Part shown: positions 1-30,715 of the stretch, piece after piece | Numbering within the stretch: the first letter of the stretch is position 1 | Layout of the letters: each line of letters begins with the position of its first letter | UHGV virus genome: UHGV-0267581 | Direction: 5' to 3' (one strand) | Origin: a virus | DNA length: 30,715 bases | Program-made: the position numbers and the translations under genes | Notes under the pieces: generated by a model | The model's input: the letters and a program-made list of their open reading frames with translations, nothing else | Told to the model about the DNA's origin: nothing | The model's database searches: none

Positions 1-142
1 CTGCTGGTATTTTTTCATTATCGAATCGTAATTATGTGCAGATGATTCGGCAGTCTATATCAGTTGTTAAAAATGACAACTTTTCGTTAACTGTAATTAA
101 ACCATCACCAGCGATAACTCTTTGCCAAGCGCCTTTGCCGCA

Positions 143-177
<35 letters not shown>

Positions 178-251
178 GTTAAATAGGCGAGTAATCTCCT
201 GTTTAGGTTTTCCTAATATCATGTACCCACAATAACAAGAGGGGTACAACA

Positions 252-524
252 ATGAACATCGGTAAAGCAATCATCAACTACGCAGCGCGTCGCAACATGG
301 ACATTACCTTGATTGACGATGAGACCGTGGCGTTCTGGGAAGCGGATAACGATTGTGAATGGATGTTCTCCTACATGATTGGTAATGATGGTTTCCTCCA
401 CTTTAAAGGCAATGTGTATCTGCCGCAGGATATTAAAGAAGAATTACCAGCGTGCATCGATACAGACAAGAAGCTGAAAGAAGTAATCAACTTTATCGCT
501 AAAGAGTTTACCAGCAAGAAGTAA
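252..524 (+). CDS. hypothetical protein (90 aa)
   Basis: ORF with ATG start and an AGAGGGG Shine-Dalgarno-like motif about 9 nt upstream; its stop overlaps the next start (TAATG). No motif recognised. Confidence 0.5.
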   Translation: MNIGKAIINYAARRNMDITLIDDETVAFWEADNDCEWMFSYMIGNDGFLHFKGNVYLPQDIKEELPACIDTDKKLKEVINFIAKEFTSKK

Positions 525-961
525 TGTCTAATTTGGCGGGTACTATTCCCGCCGATTTAAACGGAATACAGACAATGTTCAATATTATGATTCGTAAATT
601 TGGTGAGATGACTTTCGAGAAAGCTGGTGTTGCTCGTACCGAAGAAGAAGCAATGGCCTTAGTTCTGGTAGCACTGAGATCATCTCCTGAGATTATCGAC
701 GCTGAATATGTTGCGGCTGAGGGTGAGATTAAAGAGATTAAAGCGGTGGCTAAGGAATTAGGTGTTAAAGATTTTCGTAAGCTGAGATTGACTCGTGAGA
801 CTTATGTAATTGGACAGCAAGGACAATACCTAGATGAGAATACCGTGATTGTTCTACTGAATAAGATTACCCGCTACGGTTGGAAGATTGAGCAATATAA
901 AACGTGTTTCGAATTATACGAAAAAGGTTTGCTGGATACTCTGACCATCGTTCGCGCTTAA
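524..961 (+). CDS. hypothetical protein (145 aa)
   Basis: ORF translationally coupled to the upstream ORF (TAATG overlap). Its first codons are encoded by hairpin element copy 1. No motif recognised. Confidence 0.5.
   Translation: MSNLAGTIPADLNGIQTMFNIMIRKFGEMTFEKAGVARTEEEAMALVLVALRSSPEIIDAEYVAAEGEIKEIKAVAKELGVKDFRKLRLTRETYVIGQQGQYLDENTVIVLLNKITRYGWKIEQYKTCFELYEKGLLDTLTIVRA
527..562 (+). repeat. conserved hairpin element, copy 1 (TCTAATTTGG / GGCGGG-TACTATT-CCCGCC / GATTTAAAC)
   Basis: 6-bp GC stem with 7-nt loop and conserved flanks, read directly. A second copy at 968-1005 has compensatory stem changes. Confidence 0.6.
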
Positions 962-967
962 TTAATT

Positions 968-1005
968 TCTAATTTGGTGGGTGCAATTCCCACCGCTTTT
1001 TAAAC
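968..1005 (+). repeat. conserved hairpin element, copy 2 (TCTAATTTGG / GGTGGG-TGCAATT-CCCACC / GCTTTTTAAAC)
   Basis: Same flanks and geometry as copy 1; stem differs by paired substitutions (C to T on the left arm, G to A on the right) that preserve pairing. Lies immediately after the stop of ORF 524-961. Confidence 0.6.
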
Positions 1006-1018
1006 TGGAGAATCAAAC

Positions 1019-1099
1019 ATGTTAGCTTTTATCTCATTCGTGGGAGGTAGTCTCACAACTATGATTAGTCTTTCTTATATTGTCGTTAGTATGGGGTGA
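1019..1099 (+). CDS. possible small hydrophobic peptide (26 aa, MLAFISFVGGSLTTMISLSYIVVSMG)
   Basis: Short ORF with GGAGA 7 nt upstream of ATG; hydrophobic composition. Hand-translated; below the size cut-off of the ORF track. Confidence 0.25.
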   Translation: MLAFISFVGGSLTTMISLSYIVVSMG

Positions 1100-1102
1100 G
1101 CA

Positions 1103-1228
1103 ATGAAACAATTTCATGATGGCATTTCATCTAAGACATTCAAGAAAGAATATAGCGGCTTGTGTATTGACTGGATGGATTTGATTGGCGCGGTTGTGTT
1201 TGGTCTGATTATTAGTATTAACTTTTAA
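1103..1228 (+). CDS. possible small membrane peptide (41 aa, C-terminal hydrophobic helix)
   Basis: Short ORF starting 4 nt after the previous peptide's stop; hydrophobic stretch LIGAVVFGLIISI. Weak SD. Hand-translated. Confidence 0.25.
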   Translation: MKQFHDGISSKTFKKEYSGLCIDWMDLIGAVVFGLIISINF

Positions 1229-1273
1229 CGATATAAATATATCGTAATTCAAACAACAAGAGGAAGTTCTACT

Positions 1274-1687
1274 ATGAAAAAGATTATCGCTGGTGTTGTT
1301 CTTGCTCTGGGTTTGGTTGGTGCTGCGAATGCTAATACCTATTATGTGTGTAATTCCTACTTCGAACATAAAGGAGATGATACACAATATCTTCGTGATG
1401 GCGACCGTTATTATCATGCGCCGTCTGGCAAATACCGTGGTTTTATCGGTGTAAAGGTTCGAGTGAATGATGATAATAGTCAATTTGCTTTCAACGATCC
1501 GGTATTTGATAAAACAATCAAAAGCCCAAAACTGAAAGAAGATAAGAACGAGAAAGAAGAATATTATGGTTCCGAAGATGGTAAATCCTACATCAAATAT
1601 CTGCATTCTGTAGATGGCGCGCCTATATTTGATGTTAAAAAAGGTGATACGTCTTATTCCCTGATTAGCTGCCGTGAAATTCTTTAA
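1274..1687 (+). CDS. secreted protein with N-terminal signal peptide (137 aa), function unknown
   Basis: AGAGGAAG SD upstream of ATG; N-terminus MKKIIAGVVLALGLVGAANA has a basic n-region, hydrophobic core and AxA cleavage motif; followed by a terminator. Confidence 0.65.
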   Translation: MKKIIAGVVLALGLVGAANANTYYVCNSYFEHKGDDTQYLRDGDRYYHAPSGKYRGFIGVKVRVNDDNSQFAFNDPVFDKTIKSPKLKEDKNEKEEYYGSEDGKSYIKYLHSVDGAPIFDVKKGDTSYSLISCREIL

Positions 1688-1702
1688 TCTTTAATCACCT
1701 AG

Positions 1703-1740
1703 CCCCTATCGTTATAATACGCGGTAGGGGCGTTTTGTTT
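1703..1740 (+). terminator. rho-independent terminator-like hairpin (imperfect dyad around TTATAATA) plus T-tract
   Basis: CCCCTATCG ... CGGTAGGGG stem with one wobble, followed by CGTTTTGTTT. Also a candidate recombinase site because of its dyad symmetry. Confidence 0.5.
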
Positions 1741-1749
1741 GGAAATGGT

Positions 1750-3429
1750 ATGAAAACTAAACTGTATTCGTATATTCGCTTCTCGTCTATGCGTCAGAAT
1801 GATGGTTCGAGTTATGAACGACAAATCAGGATGGCTAGAGAGATTGCGGTAAAGTATGACCTTGAACTGGTAAATGATTATCAGGATCTGGGTGTATCTG
1901 CGTTTAAGGGTGCTAACTCCAAAACAGGGGCGCTATCTCGTTTCCTTGATGCAATAGGTAGATCCGTTCCTGTTGGTAGCTGGCTATTCATCGAAAACTT
2001 GGACCGTTTATCCCGTGCCGATATTGTCAGTGCGCAGGAGTTATTCCTTTCAATCATCCGTAGGGGGATAACCATTGTTACTGGCATGGATAACAAGATC
2101 TACTCGCTGGATACTGTTACCGCTAACCCGATGGACCTGATGTTCTCCATCCTTTTATTCATCCGTGGTAATGAGGAAAGCCAGACTAAGCGCAATCGTA
2201 CTAACTCAAGCGCACTGATTAAGATTAAAGCTCATCAAGAAAATCCACAAAATCCGGCTGTTGCAATCGAGGAAATTGGAAAGAATATGTGGTGGACTGA
2301 TACCACATCTGGTTATGTGCTTCCTCATCCGGTCTTCTTCCCTATTGTTCAGGAAGTTGTGGAATTACGCAGGAATGGACGGTCAACCGCCGAGATACTG
2401 GATCACCTTAACGCGACATACACACCACCACCAGCCGCAAGTCACAAGAGGCATTCAAACTGGTCACGGGCAATGATTGAAAGGTTGTTCCATACCCGCG
2501 CTTTGATTGGTATCAAGGAAATCTCTGTAGATGGCGTTAAGTATGAGTTAAAGGATTATTATCCTCGTGTGCTAGATGACGCTGAGTTTTATCACCTTAA
2601 GAAAAGCATTGGTGTTAGAGCATGTAACTTTGGAGACAAAGAAGAAGTTAAACCTATTCCCTTGCTTAGTGGTGTTGGTCTATTGAAATGTGAACATTGC
2701 GGTTCCGCTATGGTTAAGGTGAAAGGAACAAACAGACGGCCTAACCAATATCGTTATTCATGCGATGCAATGCGCTCTAGTCGTATTGAATGTGTGCATA
2801 CAAACTGGAGTTTTCGCGGCGACCAATTAGAGAAAGCTGTATTGCAATTGCTGGCTGATAAAATCTGGATTGCTGAAGATAAGGCTAATCCGGTTCCGGC
2901 TTTGAAAGTACAGATTGATGAAATATCACGCAAGATTGATAACCTGATTACCCTTTCTGCTATGACAGGAGCAACGAAGGAGCTAGCCGATCAGATTACT
3001 ACCCTCAATAGCGAGCGTGAAACACTCTACAATCAAATTAAGATGGCAGAAGAGGAAATGTATTCTGTTGACTCTCAAGGCTGGGAGAAGCTCGCAGAAT
3101 TTGATTTAGAAGATGTTTACAACGAGGATCGCATTAAGGTCCGGTTTAAGATTAAGCAAGCTCTAAAACGGATCGGGTGTAGCAGGATTGACAAGTACAA
3201 AAACTTGTTTGTACTGGAATACATCGATGGCAAGACCCAGAGAGTTGTAATAGAAAATTCAAGAGGACCGAGGAAAGGCCGGATCTTCGTTGATTTGAAG
3301 ACTATCAATGATAGGCAGATTCTGGAGAGTAACGGGCTTGTTCTGCATCCATGTTTAGACATGCTGACAGATAAGAACTGGAAACCAGAAGAAGAAATAC
3401 CAGGTCCATTACAAGAATTTGGAATTTAA
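1750..3429 (+). CDS. large serine recombinase (integrase-type; resolvase-like catalytic domain plus zinc ribbon and coiled coil)
   Basis: N-terminal YIRFSSMRQ (catalytic Ser motif) and ENLDRLSRA (resolvase LDRLxR motif); cysteine cluster CEHCG ... YRYSCDA ... ECVH typical of the zinc beta-ribbon of large serine recombinases; heptad-rich C-terminus. ATG at 1750 preferred over the in-frame TTG at 1735. Confidence 0.85.
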   Translation: MKTKLYSYIRFSSMRQNDGSSYERQIRMAREIAVKYDLELVNDYQDLGVSAFKGANSKTGALSRFLDAIGRSVPVGSWLFIENLDRLSRADIVSAQELFLSIIRRGITIVTGMDNKIYSLDTVTANPMDLMFSILLFIRGNEESQTKRNRTNSSALIKIKAHQENPQNPAVAIEEIGKNMWWTDTTSGYVLPHPVFFPIVQEVVELRRNGRSTAEILDHLNATYTPPPAASHKRHSNWSRAMIERLFHTRALIGIKEISVDGVKYELKDYYPRVLDDAEFYHLKKSIGVRACNFGDKEEVKPIPLLSGVGLLKCEHCGSAMVKVKGTNRRPNQYRYSCDAMRSSRIECVHTNWSFRGDQLEKAVLQLLADKIWIAEDKANPVPALKVQIDEISRKIDNLITLSAMTGATKELADQITTLNSERETLYNQIKMAEEEMYSVDSQGWEKLAEFDLEDVYNEDRIKVRFKIKQALKRIGCSRIDKYKNLFVLEYIDGKTQRVVIENSRGPRKGRIFVDLKTINDRQILESNGLVLHPCLDMLTDKNWKPEEEIPGPLQEFGI

Positions 3430-3433
3430 GCTA

Positions 3434-3691
3434 ATGAAGATGATTAAGATTTTAGGTTTGATTTTATCTATGAATTCTTGCCTGGCATTGGCAACCGTAG
3501 ACCAAGAAATGCGTAGACCGCTAACCTATAGAGAAGATGCTTTCATTGATGGAGCACATAAGACATTGAAATTGCTATGTCAAAAGACCACCAGTAATTA
3601 CGGTGAATACAGAAAATGTTATGAGGAATCACTAGACATTTATTCTGATGAGGTGAGAAAGATTTTCATAGAACAAGAAAATAAATCATAG
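3434..3691 (+). CDS. small secreted protein or lipoprotein (about 85 aa), function unknown
   Basis: N-terminus MKMIKILGLILSMNSCLALA looks like a signal peptide with a possible Cys acylation site; start is ambiguous (the ORF opens at 3419, overlapping the recombinase stop). Confidence 0.45.
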   Translation: MKMIKILGLILSMNSCLALATVDQEMRRPLTYREDAFIDGAHKTLKLLCQKTTSNYGEYRKCYEESLDIYSDEVRKIFIEQENKS

Positions 3692-3727
3692 GCGGCCTAA
3701 ATCGCCGTATAACGAACCAAACGCTTT

Positions 3728-3752
3728 AAGGGGTACATCCGTACCCCTTTTT
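3728..3752 (+). terminator. rho-independent terminator (GGGGTAC-ATCC-GTACCCC followed by TTTTT)
   Basis: Perfect 7-bp stem, 4-nt loop and T-run, read directly; ends the plus-strand accessory block. Confidence 0.7.
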
Positions 3753-3933
3753 AATTTAATTGCGTTAGAGAGTCTATAATTGGCTTAAATCAAGCTCTAG
3801 GTCTTCCGGTTCTTTCATTACTTCAACCAGAGACGGATCTACTTCGTCAAAAACGACTTTATCGTCTGCGGTATATTTGTCTATAATGAAAAAATGGTCA
3901 GAAATATAGCTAACGTCGCCAGCATATTCTAAC

Positions 3934-3956
3934 AAAAAAGCGCCCACCAGAGGCGC
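3934..3956 (-). terminator. rho-independent terminator after the endolysin gene
   Basis: GC-rich hairpin (GCGCC ... GGCGC) with a U-tract on the minus strand (A6 at 3934-3939 on the plus strand), 8 nt downstream of the endolysin stop. Confidence 0.6.
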
Positions 3957-3963
3957 TTTTGTT

Positions 3964-4317
3964 TTATCCATTCCACCGTGATTTTTTTGATCTGGAATCG
4001 ATATGCGTAAATGTTTTATATTTTCCTAAGCCGTATTGAGTAGGATATTTCCCATCAAGATAAGCATGAACAATATCAGGTGAGACACCCTTGATAACAA
4101 TGTCAGCCGCACGGCCTCGAACGTGATAGCTATTGGCTGCCCCGCCTACATTCTTGTTATGAGTCGGGCAACGGTTGCCACTGTTAATAATCACTGGTTT
4201 ACCGAAGTGCTCTCGTACATCCTCAAGAATTACCAGTAATTCAGCGTCAATTGTATCATAATCACATTTTCCGCATTTACATTTAAATTCCTTGCGAGAA
4301 AAATGTTTGCTTAACAT
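3964..4317 (-). CDS. endolysin, peptidase M15-type (putative L-alanyl-D-glutamate or D-Ala-D-Ala metallopeptidase)
   Basis: Motif recognition: SGNRCPTHN ... SYHVRGRAADI ... FTHID gives the His/Asp/His zinc-ligand pattern of small phage M15 peptidases. Last gene before the terminator in the lysis cluster. Confidence 0.7.
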   Translation of the reverse strand: MLSKHFSRKEFKCKCGKCDYDTIDAELLVILEDVREHFGKPVIINSGNRCPTHNKNVGGAANSYHVRGRAADIVIKGVSPDIVHAYLDGKYPTQYGLGKYKTFTHIDSRSKKSRWNG

Positions 4318-4326
4318 ATTACCCCC

Positions 4327-4674
4327 TTAGATCATTTCGAAGATATAACCAATAAAGCGCATACCCTTGATATAATAAGGAGCAGTGCCTACACACACCG
4401 CGCGTGCATCGCCCAGACAATTAAAGCTATAAGGATTAACTACATCGACTTCTTGCCCGACACGAAAACGATACTTAGGACGTTTAGCCAATGTAGCGAC
4501 ACAAAACACGGTCCCCTTTTCATGGTCACGGATACATTCTTTATATTGTTTATGTTTAACTCTCTTCGCCTCAAAATCATAAGTCATTGATTCTGGGCTA
4601 ATGCCATTGATAAAAATACCGGAAAGCTGGTCGACCGGATAAGTAGGAAATTCAGTAAAAATATTTTTAGCCAT
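4327..4674 (-). CDS. hypothetical protein (115 aa)
   Basis: ORF in operon context between the basic protein and the endolysin; no motif recognised. Confidence 0.5.
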   Translation of the reverse strand: MAKNIFTEFPTYPVDQLSGIFINGISPESMTYDFEAKRVKHKQYKECIRDHEKGTVFCVATLAKRPKYRFRVGQEVDVVNPYSFNCLGDARAVCVGTAPYYIKGMRFIGYIFEMI

Positions 4675-4712
4675 GTTATACCCCCATAAGATTCTATGAG
4701 GGTATTTATGGA

Positions 4713-5396
4713 TTAAACGTATCTCATGCGCGATTTAATGTGCTTATTAATGTTCTTAAGCATCATTTCCTCGTTGCTTTCCCACGATCCTAGCGTCGAA
4801 TAACGAGTAGAAATTTTATCCGACTTAACGGCAACAATTCGCTTACTCTGTTTCTGGATGCGTTTCTCTAAGCGACGTTTTGCCACCGCCGATCCATTCT
4901 TAGCGCGTTTGGTTCGGGATTTCTTAGGCTTGTACTTCTTCATGATAAAAGTCCCTTCCTTGTTCTCTACCTTGATGAAGTTGCCGTTTTCGAGGTTACG
5001 CATCATCTTACCGCCTTTAATGGCCTTAATGTTCCCGTGGGAGTCTAAGACCTTACCGTTGGCGATTGGCACTAGCTTATTGATTTTGCCACCATCGAAA
5101 TAGTGTTTCAGATAGTCATCCTGACTGCCGATCTTCTTGTCCTTATCCCTTGCGCCCTTGATGAAGATTTGGTGTCTGGTCCCTGATCGGTTCTTGTAGT
5201 TGGTATTACCTACAGCTTGCTGAGTCCAGCGAGTAGGTCTATCAACTTGCTTGTTAATCTTCTTCTGGAGTGCTCTGGAAGCAAAGATCGCCCCTTCCCC
5301 TAACGCCCTTTCGAATGTATCGGTTGCTTTATCAGTCCATTGGCGTAACGCTTTCTTAGTCCTTAGAGCGTTTCGTTTATTGGTACTGATTGCCAT
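4713..5396 (-). CDS. hypothetical highly basic protein (227 aa; Lys/Arg-rich N- and C-terminal thirds)
   Basis: ORF translationally coupled to the upstream small membrane protein (stop and start 1 nt apart); strongly basic composition; no catalytic motif recognised. Confidence 0.55.
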   Translation of the reverse strand: MAISTNKRNALRTKKALRQWTDKATDTFERALGEGAIFASRALQKKINKQVDRPTRWTQQAVGNTNYKNRSGTRHQIFIKGARDKDKKIGSQDDYLKHYFDGGKINKLVPIANGKVLDSHGNIKAIKGGKMMRNLENGNFIKVENKEGTFIMKKYKPKKSRTKRAKNGSAVAKRRLEKRIQKQSKRIVAVKSDKISTRYSTLGSWESNEEMMLKNINKHIKSRMRYV

Positions 5397-5397
5397 G

Positions 5398-5568
5398 TTA
5401 GCCCCCTAATAACGAAAAGACCCCCGCCAGTGTCCTTAGCAATTGTTCATCCACGGTCATAGCCGGGAGTTCAAGCCCAAAGGACGTAAGCAGAGGTCTA
5501 ATTGCTACGTTATAAGTGAGGGCGATAATCAAGAGATAACCAAAATATTTCTTAAGTTTATTCTTCAT
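5398..5568 (-). CDS. small membrane protein (56 aa, one predicted transmembrane helix); lysis-associated candidate
   Basis: Hand-translated ORF with AAGGGGTG SD 5 nt upstream of ATG; sequence MKNKLKKYFGYLLIIALTYNVAIRPLL has a hydrophobic helix; no Cys, so not an o-spanin lipoprotein. Absent from the ORF track (under 60 aa). Confidence 0.45.
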   Translation of the reverse strand: MKNKLKKYFGYLLIIALTYNVAIRPLLTSFGLELPAMTVDEQLLRTLAGVFSLLGG

Positions 5569-5589
5569 ATATTCACCCCTTTATTATTA

Positions 5590-5868
5590 TTATTTTTGTT
5601 TGAGTATGTCGAGAACTTGGTCAAATTTGGCGTCCATCGCAACCACTTTCTTCTCTATACCGTGTAGTGTTTGTTCCATGCGATAAACTCTCTCGGCGAT
5701 CTGGTCATGGTTACTTTGCATCGTCTCAAACTTCTGGTTTAACAATGCGTCGCTGGATTCCAATTTCGACAATCTATTTTCAGTTGCTAATTGATTTCGG
5801 TGAAGTCTCCAAAGACCACCGCAAATTAAGGCGATAACACCGATACCGCCATATATAATTTCAGTCAT
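5590..5868 (-). CDS. membrane-anchored coiled-coil protein (92 aa); candidate holin or i-spanin-like lysis protein
   Basis: N-terminal hydrophobic helix IIYGGIGVIALICGGLW followed by a heptad-rich soluble region; first gene after the tail-tip terminator and upstream of the endolysin. Confidence 0.45.
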   Translation of the reverse strand: MTEIIYGGIGVIALICGGLWRLHRNQLATENRLSKLESSDALLNQKFETMQSNHDQIAERVYRMEQTLHGIEKKVVAMDAKFDQVLDILKQK

Positions 5869-5911
5869 TACGCCCCCGATATTTTTATAATTTCATGGCA
5901 GAATTATTTAG

Positions 5912-5953
5912 ATAAAAATAATCCCGCCTAACTCAAAAGAATTAAGCGGGATT
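5912..5953 (-). terminator. terminator-like hairpin after the J-like gene
   Basis: 8-bp stem AATCCCGC / GCGGGATT with an 18-nt loop and flanking A/T tracts on both strands; the long loop lowers confidence. Confidence 0.4.
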
Positions 5954-5971
5954 TATTATTAAAATTAAATT

Positions 5972-8900
5972 TTAAGAAACAGTAATACCAGTAGTGGCTT
6001 TTTTAGTTACCATTACCGTTAAATCACTGATCCATGTGCTAGGCGTCCAGTTGTTGATTGCGCTTGATTGCACTTCAAAGGTCAAGGTCACAGCACCCTT
6101 ACCCGCTGGCATATCAATAACACCTGAGTAAAGACCAGTATTACCGCCATACGCCCTATTATACAACTCTGACCCATTCTTACGAACAATAAGGCGACAG
6201 GTGTCGTAAAACGTATTATTGTTCGACCCTTCACGCGCTCGCAATCCACCAAAACTAACAGCCGGAATAACGATTTGACGATCGAACTTGTGATCATCTT
6301 CAACGCGAACAGTGACCGTACCCTGTGGATAACCAGCATAACCATTATCAACGTTAACATCACGATGCGGGAACTTACGTCCAATCACCTTAACGAAATC
6401 ACCCTTAACCTGAGTAGCTTCAAGCATACCCTTAATAACACAGCTAGAGTTAATCGTGACGTTGTTCAGAGTACCAGAATCGGCAGTGATATTACCTTTA
6501 ACGGTTGCATTCATGAACGTAGCGGACCCGTTCTTGTTGATATGCCATCCGGTCGATCCGTTCCAGTTGGAAGACTGGATATAGTTACCGATTTTAGCGT
6601 TATCAATTGCACCGTTTACGATCTTCGCGTTAGTGATTGCCCCGTCCTGAATCTTCGCGCTGTTAATTGCAGCATTGCCGATTTTAGCCGTGGTAATCGC
6701 CGCATCATTAATCTGGGCTGTACCAATTGCAGCATTACGAATCATCGCATTATCGAGATAAACCTTGTTACCTTCGATACCAAACGGGCATACTTCCGAT
6801 CCGTTCTGTGGAGCTACCGCGATTTTATCAGCATTAAAGATGATTCTCGTCGGTTGCGCCGGATCGTTGGTTGCGCTCATGTGAATACCAGCCACGCGAC
6901 CATCTGCATTAACTGCCAGATTATATTTGCTGTTAATGGTTCCTTTCAAAGCATCGATTTTTACATCTGCTTCCTGATTCACGCCAGCAATCTTGCCATC
7001 CATTTCTACCCGAACTTGATCAATCTTGCTTGCGCTTGCTGCCTCACTGGTAGCAATTGCTTGTTTCAGGGTAGTAGCAGATGCGCTGACTTCGGATTTA
7101 ATATCGCCTTTCAGTTCAGCTTTAACCTGATCAATCTTAGTGGAGCTAGCTTGCTCGCTGGTAGCAATCAGACTCTTTAAGGTATTGGCTGAGGCTTGGA
7201 CCGTCTGCCCTGTTTCGGTAGTGATTTGCTTATGCATTGCATCAATTTTAGCATCGGCATTAGCGCCAGCTTGAGCAATAGCATCCGCGATAGTTTCATC
7301 TAAGCGGTCTTGTAAACCAATCAGGTCTTCCAGTGCTTCTTTGTCCTGATCGTCCCAGCTAATTGTAGATCTCATTTGCATGAAATAAGGTTCAGACCAA
7401 ACAGCATCATCCATACCGAAAATATCGTAATGTGCCGCACGAAGATAATAATCACCATCAGCCAAAACAAAGGAAGTATGGCTAACACTATTCGTGCTTA
7501 CTGCCCTTGCATCGGAGAAAGTGTTATCGGTTGCATACTGGATGATTGACCCTGCATAATCATGTTCTACGTCATCTGCCCAGCTAACAAACACACTATT
7601 AAAGCCACCACGCGCACTAAAACCTTTCATTGGCTTATGTTGTGGGTTGATAGCCACTAAACGCGCTGGGGCGCTCTCTGAGTTGTTATAGCCCTTAGCC
7701 GATACTTCTACCGTCAGTTGACGCGAAAGGCCGTTAAACTGGTTCATATCAAGCGTATAAGTCCATGATTCAGGATCGCGGGTACGGTACTGAATAGACT
7801 TACCAGCCTTGTTAGTCACCTTGATAATGTATGCTTCAAACAGGTCACTAAACTTGTTAGTTTCACCGTTGATCTCAACATCTAATTGTTGCTGATTTTC
7901 CCATTCGATAATCAGATCATTACCTTCGAAAGTTCCTGGCGTGCTACCCTGATTTTTGATTCGAATAACCGGAGTCGGCAATTCATAGGTAACAGTAGGA
8001 TTCTGGTTAATCAGTTCTACCCAATCGGATCGAGCGATGATACCGAAAGCACAAACTCGGTAATCATAAGAGCGATCTTTAGCCAGTGCATTGACACTGA
8101 AAATTTGCTGTGAAGTCTGACCGAGCTTAATCCAGTTAGGTGATCCGCTTACACGGTAATCAATCTGGAAACCGTAGCGGTTAAAATCTTCCGGTGCATC
8201 CCATGTCAAAGTAACGTTCTTACCATAGATGGTTTCACCAGTTGCCTTAATTCTGAAATTAGTAGGCTTCTGTACTGTCATTGAATCCGGTAAACCACTT
8301 GGTCTATTGTCTGGAGTTGCCGCATAGTTCAGGTCAGTATAAACTTGAGAATTATATTCTGTGGCGGTGATAGTCATCATCCCAGCAATACCAGAATCAA
8401 TCGAGCGATCAATTGCAGTAATACGCCATAAGGAATTATTCAGCTTCAATTCATCATAGGTTACGCTGATAACGTCCCAAACTTCGGCAGTGAATGCGTC
8501 AGTAGTCATAAAGCTGATAACCTGAGTGATACGAGATTTATTTCGTTCTACACTCGCAAGTTTATCAATCTGGGCTTTAGACTTAACAAAACGATATTCA
8601 ATATCTTTAGCGATAATTCGACCATCTTGACGAATAGTAGCATCGTTTTCAGCATCAGCCGGATAACGTAGCATTTGCTCTGAATAGTCAATTGATGGTT
8701 CTTGATACATCGCGTTAATGGTATTGAAATAACCGTTAGTGCCACCTGTTTTCAGTGATACCTTACCCATCATGATATTGTCTTCATTGAAGGTATGCTT
8801 AACAATATCAGGAGCATCCAGTTTCAGGGTAATTCTTCCGAAGGATTCGAACATCACCCCGCCGAAAGTCTGCATAAGGCTAGTCAAGTTCTCTTTAAAG

Positions 8901-9748
8901 CTGGCGTTCGGATCACATGCACCGTTTGAATGTAGGTCCATCTGGCGTACTTGTTTACGTACTTTCAGGAATGAATCAACGTTGATGTTTTCAATTGGTA
9001 CTGATAAACCATATTTTTCATTTGTTAGGTAGTGGAAAATCTGGTCCACGCCGTTAGTGCTAGCCTCAATAGCATTAGTTTCAAGGTTACGAATCTTTAA
9101 GCCCATAACATCGACTGCTACCTGGCTATTTGGCTGGAGAATATCAACACCAGCAGCAAGAGATTTGTCATCACGACGTAACACAATACACATGGTTGCA
9201 ATACCATTGCCTTTGTAGTTGTCGTTCCAGTCTGATCCTAAATGACGTTTTGCCAGTGACAAAGCGGTGTTAGGATTCTTACCCGTGCGGAACTCAACTT
9301 CTAAGACTTTCCGGTATTCTTCTTTAATGTTGCCTTTGTCCAGTACACCATCACGGATCGTCATGTTCTTACCAACAAGAACATTTTTGTTATCGATAAA
9401 CAGTGCTTTGTAATGGTCGATTTCACCCTCGGCAATTGCGAAGATTTGCACTAACTTATTGTTTTCTTGCTTGGAAATTGCCTTATAAACGCAGATTGCA
9501 CCCGTGCGGGTAGTACCAAAAAGAACGGGTAATACTGTCTTAGGATCGTTTGATGTTCCTAGTGTCACCGCATTATCCGGGCTTTGTACTTTCGGTGTTT
9601 TTGGTGCGCCTACAGTGGAAGCGATCAAGGTCATTGCACCAGCAGCCATACCGATAGCGACTGCGGTCATAACCGAAAATGTTGCGGCTGCCGCCATCCC
9701 CGCCGAAGCACCAGCAATAACCGCGCCTACCAATACTTCAAATCCCAT
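5972..9748 (-). CDS. tail tip / host-specificity protein (lambda J-like central fiber, 1258 aa)
   Basis: Last and largest gene after the tape measure and three small tail proteins (lambda order H-M-L-K-I-J); fibronectin-III-like segments (for example VTLTWDAPED); 10-residue repeats (AIxxAKIxNx) and other tandem repeats near the C-terminus; N-terminal Gly/Ala-rich hydrophobic stretch. Confidence 0.75.
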   Translation of the reverse strand: MGFEVLVGAVIAGASAGMAAAATFSVMTAVAIGMAAGAMTLIASTVGAPKTPKVQSPDNAVTLGTSNDPKTVLPVLFGTTRTGAICVYKAISKQENNKLVQIFAIAEGEIDHYKALFIDNKNVLVGKNMTIRDGVLDKGNIKEEYRKVLEVEFRTGKNPNTALSLAKRHLGSDWNDNYKGNGIATMCIVLRRDDKSLAAGVDILQPNSQVAVDVMGLKIRNLETNAIEASTNGVDQIFHYLTNEKYGLSVPIENINVDSFLKVRKQVRQMDLHSNGACDPNASFKENLTSLMQTFGGVMFESFGRITLKLDAPDIVKHTFNEDNIMMGKVSLKTGGTNGYFNTINAMYQEPSIDYSEQMLRYPADAENDATIRQDGRIIAKDIEYRFVKSKAQIDKLASVERNKSRITQVISFMTTDAFTAEVWDVISVTYDELKLNNSLWRITAIDRSIDSGIAGMMTITATEYNSQVYTDLNYAATPDNRPSGLPDSMTVQKPTNFRIKATGETIYGKNVTLTWDAPEDFNRYGFQIDYRVSGSPNWIKLGQTSQQIFSVNALAKDRSYDYRVCAFGIIARSDWVELINQNPTVTYELPTPVIRIKNQGSTPGTFEGNDLIIEWENQQQLDVEINGETNKFSDLFEAYIIKVTNKAGKSIQYRTRDPESWTYTLDMNQFNGLSRQLTVEVSAKGYNNSESAPARLVAINPQHKPMKGFSARGGFNSVFVSWADDVEHDYAGSIIQYATDNTFSDARAVSTNSVSHTSFVLADGDYYLRAAHYDIFGMDDAVWSEPYFMQMRSTISWDDQDKEALEDLIGLQDRLDETIADAIAQAGANADAKIDAMHKQITTETGQTVQASANTLKSLIATSEQASSTKIDQVKAELKGDIKSEVSASATTLKQAIATSEAASASKIDQVRVEMDGKIAGVNQEADVKIDALKGTINSKYNLAVNADGRVAGIHMSATNDPAQPTRIIFNADKIAVAPQNGSEVCPFGIEGNKVYLDNAMIRNAAIGTAQINDAAITTAKIGNAAINSAKIQDGAITNAKIVNGAIDNAKIGNYIQSSNWNGSTGWHINKNGSATFMNATVKGNITADSGTLNNVTINSSCVIKGMLEATQVKGDFVKVIGRKFPHRDVNVDNGYAGYPQGTVTVRVEDDHKFDRQIVIPAVSFGGLRAREGSNNNTFYDTCRLIVRKNGSELYNRAYGGNTGLYSGVIDMPAGKGAVTLTFEVQSSAINNWTPSTWISDLTVMVTKKATTGITVS

Positions 9749-10167
9749 TATTCACCCCCGAATCTATAAACTTGTTCATAGTCAATGTCTGAAACAGGAA
9801 TGGTCATCCAGATACCATCTTCTTCAACGAGGCCATAACCGGAATAATGAGGAACTACGGAATAATAATTACGGTTTCCTAATTTGTGGGCTGTGACCAG
9901 TAAGTCGCCGTCCTGTAAATCATCAGTGACTAATTTGAAATGTTTCTTAATTGGTTGAAGGATATTTGAATACCCGCTTAATTCTTTGCAGATTTTCAAG
10001 CCTTCTTCTTTAGTTGAATATTTTTTATAAAGAGAATTATATAGGTCAGTACCAGCGAGAATATCGATGATCTTACATGCAATTAGATTGCAATCATTCT
10101 CACCTTGAACGAACTCCTGACCTATTAAAGAATTGATGTAATCGGTGATAAGCCTAGTTTTTAGCAT
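9748..10167 (-). CDS. tail tip assembly protein (gpK/gpI-position; 139 aa)
   Basis: Start set at the internal ATG with GGAGG 8 nt upstream (the longer ORF would overlap the upstream gene by 110 nt); stop overlaps the J-like start (TAATG); contains a QGENDCNL Cys motif that may be NlpC/P60-like (uncertain). Confidence 0.5.
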   Translation of the reverse strand: MLKTRLITDYINSLIGQEFVQGENDCNLIACKIIDILAGTDLYNSLYKKYSTKEEGLKICKELSGYSNILQPIKKHFKLVTDDLQDGDLLVTAHKLGNRNYYSVVPHYSGYGLVEEDGIWMTIPVSDIDYEQVYRFGGE

Positions 10168-10213
10168 GTTGAATACCTCCATGCAGTTATTTACTAGGCT
10201 TAGGGAGAAGGGA

Positions 10214-10867
10214 TTATTTCTTAGAGCTAAACCATTTTGATTCTGAGTTCCACTTCCCGGCACGGGAGAAGAATAGATCGTTCTCGTTTCCAACATAGGA
10301 TCGGTGGATACCATCAGAAGCATGACTACGAGCGTTTTTATCTAGAACTTCCCAGATACTATTAAGCTGAAATTCAGATTCGTTTTTACACTCATCATCT
10401 TCATGTTCGATGTTAATCCCGATGGAATCGACTACCCCACGGAAAACAGGGTAAGTGGTTTCAACCTTGCCCGTGTTAGGGTTCAGGAAAACCATCTCGA
10501 TTTTCACATCAGATTTATCGAATTGCTTGTTACGAATCAAGGTAATGTATTCCTCGCGAACGTTAGAAACAGTTACGTTGATCCCGTTGTTGTTGATCTC
10601 CTTCTCTTCGGTATTCGATGAGATTTGAAGAAAATCACCCGTTGCGAGATACGTAAAACCGTTATAGTCCAAATCGAAATACCCATCTGTAAGCCGTAGA
10701 ACGTCCCCTGACGCGGTGACTGCTTCGATAATGTGAAACATCGATCCAGTGGAGAAAAGTTGCGGTAGCGTCAATCTAGATACATTCTGCCCTGTCTGGT
10801 CGTTGTAGACCTCGATGAAGTCCAGATTGGTGCATAGTTTGCTGAATGATTCTTGAATAGTTGCCAT
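10214..10867 (-). CDS. minor tail protein (gpL-position; 217 aa)
   Basis: Start set at the ATG (MATIQ...) overlapping the upstream stop (TAATG) with GGAGA SD; positional call only. Confidence 0.5.
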   Translation of the reverse strand: MATIQESFSKLCTNLDFIEVYNDQTGQNVSRLTLPQLFSTGSMFHIIEAVTASGDVLRLTDGYFDLDYNGFTYLATGDFLQISSNTEEKEINNNGINVTVSNVREEYITLIRNKQFDKSDVKIEMVFLNPNTGKVETTYPVFRGVVDSIGINIEHEDDECKNESEFQLNSIWEVLDKNARSHASDGIHRSYVGNENDLFFSRAGKWNSESKWFSSKK

Positions 10868-11427
10868 TATACATTCTCCACTAATTCGAATTTCATCTTG
10901 CCAATCTGGGCGATCTTCCAATCGATGTTTTCAGTTTTGAGAAGAAATTCGCCCTCTACGTTCTGATACTTGATCACCTCACCCGCTAGGACGTTTTGGC
11001 GCAAGTTAGGGAAGAGTTTCATTTCACCACCTGATTTCACGTCTTCGGTGATCGTGTAGATTTTCTTGTGGTTCTCAAACTGGATGATAGTTCCCGCTTT
11101 CAGTGTTCCGGTGAAGTTGGAGAGTCTTACCTTGCGCCCACCGCGAGCAGTACCAGCAGCAGCCGTAACCATCTGGCGTACATCACCTGTATATTTTGAA
11201 AAGTAAGACAGTGGCACACTAAAAGGACGACCAAAAAGGTGACGTGCTACAAATTCTTTTACTTCGTTAATATCCTGAGCCATGTAATTCGCGGTAAATT
11301 CTGCTTCGTAAAAATGGATGCCAGTAAAGCGACGCTGGAACTTACCGGAGATAGATTGCGCCTTGAAGAAAGGTTGTTTTGATTTAAGAGTAAAATCTGT
11401 GATTTTAATATTCTTGGATTTGAACAT
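10867..11427 (-). CDS. minor tail protein (distal tail / gpM-position; 186 aa)
   Basis: First gene after the tape measure gene; positional call only. Confidence 0.5.
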   Translation of the reverse strand: MFKSKNIKITDFTLKSKQPFFKAQSISGKFQRRFTGIHFYEAEFTANYMAQDINEVKEFVARHLFGRPFSVPLSYFSKYTGDVRQMVTAAAGTARGGRKVRLSNFTGTLKAGTIIQFENHKKIYTITEDVKSGGEMKLFPNLRQNVLAGEVIKYQNVEGEFLLKTENIDWKIAQIGKMKFELVENV

Positions 11428-11477
11428 AGAAAAGCCCCCATAGTTTTATGATTATTTATGACTATGGGGGCTTTTAA

Positions 11478-13832
11478 TTACATCTTACGGCGTTGTGCGT
11501 CTTCTACCGCCTGAGCAACTAACTTAGCGTGACGTTTGATAGCATCCATGACCATCTTGTCTGAGCTATTAACGTTGCCGTTAATGTTCAAAGGTGCGTT
11601 AACTTCAATCGGCTGAGAGTTGCCACCGCCTGATTTTTGAGCAGCAAGGAAGTCTTTCAAATCACCGTTAGTACGCTGATCAACTACTCGTTCACCCTTA
11701 TCAAGCAACCATGTACCCTCACGAGGGATATTATCGATACCATCATGAGCCATACCGCTAACGTTAGTAGACTTGATGTTTGCGATGTTCCCCATGTTCT
11801 GAGAAACAGCCAATGCAGCAGCAGCGATCTTTTGTCCTGTGGTTACGTTGGTCGGATCGTTCCATGCATCGGTAGCAGCCGTCCACATGTTCACCGTCGC
11901 TTGTCCAATGGAGAATGCTTTATGAGCATTGAAAGCCATCTGCATAGCTTTAGTGTTTTCCTGCCCGAAGAGAGTCATTGCAGCAGCAAAACCGCCATAC
12001 ATATCATCGGCTATTGACTGGCGAGCATCAGCATATTTCTTTTCAATTGCAGCCATCCGTTTTTGATGGTTTTCATTGAGTTTTTCTAATGCAGCCATCC
12101 GTTTAGCTGGATCATTAATACCATCAATATTGAGTTTTTCGGTCTTATAATCTTGTTCAGCTTCCGATTTCTCTTGATCGATTGCATTAAATTTAGCAAA
12201 CGGGTTATTTGAATCCTGATAGTCTAAGCTATTAGTCAATTGATTGGTTTTAAAACCATCCATTCCCTGTAACTGACTATCAATCTGAGAATAGTTTTGC
12301 TCGGTATCATTCACACGACGCATATATTCTTCGTAGGAGATAGCTTTACCATCAAGTAACCGTTTATGGCTTTCTAGCTCGTTGTCCCTGATTTGTTGCA
12401 AAACTGTTAAGGCATTCAGAGCATCAATCGGATCAGCACCCAACATCATTTTATAGATGTTTTCTGCGTTCTGATCTAACAGTTGCTGACGTTTAGCGGC
12501 TGCGTCTTGCTGAGAGATTAAGCCCATATCTAAAGCAGTGTCTAAATCTTTCAAGCTGGCTTCTAACTGCTTGTTTTGAGAAGCAATAGACGCGGCTGTC
12601 TGTCCTTGCAATTTAACATCAAGAGCATTCAGTCGCTTGATTGCATCCTCGCGTGCTTTCTGTGCTTTTTCTGCGGCTTCCTTAGCCTTTTTAGCTGCCT
12701 CTTCCGCTTTCTTCTTGGCTTCTTCTTGTTCTTTTTTCGATGGTCCGGTGACGCCTCCACCTTGACCCGTTGGGGTAAATCCGGTATCCGATTTATTTCC
12801 AGTGATAGTAATTACCGGATCACCGTTTTTATCACGGGTAACGCCTTCACTATCCACCCAACGATCAGGATAATTTGGTTTATTGTTGAAGCTGGCTTGT
12901 CCACCCGCTAGACCAGTAGAACTATAACCATGCTTGTTAATAAAACCACCGTTAGCCATAGCCATATTCTGGCGAGCTTTTTCAAACCTTTCATTAAAAG
13001 TCTTTAATGCGTTGAATAAAGCGGTCTTTTCCCAATCTTTATCAAACCAGTTGTAAAGATTATTCATCCCTTCAACAACTGGATTTAGTGCATTTGCAGC
13101 CATACCCTTTAAGTTATCGGTAAGGGTATCCATATTTTTAGAGAATTTATTATATTCTTCGGCTGTGTCATTGGTGATTTTAACAGTTTGCTGATTAATG
13201 GCGTTTACAGCTTCCTGATAAGATCCGTATTTCTGCAATTCATCAGCCATATGACTTGAATCACTGGCTAACGATTCCATCATAAACTTAACATCAGCGA
13301 TAGACGCACCAGCCTTGCGCATATCATAGAAGACCTTGATCGCCGCTTTCATCCCGCCTTGTGGATCGTTCATAAACTCGGCATAATCTTTAATCTTCAA
13401 ACCTACACTTTCTAGGTCGTCTTCAATACCGCCACCGTTACGCCATGCATCAGCCAGCTTATCTAAGGTGTCTTTGTTAATATCACCAAATTTCTCAACG
13501 GTTAAGCCAGTACCGGAGAATTGCTTCTCTAATTTCTGGAGTGTTTCGACGGTTAAACCAGTTGCTTTTGAAACTTCGCTGTATTCCTTTACATAATCAC
13601 CGATGGCATTTGCAGCAGAAATAGCGCCAGCAGCCAAACCAACAAAACCACCAGCAGCCAAAGCAAGCGATCCACCAGTTCCGCGAAGGGTTCCACTTAA
13701 ACTAGATAAACCACCAGACAAATCAAGATTCATTGCCCTTTCTGAAAGGTTATCAAGCATCTCTATCGCCTGATTGGTACTTCTCCTTAGACCGTCATTA
13801 TCTCCTTCTATTGTTACTATATGTCTTGTCAT
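11478..13832 (-). CDS. tail tape measure protein (784 aa)
   Basis: Long protein directly after the chaperone pair; Gly-rich hydrophobic segment near the N-terminus, extended coiled-coil stretch (KKEQEEAKKKAEEAAKKAKEAAEKAQKAREDAIKRL); followed by a hairpin. Confidence 0.85.
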   Translation of the reverse strand: MTRHIVTIEGDNDGLRRSTNQAIEMLDNLSERAMNLDLSGGLSSLSGTLRGTGGSLALAAGGFVGLAAGAISAANAIGDYVKEYSEVSKATGLTVETLQKLEKQFSGTGLTVEKFGDINKDTLDKLADAWRNGGGIEDDLESVGLKIKDYAEFMNDPQGGMKAAIKVFYDMRKAGASIADVKFMMESLASDSSHMADELQKYGSYQEAVNAINQQTVKITNDTAEEYNKFSKNMDTLTDNLKGMAANALNPVVEGMNNLYNWFDKDWEKTALFNALKTFNERFEKARQNMAMANGGFINKHGYSSTGLAGGQASFNNKPNYPDRWVDSEGVTRDKNGDPVITITGNKSDTGFTPTGQGGGVTGPSKKEQEEAKKKAEEAAKKAKEAAEKAQKAREDAIKRLNALDVKLQGQTAASIASQNKQLEASLKDLDTALDMGLISQQDAAAKRQQLLDQNAENIYKMMLGADPIDALNALTVLQQIRDNELESHKRLLDGKAISYEEYMRRVNDTEQNYSQIDSQLQGMDGFKTNQLTNSLDYQDSNNPFAKFNAIDQEKSEAEQDYKTEKLNIDGINDPAKRMAALEKLNENHQKRMAAIEKKYADARQSIADDMYGGFAAAMTLFGQENTKAMQMAFNAHKAFSIGQATVNMWTAATDAWNDPTNVTTGQKIAAAALAVSQNMGNIANIKSTNVSGMAHDGIDNIPREGTWLLDKGERVVDQRTNGDLKDFLAAQKSGGGNSQPIEVNAPLNINGNVNSSDKMVMDAIKRHAKLVAQAVEDAQRRKM

Positions 13833-13835
13833 AAA

Positions 13836-14210
13836 TTACCCCAATTGTCCGCTCTTGAGCTTTTGTAATAATGAAGCGTCGAAAAAACTATCAACCAAAG
13901 CAGCGTTACGTTCTTCCTCTTTCTTACGAGCAATTTCTTTTATTTCTTCTTGCGTTTTAAATTGCTTGTCGTCCTTAATCATTCGGAATTGGTTAACATT
14001 GATTTTATTCAACCATTCACGAGTCATGTTAGGAGATGTAACGTGCATGTAATACATCGACTGTGCATGTCGCGCATCTTGAAACAGGGGGCTTTGTGGT
14101 TCAAGATATGTATCGAATATATGCAACGCCCAAAATAGCGTAATTGGCATATTATCCATCTCATCTTTACTCAAGCCCCGACGCATCATTTGCCGAAAAT
14201 AAAAATTCAA
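13836..14210 (-). CDS. tail assembly chaperone, T segment (expressed as a G-T fusion by -1 frameshift; no ATG of its own, opens with TTG)
   Basis: Open frame lying -1 relative to the upstream G-like ORF, sharing a 16-nt overlap that contains A-AAG immediately 5' of the G stop; conserved position between the tube region and the tape measure. Confidence 0.55.
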   Translation of the reverse strand: MNFYFRQMMRRGLSKDEMDNMPITLFWALHIFDTYLEPQSPLFQDARHAQSMYYMHVTSPNMTREWLNKINVNQFRMIKDDKQFKTQEEIKEIARKKEEERNAALVDSFFDASLLQKLKSGQLG

Positions 14211-14218
14211 GAGCGGGT

Positions 14219-14527
14219 TTACTTTACCTCGTTTTCAATTACCGCCGCATCTTTCATCAATGATGCTTGAGCAACTAAGCCGATTAATTCGCTGCGGACG
14301 CTAGTATACAATGCCTTAACTTGTTCAATAGATTCAAATACTGGCTTACCGTCTTCATCTTCAATACAACGAAGAATAGAGCGTTCATCACGGTCTTTTT
14401 TATCAGTATTGAAAACATGTTCATTAAATTCTTGTACCGACATAGGGCGAGCATAGAACGTAAATCCTCCGAGGGTTAAAGATTCACGTTTCGGAGAAAG
14501 AGCTTTCAGCATTTCATTCAGATTCAT
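14219..14527 (-). CDS. tail assembly chaperone (gpG-like, 102 aa)
   Basis: Small acidic protein immediately upstream of the tape measure; the downstream frame is open in -1. Confidence 0.6.
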   Translation of the reverse strand: MNLNEMLKALSPKRESLTLGGFTFYARPMSVQEFNEHVFNTDKKDRDERSILRCIEDEDGKPVFESIEQVKALYTSVRSELIGLVAQASLMKDAAVIENEVK

Positions 14528-14572
14528 TATTGTTTCCTCATTAATAGTGATTACGCTGTATTTATTTAGAAT

Positions 14573-15079
14573 TTAAGAGATTTTCAAAGTCTGCTTAGTG
14601 CCAGTCTTCTTAATGTTATTGAGGAAAGCAGCCGGAGGATTGCTTAACCAATAGTAATGAAAACCGCTTTGCATACTGTTATAAGGAACAGTGACAGCAG
14701 CACCACCCAAATTAACGGTTATATTCCCCGCTCTACCGTTCTGGAGATATACAGCCATAGTAGGAGTACCGCCATTGAATTGACCAACGATAACGCCAAT
14801 CAGACGCCCTACGCCCACGTTTTCGGGGTTCTCCATAGATCCTTTACCGCGCATGTCAGTTACTGGATAGTTTGAAGCAGTTACACCCCAGTTATTACCC
14901 AATGAAGTAGACCACGCAGCAGTAGCTACAACCGTATCCATACCACGACCACACATCGCACTCATGTTAGCTGGGCGACTAACCTTTAATGCGTTCATTG
15001 CTGCGCTCATCCATCGTTGACCAGTTACAGAAACAGCAGATGACCCGACCCAGCCAGGCTTATTAACGACATTCGCCAT
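14573..15079 (-). CDS. virion structural protein of unknown role (168 aa; Gly/Ala/Ser/Thr/Asn-rich, almost uncharged)
   Basis: GGAG SD 8 nt upstream; lies between the tail-tube candidate and the chaperone gene. Confidence 0.5.
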   Translation of the reverse strand: MANVVNKPGWVGSSAVSVTGQRWMSAAMNALKVSRPANMSAMCGRGMDTVVATAAWSTSLGNNWGVTASNYPVTDMRGKGSMENPENVGVGRLIGVIVGQFNGGTPTMAVYLQNGRAGNITVNLGGAAVTVPYNSMQSGFHYYWLSNPPAAFLNNIKKTGTKQTLKIS

Positions 15080-15094
15080 TTTGATTACTCCAAT

Positions 15095-15121
15095 AAAAAA
15101 GCCCCACCATTAAGGCAGGGC
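15095..15121 (-). terminator. intrinsic terminator downstream of the tail-protein extension (GCCCUGCC-UUAAU-GGUGGGGC then U6 on the minus strand)
   Basis: 8-bp stem with two G-U wobbles, 5-nt loop, U-tract; near-identical copy at 20930-20955. Confidence 0.6.
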
Positions 15122-15127
15122 TTATAA

Positions 15128-15250
15128 TTAATCTTTAGCCTTGCGGCTTCGTTTAGCTGTGGCTTTCGCCGTAACTTCTTCTACTTCTGGAATCACCACC
15201 GCTTCATGTTCCGGCTGTGGTTCCGGTTCGGGAAGTTCTTCGTTAGTTCA
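15128..15250 (-). other. in-frame recoded extension after a TGA stop (39 codons: TNEELPEPEPQPEHEAVVIPEVEEVTAKATAKRSRKAKD, ending TAA)
   Basis: Hand-translated; same frame as the upstream gene, no internal ATG, UGA-ACU-AAC context and C-terminal VTAKAT...RK.K motif shared with the extension after the capsid gene. Confidence 0.55.
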
Positions 15251-15721
15251 TCCGGCAGTGAAGATTTGCTGTTTCAGCGGAGCACCATCCACCGCGAAGG
15301 TAAACTCTTTGGTTACAACTTCTTCATCGCCACCGTTCATAGCAACTTTAGAAATGAAGCCGTTGAAAGCGGTGCGAATACCAGTCTGTTTTGCTGCGTC
15401 AACGTAATATTCTACTTTAATCTGAATACGAGTACCGTCTTCGGCAGCTTTGATCAGTTTTTCATGTACCGCATCGCCTGGGATGTAGTTAACGGTCAGA
15501 GTCAGATCAGGAACGTTCAGCTTCCCTACCAGTTTACGGTTATACTGAGAAGAGAAGGATTTAACTTCTACAGTACCGCGCTCGATACCAGTTTCAGGAA
15601 AACCAGCACACTCTTTAATTTCTTCGTAGCTTTCGTGGTCGAGAGCGGTATTAGTGGTGTCCGCGTGATAGAACAGACTTACCAGACCACCAGTAAAAAT
15701 ATCTTTGAATTGCTGAGACAT
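15248..15721 (-). CDS. major tail (tube) protein candidate, 157 aa
   Basis: AAGGGGTAATTCT SD context shared with the other abundant late genes; size and position fit a tail-tube protein; carries the TGA-readthrough extension. The role (tube versus other abundant virion protein) is inferred. Confidence 0.5.
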   Translation of the reverse strand: MSQQFKDIFTGGLVSLFYHADTTNTALDHESYEEIKECAGFPETGIERGTVEVKSFSSQYNRKLVGKLNVPDLTLTVNYIPGDAVHEKLIKAAEDGTRIQIKVEYYVDAAKQTGIRTAFNGFISKVAMNGGDEEVVTKEFTFAVDGAPLKQQIFTAG

Positions 15722-15777
15722 AGAATTACCCCTTAATTAAAATTGTTATTACGGGGGAACTAGTCCCCCGACTTTTA

Positions 15778-18700
15778 TTATTTAGTTGCTTTCAGTTCGG
15801 CAATTTCTTTCTGTAATGCTTCGATCTGGGCTTTATATTTGGCGTCCATTTCCTGCATAGCTTTGATGATTAAAGCATTGACAGCAGAGTTAGAAATAGT
15901 CTTGATTGCTTCTGGATTTTCTGGATCTTCGGTGGATTGAATACCTACTGCTTCCGGCAATACTTCTTCCAGATCCTGAGCAATAATACCTACTTCGCGT
16001 TTAATCACACTACGGTCTTTAAGAGATTTAACTTTATCGTAGGTGTAGACTTTCAGTGAGTTTACTTTCTCTAATGCGCCGTCCTGTAATTCTTCCTTGT
16101 TAATCTTCAAACGGGAGTCAGAGCGAATGTAAACATCGTTAAACGAACCGTTACGACCTGCGGTAAAGTCACCAGCAGCGTTAAAGTCAAAGTTAGTATC
16201 ATGAACATGGAGACGAACAAGAGCGTTACCGATAGTACCGTCAGGAACGTGCACACCCATTGCTGCAATGTGATATTTACCCCAATGCGTCGCTTTCCAT
16301 ACGTTATGTGCCGAGTTGGTGGATTGAGGACACCCAACCATAAGACCAGCAGCACGGTCACGCCAGCTAGCCCAACTACCGCCAGCAACTTCACCACGAA
16401 TCAGGCCATTACCGCCACCGGTTACAGTACCAGATTCCAACTGGATCATTTTATCTGCAAATTTCCACATCTGGGCTTGTTTCTGACCACGGAAGCGAAT
16501 AGCACCAGCATCATCGCAGTACATCAAGCCTAACTCTAAACCGTTCGGATCTCTAAACCAGATGTGCTTATTGCCAGTGCGTTTAAACTCAATATCAGCA
16601 CCGTTGATAGTGATATTACCGCCAGTGTGAATTGCTTGAGGCTTAACAGTACCGTTGATGGCAAACTCAATTGCCGTAGTACCCGGACCGCCCGGACGTT
16701 GGGTATACCAATGCCAACCGCTTTCATCAGCACATTCAAATACTTGTTTACGAGCATCAGCGCCCCATGCACGAATATTGAAACTAGAAGTAGCTGTACC
16801 CTTACCCCAGCGAATCAGACCAGCAGATTCCAAATCACCGAAGAATTTAGTTTTAATCGCACCAGTTGCTAAAGTACGTTCAGTGGTGAAGTGAGCACCT
16901 TTACTATCTTCAAGCTGTATAACGTTATCACGAGCGTTATTGCTATCGCCCCAATGACTCAAACGGAAATAGTCGCGGGATTGTCCAGCACCAGCATCAA
17001 ATGTTAAATATTGGCCTTTAATGTATGTGTTTCCAGCAAAACGAGCAGCACGACTTGCACGTTCTAAGACTAATGCACCTTCGTTACCATCACCACCCAA
17101 AGTAACATTACCGCTACCCAGATTGTAAATGAATGGACGATAGCCGTTCCAACCACCAAATTTATCATTTTCGGCAGTAGACAGAAGATATACGTTTTGA
17201 CCATCATTACGCCAGAATGCACCATAGTTACCGTAAATCATACGGAATGCATCACTGTTAGCAGCTACATATTGACCATTGGTGTATACAATTTTGGTAG
17301 CACCTGTGCTTAAAGATACTTGACCACTTGCTTCTAATTTAACAAAGTTTTTACCTTCGTCACTATACCATTGAAAATCGTTAGTATCTGTAGAACCAAA
17401 ACCAAACCAGCCTTGACGTTTATTAGCCCCGTCTCGCTGATCCATATATTCAAAATAGTTACTACGACCAGTAGGACGCCACATACGAATCGCGTTATTG
17501 CCTTGCAGATGAAGTCTATCGACAAATAAACCATCACTACCAACAATTTTTAATACTTCTTTTTGGTCGGTGGAACCAGTAGCCAAACGATACACATCAC
17601 CTTGAACAGTTTCATGCCATATTGTTTCCGCCGCACGACTGCGGAATTTACGCATATATTTTTTATTGTTGTCTGGTACGTTATTAAGGCTCACAATATC
17701 ATAGGTTGCTTGTGAGTTATTATCAAACATCAACGTTCCGGCTTTGTTTTCGGTGTTGAACATCGTAATAACACGAGCATCGGTAACACCAACAGAAGGT
17801 TTAACGAGAGTTAATTCAGGAACATCATGTACTGTCAGAGTAACGCCATCAGTTTTACCGTATTCGACAATAACGTTATCGGTGTAACGACCGTAGTTAA
17901 CGTAGATATCGTAGTTATCACCGGAAGTATTAACCGCAAATACTTGATGAACGTTCAGAGCATTTCGACGATAAGCAGCAATACTAACGCCTTTCGGGTT
18001 ATTGTTACCGGAACGGATGACAATTTCTACAAAGTCAACCTGATCATAAGAGTTAACGTTATAACCATTACCACCGAAGATACGAAGCATTACCATTCGA
18101 CCATTCTGTGGGATCGTAGCGGTTGCGATCTTGAAGTATCCACGAGTAGCATCACCAGAAGGAACGGTCATTCTAACGTTCTTGATGAACATCTGATCAA
18201 CTTCGGCTTTACTATACACACCCAATTCAGTCGGAGTCGGCTTATCACCTTCGTGATACATGCGGTAGCTGAATCGCTTATTACCATCTTTATCAAAGCC
18301 ATAGGTTTTAACTTGAGATGAGCTAGACCCATAGTGGAACTCAAAACCGCGACCGTGTGCTTTACCGCCAGAATGAGGAATGTTAAGGATTAAGTTACCC
18401 CAACCTTCGGCATTGTTTGGACGGAATGCACCAAAATAATCAAGGTTACGAGCACCAGCATCATCAAAATAGTTAGCTGTTTTGGTTAACAGATAGCCGT
18501 GATGGTAAGTGTTGGTATTCTTCTTGATGTAAGCAGCATCGGCACTACCTTCAATAGAATCAATTCGCTGGTTAGCTGCGGCAATTGCGGCATCAGTAGA
18601 AGATTTATTCTGGTCTACCTTGTTGTTAATTGCTGTATGGTTGCTATTAACTGTCCCCGTAAGATTGGTGATCTTCGTGTCGGCATCGCGTTTATTATTT

Positions 18701-19278
18701 GCTACGGTCGTTTCTATGGCTGATTTATTTGCTGAGACAGTATTCGTTAAGTTAGTAACGTTGGTATTAGTCTGATCAACTCGTGCATTAATATCTGTCT
18801 TGTTCTTGTTAATTGTTGCGTTGATAGTATCGCGGGTTGAAGTAATAGTCTGATTCAGTTCAGTCTTAGCAGCCGCCAGAGCGTTAGCCGCTTCGGTTTT
18901 ATTGTTACCTACTGTGGTAGTCAAAGCATCAATTCGTTTGTTGGCTGCGGTGTCGCCAGCAGTGATTGAAGCATTGAGAGCATCACGGGTAGAAGTGATA
19001 GTCTGATTCAGTTCAGCTTTAGCACTAGCCAGATTATTAGCGGCTTCTTGTTTGTTGGAAGCAATAACACGGTCAGTGCTAGTTTTGTTATTGTCTACTT
19101 TCGTATTCAGTTCAGCGTGTTTTTCTGGAGAAACACTAATTTGGACTACGTTATTATTTTTGTCTTTGGTGTAAATCACATGATCCGCCAACTGTAAGGC
19201 GATTTCACCCTGTGATAATTGTTCCGGCGTTGGTTTTTTACCCGCCGTCTGTGTGCGTTTAAATTGGATTGATTGCAT
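15778..19278 (-). CDS. side (L-shaped-type) tail fiber with C-terminal intramolecular chaperone, peptidase S74-like (1166 aa)
   Basis: C-terminus YIRSDSRLKINKEELQDGALEKVNSLKVYTYDK... matches the autoproteolytic chaperone signature known from phage T5 pb1 and endosialidase tailspikes; N-terminal 51-residue tandem repeats (ELNQTITSTRD twice); two KPTPxELG fiber-anchor-like motifs (residues 15-22 and 346-353). Confidence 0.8.
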   Translation of the reverse strand: MQSIQFKRTQTAGKKPTPEQLSQGEIALQLADHVIYTKDKNNNVVQISVSPEKHAELNTKVDNNKTSTDRVIASNKQEAANNLASAKAELNQTITSTRDALNASITAGDTAANKRIDALTTTVGNNKTEAANALAAAKTELNQTITSTRDTINATINKNKTDINARVDQTNTNVTNLTNTVSANKSAIETTVANNKRDADTKITNLTGTVNSNHTAINNKVDQNKSSTDAAIAAANQRIDSIEGSADAAYIKKNTNTYHHGYLLTKTANYFDDAGARNLDYFGAFRPNNAEGWGNLILNIPHSGGKAHGRGFEFHYGSSSSQVKTYGFDKDGNKRFSYRMYHEGDKPTPTELGVYSKAEVDQMFIKNVRMTVPSGDATRGYFKIATATIPQNGRMVMLRIFGGNGYNVNSYDQVDFVEIVIRSGNNNPKGVSIAAYRRNALNVHQVFAVNTSGDNYDIYVNYGRYTDNVIVEYGKTDGVTLTVHDVPELTLVKPSVGVTDARVITMFNTENKAGTLMFDNNSQATYDIVSLNNVPDNNKKYMRKFRSRAAETIWHETVQGDVYRLATGSTDQKEVLKIVGSDGLFVDRLHLQGNNAIRMWRPTGRSNYFEYMDQRDGANKRQGWFGFGSTDTNDFQWYSDEGKNFVKLEASGQVSLSTGATKIVYTNGQYVAANSDAFRMIYGNYGAFWRNDGQNVYLLSTAENDKFGGWNGYRPFIYNLGSGNVTLGGDGNEGALVLERASRAARFAGNTYIKGQYLTFDAGAGQSRDYFRLSHWGDSNNARDNVIQLEDSKGAHFTTERTLATGAIKTKFFGDLESAGLIRWGKGTATSSFNIRAWGADARKQVFECADESGWHWYTQRPGGPGTTAIEFAINGTVKPQAIHTGGNITINGADIEFKRTGNKHIWFRDPNGLELGLMYCDDAGAIRFRGQKQAQMWKFADKMIQLESGTVTGGGNGLIRGEVAGGSWASWRDRAAGLMVGCPQSTNSAHNVWKATHWGKYHIAAMGVHVPDGTIGNALVRLHVHDTNFDFNAAGDFTAGRNGSFNDVYIRSDSRLKINKEELQDGALEKVNSLKVYTYDKVKSLKDRSVIKREVGIIAQDLEEVLPEAVGIQSTEDPENPEAIKTISNSAVNALIIKAMQEMDAKYKAQIEALQKEIAELKATK
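18821..19060 (-). repeat. intragenic tandem direct repeat in the fiber gene (two units about 153 bp apart)
   Basis: Identical 18-mer TAGTCTGATTCAGTTCAG at 18846-18863 and 18999-19016 with similar flanks; encodes the duplicated ELNQTITSTRD segments. Confidence 0.7.
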
Positions 19279-19359
19279 CTAGAATCACCTCACTATAAAA
19301 CAGGAATAAGGGAGGCGTTAACCTCCCAACGTTCATGTTTTATTTAGGTAGGAGAATCC

Positions 19360-20193
19360 TTAGTATTCGCCGAAATCGATCCGGTCAGTCTTAGCCACTG
19401 CGCCAATTTCGCTAGGTGTCGGTTTCTCATTGGTGGAATATACCTTGATCCATTCAGAACGACCGTTTTCCTGAATATTTCGGACACGTAAACGCGGTGC
19501 GCCAGAAGTATTACAGGTTAATTGCCATGCGCCATGCTCATTAGCTTGAAGGTGAATTAATGCTGTGTCGGTTGAATATGGATTACCGCTAGCAGTTCCC
19601 TTGTAAGTTACGAAACGGTTTCCGGCTAATGCCTCGCTGTCAATCGGACCCGTGAATGGATTTACACCAGCACCCAAACCAAAATCACCCTGACGTAAGA
19701 TCCGGCCTTCGGTAGCAATACCCCTTGCCAAAATCCCGCCATCTGGTTCAAGTTTAAATTCCAGTGTTACAGCTTTGTTATCACTACCACGGGTTTTATG
19801 TGATGTGACGTAAGCATCGAATATACAAAAGTACCCTGTGTTAGCAGCACTATAGCCAGAGTTCACAACATAGAACATACGGAAGCGTAAAGGTGTTTTA
19901 TCCTCTACCGCTTTCATCAACATTGCTTGATGTTCATCGTCAAGAACACGGTTTAATGTGAGTGTTGTCGGTTCCAGTCTACGATAACCAGCAAGTTTCC
20001 CCGTAGCGTCCTGATCGTACTCTTCCAGAGTTTCTATCTCTGTGGATTCGGTTAGCGTAGGGAATGCTGCGATGTTCTCCATAGAACTAAAGCTAGGATC
20101 GAAAAAGTCGACCTGATTGTCTATCTGGTTAGAGATCGACACTTCAACATGTGATCCAGTGAAAATATCTAAGTTATCTTGTGTAATATTCAT
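19360..20193 (-). CDS. virion structural protein (277 aa); possible tail or collar protein with a C-terminal KPTPSEIG motif
   Basis: Late-operon position between connector-size genes and the fiber; the C-terminal NEKPTPSEIGAV resembles the motifs in the fiber; followed by a hairpin. Confidence 0.5.
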   Translation of the reverse strand: MNITQDNLDIFTGSHVEVSISNQIDNQVDFFDPSFSSMENIAAFPTLTESTEIETLEEYDQDATGKLAGYRRLEPTTLTLNRVLDDEHQAMLMKAVEDKTPLRFRMFYVVNSGYSAANTGYFCIFDAYVTSHKTRGSDNKAVTLEFKLEPDGGILARGIATEGRILRQGDFGLGAGVNPFTGPIDSEALAGNRFVTYKGTASGNPYSTDTALIHLQANEHGAWQLTCNTSGAPRLRVRNIQENGRSEWIKVYSTNEKPTPSEIGAVAKTDRIDFGEY

Positions 20194-20202
20194 TATTACC
20201 CC

Positions 20203-20625
20203 TTAAAAACGCGCTAGATAAGAAAATTTAAGGCTAAGTGTCCCAACGATACCCCCATCACTAGAATCATCGTCATAATCGGTATTAGAAGCTACTGGAG
20301 TGATATCTGAAATAGAGAAGCCCAAATCTTTAAATCGTGGGTTATCCGGCTGAATCTGGATTATCTGGCAAATACCCTCATGGATTTTTGTTTCATGAAT
20401 CTGAGAATATAATTGCATTTCGATAACGCATTCAGCTTGCATTGCATTACCACCACGAACACGCGTATAAGTTTCATTCATGCCAGTAATCCAACAAACC
20501 ACGTCATCACTAAAGCCTTGCTGAGTTTGTTCTACGTTTAAAGCCAGACCTAAATCTTGTTCGATAATATCTTGCAAGGCGCGTTTGATTTTCAGTCTCG
20601 GCATATTATTAACGGTAGCGAGCAT
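20203..20625 (-). CDS. head-tail connector or tail completion protein candidate (140 aa)
   Basis: Position after the capsid gene; AGGGGG SD; small acidic protein. Positional call only. Confidence 0.45.
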   Translation of the reverse strand: MLATVNNMPRLKIKRALQDIIEQDLGLALNVEQTQQGFSDDVVCWITGMNETYTRVRGGNAMQAECVIEMQLYSQIHETKIHEGICQIIQIQPDNPRFKDLGFSISDITPVASNTDYDDDSSDGGIVGTLSLKFSYLARF

Positions 20626-20899
20626 GTGTACCCCCTGCTAAAGTGATAAAGCAATCACAAGTATTGTCACCATTGCGCTTAACGTATTGAACTTTGAAAC
20701 GCTGGTTTTCTACTGTGACAATATCACCTTGCTTTAAGTCTCCCTCACGACAGAATAGAAATTCGGTTTCTGTCATTACACCTGATTCGTCGGTAGTAGT
20801 AATTTCATGGTAAGCACGAATTGATTTACCACCTTCCACCGAAAATACAGGAGCACTTTTAAACATTCGATTTAATTGTGATTCTGATAATTTGAACAT
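20609..20899 (-). CDS. head-tail connector / head completion protein candidate (96 aa)
   Basis: First gene after the capsid terminator. Positional call only. Confidence 0.45.
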   Translation of the reverse strand: MFKLSESQLNRMFKSAPVFSVEGGKSIRAYHEITTTDESGVMTETEFLFCREGDLKQGDIVTVENQRFKVQYVKRNGDNTCDCFITLAGGTHARYR

Positions 20900-20929
20900 A
20901 GTTACCCCCTTTATGGAGTATTTACATAC

Positions 20930-20955
20930 AAAAAAGCCCCACCGTTAGGCAGGGC
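20930..20955 (-). terminator. intrinsic terminator downstream of the capsid extension (GCCCUGCC-UAAC-GGUGGGGC then U6)
   Basis: Near-identical to the hairpin at 15095-15121, including both G-U wobbles. Confidence 0.6.
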
Positions 20956-20961
20956 TAATTA

Positions 20962-21093
20962 TTATTCTTTAGTTTTACGTTGTTTTTTAACTGTGGCTTT
21001 CGCCGTAACCGTCTGAGATTCTTCTTCCTGAGATGGAATCAGATTTTCTTCCCCCAAATCGGGGGAAGGTTCAGATGGTTCTACGTTAGTTCA
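20962..21093 (-). other. in-frame recoded extension after a TGA stop (42 codons: TNVEPSEPSPDLGEENLIPSQEEESQTVTAKATVKKQRKTKE, ending TAA)
   Basis: Hand-translated; same frame as the capsid gene, no ATG, conserved UGA-ACU-AAC context and VTAKAT basic tail shared with the 15128-15250 extension. Confidence 0.55.
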
Positions 21094-23097
21094 TTCAGCG
21101 GAGATGTGAAGAACTTTCAGAGCTTCCGGCTGAACTACGGTGAAGTCCAGGTCTACCCAGATACGCGGAACGATAGCAGACTGTGCGCGGTAAGTGGTGT
21201 CGTCCATATCCAGTTCCAGACCACCCCATTCACCGATCATGATACCGGAGAAGTCACCCAGAACGATGTGGTCTGCCGGAATAACGCCAGAAGTAACTAC
21301 ATCGTAACCAGCCAGTTTGCCGTTTTCGATGATATAACCGGAAACGCCGTTATCTTTCAGGGTAGATTCCAGTTCAGCAGCAGTTGCACCGCTCATTGCA
21401 AACTTGATGGACTGTGCCGGAACGCCAGCGTCGGTCAGTGCTGCAATTTCTTTCAGGAAGTCTTTGTAGCTAAAAGCGGCTTTCTTAGTAACGCGACCAC
21501 CGTCTACCAGTTGCTTAACCAGACCTTTCGGACCGCGCTCGTTGTCTTTGTCAGACAGAATCAGTTGTTCCAGTTTGATCCGAACAGATTTGTTAATGTG
21601 ATCAGTGATCAGGGTAGCAATATTCGGAACAGTTTTCAGAGACTGACGGCTGATCGGGTTGCCACCAGCAAAAGTTTTCGGAGCCATTTTCACGTTTTCA
21701 AAGCTAGCCTTCGATTCGGGGGCACTTCCATTTTCATCAACAAAACCAAAGGCTTCGACGCTGGAAGCAGTCATTTTTGGTACTGCAATCGGGCTATTCA
21801 GACCAGACAGAACAGTCACACCCAGACGACCCAGAACAGACTGTGGAAGCAGCATTTCTACATAGGATTCGGTCAGCAGTTTTTCGTCGGTTACAGCGGT
21901 CAGAGTAGCTTTGGTGTTACCTTCGGAAGCAGCACGCAGAGCAGCAGCCGGAACGAATACAGAGCCACCGCGAGCAGCACGACCACGCTGCATTGCAGCA
22001 CCAGCAGCCATAGCGGAATATTCAGCTTCGTTAGCGCCGAGCACGTCGCCATCTACCAGGGAGCGGATTACGTTATTAAGATCGAAAGTTTTTTCCATGA
22101 TTTGTTCCTTATTAATTTGTTCGTTATTACGTTGAACATTGGTAATGTTATTTAGTGCCTTAGTGCGGAATGCTTCCGGCGTCATATCTTTAACTGCCAA
22201 TGCGCGTTCTAATTCTTCGTCGTTAATATTTAACTCACGAGCGATTGCTCGGATTTCTTCTTCGTCTTCTTCGGAACGTTCAGCCACTTCTTCTATTTTT
22301 TCTTCTTCAACCGGAGCGGCTTCACGTTCTTCTTTTACTTCTTCTGTTTCCCGAACAGTTGAACTATCATCATCAACACTTTCAGGATGTTTAGCGTCTT
22401 TTCCGTCTTCGAGATTTTCATCTTCTTTATTCTCTTCAACTTGGCGCTCTTGAGTTTCTTCTACTTCCGGTTCTTTATTTTCTTCTACCGGAGTTTCTTC
22501 AACCTGAGCGGGTTCTTGTTCTTCTTTGATTTCTTCGATTTGTTCTTTAGTCATATCGCGTTTAGCCTCCAAATTAACTGTGATAGTATTTAGAGAGCGA
22601 TTCAGACCCACGGTGTCGTCTGCGGGAACAGACACCCATGAAACCTCGTGAGGAATCCATTTAGTAACAATCAATTGTCCTTTGGTGTAGTCGATGTGAT
22701 ATTCTTTAATGTCATAACCGACAGAAATTTTTTCCATCGTACCTTCAATGACTTTATTACGAATATCATTAGCCAAAGTGCCATGCTTAGAGAATTTAAC
22801 CAGAGCACGACCTACGTTATCCGCATCGATTCGAGCGTTACAAACGACACCAATATGATTATCGAAATTATGATTGAACAGCAACGGAGCGTTATTATTC
22901 AGACGAGACAGATCAACCGCTTCCGGTGTATGTACCAGAATTTCATCTAATACCACCATTTCTTGATTTTGCTCATCCCAGAATTGGCGCTGATAAGGCT
23001 GTTCACTGGAGAAAGCAATTTCAAATTCGTATTGATCATTCTGCCCTTCGTTAATAACTCCACCGTAACCGTTAAGATCGCGGCGAAATTTAAGCAT
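21091..23097 (-). CDS. prohead protease / acidic linker / HK97-type major capsid protein encoded as one 668-aa polypeptide
   Basis: N-terminal roughly 170 aa resemble HK97-family prohead proteases; a roughly 120-aa Glu-rich low-complexity linker follows; the C-terminal roughly 300 aa resemble HK97-fold major capsid proteins; sits after the portal in the canonical order. Confidence 0.8.
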   Translation of the reverse strand: MLKFRRDLNGYGGVINEGQNDQYEFEIAFSSEQPYQRQFWDEQNQEMVVLDEILVHTPEAVDLSRLNNNAPLLFNHNFDNHIGVVCNARIDADNVGRALVKFSKHGTLANDIRNKVIEGTMEKISVGYDIKEYHIDYTKGQLIVTKWIPHEVSWVSVPADDTVGLNRSLNTITVNLEAKRDMTKEQIEEIKEEQEPAQVEETPVEENKEPEVEETQERQVEENKEDENLEDGKDAKHPESVDDDSSTVRETEEVKEEREAAPVEEEKIEEVAERSEEDEEEIRAIARELNINDEELERALAVKDMTPEAFRTKALNNITNVQRNNEQINKEQIMEKTFDLNNVIRSLVDGDVLGANEAEYSAMAAGAAMQRGRAARGGSVFVPAAALRAASEGNTKATLTAVTDEKLLTESYVEMLLPQSVLGRLGVTVLSGLNSPIAVPKMTASSVEAFGFVDENGSAPESKASFENVKMAPKTFAGGNPISRQSLKTVPNIATLITDHINKSVRIKLEQLILSDKDNERGPKGLVKQLVDGGRVTKKAAFSYKDFLKEIAALTDAGVPAQSIKFAMSGATAAELESTLKDNGVSGYIIENGKLAGYDVVTSGVIPADHIVLGDFSGIMIGEWGGLELDMDDTTYRAQSAIVPRIWVDLDFTVVQPEALKVLHISAE

Positions 23098-23142
23098 TTA
23101 ATCACCTTTAATTAATTGGGGGCATTGCGCCCCCGTTGGTTA

Positions 23143-24654
23143 TTAGGGATCGGTTTGAGAAGGGTTATCCTTGCTCTCACCATCAACGATAATATTTAGT
23201 GCGCTCTTTTCGGCTTGAATCTCTGAGAATACTTTTTCAGGATCATCACCACGTTCTAATATAACGGCAGTACGTGATTTAAGTCCGTTATCAATTAAAG
23301 CAATCTCGGCGCTTACGTCTTTAAATGGATCGACGGATTCAAAACGAGGACGAATAATAGTAGTGTTCTCGATAATATGCGGAATTGCAGTAATACGAAT
23401 CGGAACAATACCACGCGCAGAATAATGGCGTAGATATGCTTCAAAAATTGGCAATACCACTGTTTCAATCAATTTGTTTTGCAGTGCTTTAACGCGCGTT
23501 CTTTGAAGTAATTCGCCGTAGCGTGCGGCGCTGTAATTTATTTGGCTAGTATCGCCAGTTAAGCCCTGATTGAACACGCCAAGACCCATCGCTATACTCG
23601 TGAACATTCCATCATTGAAGCTGTTAAAGTCATCGCCGCTTTGCGTGGATTGAATACTCTTGATCGTTGCCCCTTCCGGTAATTCCTGAATAGTACCTGG
23701 CGCGAAATCGTGAATAACTTCCGGCGCTTGATATTGTTCATCATCTTCACCAGTATCAAAATCGTCACCAGAATCTTTCGGACGCTCGATGAACGCCATG
23801 CTACAACTTGAAATTCGTTTATGTACCAGTACAGCTTCGCGGAATGCGTCTTGATGTGCGATATCCTTAATCACTGGCAGGAAGTCAGTCACACCACGCA
23901 GAGATTCAGCCGCAAGTGGTTGATAATAATGACATACTTGCGAAGCATCTACGCGATAGTTATCACCTGTGTAAGTCTGAGTCAGTAGGTTGATTTTACG
24001 AAACCAAAATGCAACAGGGCGCATTGTTTCTACGTCATACTCGATCCCCTGATAGATAGCGCGTTCTTTGCTTACTTCACGGTTGAGCGTCCAGTCGCAC
24101 TTATCAGCAGACAGGATAGAAACATTTAACTCATTGTTTTCTTTGGTTAAAACTATGAAGCACTCACCACCCATAACGCGCTCACGTTCAGCCATTACCA
24201 GCAATTCACGGAAGTTAAAGCGACCGTTACGAGAGAAGCGTTTAGCATTCTGCGCCCACTTCCAGAAAGCATTCTCGATCTGCTTATTCAGTGCGCTATC
24301 AAGTTTTCCATTTGATTTAACAACTGACGGCTTCGGATCTAGGCCAGTACCTACCACCATATCGGTGATGTATTGCGTGTAGCGACTGCCTACGGAGGTG
24401 TTTAAGGCCAGAGTACGACCCTGATCATAAAGGCGCTTACCATTCGATTTGAGAGCCTTATTGAAGGTTCCTGTGATAGTATCTTGTTGAAGCGATCCAT
24501 CAATGCGATCACCAACCAGACCTAAACTTCGAGTAGCCAGAGATTTCTGGAATTTTTCTACTTGTTTGTCGATAAAGATTTTTTGTTGTTGCTGGCGGTG
24601 ATTAGTTTTAACTGGAGTTTCTACCGCCTTTTTGCGTCGAAAAAGATTAAACAT
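23143..24654 (-). CDS. portal protein (lambda gpB-like, 503 aa)
   Basis: Position between the gpW-like gene and the protease-capsid gene; size and weak sequence resemblance to lambda-family portals; AAGGGGTAAA SD. Confidence 0.75.
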   Translation of the reverse strand: MFNLFRRKKAVETPVKTNHRQQQQKIFIDKQVEKFQKSLATRSLGLVGDRIDGSLQQDTITGTFNKALKSNGKRLYDQGRTLALNTSVGSRYTQYITDMVVGTGLDPKPSVVKSNGKLDSALNKQIENAFWKWAQNAKRFSRNGRFNFRELLVMAERERVMGGECFIVLTKENNELNVSILSADKCDWTLNREVSKERAIYQGIEYDVETMRPVAFWFRKINLLTQTYTGDNYRVDASQVCHYYQPLAAESLRGVTDFLPVIKDIAHQDAFREAVLVHKRISSCSMAFIERPKDSGDDFDTGEDDEQYQAPEVIHDFAPGTIQELPEGATIKSIQSTQSGDDFNSFNDGMFTSIAMGLGVFNQGLTGDTSQINYSAARYGELLQRTRVKALQNKLIETVVLPIFEAYLRHYSARGIVPIRITAIPHIIENTTIIRPRFESVDPFKDVSAEIALIDNGLKSRTAVILERGDDPEKVFSEIQAEKSALNIIVDGESKDNPSQTDP

Positions 24655-24664
24655 GATTTACCCC

Positions 24665-25159
24665 TTATCGCGTAAGACGTAATTTGATATTTTTAATCGG
24701 ACTAATTCCCTGTTTACGTCGTTCGGCTTGAATTAATTTAGATAACTGACGTTCATAATCAGTCTTTAATTGCTGGAGAACAGCCAATGACTCATAGGCG
24801 AAAGTATTCCCTTTCACTGTCATTTGAGATAATGCGGCTTCGTCCCCAGATAAACGGGCGAAAATAACTTGCTCGATTAAGGCGATAGTTTCCCGCAGAT
24901 ATTCTTTTTTGGATTGTTTGGCGAATACTGGCAAAACAGTTAATTCCTGCATTGATACCAGTTCTTCTTCCAAAGTTATTACGATGGTATATTTACCTTC
25001 GGCAAAATCTAAGGTTTTAATCTCATGATTAGCCGGAGAATCATCAACCTGATAGATAATACCTTTATTATTTCCTACCTGAATTGTTACACCCTCTTCA
25101 TTCGCCAGCGTGACTTTTTCGCCTTTACGAATTACTAAGGGAATTAGTTCTAAACTCAT
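24665..25159 (-). CDS. head-tail joining protein candidate (gpW-like C-terminal domain with an N-terminal extension, 164 aa)
   Basis: Position between terminase and portal, as for lambda W; the C-terminal half loosely resembles the gpW pattern. Confidence 0.45.
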   Translation of the reverse strand: MSLELIPLVIRKGEKVTLANEEGVTIQVGNNKGIIYQVDDSPANHEIKTLDFAEGKYTIVITLEEELVSMQELTVLPVFAKQSKKEYLRETIALIEQVIFARLSGDEAALSQMTVKGNTFAYESLAVLQQLKTDYERQLSKLIQAERRKQGISPIKNIKLRLTR

Positions 25160-25231
25160 AATTACCCCTTATTTAATTGTTATTGGATTAACAATATTTA
25201 GGAGTAAGCCGCCCCGAAGGACGGCGAGTTA

Positions 25232-27136
25232 TTAGAACGATGTTACCCAGCTACGGCCTCTATTTGGGCGTCTGGCGATGTTTTTACGTTGTGGTCGTGT
25301 GATTGGCTTATTTTCTTCGATTTGCTCGTCAGATTGCGATTTAGGAGCTTCTACGGGTTCTTCTGGTTCGCGGTTCAAACTATCTTTGATGGCTTCGAGT
25401 TTTTCCCATGACATTTTATTGAGTACATGGCGAGAAGCAGCATAGGAATAAGCCAGGCAGTCGAGAGCCTCGTTTCGTTGCTGACCAACTTTTACCCAAC
25501 GTGTGGTATTACCCTGCCGTTTCAACTGTTCAGATAACAATTGTTCGCAGTAGTCATCAGGAACGTCACCAATCTGGAAGACCGTATGAGGATCGCTGTC
25601 TCTCAAGTTCCGGTTAATCATTTCACGGATCATCGTCTTAAGGTTGTTTACGCCCAGAATTTTAAGAGTAAAACCACCCGTTCTTGTGTCCTTGACCGGA
25701 AGGATTGGAGCATCAACATTGCTTGCCCCTTTAATGGCGCATAGGTTTTGCCACCTAGTGCAGAAGCGATAGATCACGTTTGTAGCTCGTCCGTTCGATG
25801 AGTCCACGAAAGCAGATAGCATCGGGATTCGTTGACCTGATCGGGTATAGAATTTAGCTTTCAGGAAGTTGTAAAGCTGGTCATATGCTGGCGATTCGTG
25901 GCGTTCGCAGTTCACATCATAGAATGATCGGTGATCAACTACGCATATCCCCTTACGAGAGATACCCAGCAAGGTAGATTCCAGACGGTCTTTTTGCTGG
26001 TCAACTCCACCTACCAGAGCCAGAACATCATCAGGAATATTATCTAAGCTAATGTCAGTTTTCAGCGTTTCCAGTTCGTCGGCTGTGCGGTCTTCGTTAA
26101 GATCATCGAAGGTTTCACCGAGCACCACATTATAGAACGTTGCCAGTGACATATTCGCGTAGCTATCAGCAAAGTCCACCACACACGCACGGATAGAACT
26201 AAACGGAGACATAAGGCGGTTAGCATGAAAACCGATTACTTCCGCATTTGGTTCGGTGGCGACCCATTCTCCCTGAGCAACAGCACGGAGGCGATCTGGT
26301 TCTGACCAATCAGTTTCACATGACGGGCAACGGTAAACGGCTGTGTCTGGATTCGGCAGTGATTTACCATTGATTACATGCCAATCAAAGAATACTCTAC
26401 TCCATTCCATTACGTGTTTGTGTCCGCAATGCTGGCAAACGACGTGGTATTTTCTTTTATCCGAGAGTTCCCATTGTTGGTTTATCGCCCCATCCCGCGA
26501 AGTTGGAGTAGAAGCAATTACGATCCTTGCATCATCACCGAAAGTGGTTGCGCGTTGTTCCGCTAGCTGGATCGGGTTCCCTTCGTCTGACTCATCAGCC
26601 GCATCAACTTCATCCAGAATAATCAAAGGCAGTGTCTTACCGCGCAAGTGTGATGGACTGTTCAGCGACATGAAATACATGAATGATCCGTTACGAAGCT
26701 GAATAATCGATGAGTTGTTAACGGCATTGCGATCTGATTTGTCGGTGATCATCGCCTTTAATTCTGGGGTTGCCTCTAATACTGGCTTCACCTTACCCGC
26801 AATCCATGAGTTCAATTCTCGAACGTTCGCTTGCAAAACACCGATATTAGTAGGGTTACTGGCGATCCTGTGAAAGATAATACCGTTTAGCACAAGAGTT
26901 TTACCCAACTGTGCCGAGCACTTTAGCACAATTTTTCGCCTATCTTCGGTGATCGCGTCCATCATTCCACGTTGGAAGGGATGCAACTTAATTAGAGATC
27001 CGGCTTTAACACCATCGGTTGCAACTACATTAGCCTCTACCCATTCGCTAGGTTTCATCGTTTTAGGTGGGCGAATTGCCGCAGAGATATTTTTAAGAAT
27101 CTTTTTTAATTTGGCCTTATTAGAAATCAGTTTCAT
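25232..27136 (-). CDS. terminase large subunit, lambda GpA family (634 aa)
   Basis: Walker A CSAQLGKT and Walker B LIILDEVD; segments resembling lambda gpA (PSEWVEAN, HPFQRGMMDA, CQHCGHKHV, RNEALDCLAYSYAA); first gene of the late operon; GAGGG SD. Confidence 0.9.
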   Translation of the reverse strand: MKLISNKAKLKKILKNISAAIRPPKTMKPSEWVEANVVATDGVKAGSLIKLHPFQRGMMDAITEDRRKIVLKCSAQLGKTLVLNGIIFHRIASNPTNIGVLQANVRELNSWIAGKVKPVLEATPELKAMITDKSDRNAVNNSSIIQLRNGSFMYFMSLNSPSHLRGKTLPLIILDEVDAADESDEGNPIQLAEQRATTFGDDARIVIASTPTSRDGAINQQWELSDKRKYHVVCQHCGHKHVMEWSRVFFDWHVINGKSLPNPDTAVYRCPSCETDWSEPDRLRAVAQGEWVATEPNAEVIGFHANRLMSPFSSIRACVVDFADSYANMSLATFYNVVLGETFDDLNEDRTADELETLKTDISLDNIPDDVLALVGGVDQQKDRLESTLLGISRKGICVVDHRSFYDVNCERHESPAYDQLYNFLKAKFYTRSGQRIPMLSAFVDSSNGRATNVIYRFCTRWQNLCAIKGASNVDAPILPVKDTRTGGFTLKILGVNNLKTMIREMINRNLRDSDPHTVFQIGDVPDDYCEQLLSEQLKRQGNTTRWVKVGQQRNEALDCLAYSYAASRHVLNKMSWEKLEAIKDSLNREPEEPVEAPKSQSDEQIEENKPITRPQRKNIARRPNRGRSWVTSF

Positions 27137-27223
27137 GTAATTACCCTCATTACGAAATATGAAGGTATTTATTAAATTGTTGATATTTTGATAAATACGG
27201 GTATTAAGATTTAAGGGGGGTGT

Positions 27224-27829
27224 ATGCTAATTAATCAGCAAGAAAGAGATGAATTAGAATTAGCCTTGTCTTGTTGTACCGATCATGAATATCGTTTGCC
27301 AGTTAAGCACCATCACAAGAAGACTGATTACACTACATCCGGTTTTAGTCGCGAAGAAGCGAAGCAAATTTTAATCGAGTTGTATCGCGATCATGGGTAT
27401 ACAGATATCCATAACTTCTTTAAGAAGCACCGAACATCACAGACAGAGTTTCAGCGAGTCCGTGAATGGTTTGATTTTGATATCAAGCGTTATTATCGAG
27501 TGGATGACGGTCCAATCTATCGGTTGCAGTGGAAGCCGATCAGGGAAGTGCTTAAACAGAAGAGATTGAATCATGCCATTACACGCTATCGTAACGTGGC
27601 TTTCAAGAAAGGCTATGGTGATACAAGGGAATTGTTTGTAGAACTCGCTAACGTGCGATATAGCCATTATTACAGGAATCCTAAAGAGTTCTTCGAAGTG
27701 CTGCGCAAGGTTGATATAAGTCGGGGTACATACTATTCACGGTTGAAGAAGTACGGGATTAAGGCAGAGTTTTTTATGTCAGTTGACGATGGAGAACTTT
27801 TTCCGATAAAATGTAAGTCCTCTAAATAA
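27224..27829 (+). CDS. hypothetical protein (201 aa), divergent from the terminase gene
   Basis: ORF with a G-rich SD; Arg/Lys/Tyr-rich; no motif recognised. Confidence 0.5.
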   Translation: MLINQQERDELELALSCCTDHEYRLPVKHHHKKTDYTTSGFSREEAKQILIELYRDHGYTDIHNFFKKHRTSQTEFQRVREWFDFDIKRYYRVDDGPIYRLQWKPIREVLKQKRLNHAITRYRNVAFKKGYGDTRELFVELANVRYSHYYRNPKEFFEVLRKVDISRGTYYSRLKKYGIKAEFFMSVDDGELFPIKCKSSK

Positions 27830-27857
27830 AGGTGAACATTCACTTTAATTTGGAGAA

Positions 27858-28088
27858 ATGACTATGACTACTAAAGCTACTCGCGGTCGTCCTGCCCGTT
27901 TTAATCGTGAACAACTGGCAGAGATTGTAAAAGCGTACTATCAAGCACCGAAAGGTAAAGAGAACAAAGAACGGGTATTAAATGAGCATGGCTTATCTAT
28001 AGCCCAGCTATACAAATCCCTACATAAAGTTGATTTGAAATTCTTTGTTCAGGTTGACGGTGAAATGGTAGAAGCAACAGGAAATTGA
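27858..28088 (+). CDS. small putative DNA-binding protein (76 aa)
   Basis: GGAGA SD 7 nt upstream; N-terminal TKATRGRPARF looks like a basic DNA-binding segment; followed by a strong terminator. Confidence 0.5.
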   Translation: MTMTTKATRGRPARFNREQLAEIVKAYYQAPKGKENKERVLNEHGLSIAQLYKSLHKVDLKFFVQVDGEMVEATGN

Positions 28089-28096
28089 TTCTCTAG

Positions 28097-28123
28097 GCCA
28101 ATCCTTCGGGGTTGGCTTTTTTT
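28097..28123 (+). terminator. rho-independent terminator with UUCG tetraloop (8-bp stem plus U7)
   Basis: GCCAATCC-TTCG-GGGTTGGC followed by TTTTTTT, read directly. Confidence 0.75.
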
Positions 28124-28135
28124 ATACCTACAGAT

Positions 28136-28162
28136 ACAAAAAAGCCCCTGAAATTCAGGGGC
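28136..28162 (-). terminator. rho-independent terminator for the Rha-family gene (convergent with the previous terminator)
   Basis: GCCCCTG-AAATT-CAGGGGC with the U-tract on the minus strand (A-run at 28136-28143 on the plus strand). Confidence 0.7.
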
Positions 28163-28170
28163 AAAAATTA

Positions 28171-28968
28171 TTACAGTCCGAAGTGTTCTAGCGATCCAAC
28201 ATTCTGACGAATCATGATAGTCGCTTTATTCTGAATCATGATCGTGTTATTCGGTTTAGGCAGTGTCAAAGCTGCTTTTTGTTCTTCTTCAAGAACACCC
28301 AATTCAACCAGCACCGGAAGCACATCAACAGTGAAAGAAAGTTGATAGTGAGCGTTCATGCTGCAAAACGGTATCGCGGAATCATTAGCAACATACCCAC
28401 ACGGCTTGTTATTTTCATCATAGACGCGCTCAATGTATCCGGCAGTACGTAAGGCCGTCAGTGCTTCTTTAACCTTCGTAGCGCCCTTTTTAGCACCTAA
28501 CAGACGCGTCATTGAATGGCTATCTACGGATTTGCGATGATGTAGAGTAATCAGTTGCTTGTTCTCGCGAGTTTTCTTTAACGCCAGTTCGATCCAGTCG
28601 GTTTCTTCAAAGTCTGCATACGGGTTAACGGCTAAACGTTCCTGACGCAGTTTTTCATTTTCTTCTTTCAGTCGTTTCCATTCCTGAATAACAATCATTC
28701 GACGTTTAACATCGTAACCAGTAACAAGAGTCAGCGTCATTTCTTCGTCAAGGTGATATTCGGTTTGTTCGCGTCCATATTGGTCAAAATAGATACGCTG
28801 AGATTTCAGCGCATCTAATTCAAGTGCTTTAAACATCTTAACAATATCAGCTTTAACGTTTTTGTGTTCTTTTCCGGTAAATTCAGCGATCTGACGAGAA
28901 GACATGGTCAGTGGTTTGGTGTTATCAACAACCAGAGACACGGAAGCAGTTTTAACAGCAGTATTCAT
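28171..28968 (-). CDS. Rha-family phage regulatory protein / antirepressor-like (265 aa)
   Basis: N-terminal LTMSSRQIAEFTGKEHKNVKADI matches the conserved Rha N-terminal signature (recognised from memory); AAGGGGGA SD. Confidence 0.7.
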   Translation of the reverse strand: MNTAVKTASVSLVVDNTKPLTMSSRQIAEFTGKEHKNVKADIVKMFKALELDALKSQRIYFDQYGREQTEYHLDEEMTLTLVTGYDVKRRMIVIQEWKRLKEENEKLRQERLAVNPYADFEETDWIELALKKTRENKQLITLHHRKSVDSHSMTRLLGAKKGATKVKEALTALRTAGYIERVYDENNKPCGYVANDSAIPFCSMNAHYQLSFTVDVLPVLVELGVLEEEQKAALTLPKPNNTIMIQNKATIMIRQNVGSLEHFGL

Positions 28969-29052
28969 AGTAAAAATCCCCCTTAACGGTTTAGTGATTT
29001 AATCCTCCCTGTTCCGGCATCACCACCGGAACAATTTTATTTATAAGAAGTT

Positions 29053-29205
29053 TTATCTCGTTTTGTATTCAGCCAGGCAGCGATCAATTTCTTCTTGAAT
29101 CTGGCGCTGGCGTTCGTGGTAATCAACCATCGAGAAATTCAGGTTTGGTGTCCACGGCTTGCGGTTCGGGTTTTTACGTCCATCAATTTTCTTAGTAGTA
29201 TTCAT
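29053..29205 (-). CDS. small basic protein (50 aa), unannotated in the ORF track
   Basis: Hand-translated: MNTTKKIDGRKNPNRKPWTPNLNFSMVDYHERQRQIQEEIDRCLAEYKTR; AGAGGA SD 8 nt upstream of ATG. Confidence 0.45.
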   Translation of the reverse strand: MNTTKKIDGRKNPNRKPWTPNLNFSMVDYHERQRQIQEEIDRCLAEYKTR

Positions 29206-29327
29206 AGTTCACATCCTCTTTACAAATCTAGGTCAAATCAGTTCAAAGTTGTCAAGTGCGATAATCATAAAAAAGTCTGAAAATTTTGCCAATACCCCTT
29301 GACAAGATGCCAAAGGGTTGACCTAAC

Positions 29328-29795
29328 TTACAGCATATCTAAGCCTTCATCGTAACCGTAGAAGCCACCGTGAGAAGAAAAAGCGATTGGTGCGTAGTCA
29401 TCATCATCTTCGTCTTCTTCATCGCGTTCTGGTGCTTTCTGAGCGGTTTCTTTGCCGTAGTTAAACATTGCTTCATCCAGTTCTTGAAGAGTAAAGAAGC
29501 TACCCAGATCAACATCACCGGAACGGACTTCGAAAGGAAGGTATTCGCTAACGATGATCGCTGGAATATTCTGGTACTTTAAGCGGCCTTCATCGGTGAA
29601 GACGTTAACAACAATGGTCGGCTTCTTATTACGGCAAAACGCATACCATGCACTAGAGAAATGAGATTCATCAGAGTTGAAAAGAATGTTGTAACCACGT
29701 TCAACAAAGATCTTCATTAACTTGTCATTGTGGAAGCTATCAGCATCAAAACCTAACAGGATGAAAGGAGTAGTGGTAGTCATTTTATGGTTCAT
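29328..29795 (-). CDS. hypothetical protein with strongly acidic C-terminal tail (155 aa)
   Basis: AGAGGA SD upstream; C-terminus ERDEEDEDDDDYAPIAF. Confidence 0.55.
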   Translation of the reverse strand: MNHKMTTTTPFILLGFDADSFHNDKLMKIFVERGYNILFNSDESHFSSAWYAFCRNKKPTIVVNVFTDEGRLKYQNIPAIIVSEYLPFEVRSGDVDLGSFFTLQELDEAMFNYGKETAQKAPERDEEDEDDDDYAPIAFSSHGGFYGYDEGLDML

Positions 29796-30037
29796 AGTGG
29801 AAATCCTCTAAAAGAAAGTGAATCAATCTAATATTATTTATAAAGAGAAAATTCTTGTTATTATGAAAAGAGTGATCTGGTAGAGTCCAAAACTGGTCTG
29901 TACTTGAAAGATGATTGGATTCAGCCGGGCTAAAGCCCCCCTTCATAGATTTGATTAAATCATCATCAAAACGAAGAAGTATCTTTAGAATATAAGAATC
30001 TTTCTTTTGAAGAAAATAATAATCAGGAAGCAATTTA

Positions 30038-30066
30038 GCAACCGAAGGTTGCAATCCCGAAGGGAT
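30038..30066 (-). other. two adjacent stem-loops that read as UUCG-loop hairpins on the minus strand
   Basis: Plus strand GCAACC-GAA-GGTTGC and ATCCC-GAA-GGGAT back to back; may lie in the 5' leader of the acidic-protein gene. Confidence 0.4.
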
Positions 30067-30410
30067 ACCAATACCTTTCTAGAAATTGATTGTTACTCAC
30101 TTCGTTCGTTTACTAGAATCAGTTAGTAACTAGTATTAAATCCCTTTCTAAGAAAATCCTTTTAAAAGTGAGTGAACGCCGTAGGCGTGAACGTGAGCGA
30201 AGCGAACTATCAATCCCTTTCGAATCCTGCTTGCAGGTCTTAGAAGGTGTTGGTGGGCGCTACGCGCACGGCTACGCCGTATTCTTTTTGCGAGATCTTT
30301 CTTGAACGTAGTGAGAGAAAGCGAGCAAAAAGGAGAACGTTAGTTCGAATTTTATATTCTATGGTCTGTGGGGTATAATACCTTTCAAGGTCATACACTT
30401 ACGTGATTGA

Positions 30411-30540
30411 AGTGTAGGGTTAGTGTAGGTGTGTAGGTTTCATAGTGTAGGTTTGAGGGTGTTATAGTGTAGGTTTACTGGCTAGTGTAGTGTAGGCCAA
30501 TCCCTTTAAAGGGTAGGTGTGTAGTGTAGGTTTTCAATCA
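30411..30540 (+). repeat. array of at least 8 same-orientation GTGTAGG(T) repeats containing the palindrome CCCTTTAAAGGG
   Basis: Repeat starts at about 30412, 30423, 30431, 30445, 30467, 30485/30491, 30517 and 30524; palindrome at 30502-30513; followed by an AT-rich tract to the window end. Confidence 0.7.
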
Positions 30541-30715
30541 AAAATTTTGACAAAAAATTCTTGTATATTATTCAACCAAAAAACCACCAAAAATAGATGT
30601 AAATTCATGATTTAAAAGAAATTTTCAAAAGATCTCCGTGCCATATAAGGTTTAAAAGGTTGATAATCATTATTTGCCATTTTCAAACAAAAATTTTGAT
30701 ACACCTTTCTCGCTT

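Follow-up and report, generated by a model that had tools for sequence, protein, structure and literature searches.

Near one end of a 30,715-nucleotide stretch of viral DNA (UHGV virus genome UHGV-0267581; the whole stretch is here called the window), a small gene lies between two same-orientation copies of a short GC-stemmed hairpin, referred to below as h1 and h2, whose stems differ in a manner that preserves pairing. The question raised by the locus is whether such an element acts as RNA, as DNA or not at all, and what, if anything, it does for the genes on either side. The answer argued for here, and considered fairly probable, is that the repeat acts as RNA, as a hairpin module between cistrons that belongs to the factor-independent terminator or attenuator type, and that it also marks joints in a mosaic of exchanged genes.

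The prophage end and its small genes

Sequence comparison identifies the window as the left end of a prophage of E. coli that a large serine integrase inserted into hicB. Matches to the region are present in 62 of 5,426 complete chromosomes of E. coli and in no plasmid, and when cultured phages were compared with the window the tail-fibre gene was the sole match. In strain EC416 a 36-kb prophage splits hicB; other members of the prophage family are inserted in ycdX. Reconstruction of attP and attB from attL, attR and the intact hicB of K-12 gave an attP of ...GTTATTTGGGGTTGACTACATTCGGG-TT-TCCTAATATCATGTACCCACAATAAC..., with an imperfect dyad as expected for a site of a large serine integrase, such sites having some 40-50 bp arranged with imperfect dyad symmetry about a central dinucleotide. 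The TATCAT at the phage side of the left junction (217-222) supplies the -10 half of a promoter-like motif, TTGACT-17-TATCAT, the whole of which exists only in the reconstructed attP; at the same place an un-integrated relative, L164, has TTGACT-17-TATAGT. The two hairpins are found about 300-800 bp inside this end of the prophage, among neighbouring genes that are all on the + strand (Table 1).

Table 1. Features at the left end of the prophage, in positions of the window
Feature	Position	Strand	Remarks
attL junction	201-222	+	host hicB to 208, crossover TT 209-210, phage DNA from 211
gene A	252-524	+	90 aa, phrog_6147; stop codon runs into h1
h1 module	519-574	+	TAA of gene A (522-524), AT-rich leader, stem-loop, tail, then weak gene B RBS region (563-574)
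gene B (bracketed gene)	575-961	+	128 aa; start ATG 575, not 524
h2 module	960-1021	+	stops in three frames (TAATTAATTTCTAA), leader, stem-loop, tail, SD GGAG (1007-1010), ATG of ORF C (1019-1021)
ORF C	1019-1099	+	26 aa, small hydrophobic; downstream of h2
ORF D	1103-1228	+	41 aa, small hydrophobic; downstream of h2
gene E	1274-1687	+	in accessory operon A-B-C-D-E
strong terminator hairpin	1702-1731	+	11-bp stem and T-run; closes accessory operon just before integrase gene; loop contains a perfect TATAAT
large serine integrase gene	1750-3429	+	after accessory operon

The extent of the bracketed gene, gene B, bears on what h1 is. An open reading frame of 524-961 exists mechanically, beginning at the ATG of a TAATG overlap with gene A, and in the sequence-only reading the first hairpin overlaps codons 2-13 of this frame. 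These are not real codons, the first 17 codons of the longer frame not being conserved coding sequence. In PEC41 and L3Cip3, h1 is missing as a clean indel of about 38 nt, and PGAP annotates gene B there as 387 nt with its start at the ATG equivalent to window position 575. Four relatives (L014, L124, L125 and L127) carry h1 with TAATT in the place of TAATG, leaving no ATG at the equivalent of 524, and a further one (L126) has lost 1 nt between h1 and 575, which would interrupt the longer frame. From the relatives with the h1 indel, without the ATG at 524 or with the frameshift, it follows that gene B is 575-961, with both h1 and h2 intergenic; on this comparison h1 sits between genes, outside coding sequence, and the coding overlap is an annotation artefact. 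The short gene is also called by PGAP in E275a, 14EC017 and HCP5S3_I4. Homologues of gene B in a collection of 5.8 billion proteins fall into length classes of 145 and 128 aa, all from Escherichia or Shigella, and the match of PHROG 14908 to gene B spans residues 69-142 only. An annotation correction is thereby offered for the RefSeq protein of 145 aa present in many genomes, as against the conserved gene of 128 aa, the additional 17 codons being the intergenic hairpin.

Searches of Pfam, PHROGs, PADLOC and NCBIfam with genes A, B, D and E, and with B2 (a gene of certain relatives, see below), gave nothing useful for function, and an AlphaFold model of gene B, made with a shallow alignment, had a pLDDT of 38 and was unusable. 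The most distant homologue of gene B, P0048, comes from a scaffold that is chimeric and includes Ns, and nothing could be learned from it. Gene B has a GC content of 0.41, as compared with 0.42 for the rest of the phage, and its product contains no histidine.

Form and distribution of the hairpins

h1 consists of TCTAATTT (527-534), GGCGGG (535-540), TACTATT (541-547), CCCGCC (548-553) and GATTTAAAC (554-562), and h2 of TCTAATTT (968-975), GGTGGG (976-981), TGCAATT (982-988), CCCACC (989-994) and GCTTTTTAAAC (995-1005). Each has a 6-bp GC stem and a 7-nt loop, and lies within some 10-15 nt of the stop codon before it and ahead of an RBS. The original placing of the two copies at 527-562 and 968-1005 was confirmed by a pattern search and by a repeat finder, and the compensatory stem difference then claimed also holds, there being a single one, C:G to U:A at stem pair 3. 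As to the strings first written for the copies, the sequences were right, with the qualification that the GG of TTTGG was counted twice, the 6-bp stem using those Gs. The repeat finder gives direct repeats of about 40 nt (519-558 versus 960-999, 83% identity), so that each repeat starts at the stop codon of the gene preceding it. A 28-nt degenerate pattern, with up to 3 mismatches permitted, has exactly two sites in the window, h1 and h2, as against none in 100 shuffles.

On the + strand both copies are predicted to fold as simple hairpins, h1 with 8 pairs at -15.5 kcal/mol (z = -5.1) and h2 with 7 pairs at -11.4 kcal/mol (z = -2.9), the RNA helix reaching these 7-8 pairs by addition of a flanking U.G pair, plus a U-A in h1. 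A terminator scan flags h2 (7 pairs, of which 5 are GC, and a tail of CTTTTT) and leaves h1 unflagged. The loop of h2, which is U-GCAA-UU or U-GUAA-UU, has the form of a GNRA tetraloop with its polymorphism at the free N position. That of h1, UACUAUU, is not of the GNRA type, and the h1 stem is followed by three U only and a tail, GAUUUAAAC, that is without a U-tract. No family in Rfam 15 corresponds to either, the overlaps being at chance level (CbSR14 at 20 bits versus a cut-off of 172; L2 leader at 15.7 versus 37.8).

The two copies behave differently in populations. A check that the sequence-only reading had called for, namely a search of the full genome and of relatives for further copies, revealed none elsewhere in the 30.7-kb window, h2 in 57 of 5,426 complete E. 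coli genomes and h1 in 19 of them. h2 is present once per genome and is confined to this prophage, no copy being found in other parts of these host genomes. Its stem, GGTGGG/CCCACC, is invariant in every locus read (approximately 40, including 26 IMG/VR proviruses), the only differences being at loop position 3 (C or T), at loop position 7 in a single strain, and in the tail, where there is a 1-nt indel. h1 is present in about a third of the prophage family (19 of 57) and has undergone three independent stem changes, all of them weakening and none compensated: GACGGG in EC416, GGCTGG in L005 and L123, and CCCGCA in L014 and L127. With three stem changes and one non-stem change in h1, versus no stem change and about four non-stem changes in h2 (our Fisher estimate is approximately 0.07), the contrast is suggestive only. 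From the sequences, h2 is the conserved and probably the working copy; h1, a second copy that is dispensable and decaying, is most likely a remnant of an event in which cassettes were joined, and it is by chance that its presence leaves gene B bracketed.

Comparison of the 64-nt module with cultured phages by blastn gave only matches with E of at least 0.1, and homologues of gene A in the Drexlerviridae phages LL5 and JohannLBurckhardt have no such hairpin after the gene. Two scans of GTDB, one with the exact pattern and one with the integrase protein, yielded no relatives in other species; a metagenome scan with gene D added only two loci, both with the order A'-h2-C described next, and an IMG/VR scan with the integrase brought up essentially the same contigs again.

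Among the relatives the gene order varies. The order A-h1-B-h2-C is that of the window and of 18 other complete genomes. PEC41, L008 and others have A-B-h2-C, with a spacer of 12 nt and no h1, and in L3Cip3 and L019, which have att-B-h2-C and no gene A, the ATG of B is exactly at the place of the ATG of A. Twelve complete genomes, together with IMG/VR and metagenome loci, have A'-h2-C, with no gene B and with a divergent allele of A (A'); A'-B-h2-C is found in L122 and A'-B-B2-h2-C'' in L166-L168. In L007 and L121 the order is B-hybrid-C', the hybrid hairpin being GGTGGG-TGTAATT-CCCGCC, with a U.G wobble and with sequence divergence starting right after the 3' arm. Finally, STEC1575 has A-B2-h3-C', in which h3, AGCGGG-TGCAATT-CCCGCT, is flanked by an unrelated leader and tail.

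When five of the gene orders are aligned, the h2 module stands out as a near-identical island of about 60 nt, extending from TAATT... to the ATG, with unalignable genes upstream (A', B, B2) and divergent small ORFs downstream (C, C', C''). Where C is replaced by the other small hydrophobic ORFs, C' and C'', the sequences part at the module's 3' edge, and the breakpoints of gene gain, loss and replacement among relatives are at or beside these hairpins. Since the module persists where its neighbours on both sides are exchanged, it marks mosaic joints. A simple deletion product of h1 x h2 recombination, which would have the window's allele of gene A directly before h2, is not present among the loci of the relatives, every A-h2-C locus carrying the A' allele. 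In the A' lineage the breakpoints of the gene B indel are at a TAA microhomology outside the hairpin, and h1 is not needed. The positions of the breakpoints and the distribution of the module among relatives are observed, whereas recombination within the module is inferred; the module may serve as a short homology patch for ordinary recombination, as has been proposed for PeSLs (see below) and for 'boundary sequences'. The earlier suggestion that the repeats are a recombination or mobility boundary thus survives in an evolutionary sense, with breakpoints at or near the hairpins, and fails in so far as there is no sign of the integrase acting on the repeats.

According to a proposal summarised in Pope et al. 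2011 (PMC3029335), the mosaicism of lambdoid and other phages is brought about by short conserved 'boundary sequences'. The likeness is in the near-identity island of about 60 nt joining non-homologous gene modules. The difference is that the patch here doubles as a structured RNA element showing covariation, so that recombination need not be the reason for its conservation. There is also some resemblance to morons, the promoter-gene-terminator additions of prophages (Cumby et al. 2012, PMC3594210), as gene B is accessory, is present or absent among close relatives, is followed by a terminator-like hairpin and is near a prophage end. However, gene B differs from a moron in that no promoter of its own was detected and its GC content shows no deviation.

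Covariation and what the hairpin may do

Selection on secondary structure was proposed when only the two copies of the window were in hand, and a statistical test of covariation was suggested with it. For that test nine distinct natural variants were aligned and their pairs counted against the 6-bp helix. Paired cells amount to 94.4% of the total, and the three unpaired cells are all in h1 lineages. Two of the six stem pairs change on both sides, from two independent compensatory events: pair 3 occurs both as C:G and as U:A (U.G in the hybrid), and pair 1 is G:C, or A:U in the h3 of STEC1575. The covariation score is 0.241, compared with 0.130 in shuffles, none of 500 shuffles reaching it, and falls to about 0-0.1 when partners are slid. 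The U.G wobble of the L007/L121 hybrid pairs on the + strand only, which fits sense RNA.

Equivalent joints from further afield are pertinent. Homologues of B2, 67-73% identical, lead to joints in a Salmonella Manhattan prophage, in the same chromosomal neighbourhood, and in a metagenomic phage contig. In the former the B2 homologue is followed at the joint by TGGCGGGT-(11-nt loop)-ACCCGCCA-CTTTTTTAAACTAATGGAGTATCAAATG, with T6 following the stem; in the latter it is GGGGGTG-ACAATAA-CACCCGC-ATTTATAAAACGGAGAATCAAAATG, with pairing of GGGTG and CACCC. A tail of ...TTTAAAC..GGAG.ATCAAA.ATG is common to both. What is kept across genera is a hairpin, a T/A-rich tail with AAAC, and GGAG..ATCAAA..ATG; stem sequence and loop are not kept, which points to selection on the pairing and argues against recognition of the loop by a specific protein. 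With different stems at equivalent joints, and a score above all 500 shuffles and the slid controls, the proposal of selection on secondary structure is borne out. Compensatory change is, though, the expected mode of evolution for intrinsic terminators. As it is to be expected of any terminator or stabiliser hairpin, it is no pointer to an unusual function.

The same data bear on whether the repeats have any function, the alternative being that they are hitchhiking remnants or scars of illegitimate recombination whose compensatory change is a coincidence of ancestry. The restriction of h1 to 19 of the 57 family members among complete genomes, its three uncompensated stem mutations and the occurrence of just two compensatory events within E. 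coli are what such scars might look like. However, the h2 stem is invariant at all loci examined while loop and tail vary, hairpins with differing stems are present at the equivalent joint in Salmonella and in the metagenomic phage, and the covariation exceeds both its shuffled and its slid controls; absence of function is accordingly judged improbable. Conservation of the module could instead be owed to selection acting on the downstream gene's RBS and leader, and not on the hairpin.

In the terminator or attenuator interpretation, the module would be on the sense transcript of the accessory operon A-B-C-D-E, between attL and the serine-integrase gene, and would present in order stops in an AT-rich leader, a GC stem of 6-8 bp, a T/A-rich tail, and finally the SD and start codon of the small gene that follows. 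h2, with its invariant stem, U-GNRA-UU loop and U5 tract, would then cause partial termination and/or provide a stable 3' end for the upstream messages, and its action would limit expression of the small hydrophobic peptides encoded downstream. Termination there would be only partial, given that C, D and E are downstream with their own RBSs. It is from form that we infer termination or stabilisation by h2, and the points in which h2 is like an intrinsic terminator are these: a GC-rich stem, a stable GNRA-type loop and a U5 tract, in sense orientation and just past a stop codon. The differences are that h1 and h3 are without a U-tract, and that the element sits inside an operon in which expression must continue into the genes beyond it. 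While h2 has CUUUUU and its Salmonella equivalent U6, h1 has the tail given above and h3 has UACCCAA, so that a hairpin, and not a whole terminator, is the one feature that every version has.

A relaxed-pattern scan of IMG/VR puts h2 in wider company. Hairpins of the form GGNGGG-U-GNRA-UU-CCCNCC are common in unrelated phage contigs; 19 of the approximately 25 non-tRNA contexts recovered have U-GNRA-UU loops. For the most part the hairpins come directly after a stop codon, with a T-run and an RBS following. As such hairpins are common in unrelated phages, h2 appears to be of a standard kind of phage intergenic terminator hairpin. Two other candidates were considered and set aside. A mimic of a tRNA T-arm or T-loop was one, the relaxed pattern also matching T-arms; however, U-GNRA-UU is the better description of the h2 loop, and neither description suits h1. 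A lambda-type nut/boxB site is disfavoured by the lack of a boxA, by the location of both copies in one operon and by the U-tract after the hairpin.

A role in translation rather than transcription is conceivable, though unlikely. Here the leader UUUCUA would pair with the SD region UGGAGA across the hairpin, forming a clamp that is opened by a ribosome terminating upstream or by a loop-binding protein, and that gates C and D. Pairing of UUUCUA with UGGAGA around h2 is indeed present in the MFE and centroid folds of the window and of L166, UUCC-GGAG pairing is present around the Salmonella hairpin in folds, and the loops of h2 and h3 are identical (UGCAAUU) despite their unrelated flanks. However, the outer helix of the clamp is short and rich in G.U, with z of -1.2 to -2.1, it is not predicted for L164, h1 or h3, the hairpin loop is not conserved in Salmonella or L164, and none of A, B, D and E matches a known RNA-binding family. 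Nor does such control accord with h1, which is dispensable and has a decaying stem. The RNA operator for a translational repressor that was among the first suggestions for the repeat is not supported, in view of the absence of h1 from many carriers of gene B, its uncompensated mismatches and the lack of loop conservation across genera.

The closest relatives in layout are the PeSLs (promoter-early stem-loops) of T4-type phages, short repeated intergenic cassettes with a sigma-70 promoter and about 50 copies, clustered in hyperplastic regions (Arbiol et al. 2010, PMC2839356; Comeau et al. 2014, PMC4122927), which in RB49/phi1-type phages have a stop in an AT-rich leader, a G-run/C-run stem-loop that serves as terminator or attenuator, and an SD and start (PMC2839356). 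The present module shares this layout of stop, AT-rich leader, GC stem-loop, SD and start, and is likewise ahead of small genes without assigned roles and at boundaries of insertion, deletion or replacement between close relatives. A true composite of the PeSL type, in which the hairpin overlaps a promoter, so that the module stops upstream transcription and restarts it for the next gene, is nonetheless very unlikely. The agreement with the description in PMC2839356, the resemblance of the loops TACTAT, TGCAAT and TGTAAT to a -10 hexamer and the perfect TATAAT in the loop of the terminator before the integrase gene would be in keeping with it. Against this, a sigma-70 scan of 519-575 and 960-1021 detected nothing, the h2 loop hexamer is without the key A at position 2, the best -35 candidates have 2-3 of 6 positions, and transcription starting within the 3' arm would have only some 15-20 nt to run before the SD. 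The module thus differs from PeSLs in being without a sigma-70 promoter. It also differs in number, with 2 copies in 30.7 kb and 1-2 per genome versus about 50, and in host phage, a temperate prophage rather than a T4-like myovirus; mini-circles and within-module recombination belong to PeSLs, the module here being known from sequence alone.

The least probable reading, most improbable in our estimation and already largely refuted, makes the repeat a DNA site for site-specific recombination or transposition (by the serine integrase, as an IS200/IS605 or REP/RAYT end, or as an integron attC) and gene B a mobile cassette: the presence of gene B between same-orientation hairpin repeats and its presence or absence among relatives fit, but the best local alignments of h1 and h2 with attP and attB are no better than those of shuffles (0.32-0.62 of which score at least as high), no Y1/HUH transposase or IntI integrase is in the cassette or operon (A, B, E and the integrase having hits to neither Y1_Tnp nor an integron integrase), gene B is also present at loci that lack h1, the breakpoints of its gain and loss in the A' lineage are at TAA outside the hairpin, and there are only 1-2 hairpin copies per genome, all in this prophage. 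The lack of att similarity beyond chance, together with the lack of a nearby transposase or integron integrase, makes a site-specific DNA role unlikely; IS200/IS605, REP/RAYT and attC elements differ in having an associated transposase or IntI and dispersed copies. The earlier proposal that the integrase acts on a substrate carrying h1 and h2 was rejected, these having no resemblance to its attP or attB beyond chance.

A possible linker among exchanged genes

A broader proposition, to which we give rather little credence, is that a temperate enterobacterial counterpart of the PeSL system is involved, in which a linker of terminator and RBS would be the substrate for exchange of accessory cassettes, including circles of gene B formed by h1 x h2 recombination, and in which the operon would be driven by a junction promoter present only in attP. 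The cassettes exchanged may then be A, B, B2, the C variants and, in Salmonella, an OmpW-like gene. With a promoter only on the circular attP DNA, the genes of the operon would fire only on entry or after excision.

Irrespective of that proposition, the locus is a clean, small case of a structured intergenic module remaining intact while the genes on both of its sides are swapped. The pattern is one described for the PeSLs of T4-like phages, here in a temperate prophage and minus the promoter half. Should the module be only a terminator, the finding is an ordinary one, and the hairpin linkers are best regarded as a real but fairly ordinary feature of these prophages; should it be a substrate for recombination, mobile regulatory cassettes would extend beyond the T4-like phages.

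Hairpins of shared design and the small ORFs behind them

Hairpins of the form GGNGGG-U-GNRA-UU-CCCNCC, in which the N..N pair covaries, recur in many unrelated phage contigs (IMG/VR loci L031-L116), where their usual place has a stop codon on the 5′ side and a T-run and ribosome binding site on the 3′ side, the relaxed pattern of the IMG/VR scan also matching tRNA T-arms. One family among them has a tail, TATTTTTAAACTG, closely like that of h2, the hairpin module 3′ of gene B. In the window (966-1012) and in a Salmonella Manhattan prophage (L162:3288-3352), both MFE and centroid folds pair a leader with sequence on the other side of the hairpin, in the former the CU-rich UUUCUA with the downstream Shine-Dalgarno UGGAGA, and in the latter UUCC with GGAG. 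With predicted pairing of this type, translation of the small ORF could be coupled to that of the upstream gene.

The small ORF that follows the hairpin, uncalled in most annotations, has no fewer than three widely divergent alleles, C, C′ and C″, encoding hydrophobic peptides of about 25 aa each with a ...YIVV... C-terminus common to all. With D, a 41-aa product for which a single transmembrane segment is predicted, they make up a set of putative small membrane peptides.

Small-ORF alleles and the terminator preceding the integrase gene
Feature	Location	Position	Sequence
Allele C	window 1019-1099		MLAFISFVGGSLTTMISLSYIVVSMG
Allele C′	L121:1549-1626		MKLLELLILSIF...VYIVVIV
Allele C″	L166:3328-3411		MNLLISFVCSVFLAILSSVYIVVVAVG
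Strong terminator hairpin, perfect TATAAT loop	window 1702-1731	just 5′ of integrase gene	GCCCCTATCGT-TATAAT-ACGCGGTAGGGGC

Gene B and other genes and repeats

In many genomes PGAP takes the start of gene B at the TAATG overlap (window 524-574; RefSeq annotations of the relatives L001, L123 and L128), giving a 145-aa protein; the conserved gene encodes 128 aa, not 145. Its names in some records, ‘beta/alpha barrel domain-containing protein’ or ‘type I 3-dehydroquinate dehydratase’, are unsupported by any Pfam, NCBIfam or PHROG function.

A different occupant of the slot after the hairpin module is the gene for a 329-aa OmpW/Ail-like outer-membrane protein in the Salmonella prophage (L162:3358-4347), which has 3′ of it its own GC hairpin, GGCGGGG-TAACT-CCCCGCC, and also a promoter-like TTGCAA-17-TATTAT. 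Judged by its sequence, this unit is a more classical moron at the equivalent joint.

Elsewhere in the prophage, two genes on the minus strand each have at their 3′ end a terminator-like hairpin, AAAAAGCCCCACC...GGCAGGGCTT, which is part of an 80-nt repeat (15096-15175 and 20930-21009, 76% identical). The tail-fibre gene (15874-18483) is about 80% identical in DNA to gp37 of RB49-like Krischvirus phages, which are otherwise unrelated to the prophage.

Candidate promoters at the terminator and the attachment site

The TATAAT loop of the terminator is kept in the E. coli relatives L129 and L166 and is not conserved in the Salmonella relative. The hairpin is possibly a composite of terminator and promoter resembling the promoter-early stem-loops (PeSLs) of T4-type phages. 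Its -35, TTAATC at a 16-nt spacing, is weak.

The attP reconstructed from attL (window 201-252) and attR (L117:36150-36215) holds a sigma-70-like promoter, TTGACT-17 nt-TATCAT (10/12 match), with the crossover TT in its spacer. On integration the -10 hexamer (217-222) remains 5′ of gene A and the -35 hexamer is carried to the far prophage end, its place being taken by ATCTCC (2/6). At the equivalent position, a metagenomic relative that is not integrated carries TTGACT-17-TATAGT (L164:1083-1111). Since the motif is complete in attP and split by integration, transcription of the A-E operon may be confined to circular phage DNA, the candidate attP promoter being comparable to the junction promoters of IS circles.

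What the first reader, a model, noticed from the sequence alone, without database searches (positions are those of the whole stretch)
1688..3429. Large serine recombinase placed convergently against the lysis/virion operon, with a dyad-symmetric site upstream
Seen in sequence: the 564-aa protein has the catalytic-serine motif (YIRFSSMRQ), the resolvase-like LDRLSR motif and a Cys-rich zinc-ribbon segment. Established knowledge: large serine recombinases act as phage integrases, transposases or developmental excisionases. Inference: the element may be temperate, which would make the window a prophage segment, or the recombinase could act on a nearby cassette. The imperfect inverted repeat around TTATAATA at 1703-1730 doubles as a terminator-like hairpin and is one candidate recombination site; the hairpin pair around ORF 524-961 is another.
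Basis: partly seen in the sequence, partly recalled or inferred. Interest (0 to 1): 0.55.

Follow-up and report, generated by a model that had tools for sequence, protein, structure and literature searches.

The report
Prophage serine integrase targeting hicB

Summary
Window 1750-3429 (+) encodes a 559-aa large serine recombinase (LSR). Resolvase, Recombinase and Zn-ribbon domains all score above the Pfam thresholds. The catalytic motif Y8-R10-S12, the D85-R86-R89 motif and four zinc cysteines are conserved, and the predicted fold matches the SPbeta SprA, PhiC31 and Listeria integrases.

The guess that the element is temperate is right. Window 1-210 is E. coli chromosome (ydcR start and the 3' end of hicB). 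The rest is a roughly 35-kb siphovirus-like prophage, present in about 1% of complete E. coli genomes, that splits hicB.

Comparing attL, attR and the empty site in several strains places the crossover on TT (window 209-210). The reconstructed attP has two 26-bp imperfect inverted arms around that TT. Relatives with 86% and about 79% identity sit inside ycdX and codB.

Both proposed sites are wrong:
- The dyad at 1702-1731 is an intrinsic terminator in front of the integrase gene.
- The hairpin pair at 527-554 and 968-995 is a direct repeat flanking a cargo-gene indel.

Integration removes the recognition helix and dimerisation strand of the HicB DNA-binding domain. hicA stays intact in strain H2, the one lysogen where this was examined in detail, but is frameshifted in others.

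This is an ordinary mechanism with a new target. No excised form and no directionality factor were found.

The parts
1..18 (-). Host DNA: first codons of ydcR (host flank)
   Evidence: Window 1 corresponds to L001 12001, and ydcR is annotated at L001 10612-12018. Window 1-213 is 98.6% identical to K-12.
97..210 (-). Host DNA: 3' fragment of hicB (HicB codons about 102-138), cut off from its 5' part by the prophage
   Evidence: RefSeq annotates 'hicB, incomplete, missing N-terminus' at the same place in strains H2 and 14EC029. The sequence matches K-12 hicB up to the core.
183..236 (+). attL: host B arm (183-208), crossover dinucleotide TT (209-210), phage P' arm TCCTAATATCATGTACCCACAATAAC (211-236)
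   Evidence: Junction comparison with K-12 attB and with attL/attR of H2, 14EC029 and the ycdX-type relative. The P' arm occurs once in the window, with 0 expected by chance. The extent of the B arm is assumed by symmetry, not measured.
252..524 (+). Cargo ORF (90 aa, phrog_6147, unknown function) between attL and int
   Evidence: A 75%-identical variant is present in relatives.
524..961 (+). Cargo ORF (145 aa, phrog_14908), present or absent among relatives, flanked by direct copies of a hairpin element (527-554 and 968-995)
1274..1687 (+). Cargo ORF with a signal peptide (137 aa). The mature part is replaced in many relatives
1702..1740 (+). Intrinsic terminator: 11-bp stem, 8-nt loop containing TATAAT, then GTTTTGTTTG. 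It lies 10-48 nt upstream of the int ATG and is conserved in every relative matched
1750..3429 (+). Large serine recombinase (phage integrase), 559 aa: catalytic domain 1-~125 and long helix E 127-164, recombinase domain ~180-293, zinc ribbon 310-370, coiled coil ~382-437, C-terminal beta-rich region 472-515
3434..3691 (+). Small ORF (85 aa) with an N-terminal signal-like sequence, directly downstream of int. No family match
3692..3749 (+). Terminator hairpins between the int unit and the convergent lysis/virion genes

Best explanation
The protein is the integrase of a roughly 35-kb temperate siphovirus-like phage. The window shows the phage as a prophage inside the E. coli antitoxin gene hicB.

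Proposed mechanism: integrase dimers bind a roughly 54-bp attP on the circular phage genome, made of two 26-bp imperfect inverted arms around TT. They also bind attB in hicB (...CTCCTGTTTAGGT-TT-GCCAATTCGCC...), which covers codons G101-K104 in the helix-turn-helix. Ser12 cuts both sites with a 2-nt stagger at TT. Subunit rotation and religation then give attL (window ~183-236) and attR, about 35 kb away and beyond the window end. Because TT is not palindromic, the orientation is fixed. Excision would need a phage directionality factor, which I did not identify.

The hairpin just upstream of int is a terminator that shields int from the cargo genes lying between attL and int.

Shown here: the domain architecture, the conserved catalytic and zinc residues, the junction sequences, the position of the crossover, the attP symmetry, and the distribution among strains. 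Inferred: enzymatic activity, present-day excision, and the effect on hicAB.
For: 1. Family: three Pfam domains above threshold and phrog_95 'integrase' at 3e-58. In 21 homologues down to 27% identity, Y8, R10, Q16, D85, R86, R89, C314, C317, C338 and C348 are invariant and S12 is at least 90% conserved. A profile of these hits SPbeta SprA (4e-17), PhiC31, a 500-aa chain labelled only 'Integrase' (9iu2) and TP901-1 integrase. The AF2 model (pLDDT 78) has full-length Foldseek matches to SprA, PhiC31 and LI integrase complexes at E 1e-16 to 1e-9.

2. Prophage: window 1-213 is K-12 chromosome. The remainder encodes terminase, portal, capsid, tape measure, tail tip, fibres and endolysin. Sixteen complete E. 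coli genomes hold at least 80% of window 1-25000. In strain H2 the element lies between a hicB 3' fragment and a hicB 5' fragment next to hicA.

3. Crossover:
- H2: attL ..TTTAGGT-TT-CCCTAAT and attR ..ACATTTAGGT-TT-GCCAATT.
- 14EC029: attL ..TTTAGGT-TT-GCCTAAT and attR ..ACATTCGGG-TT-GCCAATT.
- Together these leave only TT. In the ycdX-type relative, the bases on both sides of TT differ between the phage and host partners (GGA-TT-CCC and GGG-TT-TCC), so the exchange is confined to 2 bp.

4. attP symmetry peaks exactly at that TT in all three reconstructed attP sites: 15, 18 and 16 matches of 26, against a next-best centre of 11-12. Only 2 of 100,000 shuffles reach 18.

5. Mobility: two different attP variants occupy the same attB. 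The LSR is in 54-57 of 5426 genomes from varied hosts, and empty sites match from exactly the first base of the core.
Against: No intact attP (excised or virion form) was found in IMG/VR or in JGI metagenome contigs with exact-pattern scans. No directionality factor, repressor or replication gene was recognised. No cultured phage is close: DNA gives only a 63-bp hit, and the best capsid match is 43% identical. The window itself lacks attR, so its own attP is inferred from relatives. attB shows only weak dyad symmetry, 7 of 20. All evidence is comparative, and no activity has been measured.
Confidence: 0.85

Rival explanations
1. The prophage is a fixed, defective remnant. The recombinase once integrated it but no longer excises it, so the gene is a relic.
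For: No attP was found in viral or metagenome collections. No RDF or repressor was recognised. No cultured relative exists. One relative has IS1 inside the recombinase gene (H47).
Against: The int ORF is full length with every catalytic and zinc residue. The virion module is complete with long open genes. At least two attP variants occupy the same site, and relatives sit at ycdX and codB, which shows repeated recent integrations. Only about 1% of genomes carry it.
Confidence: 0.1
2. The recombinase acts on an internal cassette as an invertase, resolvase or cassette excisionase, using the 1702-1731 dyad or the 527/968 hairpin pair.
For: ORF 524-961 is present or absent among relatives exactly between the two hairpin copies. 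phrog_125 'DNA invertase' gives a weak secondary hit at 7e-11.
Against: The hairpin copies are direct repeats of a terminator-like element and do not resemble attP or attB. The P' arm occurs once in the window. The 1702-1731 dyad is a single site with a T-tract, and it is the same in the hicB-type and codB-type relatives matched. The protein has the full LSR architecture, not the roughly 190-aa invertase form. No convincing long inverted repeats were found. An indel between 40-bp direct repeats is explained by homologous or illegitimate recombination.
Confidence: 0.03
3. The recombinase and the adjacent cargo genes (about 211-3700) form a separate small mobile element or satellite that landed next to an unrelated prophage.
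For: The cargo region beside int is mosaic and variable. The int gene is 99.9% identical to copies in strains whose prophage body is only about 92-93% identical over the window.
Against: The partner half-site, the attP left arm, lies at the far end of the 35-kb prophage beside the hicB 5' fragment. It is the inverted-repeat mate of the arm next to int. The same layout recurs at ycdX. The unit moved is therefore the whole phage.
Confidence: 0.02

Closest known systems
SPbeta SprA (YokA), the Bacillus subtilis prophage serine integrase that splits spsM
   Same: It is the best match among solved structures by sequence profile (4e-17) and by fold (1.6e-16, full length). It has the same domain order, it integrates a whole prophage inside a host ORF, and it needs an RDF (SprB) for excision (PMC5499854).
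   Different: Only about 13-14% identity in the structural alignment. The host phylum and target gene differ. Developmentally timed excision is shown for SPbeta but not here. No SprB-like RDF was found.
Listeria A118 / LI integrase (PDB 4KIS, 6DNW) and PhiC31 integrase
   Same: Recombinase domain, zinc ribbon and coiled-coil architecture. attP is built of imperfect inverted arms around a 2-bp non-palindromic crossover. From my own knowledge, A118-type phages integrate inside comK.
   Different: Distant in sequence. The arm motifs differ (NCC-TAA...AACCCA.AATAAC here) and so do the targets.
YbcK-type large serine recombinases of lambdoid E. coli phages (4A7, D2, Perceval) and Burkholderia phage Bcep176 gp53
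   Same: These are the closest proteins in cultured phages. They are also LSRs.
   Different: Only about 30% identity over 80-85% of the length.
Sister LSRs in E. coli prophages at ycdX (strain FDAARGOS_1267) and codB (strain 06-00048)
   Same: Nucleotide identity to the int gene is 86% (ycdX type) and about 79% over 73% of it (codB type). The prophage backbone is the same at ycdX. The ycdX-type junctions and the codB attL have the same TT crossover with an ..NCCTAA.. phage arm, and the identical terminator in front of int was confirmed for the codB-type locus. All insert within a gene.
   Different: They target different host genes. For codB only attL was examined.

Membership tests
Large serine recombinase / phage serine integrase | N-terminal resolvase-type catalytic domain with the nucleophilic Ser and conserved Arg residues | tested here: met
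   PF00239 scores 54 bits against a cutoff of 23. Y8, R10, Q16, D85, R86 and R89 are invariant and S12 is at least 90% conserved in 21 homologues. The domain aligns with the 3GUV and TP901-1 catalytic domains.
Large serine recombinase / phage serine integrase | Recombinase domain followed by a zinc-ribbon domain with four Cys | tested here: met
   PF07508 and PF13408 both score above threshold. C314, C317, C338 and C348 are invariant.
Large serine recombinase / phage serine integrase | Coiled-coil motif emerging from the zinc-ribbon domain | tested here: met
   The AF2 model has helices 382-406 and 410-437 after the ribbon. Full-length Foldseek matches to SprA and PhiC31 complexes. This rests on a prediction only.
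Large serine recombinase / phage serine integrase | attP of about 50 bp with imperfect inverted arms; attP and attB share little beyond a short core | tested here: met
   Three reconstructed attP sites have 26-bp arms matching at 15, 18 and 16 of 26 positions, and the peak falls only at the TT centre. attP and attB share TTTAGGTTT at most, and only GG.TT.CC in the ycdX type.
Large serine recombinase / phage serine integrase | Conservative exchange at a 2-bp, non-palindromic crossover, without target duplication | tested here: met
   attL plus attR rebuild K-12 attB exactly. Variant arms restrict the exchange to TT. This is comparative evidence, not biochemical.
Large serine recombinase / phage serine integrase | Excision controlled by a recombination directionality factor | tested here: inconclusive
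   No excisionase or RDF family hit was found among the small ORFs of the window or of the rest of the prophage. RDFs are diverse and many have no profile.
Large serine recombinase / phage serine integrase | Catalytic activity on its att sites | not testable with these tools
   This needs in vitro or in vivo recombination assays.
Small serine DNA invertase (Hin/Gin/Pin) | A protein of about 190 aa with a C-terminal HTH, acting on a pair of inverted sites that flank an invertible segment | tested here: not met
   The protein is 559 aa with recombinase and Zn-ribbon domains. No matching inverted site pair was found.
Gene-splitting 'active lysogeny' prophage (SPbeta/spsM, phi10403S/comK) | The prophage interrupts a host ORF that precise excision restores | tested here: met
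   hicB is split after codon 101-102, and attL plus attR rebuild the intact gene.
Gene-splitting 'active lysogeny' prophage (SPbeta/spsM, phi10403S/comK) | Host-regulated, non-lytic excision used as a genetic switch | not testable with these tools
   No expression or excision data are available.
Intrinsic (rho-independent) terminator, for the 1702-1731 dyad | A G+C-rich stem-loop directly followed by a T-run, downstream of a stop codon | tested here: met
   An 11-bp stem with 7 GC pairs, tail GTTTTGTTTG, starting 15 nt after the stop of ORF 1274-1687. Free energy -22.6 kcal/mol, z = -4.0.

The most novel reading that the evidence does not exclude
Integration into hicB is not neutral. It removes the recognition helix and dimerisation strand of the HicB DNA-binding domain but keeps the HicA-neutralising N-terminal domain and, in some lysogens, an intact hicA. 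This would rewire the chromosomal HicAB toxin-antitoxin module: loss of autorepression and altered toxin/antitoxin stoichiometry. Precise excision would restore it. The prophage would then act as a reversible switch on a toxin-antitoxin system, for example affecting superinfection defence, persistence or prophage retention. The sister phages at ycdX and codB would show that this LSR lineage retargets readily to new intragenic sites.
Probability: 0.12. Interest if true: 0.6.

Novelty: new member of a known kind. Interest (0 to 1): 0.33.

Why it matters
It corrects the anatomy. The recombination site is a defined attL at window ~183-236, with a TT crossover inside hicB, not the hairpins near the gene.

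It also gives a testable attP/attB pair for an uncharacterised enterobacterial LSR lineage. Close relatives with the same attP right (P') arm in the ycdX-type relative target hicB and ycdX, and a codB-type relative with a similar arm targets codB. That makes a natural series for studying how serine integrases change target, and possibly a source of orthogonal integrases that work in E. coli.

I found no earlier report of hicB as a phage attachment site. The search covered only open-access full text.

The biological consequence for HicAB is an open and easily tested question.

Tried and rejected
1. I looked for the phage among cultured phages. Megablast of window 1-6000 found only a 63-bp hit. 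The best capsid match was 43% identical.

2. I looked for an intact attP in IMG/VR and in JGI metagenome contigs. Both gave 0 hits, so there is no evidence of an excised form.

3. I scanned GTDB species-representative genomes for relatives of the LSR. No candidate was confirmed by tblastn.

4. I searched the supplements of the large LSR/att-site survey (PMC10083194) for the att core, the protein N-terminus and 'hicB'. Nothing turned up in the files held.

5. I first considered the GGCGA...TCGCC symmetry in attB, which would centre the site on core positions 2-3. I rejected it because the attP symmetry and the variant junctions place the crossover at core positions 8-9.

6. I asked whether lysogens preferentially carry a broken hicA. 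A 22-bp frameshift deletion is present in 14EC029 and PI7, and about 8 of the 35 listed lysogens carry the same 'mRNA interferase' label. The same allele was the top exact match in 39 other genomes whose lysogen status I did not check, and the search could not separate the alleles quantitatively, so no enrichment is claimed.

7. I looked for an RDF, repressor or replication genes with PHROGs and Pfam on the small ORFs. None was recognised.

Full report

Yes. The ORF list shows 1735-3429 (+), 564 aa from a TTG. The sequence has an ATG at 1750 giving MKTKLYSYIRFSSMRQ..., 559 aa. I take 1750 as the start for three reasons:
- The TTG lies in the T-tail of the upstream terminator.
- RefSeq annotates the homologue in strain H2 as 559 aa.
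- Nearly all full-length database homologues above 90% identity are 559 aa.

Pfam finds Resolvase (6-153), Recombinase (198-286) and Zn_ribbon_recom (310-368), all above their gathering scores. PHROGs gives phrog_95 'integrase' at 3e-58.

I aligned the protein with 20 homologues ranging from 86% to 27% identity. Y8, R10, Q16, D85, R86, R89 and the four cysteines C314, C317, C338 and C348 are invariant. S12 is conserved in at least 90% of sequences. A profile of that alignment hits SPbeta SprA (4e-17), PhiC31 integrase, a 500-aa chain labelled only 'Integrase' (9iu2) and TP901-1 integrase among solved structures.

An AlphaFold2 model (mean pLDDT 78) shows the expected order: catalytic domain, long helix E, recombinase domain, zinc ribbon, and two long helices at 382-437 that form the coiled coil. 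Foldseek ranks the SprA, PhiC31 and Listeria LI integrase-DNA complexes first, with E from 1e-16 to 1e-9.

The gene converges on the minus-strand lysis and virion genes. The dyad at 1702-1731 and the hairpins at 527-554 and 968-995 are all present.

**2. What is the surrounding element?**

The rest of the window is a siphovirus-like virion and lysis module on the minus strand:

| Gene | Window coordinates |
|---|---|
| Endolysin | 3964-4317 |
| Tail tip protein | 5972-9748 |
| Tape measure | 11478-13832 |
| Tail tube | 15248-15721 |
| Long tail fibre | 15778-19278 |
| Capsid | 21091-23097 |
| Portal | 23143-24654 |
| Large terminase | 25232-27136 |
| Rha/Ant-like regulator | 28171-28968 |

No cultured phage is close. 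However, 16 complete E. coli genomes contain at least 80% of window 1-25000 at about 91-93% identity. Between 54 and 57 of 5426 genomes carry the recombinase gene, 19 of them at 99% identity or more.

**3. Where is the recombination site?**

In E. coli H2 the element is about 35 kb. It lies between a hicB 3' fragment next to ydcR and a hicB 5' fragment next to hicA. Window 1-213 is 98.6% identical to K-12 ydcR-hicB, so the window begins in the chromosome.

The junction sequences are as follows:

| Site | Sequence |
|---|---|
| K-12 empty site (attB) | ...GAGTAATCTCCTG TTTAGGTTT GCCAATTCGCCTGGC... |
| Window attL | ...CTCCTG TTTAGGTTT TCCTAATATCATGTACCCACAATAAC... |
| H2 attR | ...GTTATTGGGGTTTACAACA TTTAGGTTT GCCAATTCG... 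|

The shared core is therefore TTTAGGTTT, at window 202-210.

Two further comparisons narrow the crossover.
- Strain 14EC029 carries an integrase gene 99.8% identical at the nucleotide level. Its attR is ...GACTACATTCGGG-TT-GCCAATT and its attL is ...TTTAGGT-TT-GCCTAAT. Phage-specific bases therefore run right up to the base before the last TT.
- In H2 and in the window, phage-specific bases begin right after that TT.

In the ycdX-type relative, attL is GGA-TT-CCC and attR is GGG-TT-TCC, so only the TT can have been exchanged.

The crossover is thus TT at window 209-210. This 2-bp, non-palindromic exchange is what a serine recombinase produces.

All three reconstructed attP sites have 26-bp arms whose inverted-repeat match (15, 18 and 16 of 26) peaks only at that TT. 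Just 2 of 100,000 shuffles reach 18. All the half-sites except the left arm of the codB attB begin NCC, and most continue (T/A)A.

attB itself is only weakly symmetric, at 7 of 20.

**4.

*The 1702-1731 dyad.* This has an 11-bp stem with 7 GC pairs, followed by GTTTTGTTTG. It starts 15 nt after the stop of ORF 1274-1687 and ends 19 nt before the int ATG. Its free energy is -22.6 kcal/mol with z = -4.0. The stem and the int start are the same, apart from one loop base and small differences in the T-tract, in every relative matched by the search. That holds even where the upstream cargo gene differs, and it includes a codB-type relative.

That is the anatomy of an intrinsic terminator insulating int. 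It is internal to the prophage and so is not an att site. Its loop contains a perfect TATAAT. Whether that acts as the -10 element of an int promoter is my inference only, and the consensus promoter scan did not call it.

*The 527-554 and 968-995 hairpins.* These are direct repeats of one element. Relatives L018, L019, L021, L023 and L029 lack ORF 524-961 and have a single copy directly after the stop of the preceding ORF. The pair therefore marks a cargo-gene indel. It has no similarity to attP or attB, and the P' arm occurs once in the window.

**5. What is the consequence for the host gene?**

HicB is 138 aa. Pfam places the HicB-like antitoxin domain at 3-67 and HTH_3 at 88-134. The crossover falls in codon K102, in the sequence G101-K-P-K.

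In lysogens the 5' fragment would encode residues 1-101 plus 8 codons read across the junction (KPKCCKPQ* in H2). According to a review of HicAB, the N-terminal domain of HicB neutralises HicA, and E. coli HicB binds DNA and dimerises through the C-terminal HTH and the strand that follows it (PMC11594946).

The lysogen should therefore keep toxin neutralisation and lose operator binding. This is inference. hicA is intact in H2. It carries a 22-bp frameshift deletion in 14EC029 and PI7, but the same allele was the top exact match in 39 other genomes whose lysogen status I did not check. I draw no conclusion from it.

**6. Relatives and novelty**

The LSR lineage occurs in E. coli, Shigella, Salmonella, E. 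fergusonii and Edwardsiella, and is named only 'recombinase family protein'.

A relative whose int gene is 86% identical at the nucleotide level sits in ycdX, on the same prophage backbone. A relative about 79% identical at the nucleotide level, over 73% of the gene, sits in codB.

The closest proteins in cultured phages are about 30% identical: Bcep176 gp53 and the YbcK-type LSRs of lambdoid phages.

Full-text searches found no report of hicB as a phage attachment site. The supplements held for the large LSR survey did not contain this site or protein.

**7. Limits**

- No excised form was found.
- No RDF, repressor or replication gene was recognised.
- The window lacks attR.
- All the evidence for the mechanism is comparative.

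**8. Verdict**

This is a genuine, intact large serine integrase of a prophage. The real site is attL at about 183-236, with a TT crossover inside hicB. It is a new member of a known kind. Interest is modest, and would rise only if splitting hicB proves to have a regulatory role.

Noticed in passing
window 15125-15250 and 20962-21093 (minus strand): The tail tube gene and the major capsid gene both end in TGA in the same context (TGA ACT AAC G). Both are followed in frame by a similar open extension of about 40 codons (...VTAKATAKRSRKAKD* and ...VTAKATVKKQRKTKE*), then a shared terminator. The open frame is kept in relatives despite substitutions (L001, L026). This looks like programmed UGA read-through making C-terminally extended capsid and tail-tube proteins.
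   Followed up: partly
window 524-995: ORF 524-961 is a presence/absence cassette flanked by direct copies of a roughly 40-bp hairpin element (527-554 and 968-995). The two stems differ by compensatory changes (GCGGG/CCCGC versus GTGGG/CCCAC). Relatives without the ORF have one copy acting as the terminator of the preceding gene.
   Followed up: yes
window 1245-1702: The secreted-protein gene 1274-1687 keeps its ribosome site and signal peptide (MKKIIAGVVLALGLVGAANA) in relatives, but the mature part (about 1333-1701) is replaced by unrelated sequence in many of them. The cargo slot is bounded on the right by the conserved terminator.
   Followed up: partly
window 1019-1099 and 1103-1228: Two tiny hydrophobic ORFs (26 and 41 aa, each with one predicted membrane helix) lie back to back between the cargo genes. 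They are conserved in relative L018. Their function is unknown, and they were too short for the ORF list.
   Followed up: no
L039 1197-1351 and L040 1036-1190 (host hicA next to attR): Some lysogens (14EC029, PI7 and others) have a 22-bp frameshift deletion in the toxin gene hicA, while strain H2 has it intact. The same deletion allele was the top exact match in 39 other genomes whose lysogen status I did not check, so no link to the prophage is shown.
   Followed up: partly
L035 (E. coli 06-00048) and L036/L042 (E. coli FDAARGOS_1267): Sister prophages with int genes about 79% and 86% identical at the nucleotide level are inserted inside codB and ycdX. The crossover is again TT, and the phage arm is the same or similar.
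   Followed up: partly
window 15248-20193: A 1166-aa long-tail-fibre-like gene (15778-19278) lies between two genes that both hit the major tail protein family phrog_158 (15248-15721 and 19360-20193). A gp38-like adhesin gene sits downstream at 14573-15079. This is an unusual position for a fibre gene, inside the tail-tube region.
   Followed up: no
window 27224-30715 and L001 41000-47380: The roughly 8 kb of the prophage outside the virion module has no recognisable repressor, replication or excision gene. It contains only a Rha/Ant-like regulator, a small-terminase-like ORF and an LprI-family gene next to attR. A direct repeat TTTTCAA.CAAAAATTTTGA occurs at 30531 and 30680.
   Followed up: no

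Follow-up and report, generated by a model that had tools for sequence, protein, structure and literature searches.

Readthrough of coat-protein stop codons is known from RNA phages and plant viruses, and in phage Q-beta it yields A1, a minor, C-terminally extended isoform of the coat protein that is present in a few copies per virion; the Q-beta coat stop, like the stops described below, is followed by an A. In tailed phages, long and short forms of capsid and tail proteins made by recoding are, to our knowledge, known only through frameshifting. A limited literature search found no report of stop-codon readthrough in tailed-phage capsid or tail proteins, which is absence of evidence only. 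The frameshifting phages carry a fixed minority of C-terminally extended capsid or tail subunits on the virion exterior, where the extensions are often non-essential (PMC5009743; PMC8718954), and the C-terminal domain of the lambda tube protein gpV projects outward from the tube (PMC8718954).

The window analyzed here, a 30,715-nucleotide stretch of the virus genome UHGV-0267581 from an E. coli prophage, carries a capsid gene and a tail tube gene that both end in UGA and are both followed by an open in-frame extension and a terminator. We consider it likely that the ends of both genes are paralogous cassettes in which UGA readthrough is programmed at a low level, a reading that rests on sequence data and is without protein, ribosome-profiling or reporter evidence.

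Two structural genes and their cassettes

The tube gene and its cassette comprise the following features:

15248-15721, minus strand: tail tube protein gene, 157 aa, TGA stop included (profile, fold and RefSeq naming)
15245-15250, minus strand: putative leaky stop, TGA (15250-15248) then ACT; TGA with A at +4 in 15/15 distinct tube cassettes
15131-15247, minus strand: predicted readthrough extension, 39 in-frame codons, TNEELPEPEPQPEHEAVVIPEVEEVTAKATAKRSRKAKD; open in frame in all relatives
15157-15175, minus strand: tube copy of the 19-mer GTTACGGCGAAAGCCACAG, coding for VTAKAT(A), without a difference from the capsid-cassette copy
15122-15130, minus strand: strong stop of the extension, TAA-T (TAA at 15130-15128), TTA and a second in-frame TAA (15124-15122)
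15093-15123, minus strand: intrinsic terminator, a 10-bp hairpin with two G.U pairs and a U-tract; top terminator-like site in the scan

By its modeled fold and its place among the tail genes, ahead of those for the chaperone and the tape measure, the product qualifies as a lambda-like siphophage tail tube protein. The AF2 model resembles the tube domain of lambda gpV and YDC107 (Foldseek E ~1e-6, TM 0.6, probability 1.0), the homologue in relatives is named "phage tail tube protein" in RefSeq, and the Pfam profile PF16460 (Phage_TTP_11) scores 28.3 bits, just under its cutoff of 28.4. Searching the protein sequence against PDB chains gave no match, and the fold search was needed. The first-pass annotation had described an ORF end, a TGA, 39 further codons, a TAA and a hairpin with U-tract at this locus, all of which we could confirm. 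The ORF closes with ...IFTAG followed by TGA-A, and the codon preceding the TGA is not fixed among distinct tube cassettes (GGA, GCT, TCT or GGT). The extension consists of an acidic Pro/Glu-rich spacer and a basic tip, VTAKATAKRSRKAKD; across relatives it is 36, 39, 40 or 41 codons long, with all gaps being multiples of 3. The terminator hairpin (15123-15099) reads AAGCCCUGCC-UUAAU-GGUGGGGCUU, with the U-tract next to it and a predicted fold of -17.0 kcal/mol (z = -3.3). The start codon of a gp38-like gene lies 20 nt downstream of this terminator.

The capsid gene and its cassette are built in the same way:

21091-23097, minus strand: prohead protease (S78) fused to major capsid protein, 668 aa, TGA included (Pfam)
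21088-21093, minus strand: putative leaky stop, TGA (21093-21091) then ACT; TGA with A at +4 in 22/22 distinct capsid cassettes
20965-21090, minus strand: predicted readthrough extension, 42 codons, acidic spacer and basic tip VTAKATVKKQRKTKE; open in all relatives
20991-21009, minus strand: capsid copy of the 19-mer GTTACGGCGAAAGCCACAG, the exact second copy
20959-20964, minus strand: tandem strong stop TAA TAA, each followed by T; TAA|TAATTA in 28/31 distinct cassette contexts
20929-20956, minus strand: intrinsic terminator sharing its stem with the tube copy (terminator scan and fold)

Within the fusion protein, residues 40-162 match PF04586 and residues 410-664 match PF05065 up to profile position 279/280, and the roseophage R4C capsid protein 8GTA aligns with residues 410-661 (E = 1e-27). 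Capsid cassettes were found on two divergent capsid C-termini, ...HISAE and ...VVQKKVD. The extension is 28, 33, 42, 43, 44 or 45 codons long across relatives and forms a mosaic of exchangeable segments, each combination of which is in frame. Its terminator hairpin (20956-20935; predicted fold -15.6 kcal/mol, z = -3.0) has the stem of the tube copy, including the adjacent U.G and G.U wobbles, so that the match previously claimed between the two terminators, with their two wobbles, was borne out by stem comparison. Both hairpins with their U-tracts qualify as Rho-independent terminators: they are the top two minus-strand sites of the scan, and stem variants in relatives preserve pairing. The terminator is shared by the two cassettes, as had been proposed, but it is a separable unit that also occurs without an extension, namely after the tail chaperone gene in two relatives (L009 and L024); the tube extension of another (L106) has a different terminator downstream.

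Besides the terminator, the two cassettes share sequence at both ends of the extension. TGAACTAACG is exact at both stops, and the recoding signal that the first-pass annotation had taken to be common to both genes holds as far as UGA-A(C/A)U, which is conserved, while the next codon varies (AAC, TTC, CCT, AGC). The near-identical basic-tail DNA reported at both loci turned out to include an exact 19-mer, which has only its two copies at 15157-15175 and 20991-21009, where shuffled sequences are expected to give none even with 3 mismatches. Two repeat pairs (15096-15175 with 20930-21009, 80 nt, and 15225-15261 with 21068-21104, 37 nt) each have 76% identity, and the middles of the tube and capsid extensions are dissimilar. 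The six codons of the 19-mer show zero synonymous variation in any relative, and the 19-mer contains a small hairpin, GGC-GAAA-GCC, that is present in both predicted folds. Its invariance hints that peptide selection is not the only cause; recent gene conversion, or a function of the nucleotide sequence itself, conceivably in the RNA, may have contributed. Gene conversion between tube and capsid cassettes has taken place, as L016/17 show with a capsid tip, AKRGRKPKE, that is similar to the tube tip AKRGRKAKN.

Distribution and conservation in relatives

Of 5426 complete E. coli genomes, 52 contain the capsid copy and 23 contain the tube copy. Some E. coli relatives hold the capsid copy only, and relatives from Salmonella and Hafnia have neither; the cassette is thus accessory and dispensable rather than essential. 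In the extension-less set, which comprises L026-28 and L087-88 for the tube gene and Salmonella and Hafnia for both genes, the same genes end at the homologous residue with TAA and the terminator follows directly. In an Edwardsiella relative, a homologous tube tail is constitutive, with no stop in between (...NVIPEAVAAKEK). RefSeq annotation leaves the 150-170 nt after both genes blank. When the window was compared with a phage collection, only a gp37-like fibre gene matched (Krischvirus, RB49-like) and the rest had no match.

For comparison we assembled about 80 related cassettes with 37 distinct extension sequences from IMG/VR, metagenomes and E. coli genomes, which were retrieved independently of stop-codon identity. 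Owing to close kinship within the phage group, cassette counts overstate the number of independent observations. The first stop was TGA with A at +4 in all 37 distinct extensions and in every one of the ~80 cassettes, never TAA or TAG, while the second stop, at the end of the extension, varies between TAA and TGA. TAA ends 28 of 33 ORFs in the window (85%), and TGA ends only three of the 33 main ORFs, two of them being the capsid and tube genes (hypergeometric probability ~0.006); among the 25 minus-strand late genes, TGA is confined to these two. The extensions end in a strong UAA-U, mostly in tandem. PMC5289835, citing Engelberg-Kulka 1981, gives UGA followed by A as the context misread by E. 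coli tRNA-Trp, and the UAAU tetranucleotide is described there as the most efficient bacterial termination signal (PMC5289835).

The reading frame behind the first stop is equally well preserved. Frame 0 is open in 37/37 distinct cassettes, none of the five other frames is open in all, and the +1 and +2 frames are interrupted in each variant, by 1.6 to 4 stops per cassette. Alignment gaps measure only 3, 6, 9, 27 or 48 nt and derive from at least six independent indel or segment-swap events; since all are multiples of 3, the probability of such frame keeping is at most ~1e-3. About 99 substitution events produced no in-frame stop, against 4.3 expected (P ~0.013). The extensions have diverged to a pS of about 0.17-0.22. 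The tube extension has a pN/pS of 0.42 in frame 0 versus 0.90 and 1.17 in the other sense frames; in the capsid extension the ratio is 0.68 in frame versus 0.63 and 0.66, which gives no frame-specific pattern and is uninformative. Within the reach of comparative data, this shows that the extensions are kept as a coding continuation of the gene before them, in its frame and past a weak stop that never changes. The idea that two unrelated virion genes share one deliberate readthrough-extension module was supported by the comparative tests on stop identity, frame keeping, the absence of new stops, the terminal stops and the extension-less relatives, leaving the capsid pN/pS aside. Two features of readthrough of the Q-beta A1 type, a conserved open in-frame extension and a conserved UGA-A stop in a weak context, are present.

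Could the region after each TGA nevertheless be an untranslated 3' module of RNA or DNA, with its open frame incidental? Such a module might mark a recombination boundary, or it might combine a terminator with an element that stabilizes or processes the mRNA 3' end. The idea is unlikely in our view, and it has several observations on its side: the 19-mer is identical in both cassettes, without synonymous variation, and brings its mini-hairpin into both predicted folds; these phages clearly reuse the terminator as a unit; the capsid extension contains a stable 8-bp hairpin (21048-21068, region z = -3.7); and its pN/pS fails to separate the frames. An untranslated module does not, however, account for the fact that the sole open frame is the one continuous with the upstream gene in 37/37 cassettes, nor for indels that are all multiples of 3 or for the lack of newly arising stops. 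It also leaves unexplained the constant weak TGA-A amid 85% TAA and the tandem UAA-U at the far end, no Rfam family matches it, and the spacer is more variable and mosaic than would be expected of a structured RNA.

Slightly more doubtful again is the proposal that the extension is the decaying remnant of an ancestral constitutive tail cut by a nonsense TGA, with any readthrough being functionless noise. In its favour, constitutive tails are present in relatives: the Edwardsiella tube protein has 22 extra residues with VIPE and AAK motifs in common with the extensions, Salmonella tube proteins end in ...GSRK or ...GLRK, and the Salmonella capsid protein ends in ...ASKAK. A 5-codon AKSKD after the TAA in Hafnia looks like a leftover of such a tail; the dispensability of the cassettes in some lineages also fits. 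The proposal nonetheless needs the same nonsense codon in the same context in two separate genes, and it needs divergence, mosaic recombination and at least six segment gains or losses to have passed without a frameshift or stop. The TGA never became TAA or TAG, while the second stop did vary, and the cassette sits on two divergent capsid C-termini.

Very unlikely, finally, is translation of the extension by another route (a small ORF or reinitiation, +1/-1 frameshifting, selenocysteine, a suppressor tRNA or code reassignment), for which one can cite in-frame GTG GTG (tube) and TTG (capsid) codons inside the extensions, ATGAACTAA overlapping both stops in the window, and an Edwardsiella capsid gene that ends GGG_UGA with a 16-codon +1 ORF resembling the CCC_UGA sites of Listeria phages (PMC5009743), but which is countered by the failure of any start codon or Shine-Dalgarno sequence to be conserved, by a 48-nt deletion variant that loses the TTG and indels upstream of the GTGs that stay in the frame of the upstream gene, by +1/+2 stops in every variant without a slippery heptamer, by the absence of a hairpin at SECIS distance in the tube cassette and of any Rfam hit, by the lack of a credible tRNA gene, and by all other genes being normal under code 11.

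Several specific candidates were rejected along these lines. Stops counted in six frames, and start codons that are not conserved, led us to reject a frameshift, an independent small ORF and an antisense ORF. The predicted protein P0001 (198 aa, with W at the stop) is not a natural sense-codon variant, as its contig has TGA and the protein is a gene-calling artefact of code 4. No phage tRNA was found in the window and none is annotated in a relative's 35.7-kb prophage, where a 91-nt "tRNA-Gln" called by ARAGORN lies antisense inside a CDS and was taken as a false positive; a suppressor tRNA or stop reassignment was discarded on the lack of a tRNA and the intactness of all window genes under code 11. 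Rfam families had no match in the cassettes. Selenocysteine insertion was set aside, there being no common structure 3' of the UGA (tube region z = -1.6) and no Rfam match. A stimulatory RNA structure common to the stops was not found, a strong hairpin being present only in the long capsid variant; the short capsid variant and the tube cassette have different, weaker hairpins next to the stop. Long-range pairing between the 19-mer and the stop context, judged by inspection, amounts to at most 4 bp and is lost in variants.

Predicted readthrough and its products

Under the readthrough reading, most ribosomes would halt at UGA-A and release the normal capsid and tube proteins, and a minor fraction would insert an amino acid at the UGA, most likely tryptophan, with host tRNA-Trp outcompeting RF2. 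This role of the host tRNA is inferred from the lack of any phage tRNA, SECIS element, slippery site or shared RNA structure. The ribosomes that read through would add 42 codons to the capsid protein or 39 to the tube protein and end at a strong, usually doubled UAA-U, with the intrinsic terminator predicted to follow the extension stop at a spacing of 5 nt. The resulting minor isoforms would carry a disordered, acidic Pro/Glu-rich spacer and a conserved tip, [I/V]P...V(T/K)AKAT(A/V)K, followed by 4 to 6 Arg/Lys. The predicted extension peptides are TNEELPEPEPQPEHEAVVIPEVEEVTAK (tube) and TNVEPSEPSPDLGEENLIPSQEEESQTVTAK, and a tryptophan junction would read ...FTAG-W-TNEELPEPEPQPEHEAVVIPEVEEVTAK. 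Pfam detected no domain in the extensions (28-45 residues, low complexity), and hence no Ig-like or FN3 domain.

Basal UGA readthrough in E. coli varies with the tRNA-Trp level, cAMP and temperature. For the cassettes, the fraction is probably 0.1 to 4%, an efficiency that is inferred, and it may be mere background leakiness, given that no stimulatory structure or extended motif is shared beside the stop. A UGA reporter in E. coli BW25113 gave 2-4% readthrough (PMC10570021); the efficiency in natural E. coli may be lower than in K-12.

A small share of the capsid and tube proteins would thus probably carry the same flexible, basic-tipped tail, for which there is no protein evidence. The few copies probably project outside the head and tail, a location inferred by analogy: the tube core corresponds to gpV 1-156, whose C-terminus leads outward, and the capsid extensions of T7 and T3 are surface-exposed. 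The basic tip may serve reversible adhesion by binding to polyanions such as LPS, capsule, mucus or DNA, in the role filled elsewhere by Ig-like decorations; this is possible rather than probable, a guess without binding data. More speculative still, and rather a long shot, is the thought that host UGA leakiness tunes the copy number of one adhesive peptide on both head and tail. If it did, virions from different host states would differ in their surface, a case of condition-dependent phenotypic heterogeneity.

Comparison with known recoding and decoration systems

If the readthrough reading is correct, in-frame UGA readthrough on head and tail genes of a temperate coliphage would be a new recoding route, and the cassettes would form the first readthrough-based decoration system in tailed phages. 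They would also represent a tiny, portable module for display, passed from one gene to another in evolution, and one that conventional genome annotation misses at both sites. Such a module could be reused for low-copy peptide display on phage particles and would offer a natural system for asking what sets basal UGA readthrough in wild E. coli. Testing is easy, as sequenced E. coli isolates serve as the lysogens; MEI003 (NZ_CP071263) has the prophage in hicB, and UTAK-14 matches the 476-nt capsid-cassette query (window 20925-21400) at 100%.

Recoding at the 3' end of the gene is a logic shared with Listeria phages PSA, A118 and A500, Lactobacillus phage A2, T7 10B, T3 and SPP1 gp17.1*. Those phages use +1 or -1 frameshifts at slippery or CCC_UGA sites and mostly append Ig-like or FN3 domains, whereas the putative extensions described here lie in frame 0 behind a stop, without a slippery heptamer at the junction, and end in a short linear motif. 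The tube cassette also recalls lambda gpV, on residues 1-156 of which the 157-aa tube protein superposes; it follows from this superposition that the extension would start where the exterior domain of gpV attaches. The gpV Ig-like domain, as considered alongside T5 pb6, is constitutive, folded and ~90 aa long; the tube tail predicted here would instead be substoichiometric, highly charged and probably disordered.

At the level of the tip, some capsid variants end in KKVGRPPKAK or KRGRKPKE and resemble the AT-hook (PF02178) with its GRP/RGRK core and basic flanks. The best variant from a relative reaches 13.4 bits against the Pfam AT_hook profile (E = 0.07), below the 17.4 cutoff, and neither of the tips in the window (KRSRKAKD, KKQRKTKE) contains a GRP core or matches AT_hook in Pfam.

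The likeness to Q-beta A1 lies in the proposed mechanism: a leaky UGA ends the coat gene of an E. coli virus and is read by host tRNA-Trp without any virus-encoded factor. Q-beta, however, is a single-stranded RNA levivirus whose folded extension of ~195 aa is needed for infection, while the cassettes belong to a double-stranded DNA tailed prophage and would add low-complexity tails of 28-45 aa. Here, moreover, two structural genes, one for the head and one for the tail, share a single cassette that is dispensable in relatives.

Two cassettes in the late genes of an E. coli prophage

The window covers most of a siphovirus-type E. coli prophage of 35 to 36 kb; a close relative's prophage is inserted in hicB and carries a serine recombinase. 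A search of 50,697 sequenced phages gave no counterpart to the window apart from the fibre gene, which has about 80% nucleotide identity to gp37 of the RB49 group. Among 5,426 complete E. coli genomes, the tube region is present in 23 and the capsid cassette (stop codon, extension, and terminator) in 52. The genes concerned are the following:

25232-27136, minus strand: terminase, late operon
23143-24654, minus strand: portal, late operon
21091-23097, minus strand: S78 protease fused to major capsid protein, late operon
After the capsid gene, minus strand: three small head/neck genes, late operon
15778-19278, minus strand: T-even-like long fibre with Gp34_trimer and S74 domains
15248-15721, minus strand: tail tube, late operon
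14573-15079, minus strand: gp38-like adhesin, late operon
Between gp38-like adhesin gene and tape measure, minus strand: tail chaperones
11478-13832, minus strand: tape measure, late operon
After the tape measure, minus strand: tip proteins, late operon

The order is unusual in that the tube gene is flanked by genes for a T-even-type long fibre and a gp38-like adhesin (14573-19278). The tube extension was seen only where a gp38-like or hypothetical gene is inserted directly 3' of the tube gene.

The first-pass annotation had proposed that these two structural genes share one putative recoding layout and one hairpin, and the shared layout and hairpin were borne out. The capsid and tube genes both terminate in TGAACTAACG. 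The tube TGA (15250-15248) precedes an in-frame stretch of 39 codons that closes with TAA-TTA-TAA; a 10-bp hairpin and its U-tract come next. In the capsid cassette, the TGA (21093-21091) is followed by 42 codons, TAA-TAA, and the same hairpin, including two adjacent G.U pairs. The two cassettes can be aligned over 37 nt around the stop and over 80 nt from the 19-mer GTTACGGCGAAAGCCACAG through the terminator (76% identity); no alignment was found between their middle parts. The capsid tip of the relatives L016/17 is now of the tube type, a conversion which shows that sequence passes between the cassettes.

A third copy of the terminator hairpin lies 3' of the tail chaperone gene in two relatives (L009, 9873-9910; L024, 4476-4513), behind a TAA. 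Because this copy has no extension, the terminator is a free-standing, reusable unit of this phage group. In another relative, L106, the tube extension is followed by a different terminator.

The 19-mer lies at 15157-15175 and 20991-21009. Its six codons (GTT ACG GCG AAA GCC ACA) vary only nonsynonymously (T to K, A to V, V to I, and T to P), without a single synonymous change across all cassettes, whereas adjoining codons do vary synonymously. This absence may reflect either a constraint at the nucleotide level or recent gene conversion; a GGC-GAAA-GCC mini-hairpin is present in these codons. The long capsid extension includes a stable 8-bp hairpin, UUCCCCCGAUUUGGGGGAA, about 24 nt downstream of the UGA (21048-21068, minus strand), and the short capsid variant has another, CCGGAA-GAAA-UUCCGG, at a similar position. 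Fold prediction gave no hairpin of such strength in the tube extension.

Coding evidence and choice of stop codon

Four independent routes led to relatives: a tube-protein similarity search of IMG/VR (24 loci), exact look-up of the proteins of more distant tube homologues, an 18-nt core motif in IMG/VR and metagenomes, and E. coli genomes. The roughly 80 cassettes comprise 15 distinct tube and 22 distinct capsid extension sequences (37 in total). They are closely related (71 to 100% nucleotide identity), so that counts are not independent, and loci found by the 18-mer are biased toward an intact core motif, but not toward any given stop codon.

In every cassette the first stop is TGA followed by A; the codon preceding it and the second codon following it are both variable. 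The extension is in frame and open in every relative, with 36, 39, 40, or 41 codons in the tube and 28, 33, 42, 43, 44, or 45 in the capsid, and alignment gaps measure 3, 6, 9, 27, or 48 nt, with no other sizes. Capsid extensions are mosaics, built from head, middle, and tip segments that can be exchanged and that stay in frame in all combinations. Only one of the six frames is open in 37/37 variants, namely the sense frame that carries on from the upstream gene; the best antisense frames are broken in 2 to 6. At least 99 substitution events have created no stop, against about 4.3 expected (P ~0.013). In the tube extension, pN/pS is 0.42 in frame, and 0.90 and 1.17 in the two other sense frames; the capsid values of 0.68, 0.63, and 0.66 distinguish no frame.

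The use of stop codons was also informative. The main ORFs of the window end in TAA (28/33), TAG (2/33), or TGA (3/33), and among 25 late genes only the capsid and tube genes end in TGA (hypergeometric P ~0.006). Extensions end in TAA-T, mostly doubled. In relatives without an extension, the same protein stops at the homologous residue; the codon is TAA, often TAA TAA, with the terminator within 5 to 20 nt. Such tube genes occur in E. coli loci (L026-28 and L087-88) that retain the capsid cassette, and in the Salmonella and Hafnia relatives both genes end this way. A weak stop before a downstream ORF that itself ends in a strong stop is the signature of programmed readthrough.

RF2 of K-12 is a weak variant, and reporter values obtained in K-12 may be higher than readthrough in natural hosts. 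UGA is the leakiest stop and UAAU the strongest signal, and UGA followed by A is especially prone to misreading by tRNA-Trp in E. coli (PMC5289835). In E. coli BW25113, readthrough of a UGA reporter was about 2% at 37 C and 4% at 25 C; the level is determined by how Trp-tRNA-Trp competes with RF2, with cAMP as a modulator (PMC10570021).

Among other routes, a frameshift was rejected on the closed +1 and +2 frames, and an internal start on the lack of any conserved start codon within the extension. We found no credible tRNA gene in the window or in one relative's full prophage, no Rfam match, and no RNA structure common to the cassettes just 3' of the UGA. Plus-strand ORFs lie antisense to the capsid gene (20980-22155, 391 aa) and the tube gene (15206-15736, 176 aa); they are not open across the cassette region in every relative and probably arise as a side effect of codon usage. 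A 198-aa "fused" tube protein in a public collection (P0001, locus L085) comes from an 842-nt contig called with code 4, in which TGA is Trp; since the contig itself has TGA, this is not evidence of a natural Trp fusion, and such artefacts could mislead searches for readthrough products. Comparative genomics gives UGA readthrough into the extensions good support; at the level of protein it is unproven.

Predicted product, location, and function

The predicted extension is dipolar, an acidic part preceding a basic tip. In the tube, the first 26 residues (EELPEPEPQPEHE...) are Pro-rich with 9 acidic and no basic residues, and the last 13 (AKATAKRSRKAKD) include 6 basic ones; the capsid extension has the same design. 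Common to both paralogues and all variants are [I/V]P, a short gap, V(T/K)AKAT(A/V)K, and an Arg/Lys cluster (RSRKAKD, RGRKAKN, KQRKTKE, KERKTKAK, KVGRPPKAK, or RGRKPKE). One variant is weakly similar to the AT-hook, under the Pfam threshold.

Because the Pfam domains run nearly to the C terminus (residue 664/668 in the capsid, about 148/157 in the tube), each extension is appended to a protein that is already complete. An AF2 model of the tube protein (pLDDT 75) superposes on the tube domain (residues 1-156) of lambda gpV, whose C terminus leads into an Ig-like domain projecting outside the tail (PMC8718954). The capsid protein is similar to that of roseophage R4C. C termini of HK97-fold proteins (T7 10B, P22 coat protein, and encapsulins) face outward. 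Frameshift-made C-terminal capsid extensions in T7, T3, and A2 are likewise carried by HK97-fold proteins (PMC5009743). With the 415 capsid protein copies of the T=7 R4C shell (PMC10276861), readthrough of 0.5-4% would, by inference only, give about 2-17 extended subunits in each head and a few in each tail.

Judged from sequence, short basic C-terminal tails recur on both proteins in the wider family. Salmonella tube proteins end in ...GSRK or ...GLRK and the Salmonella capsid in ...ASKAK, and an Edwardsiella tube has a constitutive 22-residue tail sharing VIPE and AAK motifs. In the E. coli clade, the tail has been lengthened by an acidic spacer and moved behind a leaky stop, which would make it substoichiometric. 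As to function, our best guess, a doubtful one, is that the tail adheres weakly, by charge, to polyanionic surfaces (LPS, capsule, mucus, or DNA); it would then resemble Ig-like decorations in their proposed role. The fibre system may also be involved, given that the tube cassette co-occurs with the gp38-like gene directly downstream.

Two further capsid gene ends were observed. In Hafnia (L032/L033, 3996-3998), the TAA is followed by in-frame AKSKD-TAA, apparently what is left of the basic tip; its nucleotides resemble those at the 3' end of the extension in E. coli (GCTAAA...GATTAATTA). In an Edwardsiella relative (L086, 1787-1789), the gene ends CAA GGG TGA T, and the +1 frame after the stop reads DTNWSGRGISKERSKA-stop, including CGGTCGAAAGCC, which is homologous to the 19-mer core. 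This single sequence may represent a cassette in decay; the alternative is a +1 shift site, GGG_UGA, comparable to CCC_UGA in Listeria phages.

A second candidate recoding site and known systems

Two small genes between the gp38-like and tape-measure genes (13836-14527, minus strand) look like a chaperone pair of the lambda G/GT type. The first, labelled "cytochrome" by RefSeq in relatives, ends ...GAG GTA AAG TAA, and the next ORF continues in the -1 frame (GKVNPLL...; junction near 14210-14235), which makes a -1 shift at A_AAG likely. If true, the late operon would hold a second, conventional recoding event.

In the literature that we searched, stop-codon readthrough is not described for the capsid or tube genes of any tailed phage. 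The cassettes fail the defining tests of the frameshift class and pass the sequence-level tests of readthrough that concern the open frame and the weak stop, and in mechanism the closest system is the A1 protein of Q-beta. In organisation, the closest are Listeria phages PSA, A118, and A500 and Lactobacillus phage A2, which make long forms of capsid and tail proteins by frameshifting (PMC5009743), together with SPP1 gp17.1* (PMC8718954); unlike that frameshift class, the extensions described here are in frame, without a slippery site or an Ig domain.

Follow-up and report, generated by a model that had tools for sequence, protein, structure and literature searches.

Gene organization

The window analysed here, a 30,715-nucleotide stretch of the UHGV virus genome UHGV-0267581, contains two adjacent minus-strand ORFs, one specifying a fibre protein of 1166 amino acids (15778–19278) and the other a protein of 277 amino acids (19360–20193). 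Immediately upstream of this module lies the gene for a 140-amino acid tail terminator (20203–20625), a protein distinct from the 277-amino acid product, and downstream is the gene for the 157-amino acid major tail tube protein (15248–15721; phrog_158, E 3e-21); these genes, the parts of the two proteins mapped below and the adhesin gene are on the minus strand. The tube protein also matches Phage_TTP_11 (E 1.7e-6), its score of 28.3 bits being slightly below the gathering cutoff of 28.4 bits. A strong terminator-like hairpin (15099–15123), resembling the one that follows the capsid gene, is located after the tube gene. Since such a hairpin is typical of a highly expressed gene, and since the tail terminator is encoded separately, the 277-amino acid protein is not the terminator, and it is not the major tube protein either.

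The backbone is that of a siphophage, with a tape measure, a distal tail protein and a J-like tip. Downstream of the J-like gene are genes for proteins of 92, 227, 115 and 117 amino acids, the last being the endolysin, and no fibre-like gene follows J in the window. Neither gp34 nor gp35 homologs were found among the window ORFs, and no p132-like Ig-like collar protein was recognised. The genes stand in the order terminator, tube paralog (the 277-amino acid protein), fibre and tube, and the fibre module does occupy an unusual place, as an earlier note on this DNA had observed.

The 277-amino acid protein

Residues 1–163 (19705–20193) comprise a complete tail-tube fold which shares 30% identity with the resident 157-amino acid tube protein. 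With its single tube domain, the paralog presumably forms a hexamer. It is followed by an anchor domain (residues 164–254; 19432–19704), and by a KPTP motif and a gp36-type C-terminal "plug" (residues 255–277, NEKPTPSEIGAVAKTDRIDFGEY; 19363–19431). Residues 180–277 align with residues 396–496 of RB49 gp36 (31% identity, E 1e-5), residues 396–470 of which correspond to the anchor domain. The latter is also kept at the N-termini of long fibres (profile positions to about 258); it was modelled poorly as a monomer (pLDDT 30–56), and confidence in the model of the C-terminal domain was low.

The earlier note had the protein ending in a motif related to those of the fibre. The related motif, KPTPSEIG, is indeed found at residues 257–264, but it is not the C-terminus: it is followed by AKTDRIDFGEY, 11 residues which form the most conserved part. 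This ending matches those of gp36 from RB49 (…NKPTPADVGAVPLNAVIDFGTF) and T4 (…QDFGYY), and D273 and G275 are invariant across the family. The Pfam profile PF03903 (Phage_T4_gp36) gave no match to the C-terminal region, even at E values up to 10, though a 1209-amino acid relative (P0112) does match it (E 1.4e-6). Homology identifies the 277-amino acid protein as a tube-protein paralog (1–163) whose last 100 residues represent a gp36-type end, consisting of a knob, KPTP and the invariant …IDFGEY.

The fibre protein

The fibre begins with a gp37-type N-terminal "socket" (residues 1–55, MQSIQFKRT…GEIALQLADHVIYTKD; 19114–19278). Residues 1–51 show 37% identity to residues 4–54 of RB49 gp37, and the pattern of this domain, xxIQFKRxxxxGxxPxxxxLxxGELAINLxDxxIFTKD, is present; the N-terminus of T4 gp37 was read directly for comparison. 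With tblastn the domain matched 1296 phage records. Every annotated match among the 40 listed is a fibre protein, mostly gp37 or a long tail fibre distal subunit, and the genomes, T2 and T4 (T4T) among them, range from 131 to 264 kb.

Next to the socket is an Ala/Thr/Asn-rich helical segment of approximately 200 amino acids (residues 56–255; 18514–19113), which is missing from RB49 gp37, where it appears as an alignment gap, and has a weak Apolipoprotein match. The 51-residue repeats previously ascribed to a 345-residue module are real at the protein level (mean BLOSUM score at offset 51 of 0.92, where shuffled sequences reached at most 0.44; the autocorrelation also shows a sub-period of 11 residues), but they are confined to this segment and do not fill 345 residues; no repeat is detectable in the DNA. 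Fibre residues 1–240 match residues 1–186 of a separate 198-amino acid protein in a Proteus relative (E 2e-33), and this spacer protein carries its own socket and plug. Since the segment is a separate protein there, a two-module fusion as proposed in the earlier note does exist, but the alignments place its seam near residue 255–262, not at residue 346.

The remainder of the fibre is a gp37 body. A knob domain (residues 262–355; 18214–18495), ending in the invariant FSY[KR]MYHEGDKPTP, is homologous to residues 71–164 of RB49 gp37 and to residues 72–175 of a 675-amino acid Proteus protein. The shaft and tip occupy residues 356–1052 (16123–18213) and include a Gp34_trimer domain (608–718). Overall, residues 262–1163 are 72% identical in amino acid sequence to residues 71–977 of RB49 gp37, the best matches among PHROG families are to those of gp37 (phrog_1699, E 1e-138), and the DNA is 77–88% identical to the gp37 genes of Krischvirus. 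The shaft and tip match Pfam PF21446 (E 2.5e-28) and the PDB sequences 4UXE/5NXF; the PDB sequence search with the fibre gave gp34 and Mu S, and no match to T5 pb1 (4UW7/4UW8). In relatives the tips are mosaic.

The C-terminal S74-type intramolecular chaperone (residues 1053–1166; 15781–16122), which the earlier note had recognised, was found as Peptidase_S74 (PF13884) at residues 1053–1111 (E 8.6e-14), beginning at S1053 of SDSRLK. A pattern search located the SD[SA]RLK site in 12 of 16 E. coli-type fibres, and self-cleavage of the domain at S1053 is predicted from the behaviour of the family. By homology, then, the 1166-amino acid protein is a gp37-type distal half-fibre composed of the gp37 N-terminal domain, an inserted spacer, and an RB49-type body with S74 chaperone (262–1166).

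KPTP motifs and recombination

The fibre carries KPTPEQLS at residues 15–22, just as the earlier note had it, and KPTPTELG at residues 346–353; the 12-residue sequence given for the second motif, GDKPTPTELGVY, spans residues 344–355. Apart from these two and the motif of the 277-amino acid protein, KPTP is not found in any real ORF of the window, the one extra match being in a stop-interrupted frame. The first motif is part of the gp37 N-terminal domain, and T4 and RB49 have TRPAASVL and RRPDAGTM, respectively, at this point; not being conserved in these phages, it is an element distinct from the other two, which are homologous to one another as the fibre knob end and the C-terminal element of the 277-amino acid protein. 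The motif at residue 15 is not a second anchor motif of that kind.

This has a bearing on the original interpretation, which took the protein for an L-shaped side fibre of the T5 type, with residues 346–1166 as a complete fibre fused behind 345 residues of repeat module, and saw duplicated virion anchors in the KPTP motifs. The S74 chaperone is common to this fibre and T5 pb1, a two-module origin is real, and some pairs of fibres do break at residue 346. But RB49 gp37 holds the same motif at residues 153–161 behind the same knob, which already contradicts the idea; internal KPTP is thus a normal part of gp37, and residues 346–1166 are not a complete fibre. The gp37 homology begins at residue 262, the repeats stop at residue 255, the first motif belongs to the N-terminal domain, and the best families are those of gp37 rather than pb1. 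With only the chaperone left in common with pb1, we regard a T5-type fibre as very improbable.

Whether the motifs serve as recombination joints is a separate matter. The window fibre is identical to that of one relative (L003) up to about residue 349, after which identity drops to 57–73%, and residues 337–348 form the 12-codon window of the gp37-like body with the lowest nucleotide diversity. In the Proteus, P0079 and DCP80 sequences the homology stops, or insertions start, directly after a KPT motif. Among 44 distinct fibres, however, break points are scattered across the entire N-terminal half, and reassortment across residue 346 is not above that at control positions. The internal motif is a crossover site, but one among many.

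The gp38-type adhesin

The next gene after that of the tube protein specifies a gp38-type tail-fibre adhesin of 168 amino acids (14573–15079). It contains Gp38_N (PF21721, E 1.9e-15) and matches phrog_1121 across its full length. Residues 7–48 are 71% identical to RB49 gp38, while the full-length protein is 45% identical to a Stx-phage "tail fiber adhesin". Residues 9–65 match residues 6–63 of S16 gp38 (PDB 6F45); the alignment ends there, and the polyglycine-rich C-terminal receptor-binding domain was not detected in the adhesin, the C-terminal part of which matches phrog_1121 and the Stx-phage adhesins instead. The adhesin is almost invariant while the fibre tips vary, and its three N-terminal variants do not follow tip type. 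This weighs against its attachment to this fibre, which is proposed from its gp38 homology.

The proposed plug–socket joint and a model for fibre anchoring

In 16 joints drawn from E. coli, Salmonella, Proteus, metagenomes, DCP80, RB49 and T4, the upstream protein always ends in a plug and the downstream protein always begins with a socket. Each type of plug goes with its own type of socket (DFG with IQFKR, DLG with IKFKR, DAG with VRHYR, DEG with LQLFR, and DFGLE with FKFRR), a correspondence which is confounded by lineage and gene adjacency. A search for a solved structure of gp36 or of the gp37 N-terminus in which the contact could be seen returned none.

We consider it probable that a temperate E. 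coli siphophage here encodes a receptor-binding side fibre, which is built of T-even long-tail-fibre parts and suspended from a second copy of the tail tube protein through a plug and socket of the gp36/gp37 type. The 277-amino acid protein would be built into the tail tube through its tube domain, most probably as a ring of its own like that of T5 p140, and its C-terminal arms would form trimers on the outside. Its …IDFGEY plug would then dock non-covalently in the IQFKRT… socket of the fibre, as T4 gp36 does with gp37; the S74 domain would fold the fibre trimer before cutting itself off at S1053; and the gp38-type adhesin would cap the freed tip and bind the receptor. We found no description of side-fibre anchoring by a tube paralog and a gp36/gp37-type joint.

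The position and number of the rings could be otherwise. Tail gene order frequently mirrors position in the particle, and the order terminator, paralog, fibre, tube could mean a head-proximal ring right under the terminator, bearing neck fibres; this variant of the model alters nothing but the position, and the spacer, which makes the fibre longer than RB49 gp37, would serve as a 30-nm helical extension letting the fibres reach toward the tail tip. Gene order is a weak guide, however, and the known extra tube-fold rings for fibres or assembly (T5 p140, T4 gp54) adjoin the distal tail protein; a neck location seems unlikely. The 277-amino acid protein might also co-polymerise with the 157-amino acid protein along the entire tail, or be a second major tube form, with fibres or stubs at many levels, in the manner of the lambda, T5 and SPP1 tube proteins that carry Ig domains or frameshift extensions. 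It does have a full tube fold 30% identical to the tube protein, C-terminal decoration domains are common on tube proteins (that of one relative, L009, has an extra C-terminal domain), and phrog_158 is a profile of 376 positions. Yet relatives fuse the domain to S74 fibres of 900–1350 amino acids, and a tail with some 200 copies of these is implausible; the capsid-gene-like hairpin follows the 157- and not the 277-amino acid gene; and in the precedents, T5 and T4, there is a single additional ring. We rate this arrangement as quite unlikely.

Distribution

Among the 149 best profile representatives, the tube domain is N-terminal in 124, of which 95 are fibres of at least 600 amino acids; some of these covalent tube-domain fibres, 900–1350 amino acids in length, end in an S74 chaperone. 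The architecture of tube domain and fibre is widespread. The order terminator, paralog, fibre, tube, chaperones, tape measure is kept across genera.

Only one isolated-phage record has a relative, and it looks chimeric; no isolate is known among the close relatives, all of which come from prophages or metagenome contigs. Together with the IS elements that interrupt some copies (H30 and H46), this might suggest decaying or non-functional prophage cargo, with resemblances left from past recombination with T4-like phages. We find that hard to credit: of 5426 complete E. coli genomes, 55 have the ORFs intact and in this order, with coverage of the region reaching 80% or more in 14 of them. Salmonella, Proteus, Providencia and Edwardsiella have them too, IMG/VR contributes 47 loci, and the plug, socket and adhesin are strongly conserved.

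Comparison with other phages

The closest counterpart is the gp36-gp37-gp38 system of the T-even phages (T4, T2 and, nearest, Krischvirus RB49), with the same gp37 N-terminal domain, KPTP knob, shaft, tip and S74 chaperone, the same …KPTP…IDFG(E/T)(Y/F)* ending of gp36, and, in RB49, the gp38 N-terminal domain. The window differs in having neither gp34, the gp35 hinge nor the N-terminal part of gp36, the gp36-type end being fused instead to a tail-tube domain; in belonging to a temperate siphophage rather than carrying the fibre on a myophage baseplate; in the helical spacer inserted after the gp37 N-terminal domain; in the short, Stx-phage-like C-terminal domain of the adhesin; and in the tube gene which separates the adhesin and fibre genes.

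Lambda Stf/Tfa is the classic case of mosaicism in which a temperate E. coli siphophage exchanged fibre segments with T-even gp37/gp38, and the window fibre resembles it in this respect. Stf is encoded after J and, according to the summary in PMC13455828, its N-terminal Ig-like domains form a 12-mer ring round the distal tail protein. Here the fibre genes are flanked by those of the terminator and the tube, a tube-fold domain provides the anchor, and the fibre N-terminus is of the gp37 type. In T5 the tube paralog p140 forms one ring beside the distal tail protein, with the p132 collar and the L-shaped fibre pb1 (PMC10038345). The two systems share an extra tube paralog tied to side fibres, a fibre ending in an S74-type self-cleaving chaperone, and fibre and paralog genes which adjoin the tube gene and do not follow the tip genes; in the window, however, the paralog bears the fibre joint itself and has one tube domain, whereas p140 is a trimer with a duplicated domain, and the fibre is gp37-type, not pb1-type. 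Lambda gpV with its Ig domain, SPP1 gp17.1* and T5 pb6 likewise have, after the tube fold, a C-terminal domain that faces outwards, but there it is the bulk tube protein that bears a small decoration domain, while here a second gene bears the fibre joint, or in relatives the whole fibre.

Because many relatives fuse the tube domain to an entire fibre, the joint described here can be viewed as a covalent anchor that is split in two. Both this joint and conserved islands such as FSYKMYHEGDKPTP would permit the exchange of modules with other prophages as well as virulent T4-like phages.

Organization of the region

All of the genes of the region lie on the minus strand, in an order which runs from the large terminase (25232–27136) through a 164-aa head-tail joining protein (24665–25159), the portal (23143–24654), a protease-capsid fusion (21091–23097), a 96-aa FII-like protein (20609–20899), a 140-aa protein (the terminator; 20203–20625), a 277-aa paralog of the tail tube protein (19360–20193), the 1166-aa fibre (15778–19278), the resident 157-aa tube protein (15248–15721), a 168-aa Gp38_N protein (14573–15079), two tail assembly chaperones (14219–14527 and 13836–14210), the tape measure (11478–13832), the distal tail protein (10867–11427) and two small tail proteins (10214–10921 and 9748–10323) to a 1258-aa J-like tip protein (5972–9748). 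No fibre gene was found downstream of the J-like gene, where small genes and, just past the tail genes, a 117-aa endolysin (3964–4317, minus strand) are located. Since a large serine integrase (phrog_95; 1735–3429, plus strand) accompanies the tail genes of a siphophage backbone, the element is a temperate siphophage. The IMG/VR contigs carrying such prophages are ca. 35–38 kb in length.

Two strong, nearly identical terminator-like hairpins (AGCCCTGCCT…GGTGGGGCT, then a T-run) are found on the minus strand after the capsid gene (20935–20956) and after the tube gene (15099–15123); these would be consistent with high expression of both genes. The tube gene stops with TGA and is followed by an in-frame open stretch of 39 codons (15128–15247, minus strand; TNEELPEPEPQPEHEAVVIPEVEEVTAKATAKRSRKAKD to the next stop) which ends immediately upstream of the terminator hairpin. 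All 15 E. coli relatives have TGA at this position, and in none of them is the frame of the extension closed, although whole-codon indels and amino acid changes occur in it. This TGA is a candidate read-through stop, which would yield a C-terminally extended minor tube protein. In a metagenomic locus (L009, 13729–14484) the tube protein is 251 aa long and has an extra C-terminal domain (…YPPYSYRWYKDG…) behind the tube domain, so that the lineage is not uniform in its tube decoration.

The fibre

When compared by megablast with 50,697 phage records only 15874–18483 gave matches, which were to gene 37 of RB49-like T4-type myophages (77–88% identity). At the protein level, residues 262–1163 of the fibre share 72% identity with residues 71–977 of RB49 gp37, and residues 1–51 share 37% identity with its residues 4–54. 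Matches to the N-terminal 56 residues were obtained in 1296 phage records; among the 40 matches listed all those annotated are fibre proteins, mostly gp37 or long tail fibre distal subunits, from genomes of 131–264 kb, with T2 and T4 among them. By its sequence the fibre itself belongs to the already known gp37 kind, and not to the T5 type to which it had been assigned, the matches in both comparisons being to gp37 and not to T5 pb1.

The earlier note on this DNA was largely correct in its observations, which include the ORF coordinates, the three KPTP motifs (residues 15–22 and 346–353 of the fibre, 257–264 of the 277-aa protein) and the SDSRLK/S74 site, except for minor errors in residue numbering; its interpretation was partly right and mis-assigned. 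It took residues 346–1166 for a complete fibre. Residues 153–161 of RB49 gp37 read GDKPTPSEL and are preceded by the same knob domain; the internal KPTP therefore belongs to the regular make-up of gp37, and a complete fibre is not what residues 346–1166 represent. The first motif lies within the gp37 N-terminal domain and is not conserved there in the gp37 of T4 or RB49. Relative to RB49 gp37 the extra part is a helical repeat segment, residues 56–255. The 51-residue period ascribed to an N-terminal module of 345 residues is real and, with an 11-residue sub-period, significant at the protein level, but it is limited to residues 56–255; at the DNA level TRF detected no tandem repeat in this region. 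A homologue search with residues 1–370 returned only partial or short proteins.

The tube paralog and the proposed plug-and-socket joint

The long tail fibre of T4 has gp36 attached to gp37 at the N-terminal end of the latter. The 277-aa protein combines two parts, of which residues 3–163 are 30% identical to the entire resident tube protein (E value 1e-14) and residues 180–277 align to the C-terminus of RB49 gp36 (31% identity, E value 1e-5). It ends in …VYSTNEKPTPSEIGAVAKTDRIDFGEY, compared with …LYHEGNKPTPADVGAVPLNAVIDFGTF in RB49 gp36 and …IVIKDSVQDFGYY in T4 gp36, each directly before the stop. Its last hairpin and KPTP are homologous to the internal knob and motif of the fibre, and the second and third motifs are therefore one and the same element. 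Pfam gave no match up to an E value of 10 for the C-terminal domain of the 277-aa protein or for the N-terminus of the fibre, AF2 run on the 277-aa protein left residues 164–277 without a usable model, and a search of the PDB by sequence found no solved structure of gp36 or of the gp37 N-terminus.

Sixteen joints were read, from the window, Salmonella, Proteus (two), metagenomic and IMG/VR loci, the record of Escherichia phage DCP80, RB49 and T4. In every one D-x-G-x-(F/Y/E), the gp36-type plug, closes the upstream protein, and the next gene, 8–81 nt on, starts with a gp37-type domain, the socket. Plugs and sockets occur in one-to-one pairs (DFG with IQFKR, DLG with IKFKR, DAG with VRHYR, DEG with LQLFR, and DFGLE with FKFRR). 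This pairing would be compatible with direct contact between plug and socket, lineage and genetic linkage being confounders. In the window an in-frame gap of 81 nt separates the 277-aa gene from the fibre gene; translation reading through from one to the other was considered and rejected because the gaps in relatives measure 75–82 nt and are mostly not multiples of three.

Separate and fused modules

Three consecutive proteins are encoded in this region of a Proteus mirabilis prophage belonging to the lineage: a 275-aa homologue of the 277-aa protein; a 198-aa protein which starts with MKSIQFKRT, is made up of the helical repeats and ends in MDFGTF; and a 675-aa gp37-like protein with an N-terminal domain of its own (ARIQFKRT). 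Residues 1–240 of the window fibre align to residues 1–186 of the 198-aa protein (E value 2e-33), and residues 263–364 to residues 72–175 of the 675-aa protein, beyond which homology ends. In E. coli and Salmonella a single chain therefore comprises both adaptor and gp37-like protein, with a seam at about residues 255–262, and the fused form has neither the C-terminal plug of the adaptor nor the second N-terminal domain. The suggestion that the fibre is a fusion of two modules thus holds, the modules being separate proteins in Proteus, but the seam is not at residue 346.

Recombination

Among relatives the fibres are strongly mosaic. Up to the KPTP motif the fibres of the window and of the related locus L003 do not differ; beyond it their identity is 57–73%. 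Residues 337–348 form the least diverse 12-codon window of the gp37-like body (nucleotide diversity 0.057 versus an alignment-wide mean of 0.257). At deeper divergence homology stops, or insertions start, directly behind a KPT motif. With 16 fibres tract ends were apparently enriched ca. 5-fold at residues 338–359; with 44 distinct fibres this enrichment was gone, the tract ends were scattered throughout the N-terminal half, and for reassortment across residue 346 the excess was 5, against 2–6 at control positions. The strong claim that KPTP is a unique recombination hot spot was rejected because with 44 fibres residue 346 equals the controls. Of the proposal that the motif boundaries are recombination joints there remains that some tract ends do fall at KPTP, but without excess over the controls. 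Judged from these alignments KPTP can serve for crossover and marks a module border, but it is not a privileged hot spot. The 77–88% identity with gene 37, read at the level of DNA sequence, documents recent exchange between the prophages and virulent T4-like phages.

The gp38-type adhesin

The gp38-type protein has an N-terminal domain that is RB49-like (71% identity) and matches PDB 6F45, and its short C-terminal domain resembles the adhesins of Stx phages. The gene (14573–15079 in the window; also in loci L003–L020) is nearly invariant in 16 loci, whereas the fibre tips of these loci, immediately preceding the S74 site, fall into at least three unrelated types. The adhesin N-terminal domain has three variants, which do not track tip type. 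The protein probably attaches to the window fibre. In RB49 the gp38-type gene (at ~46 kb) and gene 37 (at ~152–155 kb) are ~100 kb apart, and the prophage genes are likewise separated, here by the tube gene. A Salmonella prophage (L011) lacks a gp38-type gene downstream of the tube gene and has instead, between fibre and tube, three short paralogs (13088–14033; 99, 114 and 99 aa) with a common W..FDIPNGW motif, whose products may be alternative tip proteins or chaperones.

Distribution

The 277-aa family comprises 79 clusters, from E. coli, Shigella, Salmonella, Providencia, Edwardsiella and Proteus. No Pfam domain is present in any of these clusters, and where entries carry a name it is almost always "hypothetical protein". 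Among complete E. coli genomes, 55 of 5426 (about 1%) have the region, with its gene order kept; carriers include E. coli GN4741, MEI003 and PI7. It is also present in 47 IMG/VR loci. A contig scan of one genome per species with the family alignment as query returned no relative. Tube-paralog fibres from metagenomes form at least 95 protein clusters at the 50% identity level. Searching 1.84 billion representatives with a profile yielded 274 matches; among the best 149 the tube domain is N-terminal in 124, of which 95 are ≥600 aa long (median 891 aa) and 15 end in a plug. Two relatives from this search, P0125 (1057 aa) and P0169 (1349 aa), unite tube domain, whole fibre and S74 chaperone in a single chain, and a third, P0112 (1209 aa), has several KPT modules, a Pfam gp36 match and a terminal plug. 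All three belong to the same backbone, their genes lying directly between the terminator-like and tube genes.

Among isolated phages a relative of the 277-aa protein was found only in the DCP80 record (PQ671644.1), and for the capsid protein no identity above 43% was obtained with any entry of this collection. This 141-kb record is filed as Gaprivervirus (T4-like); its bases 1–22000 hold a complete siphophage head-and-tail module of the window lineage, and it looks like a chimeric assembly.

Proposed anchoring of the fibre

Side fibres set host range, and to our knowledge their attachment to flexible tails is known in few cases (T5 with its collar, lambda with its Stf ring and the F-pyocin with its central fibre). 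We propose that a dedicated tube paralog is incorporated in the tail tube and would bear the fibre either covalently or through the gp36/gp37 plug and socket, a joint which could be chained, as in Proteus, from paralog to adaptor to gp37-like protein. The predicted anchor is a novel variation on the ways in which side fibres are held, and a literature search found no description of a tube-paralog anchor or of this prophage lineage. The closest functional precedent for the proposed anchor is T5, in which the tube paralog p140 makes up a single ring, placed between tube and distal tail protein, and serves as platform for the p132 collar holding the L-shaped fibres; p140 and p132 are described there as restricted to T5-like phages (PMC10038345). 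In contrast to T5, the window paralog itself bears the joint, and a collar protein was not recognized in the window.

For the proposal as a whole, that this is an undescribed anchor whose gp36/gp37 joint is portable beyond the T4 fibre, chainable, and enables the trade of half-fibres, we see the chances as evenly balanced. If it is true, temperate siphophages and virulent T4-like myophages could trade whole receptor-binding half-fibres, and a fibre-carrying tube paralog would add a further mode of anchoring. The work defines the gp36-gp37 joint in simple sequence terms and shows it to be modular, a property useful for engineering fibre swaps among phages and tailocins.

Follow-up and report, generated by a model that had tools for sequence, protein, structure and literature searches.

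The major capsid gene and the major tail tube gene of an E. coli prophage family each end in a UGA stop codon followed by an in-frame extension, and we propose that programmed readthrough of this UGA yields a minor population of C-terminally extended capsid and tube subunits. From comparison of the sequences, we give this explanation a probability of roughly 0.7. The window, that is the whole stretch of DNA analysed, is 30,715 nucleotides of a viral genome (UHGV-0267581). The architecture of the two gene ends, their conservation, the maintenance of the reading frame, the codon usage and the stop context were observed directly, and the readthrough itself is inferred from them.

The major capsid gene occupies positions 21094-23097 of the minus strand. 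In the list of open reading frames it comprises 668 codons, which encode a prohead protease, an acidic linker and an HK97-type capsid domain in a single fused protein; Pfam placed Peptidase_S78 at residues 40-162 and Phage_capsid at residues 410-664. The putative recoding site (21090-21093, minus strand) consists of the UGA (21093-21091) and the A at position +4 (21090). Beyond this stop (...VLHISAE, UGA, then TNVEPSEPSPDLGEENLIPSQEEESQTVTAK) the same frame stays open for 42 codons (20965-21090, minus strand), which would encode TNVEPSEPSPDLGEENLIPSQEEESQTVTAKATVKKQRKTKE, an acidic spacer rich in Pro, Glu and Ser (TNVEPSEPSPDLGEENLIPSQEEESQT) followed by a basic tail (VTAKATVKKQRKTKE). Tandem TAA codons close the extension (20959-20964, minus strand; 20964-20962 and 20961-20959). 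A terminator scan identified an intrinsic terminator directly 3' of them (20929-20956, minus strand), with a 9-bp stem (20956-20935) containing six G-C pairs and a terminal TTTTTTG. The first-pass annotation of this locus had described the 668-residue reading frame, its TGA at 21091-21093, the 42 open codons without an ATG, the TAA at 20962-20964 and the terminator, and all of these coordinates hold.

The same annotation had reported a recurrence of the module behind a candidate tail tube gene, with the stop context UGA ACU AAC G, the VTAKAT tail and the terminator, and we found all three at a 157-codon gene of the lambda gpV N-domain type (15251-15721, minus strand). Its product belongs to PHROG 158 'major tail protein' (E = 3e-21), and PGAP names the orthologue 'phage tail tube protein'; matches to the Pfam families Phage_TTP_11 and Phage_TTP_12 were each under the cut-off. 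The tube gene is followed by a tail-chaperone gene, a -1-frame ORF and an ORF of 784 residues that is probably the tape measure. The putative recoding site of the tube gene (15247-15250, minus strand) again comprises a UGA (15250-15248) and an A at +4, within the sequence TGA ACT AAC G at 15250-15241. Following the junction (...QQIFTAG, UGA, then TNEELPEPEPQPEHEAVVIPEVEEVTAK), 39 in-frame codons (15131-15247, minus strand) would encode TNEELPEPEPQPEHEAVVIPEVEEVTAKATAKRSRKAKD, composed of TNEELPEPEPQPEHEAVVIPEVEE and then VTAKATAKRSRKAKD. They are closed by a TAA (15128-15130, minus strand), and the terminator scan placed an intrinsic terminator behind it (15093-15123, minus strand; 10-bp stem at 15123-15099 with six G-C pairs, then a T run). 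The tube extension is a paralogue of the capsid extension, and the VTAKAT core is encoded in both modules by an identical 19-nt sequence, GTTACGGCGAAAGCCACAG.

Taken singly, neither an open stretch of 42 codons nor the recurrence of a 10-mer goes beyond chance: the 10-mer TGAACTAACG, with one mismatch allowed, was found 3 times against 2.3 expected. The module becomes significant because, of the 24 minus-strand genes of the window, the capsid and tube genes alone stop at TGA, because both of these genes have the module, and because the arrangement is invariant in 63 related copies. The remaining 22 of the 24 genes end in TAA, often as TAA TAA.

Frame 0 is the only open frame of the capsid extension, with two stops in frame +1 and five in frame +2. 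Entry into the extension by frameshifting was rejected, as a ribosome moving past the capsid UGA would reach a TAG after five codons in the +1 frame and a TAA after three in the -1 frame. With both alternative frames shut within three to five codons, the extension can be reached by in-frame readthrough only. Codon usage points to the same frame. The capsid extension scores 0.39 bits per codon in frame 0 versus -0.71 and -1.28 in the other frames, and the tube extension scores 0.37 in frame 0. The reference values from genuine genes were a mean of 0.374 bits per codon for coding windows of 42 codons, and -0.76 and -1.26 off-frame; the extensions scored 0.37 and 0.31 in frame 0 and -0.8 and -1.1 off-frame.

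Copies of the module among IMG/VR prophages and metagenomes amounted to 63 distinct sequences, 39 behind capsid genes and 24 behind tube genes. In every one of them the gene ends in TGA followed by A, and none has TAA, TAG or a sense codon at this place (0/63); since many copies are closely related, 63 overcounts the independent observations. Across the 35 distinct junction contexts T-G-A-A is the sole fully invariant run and all 15 upstream positions vary, so that no conserved 5' context exists at the UGA in this set. The proposed nine-base signal UGA-ACU-AAC stood in part, with the UGA, the A at +4 and the U at +6 invariant, but as a full nonamer it was too strong a claim.

The extensions differ in length, measuring 28, 33, 42, 43, 44 or 45 codons among the capsid orthologues and 36, 39, 40 or 41 among the tube orthologues, all in frame. 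These ten lengths (28-45 codons) imply at least seven independent indels, all of them multiples of three. The +1 and +2 frames contain one to six stops each across the copies, and the extension ends in TAA in 60 of 62 copies and in TGA followed by TAA in the other two. It had been suggested at the outset that alignment of homologues should reveal whether the extension and its stop are kept, and that homologues with a closed downstream frame would refute readthrough. Wherever the module is present, the in-frame extension and the UGA-A are retained while the flanking positions vary, and the frame is open in all 63 copies. The substitution signal taken alone is weak, given the absence of a strong third-position bias (variable sites at codon positions 1/2/3 number 11/17/16 in the capsid copies and 10/6/14 in the tube copies). 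The pN/pS of the extension, 0.44-0.71, indicates weak purifying selection and fits the expectation for a disordered tail. We therefore built the coding case on frame maintenance, stop usage and codon usage, the dN/dS signal being too weak to serve as the main test.

An untranslated 3' spacer could account for some of these features. Under this alternative, a 3' UTR of ~130 nt would have been moved by recombination together with its terminator and the downstream block, and the TGA and the open frame would be accidental, left for example by the recent truncation of a longer C-terminus. The module does move with its terminator and the mosaic junctions fall at the module, many copies are near-identical, and the third-position bias is weak. 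A neutral UTR would, however, lose its frame over at least seven indels, and codon usage typical of genuine genes in frame 0 only would be unexpected in it, as would a TGA-A that stays invariant amid variable neighbouring bases in a genome that uses TAA. The module is moreover not tied to one background: a capsid allele of only 39% identity has the same TGA and extension, and a metagenome relative (L295) keeps the tube extension next to a different terminator. We consider the spacer improbable. At 12 loci the tube allele, about 60% identical, is without the module and has a TAA directly at a terminator, and the TGA and the extension thus either occur together or are both absent.

Frame maintenance and frame-0 codon usage would be explained equally well by a separate small peptide that is unattached to the capsid or tube protein and is translated after reinitiation at the UGA or from a non-AUG start. 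In the window, the capsid extension contains no in-frame ATG or GTG and a single TTG, and neither a start codon nor a Shine-Dalgarno sequence is conserved among the variants. Conservation also begins with the very first codon past the stop (T or N at position 1, E at position 4), and a separate peptide would leave the choice of TGA-A as the upstream stop unaccounted for. This possibility appears very unlikely. The comparative tests, namely frame maintenance, the UGA-A, codon usage and the closure of the other frames, favour the readthrough originally suggested for the capsid gene, in the absence so far of any protein evidence.

Folding of the RNA revealed a G+C-rich hairpin within the capsid extension (21048-21068, minus strand; CUUCCCCC-GAUUU-GGGGGAAG), starting ~24 nt 3' of the UGA and shared by all long capsid forms. 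Other hairpins, starting about 11-12 nt 3' of the UGA, occur in the short capsid form and in the tube copy. Each variant thus has a hairpin beginning 11-24 nt 3' of the stop, but these are non-homologous, with z-scores from -1.2 to -5.2, and no conserved stimulatory RNA structure 3' of the stop was found among the folded module variants. Such structures are found in many eukaryotic viral cases of readthrough and are optional for the process; we know of none that is required for readthrough in Qβ.

These hairpins bear on two further alternatives. The segment may act as RNA, as a small RNA derived from the 3' UTR, as an element of mRNA stability or processing, or as a spacer between ribosome and terminator, whether or not the extension is translated. 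It ends at an intrinsic terminator like many small RNAs, some variants fold into strong local hairpins (z = -5.2 in the short capsid form), and the 19-nt core, identical in both paralogues, holds a small hairpin with a GAAA loop. This identity could stem from gene conversion or from a constraint at the RNA level and not from one on the peptide. The core nevertheless accepts amino-acid-changing substitutions (VKAKAT, VTVKAT and VTAKAP variants), the hairpins vary among variants without conservation, and no Rfam family matched the module at E <= 1. An RNA function would also leave frame maintenance, frame-0 codon usage and the exclusive use of TGA-A unexplained, and we hold it to be about as improbable as the untranslated spacer.

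The presence of a hairpin 3' of the UGA in each variant, and of selenocysteine machinery in E. coli, is likewise compatible with decoding of the UGA as selenocysteine through a SECIS element; alternatively, the codon could be reassigned or suppressed by a phage suppressor tRNA. The hairpins, though, differ in sequence, loop and spacing, and SECIS was among the Rfam families that gave no match. The window has no tRNA genes, TGA is confined to two gene ends among its 24 minus-strand genes, and the hosts are ordinary E. coli. Of all the explanations considered, selenocysteine or reassignment is the least credible.

The stop context itself agrees with readthrough. The leakiness of UGA in enterobacteria, invoked in the first-pass annotation, is supported for E. 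coli by the finding that tRNA-Trp misreads UGA with particular ease when an A comes next (PMC5289835). The Qβ A1 protein, cited there as a UGA readthrough product of the coat gene, proved an apt precedent, as the coat stop in the Qβ reference record (NC_001890) reads UAC UGA ACU and shares the hexamer UGA ACU with the window. In both cases the gene for a structural protein of a virus infecting E. coli has a UGA stop, past which a minor share of the product is extended in frame, an extension that for the present genes is a prediction. Both extensions begin with Thr and a Pro-rich stretch, which in Qβ forms a polyproline II helix (PMC8067240), and the minor form, flexibly displayed on the Qβ capsid, is inferred to be so displayed here. 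The differences are equally clear. Qβ is a single-stranded RNA levivirus with another coat fold, whose extension is a folded domain of ~200 residues that is required for infection. The window derives from a tailed double-stranded DNA prophage with an HK97-fold capsid, its extensions are of low complexity, span 28-45 residues among relatives and contain no folded domain, and the same module sits on two different genes. Pfam yielded no domain above threshold in the 28-45-residue extensions, the only hint being a sub-threshold AT_hook match in variants with GRPPKAK.

Among bacterial viruses, Qβ-like RNA phages are known to read through the stop of a structural gene, and to our knowledge tailed phages that recode capsid or tail proteins into long forms do so by frameshifting in every case. 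Such frameshifted forms occur in T7 and T3 (10A/10B), Lactobacillus phage A2, Listeria phages PSA, A118 and A500, and SPP1 (gp17.1*). As in our proposal, one major structural gene there gives two products, the minority one extended at its C-terminus, with the difference that the second product is inferred here. Extension of both the capsid and the tail-shaft protein, initially noted for PSA, is documented for PSA, A118, A500 and A2 (PMC5009743). The known long forms depend on -1 or +1 frameshifting at slippery or CCC_UGA sites, whereas in the window only in-frame readthrough of the stop is workable and no slippery site with a -1- or +1-frame extension exists. Most of their extensions, T7 excepted, are Ig-like or FN3 domains, in contrast to the short acidic-then-basic peptide described here, and in the present family one homologous peptide is shared by the head and tail genes. 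Neither full-text literature searches nor a 2016 review of recoding (PMC5009743) yielded a tailed double-stranded DNA phage that reads through the stop codon of a structural gene.

In-frame and frameshifted routes are interchangeable in phage long forms (PMC5009743), and the same pattern is seen in a sister clade. Its capsids are 40-43% identical to those of the present family and acquire a Lys-rich tail by other routes. At five loci (L253, L254, L256, L261 and L267) this tail is in frame, and at the others it lies in the -1 frame behind A_AAG, A_AAA_AAG or A_AAA_AAA, a slippery arrangement absent from the window; DCP80 has the A_AAG site and L257 the A_AAA_AAG site. The -1-frame tails end at a TAA just 5' of the terminator, and codon usage is best in that frame. 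A further, unrelated capsid family ends constitutively in ...EVTAKATAKK.

The tube protein offers a structural comparison of its own. Its 157 residues correspond to the N-domain of lambda gpV (residues 1-156), whose outward-facing C-terminal Ig domain is attached at residue 157 (PMC8718954), and the tube extension begins exactly at this attachment point. In lambda, unlike in the window, every subunit carries the domain, which is of the folded Big_2 type and needs no recoding.

These observations suggest the following course of events. Most ribosomes would terminate at the UGA through RF2 and release a normal capsid or tube subunit, whereas a minority would decode the UGA with a near-cognate tRNA, most likely tRNA-Trp, which an A at +4 is established to favour in E. 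coli. The latter would translate another 28-45 codons until a strong TAA, in most cases doubled to TAA TAA, stops them shortly before the terminator. The predicted extended subunit would carry an acidic Pro/Glu-rich spacer, probably extended and disordered, and a C-terminal tail rich in Lys and Arg (VTAKAT-x-K-K/R ... K), which in some variants resembles an AT-hook, as judged from the sub-threshold match. The T7 10B extension (PMC8811829) and that of SPP1 (PMC8718954) are exposed on the virion surface. Given that the C-terminal additions of T7 10B and lambda gpV face the outside of the virion, the appendage is by analogy probably displayed on the outside of head and tail, in few copies. The argument goes by analogy because a structural model of the capsid monomer could not distinguish the inner from the outer face. 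Its job, for which there are no binding data, is most likely weak electrostatic binding to polyanions such as LPS, capsule, mucus or extracellular DNA. The identity of the decoding tRNA, the fraction of extended subunits, their surface display and their function are inferred, and none of them has support at the protein level.

More tentatively, and with doubts that outweigh our confidence, the module could be regarded as a portable, UGA-gated display cassette. It would consist of a leaky stop, an acidic rod-like spacer, an AT-hook-like basic tip, a strong double stop and a terminator, and recombination would carry it from one capsid allele to another as well as between capsid and tube genes. 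How efficiently the host terminates, as governed by its RF2 allele, growth state and tRNA-Trp, would determine how many copies each virion carries, and related clades would reach the same end by -1 frameshifting or direct fusion. If this were true, the surface charge of the virion and its stickiness to LPS, mucus and extracellular DNA would track the physiology of the producer cell.

All known members of the clade are prophages or metagenome contigs. The prophage occurs in roughly 55 E. coli genomes. In E. coli UTAK-14 (NZ_CP168998) it lies at ycdX, around 3.157-3.190 Mb, and this strain appears to have a tube allele without the module, as its tube gene ends 83 nt ahead of the next one. A megablast search of the capsid region against a phage collection for cultured members returned no hit, and the best tblastn match was 43% identical. 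A search for natural sense-codon fusions, with a junction query carrying W at the stop against 5.8 billion proteins, gave one candidate, which ends at the stop; this search was insensitive. A scan of genome contigs with a degenerate VTAKAT pattern was uninformative, with only chance matches among those listed.

Confirmation would provide a natural example of programmed UGA readthrough in E. coli that is amenable to genetics and acts at two genes of one virus through one shared peptide module, and would allow readthrough, -1 frameshifting and direct fusion to be compared within one family as routes to a small basic tail on an HK97-type capsid. The module also suggests a minimal scaffold for display on both head and tail of a coliphage. 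For annotation it is relevant that PGAP, which names the capsid orthologue 'phage major capsid protein' and sets its 3' end at the TGA, closes the tube gene at its TGA as well and leaves about 130 nt unannotated.

The major capsid gene is a 668-codon ORF (23097..21094, minus strand) whose product, from its Pfam matches (Peptidase_S78 and Phage_capsid), is a fusion of a prohead protease, an acidic linker and an HK97-type capsid domain. It stops at a TGA (21093-21091, minus strand), after which 42 in-frame codons (TNVEPSEPSPDLGEENLIPSQEEESQTVTAKATVKKQRKTKE) lead up to tandem TAA TAA stops (20964-20959) and a good intrinsic terminator (stem 20956-20935 plus a T run). The first-pass annotation had placed stop, extension, TAA and terminator correctly. 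It had also described a recurrence of stop context, basic tail and terminator after a tail tube candidate, and we found this second module as described. The 157-codon ORF preceding it (15721..15251, minus strand) matches PHROG 158 (E = 3e-21), scores just under threshold for Pfam TTP_11/12 and is named 'phage tail tube protein' by PGAP; its product is a lambda-type tail tube protein. The module, 3' of 15251 on the same strand, comprises TGA ACT AAC G, 39 codons (TNEELPEPEPQPEHEAVVIPEVEEVTAKATAKRSRKAKD), TAA and a terminator. Both modules can be aligned over their full length and share an identical 19-nt core coding for VTAKAT.

A single 42-codon open stretch is unremarkable by itself, as is the 10-mer TGAACTAACG when one mismatch is permitted. 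TAA closes 22 of the 24 scored minus-strand genes of the window, in six cases with another stop right behind it, and the only two ending in TGA are the capsid and tube genes. Beyond the stop, the +1 frame reads GAA CTA ACG TAG and the -1 frame ATG AAC TAA; both are shut at once, so that the downstream sequence can be reached only by in-frame readthrough. Within the extensions, frames +1 and +2 contain 1-6 stops apiece.

The prophage is present in 55 of 5,426 complete E. coli genomes. Its insertion site in strain UTAK-14 is ycdX, and PGAP closes the capsid gene at the TGA, leaving the gap after it without annotation. No close cultured phage was found by megablast, and the best tblastn match was 43% identical. 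Related copies were collected by four scans: of IMG/VR (31 loci, capsid domains 85-99% identical), with a degenerate VTAKAT pattern (further copies), with a profile (capsid alleles down to 39-43% identity) and of metagenomes (17 more copies). Collapsing these to distinct sequence contexts gave 63 modules (39 capsid, 24 tube), including that of the related locus L022.

The alignment of homologues that the first-pass annotation had proposed as a check showed frame 0 open in all 63 distinct copies, with extensions of 28, 33, 42, 43, 44 or 45 codons on the capsid gene and 36, 39, 40 or 41 on the tube gene. Of the UGA-ACU-AAC context whose conservation it had proposed to check, the UGA and an A at +4 (the first base after the stop) were invariant (63/63 each), but the next codon was ACT in only 49 copies and AAT in 14. 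Across 35 distinct junctions T-G-A-A never changed, while all 15 upstream positions varied, leaving no conserved 5' context. The extension alignment required at least seven independent indels, each a multiple of three; the extension ended in TAA in 60 of 62 tabulated copies and in TGA followed by TAA in the other two. A capsid allele whose full-length protein is just 39% identical (loci L081, L083, L262-L265, L283 and L289) has the same TGA and extension. One tube copy, L295, keeps the extension with a different terminator; the extension is therefore not just a passenger of its terminator.

In 12 loci (L003, L006, L010, L014, L015, L017, L019, L024, L025, L029, L031 and L032, at ~14.4-15.9 kb) the tube allele is about 60% identical and lacks the module. 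All 12 end in TAA directly at a terminator, so TGA and extension come together or not at all. The capsid gene keeps its UGA extension in the same 12 prophages, indicating that the extension is dispensable on the tube.

We then scored codon usage in bits/codon against a table from 20 window genes, extensions left out. Capsid extensions scored 0.37 in frame 0, -0.81 in +1 and -1.12 in +2, and tube extensions 0.31, -0.86 and -1.07; genuine 42-codon coding windows averaged 0.374, -0.76 and -1.26, with frame 0 on top in 99.7% of them. What the sequences show is an invariant UGA-A at the end of two major structural genes, followed by a frame-maintained module with gene-like codon usage, which closes with strong stops just ahead of a terminator. 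Were the segment a neutral 3' spacer, the maintained frame, the codon usage and the exclusive TGA-A would all remain unexplained. Nei-Gojobori pN/pS came to 0.71 for comparisons among capsid copies, 0.44 among tube copies and 0.63 across the two sets. This is weak purifying selection, as expected of a low-complexity, probably disordered peptide, and not decisive alone.

The identical 19-nt core is suggestive of a role at the RNA level, as a small RNA or stability element, which may exist alongside translation but leaves all of the coding features unexplained. Every variant can fold a hairpin starting 11-24 nt past the UGA, which could have a stimulatory role in readthrough; these hairpins are not mutually homologous, and one alone clearly beats shuffled sequence (z = -5.2). 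Translation of the extension independently of the capsid or tube protein lacks a conserved start. For UGA as a selenocysteine or reassigned codon the required elements are absent, as Rfam families, among them SECIS, gave no match and there is no tRNA gene in the window.

Readthrough, the reading of the first-pass annotation, has strong but indirect comparative support, and from sequence we put at roughly 0.7 the probability that UGA readthrough produces the extension and that selection acts on it. A minority of ribosomes would place an amino acid, most likely Trp, at the UGA and carry on. Bacterial readthrough is commonest at UGA (PMC5289835), and the suggested precedent, Qβ A1, was borne out: in the reference record filed as phage Qβ (NC_001890) the coat stop reads UAC UGA ACU GCA, with readthrough annotated at about 5% (about 1 in 15 in PMC8067240). 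The hexamer UGA ACU is identical to that of the module, and the Qβ extension likewise starts with Thr and a Pro-rich stretch. What the two would share is a mechanism, the reading through of a coat-gene UGA in E. coli, and not a relationship, since virus type and coat fold differ and the module has no folded readthrough domain. At a Qβ-like rate, the extended form would make up a few percent of capsid and of tube subunits.

The predicted appendage consists of an acidic Pro/Glu/Ser-rich spacer and a Lys/Arg-rich tip. GRPPKAK variants reach 14 bits against Pfam AT_hook, below the cut-off of 17.4, and no other Pfam family matched the extension. The extra region of T7 10B is exposed on the phage surface (PMC8811829), and the C-domain of lambda gpV, joined at residue 157, protrudes outside the tube (PMC8718954); the tube protein here is itself 157 aa long. 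By analogy with both, we would expect the appendage to face outwards on head and tail alike. As its function we tentatively favour a weak electrostatic attachment to polyanionic surfaces, which is the weakest step of the argument. In its inferred outcome, minor C-terminally extended capsid and tail subunits, the system resembles T7/T3 10B, Lactobacillus A2, Listeria PSA/A118/A500 and SPP1 gp17.1*, but it lacks the defining feature of the frameshift group, having no shift site and closed alternative frames. Neither full-text literature searches nor a recoding review (PMC5009743) turned up a tailed dsDNA phage with a structural gene described as undergoing stop-codon readthrough.

Sister-clade capsid genes, 40-43% identical (L252-L261, L267 and E. 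coli phage DCP80, our L001), stop at TAA. Five carry a short in-frame Lys/Ala-rich tail (...GTPAEAKAAKQ, ...GTPAEVKAALKASA, ...AEAPAEAKAGK, ...NKATAAGK, ...GEAEAGETRKAK). Five others have a Lys-rich tail in the -1 frame (KAKAKAKAKAETAE, TGAQAAPVRKPRALKVTK, TGEQASPAKVKKPRALKVK, AAPVKKSKSASG; L001 7740-7880; L252, L257, L259 and L260 ~4080-4160), always stopping at TAA just 5' of the terminator. That frame opens a few codons ahead of the stop at GAA AAA AAG (A_AAA_AAG), GAA AAA AAA, or GAA AAG / GTA AAA (A_AAG / A_AAA), and codon usage is best in it for all five. A_AAG and A_AAA_AAG are classic E. coli -1 shift sites (PMC5009743), and programmed -1 frameshifting is the probable origin of these predicted tails. 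The 280-aa major capsid protein of L061 (IMGVR_UViG_2630968595_000002, reverse strand 288-1127) belongs to an unrelated family (PHROG 422) and has the same tail motif without recoding: its constitutive C-terminus is ...AKAEVTAKATAKK, with a terminator directly after. This echoes the statement in PMC5009743 that phages extend capsid and tail proteins through a -1 frameshift, a +1 frameshift or decoding in frame, without distinction, a list to which stop readthrough would be an addition. Homology of the two clades' tails cannot be shown, and we therefore treat them as analogous. The DCP80 record (PQ671644.1, of which L001 is 1-16786) is filed as Straboviridae/Tevenvirinae, 141 kb; its start carries a lambda-type portal, an HK97-type protease-capsid fusion and a lambda-like tube gene, and the record could be a chimera or wrongly classified.

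Antisense to the capsid gene runs a 391-codon ORF with a TTG start (20980-22155, plus strand), most likely a by-product of sense-strand codon bias. In L030 the capsid frame is broken upstream, near 8283, through either a pseudogene or an assembly error, with the C-terminal TGA and extension intact.

On the tail side, a 277-aa ORF (19363-20193, minus strand) contains an N-terminal ~160-aa paralogue of the tube protein (30% identity; PHROG 158) and ~115 C-terminal residues without a family match; it lies before the fibre gene, not beside the chaperone and tape-measure genes. The 1166-aa fibre (15781-19278, minus strand), with a T4 gp34-like trimerisation domain and an S74 intramolecular chaperone, is encoded between head-completion genes and the tube gene. 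A gp38-like adhesin gene (14576-15079, minus strand) follows the tube terminator; in UTAK-14 three small ORFs take its place, which puts mosaic junctions at both extension-terminator modules. Also 3' of the tube gene are a tail-chaperone gene, a -1-frame ORF and a 784-aa ORF, probably the tape measure. The 102-aa chaperone gene ends in GAG GUA AAG UAA (14219-14240, minus strand), where the -1 frame opens 13 nt ahead of the stop and extends into the next ORF for 383 nt, apparently a canonical G-T -1 frameshift at A_AAG beside the stop. Short direct repeats were seen at 519-558 / 960-999 (83% identical; a small G+C-rich, terminator-like palindrome) and at 30531-30561 / 30680-30710 (81% identical).

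Follow-up and report, generated by a model that had tools for sequence, protein, structure and literature searches.

In phage HK97 the prohead protease (gp4) and the capsid precursor (gp5, a 103-aa delta domain plus the capsid domain) are encoded by two genes; the protease is recruited non-covalently and cuts off the N-terminal part of the precursor, within which the scaffold function resides. The HK97 capsid is covalently cross-linked, a feature with which the authors of the structure of Dinoroseobacter phage vB_DshS-R4C contrasted their own capsid. Nested protease/scaffold pairs are known from lambda (C/Nu3), HSV-1 (UL26/UL26.5) and HFTV1 (gp17/gp17.5), the last described in a Ribo-seq preprint that cites the other two (10.64898/2026.09.13.751334). 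There, a second start in the same frame, located past the protease domain and backed by experiment, provides an abundant protease-less assembly protein alongside a minor protease-bearing one; the nested product is scaffold only, and the capsid gene is separate.

'Protease-scaffold-capsid fusions', in which one gene encodes the capsid maturation protease, the scaffold and an HK97-like capsid subunit, have been described in small actinobacteriophages, namely Microbacterium cluster EE (BurtonThePup gp5), Arthrobacter AN/AM/AU, Gordonia CW/DM and Rhodococcus RRH1 (PMC7302621, PMC5513430). According to the two papers, sequence similarity is low or absent even from one of these groups to the next, and neither paper mentions a nested start. 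Gene 006 of R4C (Cronusvirus; PDB 8gta) and its kin in phrog_617, among them the Rhodobacter RcC-cluster phages, phiHAP-1, VP882, the Xanthomonas FoX phages and Escherichia phage ECO1230-10, are full-length homologues of the gene analysed here, with about 27–32% identity and the same domain order.

The present gene lies in UHGV virus genome UHGV-0267581 (the window, that is, the whole stretch of 30,715 nucleotides that was analysed). Unlike the actinophage fusions, which reside in genomes of 15–17 kb, it belongs to a normal-sized prophage of a Gram-negative host. On balance, a lambda-like E. coli prophage appears to carry here, within one gene, its whole module for head-shell assembly. Such fusions were known before; the new part is a conserved internal-start signal.

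Results

Gene integrity and operon context

The original prediction described a single 668-aa ORF, and an intact ORF with an ATG start and a TGA stop (21091-21093) was indeed found on the minus strand (Table 1). Its ribosome-binding site, AAGGTGA-TTAA-ATG, is rated good. The ORF is not a product of sequencing error: the identical 668-aa protein is present on 106 contigs (P0002), and the reading frame is open in 32 of 33 IMG/VR relatives, the remaining one (L036) being frameshifted. More than 120 clusters with 94–100% identity and 665–670 aa come from E. coli and Shigella sonnei, intact copies of the gene occur in far more than 100 E. coli/Shigella assemblies, and the locus was found in 55 of 5,426 complete E. 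coli genomes, chromosomal every time and annotated as one gene. In the lysogen E. coli 14EC029 (NZ_CP024141) the DNA of the head region is 95% identical. A near-identity DNA search with 8.2 kb against 50,697 phage records gave no match; the element is known only as a prophage. The fusion protein is already in public databases, where it is labelled just 'phage major capsid protein'.

The head operon runs in the order TerL, gpW-like, portal, fusion, gpFII-like. Between the portal and gpFII-like genes no separate protease, scaffold or capsid gene was found, which leaves the fusion as the sole gene of these three kinds from the portal to the head-tail connector. The two loci inspected for comparison, R4C and phiHAP-1, share this order of the head operon (in R4C TerL, head-tail joining, portal, fusion), and in HK97 the corresponding genes likewise follow the portal.

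Table 1. Features of the fusion gene and its neighbours (positions in the window)
Feature	Position	Strand	Remarks
Whole ORF, 668 aa, 73.9 kDa, pI 4.6	21091..23097	(-)	Protease, acidic spacer, helical scaffold-like region, hinge, HK97-fold capsid domain
5' start ATG	23095-23097	(-)	
Shine-Dalgarno of 5' start, AAGGTGA, 4-nt spacer (TTAA)	23102..23108	(-)	Anti-SD duplex -6.9 kcal/mol
Prohead (capsid maturation) serine protease domain, HK97/assemblin-type, aa 21-168	22594..23037	(-)	Pfam PF04586, active site, fold
Catalytic His76	22870-22872	(-)	
Catalytic Ser125	22723-22725	(-)	
Invariant Glu151	22645-22647	(-)	
Candidate internal ribosome-binding site and nested start	22552..22570	(-)	GGAGG 22566-22570, 11-nt spacer, ATG of Met182 22552-22554
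Disordered, strongly acidic low-complexity spacer, aa 169-271	22285..22593	(-)	pLDDT below 50; composition
Conserved helical region, aa 272-393	21919..22284	(-)	High pLDDT; proposed scaffold / delta-domain equivalent
Flexible hinge, aa 394-407 (NTKATLTAVTDEKL)	21877..21918	(-)	pLDDT below 50; predicted maturation cleavage site near residues 397-402
HK97-fold major capsid domain, aa 408-668	21094..21876	(-)	PF05065; 8gta match; Foldseek
TerL	25232-27136		
gpW-like	24665-25159		
Portal gene	23143-24654		
gpFII-like gene (head-tail connector)	20609-20899		

Domain architecture and predicted processing

The predicted N-terminal HK97-type prohead protease was borne out by a profile domain search, in which Pfam PF04586 (Peptidase_S78) matched aa 40-162 with 39.2 bits against a cut-off of 21, and by the presence of the catalytic His and Ser: His76 (LLFNH) and Ser125 (KISVGY) occupy the positions of His65 and Ser114 of HK97 gp4. 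His76, Ser125 and Glu151 are all invariant in 147 of 147 diverse relatives. Since Foldseek with the full-length model gave only capsid matches, the protease domain was modelled separately, and the predicted fold is assemblin-like (capsid-protease / herpesvirus assemblin). It is therefore strongly supported that the 74-kDa product carries an HK97/assemblin-type serine protease with an intact active site. Two observations could be held against this, namely that the score for NCBIfam TIGR01543 (the HK97 proheadase equivalog), 34.5, does not reach the cut-off of 59 and that L036 is frameshifted; the protease domain would then be a dead relic kept as scaffold mass, or the ORF an assembly or sequencing artefact joining two genes. 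Yet the active site is invariant, the fold is assemblin-like, the head operon has no other protease gene, and the ORF is intact in more than 100 independent assemblies as well as in hundreds of distant lineages, so that both ideas are effectively refuted and deserve hardly any credence.

At the other end of the chain, the proposed C-terminal HK97-fold capsid domain was recovered with Pfam PF05065 (Phage_capsid; aa 410-664, 92.5 bits against a cut-off of 24.2) and matched the R4C capsid (8gta) at E 1.2e-27; Foldseek, run on the predicted full-length model, returned the R4C, D3, RcGTA and HK97 capsids with probability 1.00. The crosslinking Lys169 of HK97 aligns with Ala459, and chainmail crosslinks at that position are therefore not expected; the Lys169-Asn356 crosslink is a trait of HK97 itself and not of the whole PF05065 family.

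Proteolysis of the capsid precursor is suggested by analogy, the homologous R4C virion holding only the C-terminal 268 of 629 residues. R4C gene 006 encodes 629 aa, and the T=7 virion, with 415 copies, contains gp6 residues 362-629 only (8gta). The first residue of the 8gta chain maps to about T400 in the prophage protein, and the mature protein should accordingly start near residue 400, comprising approximately aa 400-668 (269 aa, 28.7 kDa); this position is approximate, as it follows the chain definition of the R4C authors, whose paper is silent on processing. The family motif GG-x-LV at the mature N-terminus is replaced by LTAVT here. We hold the fusion and its processing to be the most secure part of the explanation and very probably correct.

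The part between the two enzymatic and structural domains differs from what was first proposed. The Glu-rich stretch of about 120 aa, taken as scaffold or delta-like, is real: aa 176-300 have 34% Glu and a net charge of -35, with 52 Asp+Glu to 17 Lys+Arg. However, the likelier scaffold, or delta-domain equivalent, by analogy with HK97, is the helical region at aa 272-393, which the original prediction had missed. Its helices are predicted at 276-288, 293-301, 307-336, 340-349, 355-370 and 384-391; it contains conserved blocks common to R4C and phiHAP-1, and its length is kept in the family (median 123 aa, IQR 119-129). The acidic spacer is an insertion relative to R4C and phiHAP-1; across the family the spacer has a median of 56 aa, about half its length here, and is net negative in 92%. 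Together, spacer and helices span about 218 aa, as compared with the 103 aa of the HK97 delta domain.

Distribution of the fused arrangement

The arrangement had been thought uncommon, and this proved wrong: families named for it exist in PHROGs and in NCBIfam, and at E<=1e-30 the present protein is matched by 512 clusters (50% identity). The match to phrog_617 (E 7.9e-95) runs end to end, with aa 20-663 on profile positions 23-621 of 626, and phrog_4523, 'major head and protease protein', matches at E 5e-39. Nearly all of the top 150 representatives have 560-700 aa and are matched at both ends. Against NCBIfam NF045541, 'prohead protease/major capsid protein fusion protein', the score is 128 bits where 525 are required, with an alignment confined to the N-terminal half; judged from these profiles, the architecture is the same and the lineage different. 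The fusion layout itself is thus already known and common, and the finding as first described is an ordinary one.

A probable internal start signal in the family

Family statistics were obtained from 53 clusters at 70% identity that are related to one another, and the p-values given below consequently overstate independence. An in-frame ATG lies +5 to +35 codons past the protease domain in 49 of the 53 clusters, and in 40 of these 49 it is preceded by a Shine-Dalgarno of -5 kcal/mol or stronger. Such a motif accompanies 77% of the ATGs after the protease domain and 17% of the remaining in-frame ATGs (odds ratio 16.5, p 9e-20, related clusters), and in a composition control the median percentile is 0.10 (p 2e-7, same related clusters). 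The positional profile has a single peak, with 25/53 at +10-19 and 13/53 at +20-29, and 0-7/53 in every other bin. The distance from Shine-Dalgarno to ATG peaks at 6-8 nt (43 of 60 sites), and the internal motif is as strong as that at the presumed 5' starts. Among these related clusters, the mRNA window at internal sites falls within the least structured 9-10% (p 6e-9; 3e-8 within the linker), and synonymous-codon resampling indicates a Shine-Dalgarno stronger than the protein dictates (median percentile 0.17, p 1e-5), whereas at other ATGs the motif falls short of expectation (0.79). In the proteins of 147 representatives there is a roughly twofold enrichment of Met at +11 to +25, and equivalent internal sites occur in R4C, phiHAP-1 and DCP80; in R4C and phiHAP-1 the ATG with its Shine-Dalgarno directly follows the protease domain.

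These signals imply a nested, protease-less scaffold-capsid product, and a functional nested start in the family is quite likely. By the same reasoning there is a good chance that the 'protease-capsid fusion' genes of this family are two-product nested genes, in which a protease-less shell subunit would be the main product and the full-length chain a minor, lattice-embedded protease carrier. On the other hand, roughly 15-25% of lineages show no clear ATG plus Shine-Dalgarno in that stretch, and one in three of the 147 representatives is without any Met up to +25; working with a single product must therefore be feasible. In the searchable literature, whose coverage is incomplete, we found no report of a nested start inside protease-capsid fusions, and nothing usable on virion proteomics of cultured members (R4C, the FoX phages).

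The candidate internal site of the prophage

The candidate internal start in the prophage itself is a GGAGG ahead of ATG182 just after the protease domain, with an anti-SD duplex of -9.3 kcal/mol. The predicted nested product, aa 182-668 (487 aa, 53.1 kDa), would be without the protease. Among close relatives ATG182 is kept in 34/34 and GGAGG in 29/34, and the Shine-Dalgarno surpasses 92% of synonymous recodings in strength (percentile 0.076). The 11-nt distance to the ATG lies in the tail of the family distribution (2/60; 5-6 nt in the phrog_617 kin), and the mRNA is only moderately relaxed (16th percentile). Synonymous diversity among 33 close relatives collapses at the internal site, yet it is low across all of codons 170-275 and hence not attributable to a ribosome-binding site. 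With its long spacer, use of the site in this prophage is probable at most, and we consider the case for it evenly balanced.

Another candidate, Met334, at a GC shift with AUAAGGAA upstream (-6.2 kcal/mol), was dismissed as a family feature, since in R4C the position holds no Met and in phiHAP-1 the Met lacks a Shine-Dalgarno.

If the internal ATG and GGAGG are idle here, only the 74-kDa chain is translated, protease, scaffold and shell are present at 1:1:1, and everything N-terminal of about residue 400 is removed in cis or in trans. Such a single product would be in line with the good ribosome-binding site of the 5' start, from which ribosomes would tend to occlude the internal site, as well as with the suboptimal 11-nt spacer, the minority of the family that lacks the internal signal, and published accounts that treat such genes as simple fusions. 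We nevertheless regard it as unlikely, given that ATG, Shine-Dalgarno, spacing, structure and synonymous-site signals coincide at one fixed position family-wide, and given the invariance of ATG182 and the strength of its Shine-Dalgarno among synonymous recodings. Moreover, in a rough estimate from textbook dimensions, 415 chains with 45 kDa each to be accommodated would place about 19 MDa of protein inside the shell, enough to take up some half of a T=7 procapsid cavity, if not more, and about double the scaffold load of P22.

The Shine-Dalgarno-like element could also have another role altogether: it sits exactly at the domain boundary, where a translational pause might help the protease to fold ahead of the rest of the chain, and HK97 has both genes adjacent in the same order, as if the element were a non-functional remnant of HK97-like separate genes (protease, then delta-capsid). 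A pause, however, would require neither a weakly structured mRNA nor an ATG placed 6-8 nt further on, and a remnant would neither show selection at synonymous sites nor persist with turnover of motif (GAGGA, AGGAG, AAGGA, GGAGG) and offset (+7 to +39) across lineages about 30% identical, so we give these explanations a very low probability.

Discussion

Taken as a whole, the explanation that we find somewhat favoured is that of a fused module that is processed and has a nested start. The capsid domains would polymerise at the portal to give a T=7-type procapsid in which the N-terminal parts face inward; there the helical region may serve as an internal scaffold, much like the HK97/T5 delta domain, while the acidic tether would leave the protease room to move and hold DNA out of the interior. 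Crowding would next be the trigger for the protease to cut tether and scaffold and, last, the hinge near residue 400, leaving a shell protein of about 29 kDa (269 residues) that would expand upon DNA packaging. In a second layer, the Met182 start would probably give a 53-kDa protease-less scaffold-capsid protein, effectively the equivalent of HK97 gp5. Shells would be built from a mixture of both products, and the dose of protease would follow from the relative use of the two starts instead of being fixed at 1:1.

The gene shares with HK97 the protease family, the catalytic His/Ser and the capsid fold, and probably also a scaffold contained in the capsid precursor and the removal of the N-terminal part by the protease. 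With lambda, HSV-1 and HFTV1 it would share an in-frame start past the protease domain, for which the prophage has the sequence hallmarks. It differs from the latter three in that the predicted product, aa 182-668, includes the capsid domain.

The gene is better named prohead protease/scaffold/major capsid fusion, of which no more than the last ~269 residues make up the mature capsid protein. Correct naming matters for proteomics, for structure building and for capsid-based phylogenies. In the R4C structure paper, to take one case, the capsid protein is numbered without mention of the 361 residues removed. If the internal start is used, it would explain how such phages avoid one protease per subunit, and would offer a simple case in which translational control of capsid composition can be tested. 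The strategy of lambda C/Nu3 and herpesvirus UL26/UL26.5 would, if this is true, be extended to a nested product that is the capsid protein itself, and use of the start would add a further parallel among tailed phages, archaeal tailed viruses and herpesviruses.

Results

Gene context

The original prediction described a single 668-aa ORF combining an HK97-type prohead protease, a Glu-rich segment and an HK97-fold capsid domain. The ORF call confirms one continuous frame (TGA stop, 5' start AAGGTGA-TTAA-ATG). Pfam detects Peptidase_S78 (Caudovirus prohead serine protease) over aa 40-162 and Phage_capsid (PF05065) over aa 410-664, with both scores exceeding the curated cut-offs. The top Foldseek matches of the capsid domain are the HK97-fold capsids of R4C (Dinoroseobacter phage vB_DshS-R4C), D3, RcGTA and HK97. 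The objection of a sequencing error fails: 106 contigs carry the identical protein, >120 clusters from E. coli and Shigella sonnei are 94-100% identical to it (665-670 aa), and the frame stays open in 32 of 33 IMG/VR relatives. In the exception (IMGVR_UViG_2877285697_000006) a frameshift cuts the ORF short at codon 393, either as a decaying prophage copy or through a sequencing error. Of 5426 complete E. coli genomes, 55 carry the region, in the chromosome, and PGAP annotates one gene there, 'phage major capsid (family) protein'.

The gene lies in a lambda-like head operon (Table), in which ORF calls and profile searches found no separate protease, scaffold, decoration or capsid gene. The remaining genes of the window encode tail fibres, tape measure, distal tail protein, a large serine integrase and an anti-repressor, and the window is a temperate siphovirus-type prophage. 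A near-identity DNA search (8.2 kb against 50,697 phage records) returned no close cultured relative, and no tRNA gene was found within the window. Two fibre genes separate the major tail protein gene from the tape-measure region, an unusual position for side-fibre genes by comparison with lambda. Hairpins flank the fusion gene; at the two equivalent sites of the HK97 record, behind the portal and capsid genes, putative terminators are annotated.

Features of the fusion gene and the window
Feature	Window position	Strand	Residues	Remarks
gpA-type large terminase	25232-27136	-
gpW-like head-tail joining protein	24665-25159	-
Lambda-family portal	23143-24654	-
GC-rich hairpin	23117-23135			GGGGGCGCAATGCCCCC; between portal stop and fusion start
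Protease-scaffold-capsid fusion gene	21091-23097	-	668 aa
Segment i, protease			21-168
Segment ii, disordered acidic spacer			169-271	pLDDT <50
Segment iii, helical region			272-393	confident AlphaFold2 prediction
Segment iv, low-confidence hinge			394-407
Segment v, HK97 fold			408-668
Antisense ORF	20980-22155	+	391 aa	opposite capsid-coding part
Terminator-like hairpin, then T-run	20935-20956			~140 nt past fusion stop
gpFII-like protein	20609-20899	-
Major tail protein	19360-20193	-
Long tail fibre	15778-19278		1166 aa	resembles T4 gp37 distal subunit
Tail fibre adhesin-like	14573-15079
Second fibre or central fibre	5972-9748		1258 aa
Large serine recombinase-type integrase	1735-3429	+	564 aa	phrog_95; close to one window end
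Anti-repressor-like	28171-28968

Within the fusion gene, GC jumps near codon 333 (~50% in 21091-22100 versus ~40% in 22100-23097). GC3 reaches 0.47 in the capsid part, compared with 0.37 for the protease part, 0.21 for the acidic spacer and 0.28-0.45 for neighbouring genes; GC2 is also higher in the capsid part, because this is rich in Ala and Gly. The jump may mark a mosaic joint, or the most highly expressed part may have adapted its codon usage. The antisense ORF is probably a shadow ORF of the GC-richer coding region.

Distribution of the fusion

The arrangement had been considered uncommon, which proved wrong. The protein matches phrog_617 end to end (E 8e-95) and belongs to this known class of protease-(scaffold)-capsid fusions; phrog_4523, 'major head and protease protein', is also a full-length family, and NCBIfam holds NF045541, 'prohead protease/major capsid protein fusion protein', a narrow model whose cut-off lies far above the score of our protein. 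By tblastn the full-length architecture occurs in phiHAP-1, VP882, Xanthomonas FoX phages, the Rhodobacter RcC cluster, Synechococcus S-CBS1/3 and Escherichia phages ECO1230-10 and ep3, among others, and certain matches are annotated 'major capsid protein and protease'. In an exhaustive search, 512 cluster representatives (50% identity) matched at E<=1e-30, the best 150 of them nearly all 560-700 aa long, and a single peptide pattern recovered >432 IMG/VR contigs. A 'protease-scaffold-capsid fusion' in a single gene has also been described in actinobacteriophages (PMC7302621, PMC5513430).

One cluster representative (P0156, 297 aa; 46% identity over query residues 23-310) covers nothing beyond the protease, the spacer and the first part of the helical region. 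Either it is a fragment from a contig end, or the gene is split in its lineage, and a real split would bear on the origin of the fusion. The closest cultured relative of the fusion is in Escherichia phage DCP80 (PQ671644.1, 43% identity), a 141-kb record classified as Straboviridae/Tevenvirinae. There the locus (record positions 1734-13136) includes an annotated terminase large subunit and hypothetical proteins, placed like the terminase-portal-fusion module here; chimeric assembly or mis-binning of a prophage may explain this record.

Anatomy of the protein

The five segments (Table) were delimited from an AlphaFold2 model (mean pLDDT 81) that drew on 55 diverse homologues, together with two alignments, one three-way, with R4C and phiHAP-1, and one of 147 family sequences. 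The nucleophile of HK97 gp4, Ser114 (GMSVGF), has its aligned counterpart in Ser125 (KISVGY), and LLFNH76 corresponds to gp4 FFNH65. His76, Ser125 and Glu151 are invariant in all 147 sequences, and Asp160 is kept in 146.

The predicted acidity of the Glu-rich segment stood: residues 176-300 contain 52 Asp+Glu versus 17 Lys+Arg, with Glu at 34%. The spacer is an insertion relative to R4C and phiHAP-1 in the three-way alignment; by the boundaries of the family alignment it spans 110 aa (aa 168-277), against a family range of 15-152 aa (median 56). It is net negative in 92% of members and variable in length, so acidity and disorder are conserved while the sequence is not. For the scaffold or delta-domain role proposed for this segment, the helical region is the stronger candidate; it includes a 30-residue helix (aa 307-336), has conserved blocks common to distant relatives and is tightly conserved in length (122 aa; family median 123).

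Predicted processing of the capsid protein

The only solved relative found by sequence is the R4C capsid (PDB 8gta, E 1.2e-27). The product of R4C gene 006 is 629 aa long and has the same architecture, the gene has the same neighbours, and the deposited chain matches residues 362-629 of the product exactly. In virions, therefore, only the C-terminal 268 residues of the homologous fusion remain. The structure paper (8gta) describes a T=7 shell with 415 copies of the capsid product, contrasts it with the covalently cross-linked HK97 capsid, and does not mention the missing 361 residues. The R4C boundary maps to ~Thr400, inside the predicted flexible hinge, and the length from boundary to C terminus is conserved across the family (median 268; 269 here). 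The mature capsid protein is predicted to be ~28.7 kDa, with an approximate cut site near residue 400. Since the crosslinking Lys169 of HK97 aligns with Ala459 (window 21721-21723; Thr in R4C), HK97-type chainmail would not be expected.

A candidate nested start

The original prediction implied one protease per capsid subunit unless translation also starts internally. An in-frame scan found a candidate at Met182, 15 codons past the protease domain, with GGAGG upstream (-9.3 kcal/mol against the anti-Shine-Dalgarno sequence); its use is predicted. Equivalents occur in R4C (Met189, GGAGGA, spacer 4-5 nt, -9.5) and phiHAP-1 (Met152, GAGGA, 6 nt), which share the feature at ~30% identity, and in DCP80 at the identical +15 offset.

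Eighty diverse IMG/VR loci, together with the loci just named, were grouped into 53 clusters at 70% identity. An ATG lies 5 to 35 codons after the protease domain in 49/53 clusters, in 40/53 with a Shine-Dalgarno of -5 kcal/mol or stronger; several exceptions have the site at +36 to +39, or GTG. Such a Shine-Dalgarno precedes 77% of these ATGs versus 17% of other in-frame ATGs of the same genes (odds ratio 16.5, p 9e-20, p-values here and below being inflated because the clusters are related to one another), and its strength equals that at the presumed 5' starts. The positions form a single peak (25/53 at +10-19, 13/53 at +20-29, other bins 0-7/53), and spacing peaks at 6-8 nt (43/60 sites).

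Purine-rich composition was controlled for with non-ATG codons of the same region (median percentile 0.10, p 2e-7). When synonymous codons were resampled with protein sequence and each gene's codon usage held constant, the Shine-Dalgarno at the internal ATG was stronger than expected (median percentile 0.17, p 1e-5) and that upstream of other ATGs weaker (0.79). For mRNA structure, the 40 nt around the ATG fall in the lowest 9-10% of windows in the gene (p 6e-9), and likewise when compared within the linker (p 3e-8). Met is enriched about twofold at +11 to +25 (147 representatives), and the residue after it at the internal sites of the 53 clusters is usually Pro, Ser or Thr. Neither the motif nor the offset is constant between lineages, an argument for selective maintenance over simple inheritance. 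The signal is absent in ~15-25% of lineages.

At Met182 itself, ATG is invariant (34/34 relatives) and the Shine-Dalgarno is stronger than 92% of synonymous recodings; the 11-nt spacer falls in the tail of the family distribution (2/60), and the mRNA-structure signal is moderate (16th percentile). Among 33 close relatives, synonymous diversity is near zero over the whole acidic spacer (codons ~170-275, window 22270-22590), not only at the internal site, and among the highest in its flanks (0.3-0.47; codons 143-165 and 281-295). Either a recent recombination sweep or constraint on the nucleotide sequence could account for this.

Discussion

The fusion protein works like HK97 gp4 and gp5, but as one joined chain. 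Lambda C/Nu3 and HSV-1 UL26/UL26.5 are established cases of nested protease/scaffold expression, to which ribosome profiling recently added the archaeal virus HFTV1 (10.64898/2026.09.13.751334). In these systems the nested product is scaffold only, whereas here a scaffold-capsid protein is predicted from sequence. A search of part of the literature turned up no earlier description of nested starts within protease-capsid fusions; the conserved internal start is possibly a new element, fusions of this kind being already known.

Starting from the established domain identities, intact active site, sole head-shell gene and processing of a homologue, an assembly path can be proposed. From the capsid domains a T=7-type procapsid would form on the portal. 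The N-terminal parts would face inward, helices 272-393 acting as internal scaffold and the acidic tether giving the protease its reach. The protease would degrade tether and scaffold and then cut near residue 400, and the shell of 29-kDa subunits would expand upon packaging without HK97-type crosslinks.

With textbook procapsid dimensions, 415 full-length subunits would place roughly 19 MDa inside the shell; mostly nested subunits would place roughly 10 MDa there, close to the scaffold load of P22. Most family members probably make both the full-length chain and a protease-less scaffold-capsid protein from one frame. Subunits of 53 and 74 kDa would then be mixed in the shells, and the protease dose would be set by how initiation divides between the two start sites.

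Follow-up and report, generated by a model that had tools for sequence, protein, structure and literature searches.

Iteron-type replication origins, among them lambda ori with its initiator O, its lambdoid variants and the origins of the plasmids pSC101, F, P1 and R6K, consist of phased direct repeats in one orientation beside AT-rich DNA, with the initiator encoded nearby and the repeats co-varying with its N-terminal DNA-binding domain. Arrays of 6–8 bp repeats by AT-rich DNA are found at the origins of SaPI/PICI islands and at ori/crr of P4, where Rep is specific for its own repeats. Repeat clusters are also known near packaging sites (the R sites of lambda cosB and the hexamers of P1 pac), type Ib and type II plasmid centromeres are made of short direct repeats to which small, oligomerising proteins bind, and phased direct repeats between divergent promoters form the arrays of the P2 C repressor, Cox, Apl and the Mu repressor. 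The latter combines an N-terminal DNA-binding domain, a leucine-zipper-like middle part and a C-terminal tail governing degradation by ClpXP. Several specificity types among similar temperate phages are the classical pattern of an immunity region, as in lambdoid phages, P2-like phages and cluster A mycobacteriophages. An array of the heptamer GTGTAGG in an E. coli prophage was compared with these systems, and we regard it as a putative iteron-type replication origin with its own initiator, p351, at a probability of roughly 45%.

The window, i.e. the whole stretch of 30,715 nucleotides that was analysed, covers 30.5 kb at the left end of an E. coli prophage that is 35 kb long and has hicB as its insertion site, with the 3′ part of hicB at 97–210 as attL and attR in hicB at the other end. 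A large serine integrase gene is located at 1735–3429, and the genes for lysis, tail, head, portal and a TerL of the lambda GpA type lie on the minus strand, up to position 27136. DNA past the window end was read from a near-identical prophage in strain C325 (locus L012; window coordinate = L012 coordinate + 20799). It starts with approximately 385 bp of non-coding DNA, comprising a TTGACA-17-TATACT promoter, with its −35 box within the palindrome TTGACAtgTGTCAA, and a terminator-like hairpin. The genes for p59 (a small Hin-like HTH protein), p351 (L012:10597–11652, outside the window and ∼0.9 kb to the right of the array) and p80 (a coiled-coil protein) follow, and beyond p80 a convergent operon with a TerS-like gene, an LprI-like gene and attR. 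Given this gene order, the array is situated in a 1.3-kb gap between two divergent operons, p155-p50-Rha (leftward) and p59-p351-p80 (rightward). The left boundary of the intergenic region is the p155 gene (155 aa; 29328–29795, minus strand), which is the first gene of the leftward operon.

The prophage family has no close cultured relative: the best TerL match among 50,697 phage records was 44% identical, species-representative genomes scanned with TerL (as single protein and as alignment) yielded nothing, and the only similarity to phage DNA was an 85 bp match to RB49-like intergenic DNA. A literature search for the prophage and the motif gave nothing relevant, with GTGTAGG matching the pKD3/pKD4 primer site. 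The early proteins matched no known replication, repressor or partition family, and the whole 35-kb prophage contained neither a recognisable gene for replication nor a further candidate for an origin.

The GTGTAGG(T) array (30412–30530, plus strand) is composed of direct copies in a single orientation, seven exact and three degenerate. A motif search of the window placed the exact copies at 30412, 30423, 30431, 30445, 30467, 30490 and 30524, all on the plus strand and spanning 119 bp; the degenerate copies carry one mismatch each (GGGTAGG at 30512, GTGTAGT at 30485 and 30519). The sequence-only reading, based on the letters of the window, had counted at least eight same-orientation copies within 130 bp, a number that is reached when one-mismatch copies are included (8–10 in total) and not by exact copies (7 in 119 bp). 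Start-to-start spacings are 11, 8, 14, 22, 23, 22 and 12 bp. The starts at 30423, 30445, 30467, 30490 and 30512 follow each other at 22–23 bp and TRF reported a period of 22 bp, i.e. the array is phased at about 11 and 22 bp. Elsewhere in the window GTGTAGG occurs only twice, both times on the minus strand. From shuffled sequences 2.1 copies were expected per whole window and 0/100 shuffles reached 9, and the probability of at least 7 copies in 119 bp, calculated from base composition, was ∼2 × 10⁻²⁰.

Comparison with close relatives, which had been suggested as a check, was performed on 33 related loci with a delimitable intergenic region from IMG/VR and E. coli genomes, and neighbouring genes were tabulated across the loci by tblastn. 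The array proved to be conserved while its flanks diverge, and to be replaced in loci encoding other protein types. Among relatives with the same repeats it is nearly invariant, with one variable column in 30411–30450, and the block 30130–30530 remains almost unchanged where TerL is 58% and Rha ∼50% identical and both flanks diverge. The GTGTAGG array is thus real and conserved, and we interpret it as a putative binding-site array within an early regulatory region.

Other relatives carry an unrelated direct-repeat array at the same position, between a conserved segment (30100–30171, see below) and the AT-rich tract or a promoter; at least four unrelated array types occupy this position in the 33 related prophages. 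Type A (GTGTAGG) was found with p351 and p80 in 15/15 loci. Type B, with 8–9 copies of CAGGGGCAA / TTCAGGGGCAA(A), accompanies a 313-aa protein, likewise in 15/15 loci. In type C (2/2 loci, 337-aa and 333-aa proteins), 13–18 copies of CGGGGA / ACGGGGA stand after three TGTAGGT, and in type G (1/1 locus, L054; 371-aa and 363-aa proteins) ∼13 copies of CTTGTACATC are combined with ∼9 copies of CCGGGGGA. Arrays of all types have a single orientation and spacings near 11–13 and 21–22 bp. Direct repeats in one orientation and in helical phase, as in iteron origins, are therefore a property of the GTGTAGG array and likewise of types B and C. Repeats of the CGGGGA type are common to two kinds of loci, whose second proteins are homologous (E = 1e-30); types A and C have TGTAGG-type words in common, and their first proteins are weakly homologous (E = 5e-5).

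The array type equals the type of the protein encoded after p59 in 33/33 loci, which does not amount to 33 independent trials, since the loci are mutually related. The many allele backgrounds nevertheless point to repeated reassortment despite this kinship. Alleles of p59 (∼98%, 55% or 48% identical) are mixed across array types, TerL alleles (97% or 58%) are mixed as well and both occur with types A and B, and the alleles of p155, p74 and Rha and the presence of the AT-rich tract reshuffle relative to the array type. Recombination is thus frequent on both sides of the array, and even between the array and the protein gene, because p59 lies between them. Arrays and proteins that are matched exclusively on such a background look like the signature of a functional protein–DNA pair, and a nearby protein co-varying with the repeats, here predicted to be bound by p351, is what iteron origins have in common with this locus. 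The GTGTAGG array would accordingly be one among several alleles of an exchangeable cassette of array and matching protein specificity, in an as yet unstudied family of prophages.

Reassortment of the neighbouring genes also bears on packaging, one of the functions offered by the sequence-only reading, in which a small terminase would recognise the repeats as a cosB- or pac-like site. The TerL belongs with lambda GpA, a type that works on cos sites, a Nu1-like TerS candidate is encoded in the prophage, clustered protein-binding repeats are common to the array and lambda cosB, and GC-rich, partly symmetric segments are present in the intergenic region. The array lies 3.3 kb from the TerL gene, the distance given earlier, with other operons in between. 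No small-terminase gene adjoins it, as had been noted; a TerS-like gene does, however, exist ∼2.7 kb past the window end, 2.9 kb from the array and in a separate operon. Its product matches phrog_57 (E = 6e-11). A search of PDB sequences with it gave no meaningful match, and the alignment to a lambda Nu1 sequence was colinear and not significant (E = 0.32), so that the TerS assignment derives solely from phrog_57. This protein is 100% identical between a type-A locus (L012) and two loci with type-B arrays (L021 and L041), and TerL alleles at 97% and 58% are both combined with either array, which itself tracks a different protein. Repeats of a cosB site would co-vary with TerS and adjoin the terminase genes; those studied here do neither. 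A packaging site, contradicted by identical TerS proteins beside different arrays and by the reshuffled TerL alleles, is thereby excluded as far as a comparison can do so, since the array follows neither TerS nor TerL, and we consider it extremely unlikely. The ends of IMG/VR contigs were considered as packaging ends and rejected, because these contigs start at the ATG of hicB and hence are trimmed prophage predictions.

The proteins matched to the arrays form a family of 313–371 aa (333–351 aa for the type-A early protein p351) with a variable N-domain, a coiled coil and an ssrA-like tail. Their common plan is an N-domain of ∼165 aa, a long helix, an acidic linker and a short C-terminal helix; within the N-domain a conserved core (E-Y, M-H-S-R-N-G, SFF) is combined with divergent surfaces. 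Most members end in -AA (YAYAA, LDFAA, VRRAA, LEAA), the p351 tail in strain C325 is an expanded (YA)n repeat, and PTLR(I/L)VA is the C-terminus of p80 as well as of the type-C and type-G second proteins. We take the -AA endings of the p351 family and the -LVA-type endings of p80 to resemble ssrA-type degrons. A HMMER scan of 1.84 billion cluster representatives retrieved 11 matches, all belonging to this family and including the protein types D, E and F, for which scans of IMG/VR gave nothing. No match to the family was obtained in Pfam, PHROGs, NCBIfam or PDB sequences. AlphaFold, run with a diverse alignment, predicted the N-domain fairly confidently (pLDDT 70–92 for residues 10–115) as three strands, two helices and three strands, with the coiled coil at 190–246. 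Nothing similar to the predicted fold of p351 was found in PDB and BFVD, and p351 contains no NTPase motif. By sequence and by predicted fold, the p351 family is thus without a known relative. We tentatively suggest, at somewhat less than even odds, that it represents previously unrecognised phage DNA-binding proteins, either initiators or a master switch, in which a swappable N-domain is joined to a coiled coil and an ssrA-like degron and each of which has its own swappable array of phased short repeats. Four or more array/protein pairs, and as many as seven types of the protein, would then be in circulation among E. coli and Shigella prophages through cassette exchange.

A coiled coil in the p351 family and a short direct-repeat array resembling type Ib and type II plasmid centromeres would also suit a partition or anchoring site, or a sink that titrates p351 as incA does in P1, with no direct role in initiation. 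Two inverted copies of the motif at the 3′ end of the p80 gene, seen in type A only, could allow looping or pairing. Partition had been among the functions listed for the locus and found no support: there is no gene for a ParA-, ParM- or TubZ-type NTPase anywhere in the 35-kb prophage, and an element integrated in the chromosome through a serine integrase does not need to be partitioned. A role of this kind is therefore rated as very improbable.

To the right of the array, AT-rich DNA had been described, which was borne out: the tract at 30531–30715 has 24.9% GC, compared to 42.2% for the window, and is its lowest-GC stretch of 185 bp; it extends ∼12 bp beyond the window end. It may serve as a candidate unwinding element and/or as a regulatory spacer. 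Beside arrays of types A, B, C and G it is 83–92% conserved; in 14/33 loci (L013, L033 and 12 type-B loci), all of which keep the array, it is missing and a consensus promoter directly follows the array. The tract contains a palindrome, TCAAAA-A-TTTTGA at 30538–30550, which is operator-like and reads CTATCAAATATTTTGATAG in relatives, and a second copy, CAAAA-A-TTTTG at 30688–30698, with its centre 149 bp from that of the first and preserved wherever the tract is present. Both copies are part of a repeat (30531–30561 and 30680–30710, 81% identical). Because of these conserved operator-like palindromes, the tract may serve regulation and not unwinding, and the palindrome is suggested as a site for the small Hin-like HTH proteins p59 or p74.

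Two further elements pointed out in the sequence are present and do not have the meaning that might be given to them. TTGACA is found at 30547–30552, and was rejected as a −35 box: the promoter scan detected no usable −10 box 16–18 bp downstream, the hexamer reads TTGATA in relatives, and it is the right arm of the conserved palindrome at 30538–30550. The perfect palindrome CCCTTTAAAGGG at 30502–30513 is unique in the window; 10/100 shuffles also yielded one such match. A second repeat family, AATCCCTTTC with the consensus AAT(C/A)CC(C/T)TT, which also occurs at 30070, 30138, 30154, 30211 and 30377, supplies its left half. In two relatives with a near-invariant array the position of the palindrome is taken by CCCTTTAAAGTG and CCCTTTCATGTG, from which it follows that the right half is GTGTAGG with one T-to-G change; 30502–30513 reads AAAGTGTAGG or TCATGTGTAGG in relatives. 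The palindrome, unconserved in relatives, was hence rejected as a functional dyad and is listed as incidental, i.e. as a copy of the AATCCCTTTA motif directly beside a heptamer in which GTGTAGG has become GGGTAGG.

On the left side, the segment 30100–30171 (72 bp), 89–100% conserved in most type A and B loci, marks the left anchor of the putative swappable cassette. Between it and the array lies a hairpin-rich block (30172–30411) that is swapped together with the array and hence type-specific. It harbours GNA-triloop hairpins at 30176–30188 (plus strand), 30257–30267 and 30268–30280 (both minus strand), including a GCGAAGC mini-hairpin motif, as well as, on the plus strand, a hairpin with a T-run that resembles a terminator. 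Two adjacent c(GAA)g triloop hairpins, GCAACC-GAA-GGTTGC and ATCCC-GAA-GGGAT, are located further left at 30038–30066 (plus strand). Altogether, 5/6 c(GNA)g triloop hairpins of the window fall in 30038–30280, on both strands, and the core of the RSF1010 ssiA mini-hairpin, CCGAAGG, is found verbatim at 30042–30048. The c(GNA)g mini-hairpin class has been reported at the phage G4 origin and at ssiA of RSF1010 oriV (review, PMC13037366). RSF1010 oriV, with iterons, an AT-rich segment and the sites ssiA/ssiB, is resembled here also in having GNA-loop hairpins on both strands; in contrast to RSF1010, no homologues of RepA, RepB′ or RepC were found, and the hairpins of the prophage may be transcription terminators.

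An intergenic region so rich in stable hairpins and terminator-like elements, with a promoter-like TTTATA-17-TATAAT just upstream of the array (30351–30379), could instead be read as producing RNA in which the repeats act, for instance as a transcript sponging a protein, or the repeats could be a non-functional remnant of slippage. The TATAAT of 30351–30379 is, however, not conserved and reads GAAATG or CAAATG in relatives. No Rfam match and no tRNA or tmRNA gene was obtained for the whole window. Irregular spacing and differing spacers mean that the repeats did not arise by simple slippage, and their strict pairing with one type of N-domain suggests that the protein recognises them as DNA. 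RNA-level or remnant readings are the least probable of those considered.

For the replication origin, which we favour, the following course is proposed. p351 would bind the GTGTAGG heptamers, forming a matched specificity cassette with the array; its variable, beta-rich N-domain would read the heptamers, the coiled coil would allow bound copies to oligomerise along the sites phased at 11/22 bp, and the conserved C-terminal tail would contact a partner. The complex of array and p351 would then mark the origin of vegetative replication, with melting or priming taking place in the AT-rich tract and/or the cluster of GNA-triloop mini-hairpins, and the ssrA-like degrons would presumably play a part. 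Lambda O is likewise unstable, as a substrate of ClpXP, and the tails of the p351 family suggest a similar instability.

The origin is favoured because the repeats are phased and unidirectional, because the gene of the cognate protein, with its predicted modular DNA-reading domain, is close by, and because one flank is the most AT-rich DNA of the window, conserved beside four arrays, while the other holds 5/6 of its c(GNA)g hairpins, CCGAAGG and GCGAAGC among them. The prophage furthermore offers no other candidate for an origin or initiator, and prophages of the same type coexist. Strain BS74R-D has two different prophages (portal 52%, Rha 55% and p74 56% identical) with an identical type-B 313-aa protein (B313), an identical p59 and type-B intergenic regions that are 97.5% identical; two type-B blocks per genome were counted in 4/33 type-B genomes. 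Such coexistence is not how immunity groups that exclude one another would behave. Gene conversion between the co-resident prophages could explain the identity in BS74R-D.

Differences from described origins were weighed against this reading. The repeat core is 7–10 bp in length, compared to 17–22 bp in iteron origins, the spacing is irregular, and the AT-rich tract is dispensable in the 14 relatives mentioned above and bears operator-like palindromes. Unlike in lambda, the array is situated upstream of the operon and not inside the initiator gene. p351 shows no similarity to the Rep, lambda O or DnaA families, or to any solved or predicted viral fold. A P or DnaC partner and genes for a helicase, loader or primase were not found in the prophage, and DnaA boxes are not enriched. 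The array matches those of SaPI/PICI and P4 in scale and in the logic of one specificity for each island; SaPI Rep is a helicase and P4 alpha a primase-helicase, however, while p351 has neither an NTPase motif nor detectable similarity to them. Two arrays and two array-type proteins, as in types C and G, would be unusual for an origin, and GTGTAGG copies in the promoter of some type-B loci that do not encode p351 hint at a role in transcription.

Such a role is the basis of the strongest alternative, in which the array is an operator or enhancer, a platform on which p351-type proteins bind cooperatively to switch the divergent early operons, be it as repressors, activators or autoregulators, and its types are regulatory or immunity types. 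The position between p155-p50-Rha and p59-p351-p80 agrees with this, as does the absence of any recognisable CI-like repressor from the prophage. In loci without the AT-rich tract, the operon encoding the protein is driven by a promoter (TTGACA-17-TATACT or TATAAT) lying ∼60 bp downstream of the array end, and in some type-B loci GTGTAGG copies are found inside, and just upstream of, a consensus promoter, in whose spacer they overlap it. The P2 C repressor, Cox and Apl, too, act on direct repeats set one or two helical turns apart, several specificity types among similar temperate phages would be an immunity-region pattern, and the domain logic of the p351 family is that of the Mu repressor, the ssrA-like C-termini suggesting unstable switch proteins.

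Several observations argue against this alternative. No promoter overlaps the array in the type of the window, the nearest good one starting ∼200 bp to the right, and the promoter scan revealed no convincing leftward promoter near the array. With 8–18 sites over 120–250 bp, the arrays are much larger than typical operators. Prophages of one immunity type would exclude each other, yet same-type prophages coexist in BS74R-D and in the 4/33 type-B genomes, which is unexpected for a sole immunity determinant, although gene conversion could blur the picture. An unstable protein would be odd for the maintenance of lysogeny, and neither sequence nor fold similarity links the p351 family to the P2 or Mu switch proteins. 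Early regulation is accordingly held to be possible, if rather doubtful. An origin is favoured over it, and both readings remain; they are not mutually exclusive, since initiators commonly autoregulate. Of the four functions first listed for the locus (origin, partition, packaging, early promoter region), what stands is the architecture of clustered putative binding repeats by easily melted DNA, with packaging contradicted and partition unsupported.

For phage biology in general, a terminase gene in the vicinity does not by itself make a repeat array beside AT-rich DNA a packaging site. The pairing of arrays and proteins pinpoints what is probably a protein–DNA interaction kept by selection while its surroundings recombine, and it provides an experimental handle on the start of replication or on the lysis/lysogeny decision in these phages. 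Should the N-domain prove to have a genuinely new fold, its four to seven natural specificities would illustrate the reading of very different 7–10 bp words by a single scaffold, and they could serve as orthogonal origin or regulator parts. The p351 family would then be a compact, naturally orthogonal set of protein–DNA recognition modules.

The early operon p59-p351-p80 is preceded, just past the window end, by a near-consensus promoter, TTGACA-17-TATACT (L012:9928–9956 of the nearly identical prophage in strain C325, equivalent to window 30727–30755), the −35 box of which is enclosed by TTGACAtgTGTCAA, a perfect palindrome. Some 140 bp further downstream, still ahead of p59, a hairpin with a T-run was located at L012 ~10093–10125 (window-equivalent ~30892–30924). 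The position of the −35 box within a palindrome, together with the T-run hairpin before p59, suggests that the promoter is operator-controlled and that its leader is terminated or attenuated.

GTGTAGG was found next to a promoter in type-B loci without an AT tract (intergenic regions of L022, L018 and L041), where three copies surround a TTGACA-17-TATAAT promoter, one of them falling in its spacer; in L022, for example, copies and promoter occupy intergenic positions 880–945, numbered in window orientation. Despite these copies, p351, the protein paired with the type-A (GTGTAGG) array, is absent from all three loci, and the copies may have been left behind by cassette exchange or may be bound by a different protein.

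The small protein p59 (L012:10301–10480) is a paralogue of p74, a 76-aa ORF at window 27858–28088, and the N-terminal GRP-x-KF-x-RE motif of both resembles the C-terminal HTH of Hin/resolvase proteins. Segments like those of p74 and p59 were further detected in a 201-aa protein upstream of p74, both genes lying in window 27224–28088. The palindromes of the AT tract presumably resemble hix-type half-sites (TTATCAAAAA).

The length of p351 (L012:10597–11652) varies from 322 to 351 aa across strains, most of the variation lying in a (YA)n repeat at the C-terminus that terminates in YAYAA. The C-terminus is -AA in most members of the p351 family; p80 and the second proteins of types C and G terminate in PTLR(I/L)VA. 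We take both endings to be similar to ssrA-type degradation tags. At the 3′ end of p80 (L012:11869–11893), AACCTACAC, which is the reverse complement of GTGTAGGTT, occurs twice within the final codons, at a distance of 18 bp. This pair was found in type-A loci only, and the same PTL residues are encoded in types C and G by different codons.

When c(GNA)g triloop hairpins with a stem of at least 4 bp are counted, the whole window has six, and five of them cluster left of the array in 30038–30280, namely 30038–30052, 30054–30066 and 30176–30188 on the + strand and 30257–30267 and 30268–30280 on the − strand. CCGAAGG is among these hairpins, and GCGAAGC lies within the cluster region at 30195–30201. 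Type-B relatives possess a counterpart cluster made of other sequences. Such hairpins could be DNA mini-hairpins acting as priming signals, or compact terminators. A small + strand transcript of ~165 nt may arise from window 30090–30290, with a promoter-like TTGTTA-18-TAGAAT (30090–30119) at its putative start and the terminator-like hairpin ACGGCTACGCCGT with a T-run (30268–30290, + strand) at its end; its 5′ part is common to types A and B (89–100% identical) and its body is type-specific.

A second repeat family, AAT(C/A)CC(C/T)TT(T/C)N(A)AG, is dispersed across the intergenic region on the + strand (30070, 30138, 30154, 30211, 30377 and 30498) and is independent of array type, since like words also occur in type-B and type-C relatives.

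Window 29942–30026 is 76–85% identical to intergenic DNA of 58 RB49-like T4-type phages (Krischvirus) and contains, on the − strand, a promoter-like TTGCTA-17-TATTTT and, after it, a stem-loop, GGGC-TTTA-GCCC; this layout agrees with the promoter/stem-loop (PeSL) cassettes reported in RB49 and phi1 (PMC2839356).

The closest cultured TerL relative (44% identical) belongs to the 141-kb E. coli phage DCP80, in which TerL is likewise preceded by an extended non-coding region rich in hairpins (L001 1–1290); GCTTCGC motifs recur in this region, and loops of the UUCG and GNA types are numerous. Insertion sites within the prophage family, taken from window 97–215 and the relatives L013, L014 and L002, differ (hicB, the cytosine permease gene codB, ycdX and a site adjoining kdsA), the prophages being inserted inside different genes and the target being truncated at each insertion. 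This pattern would fit serine integrases that differ in specificity.
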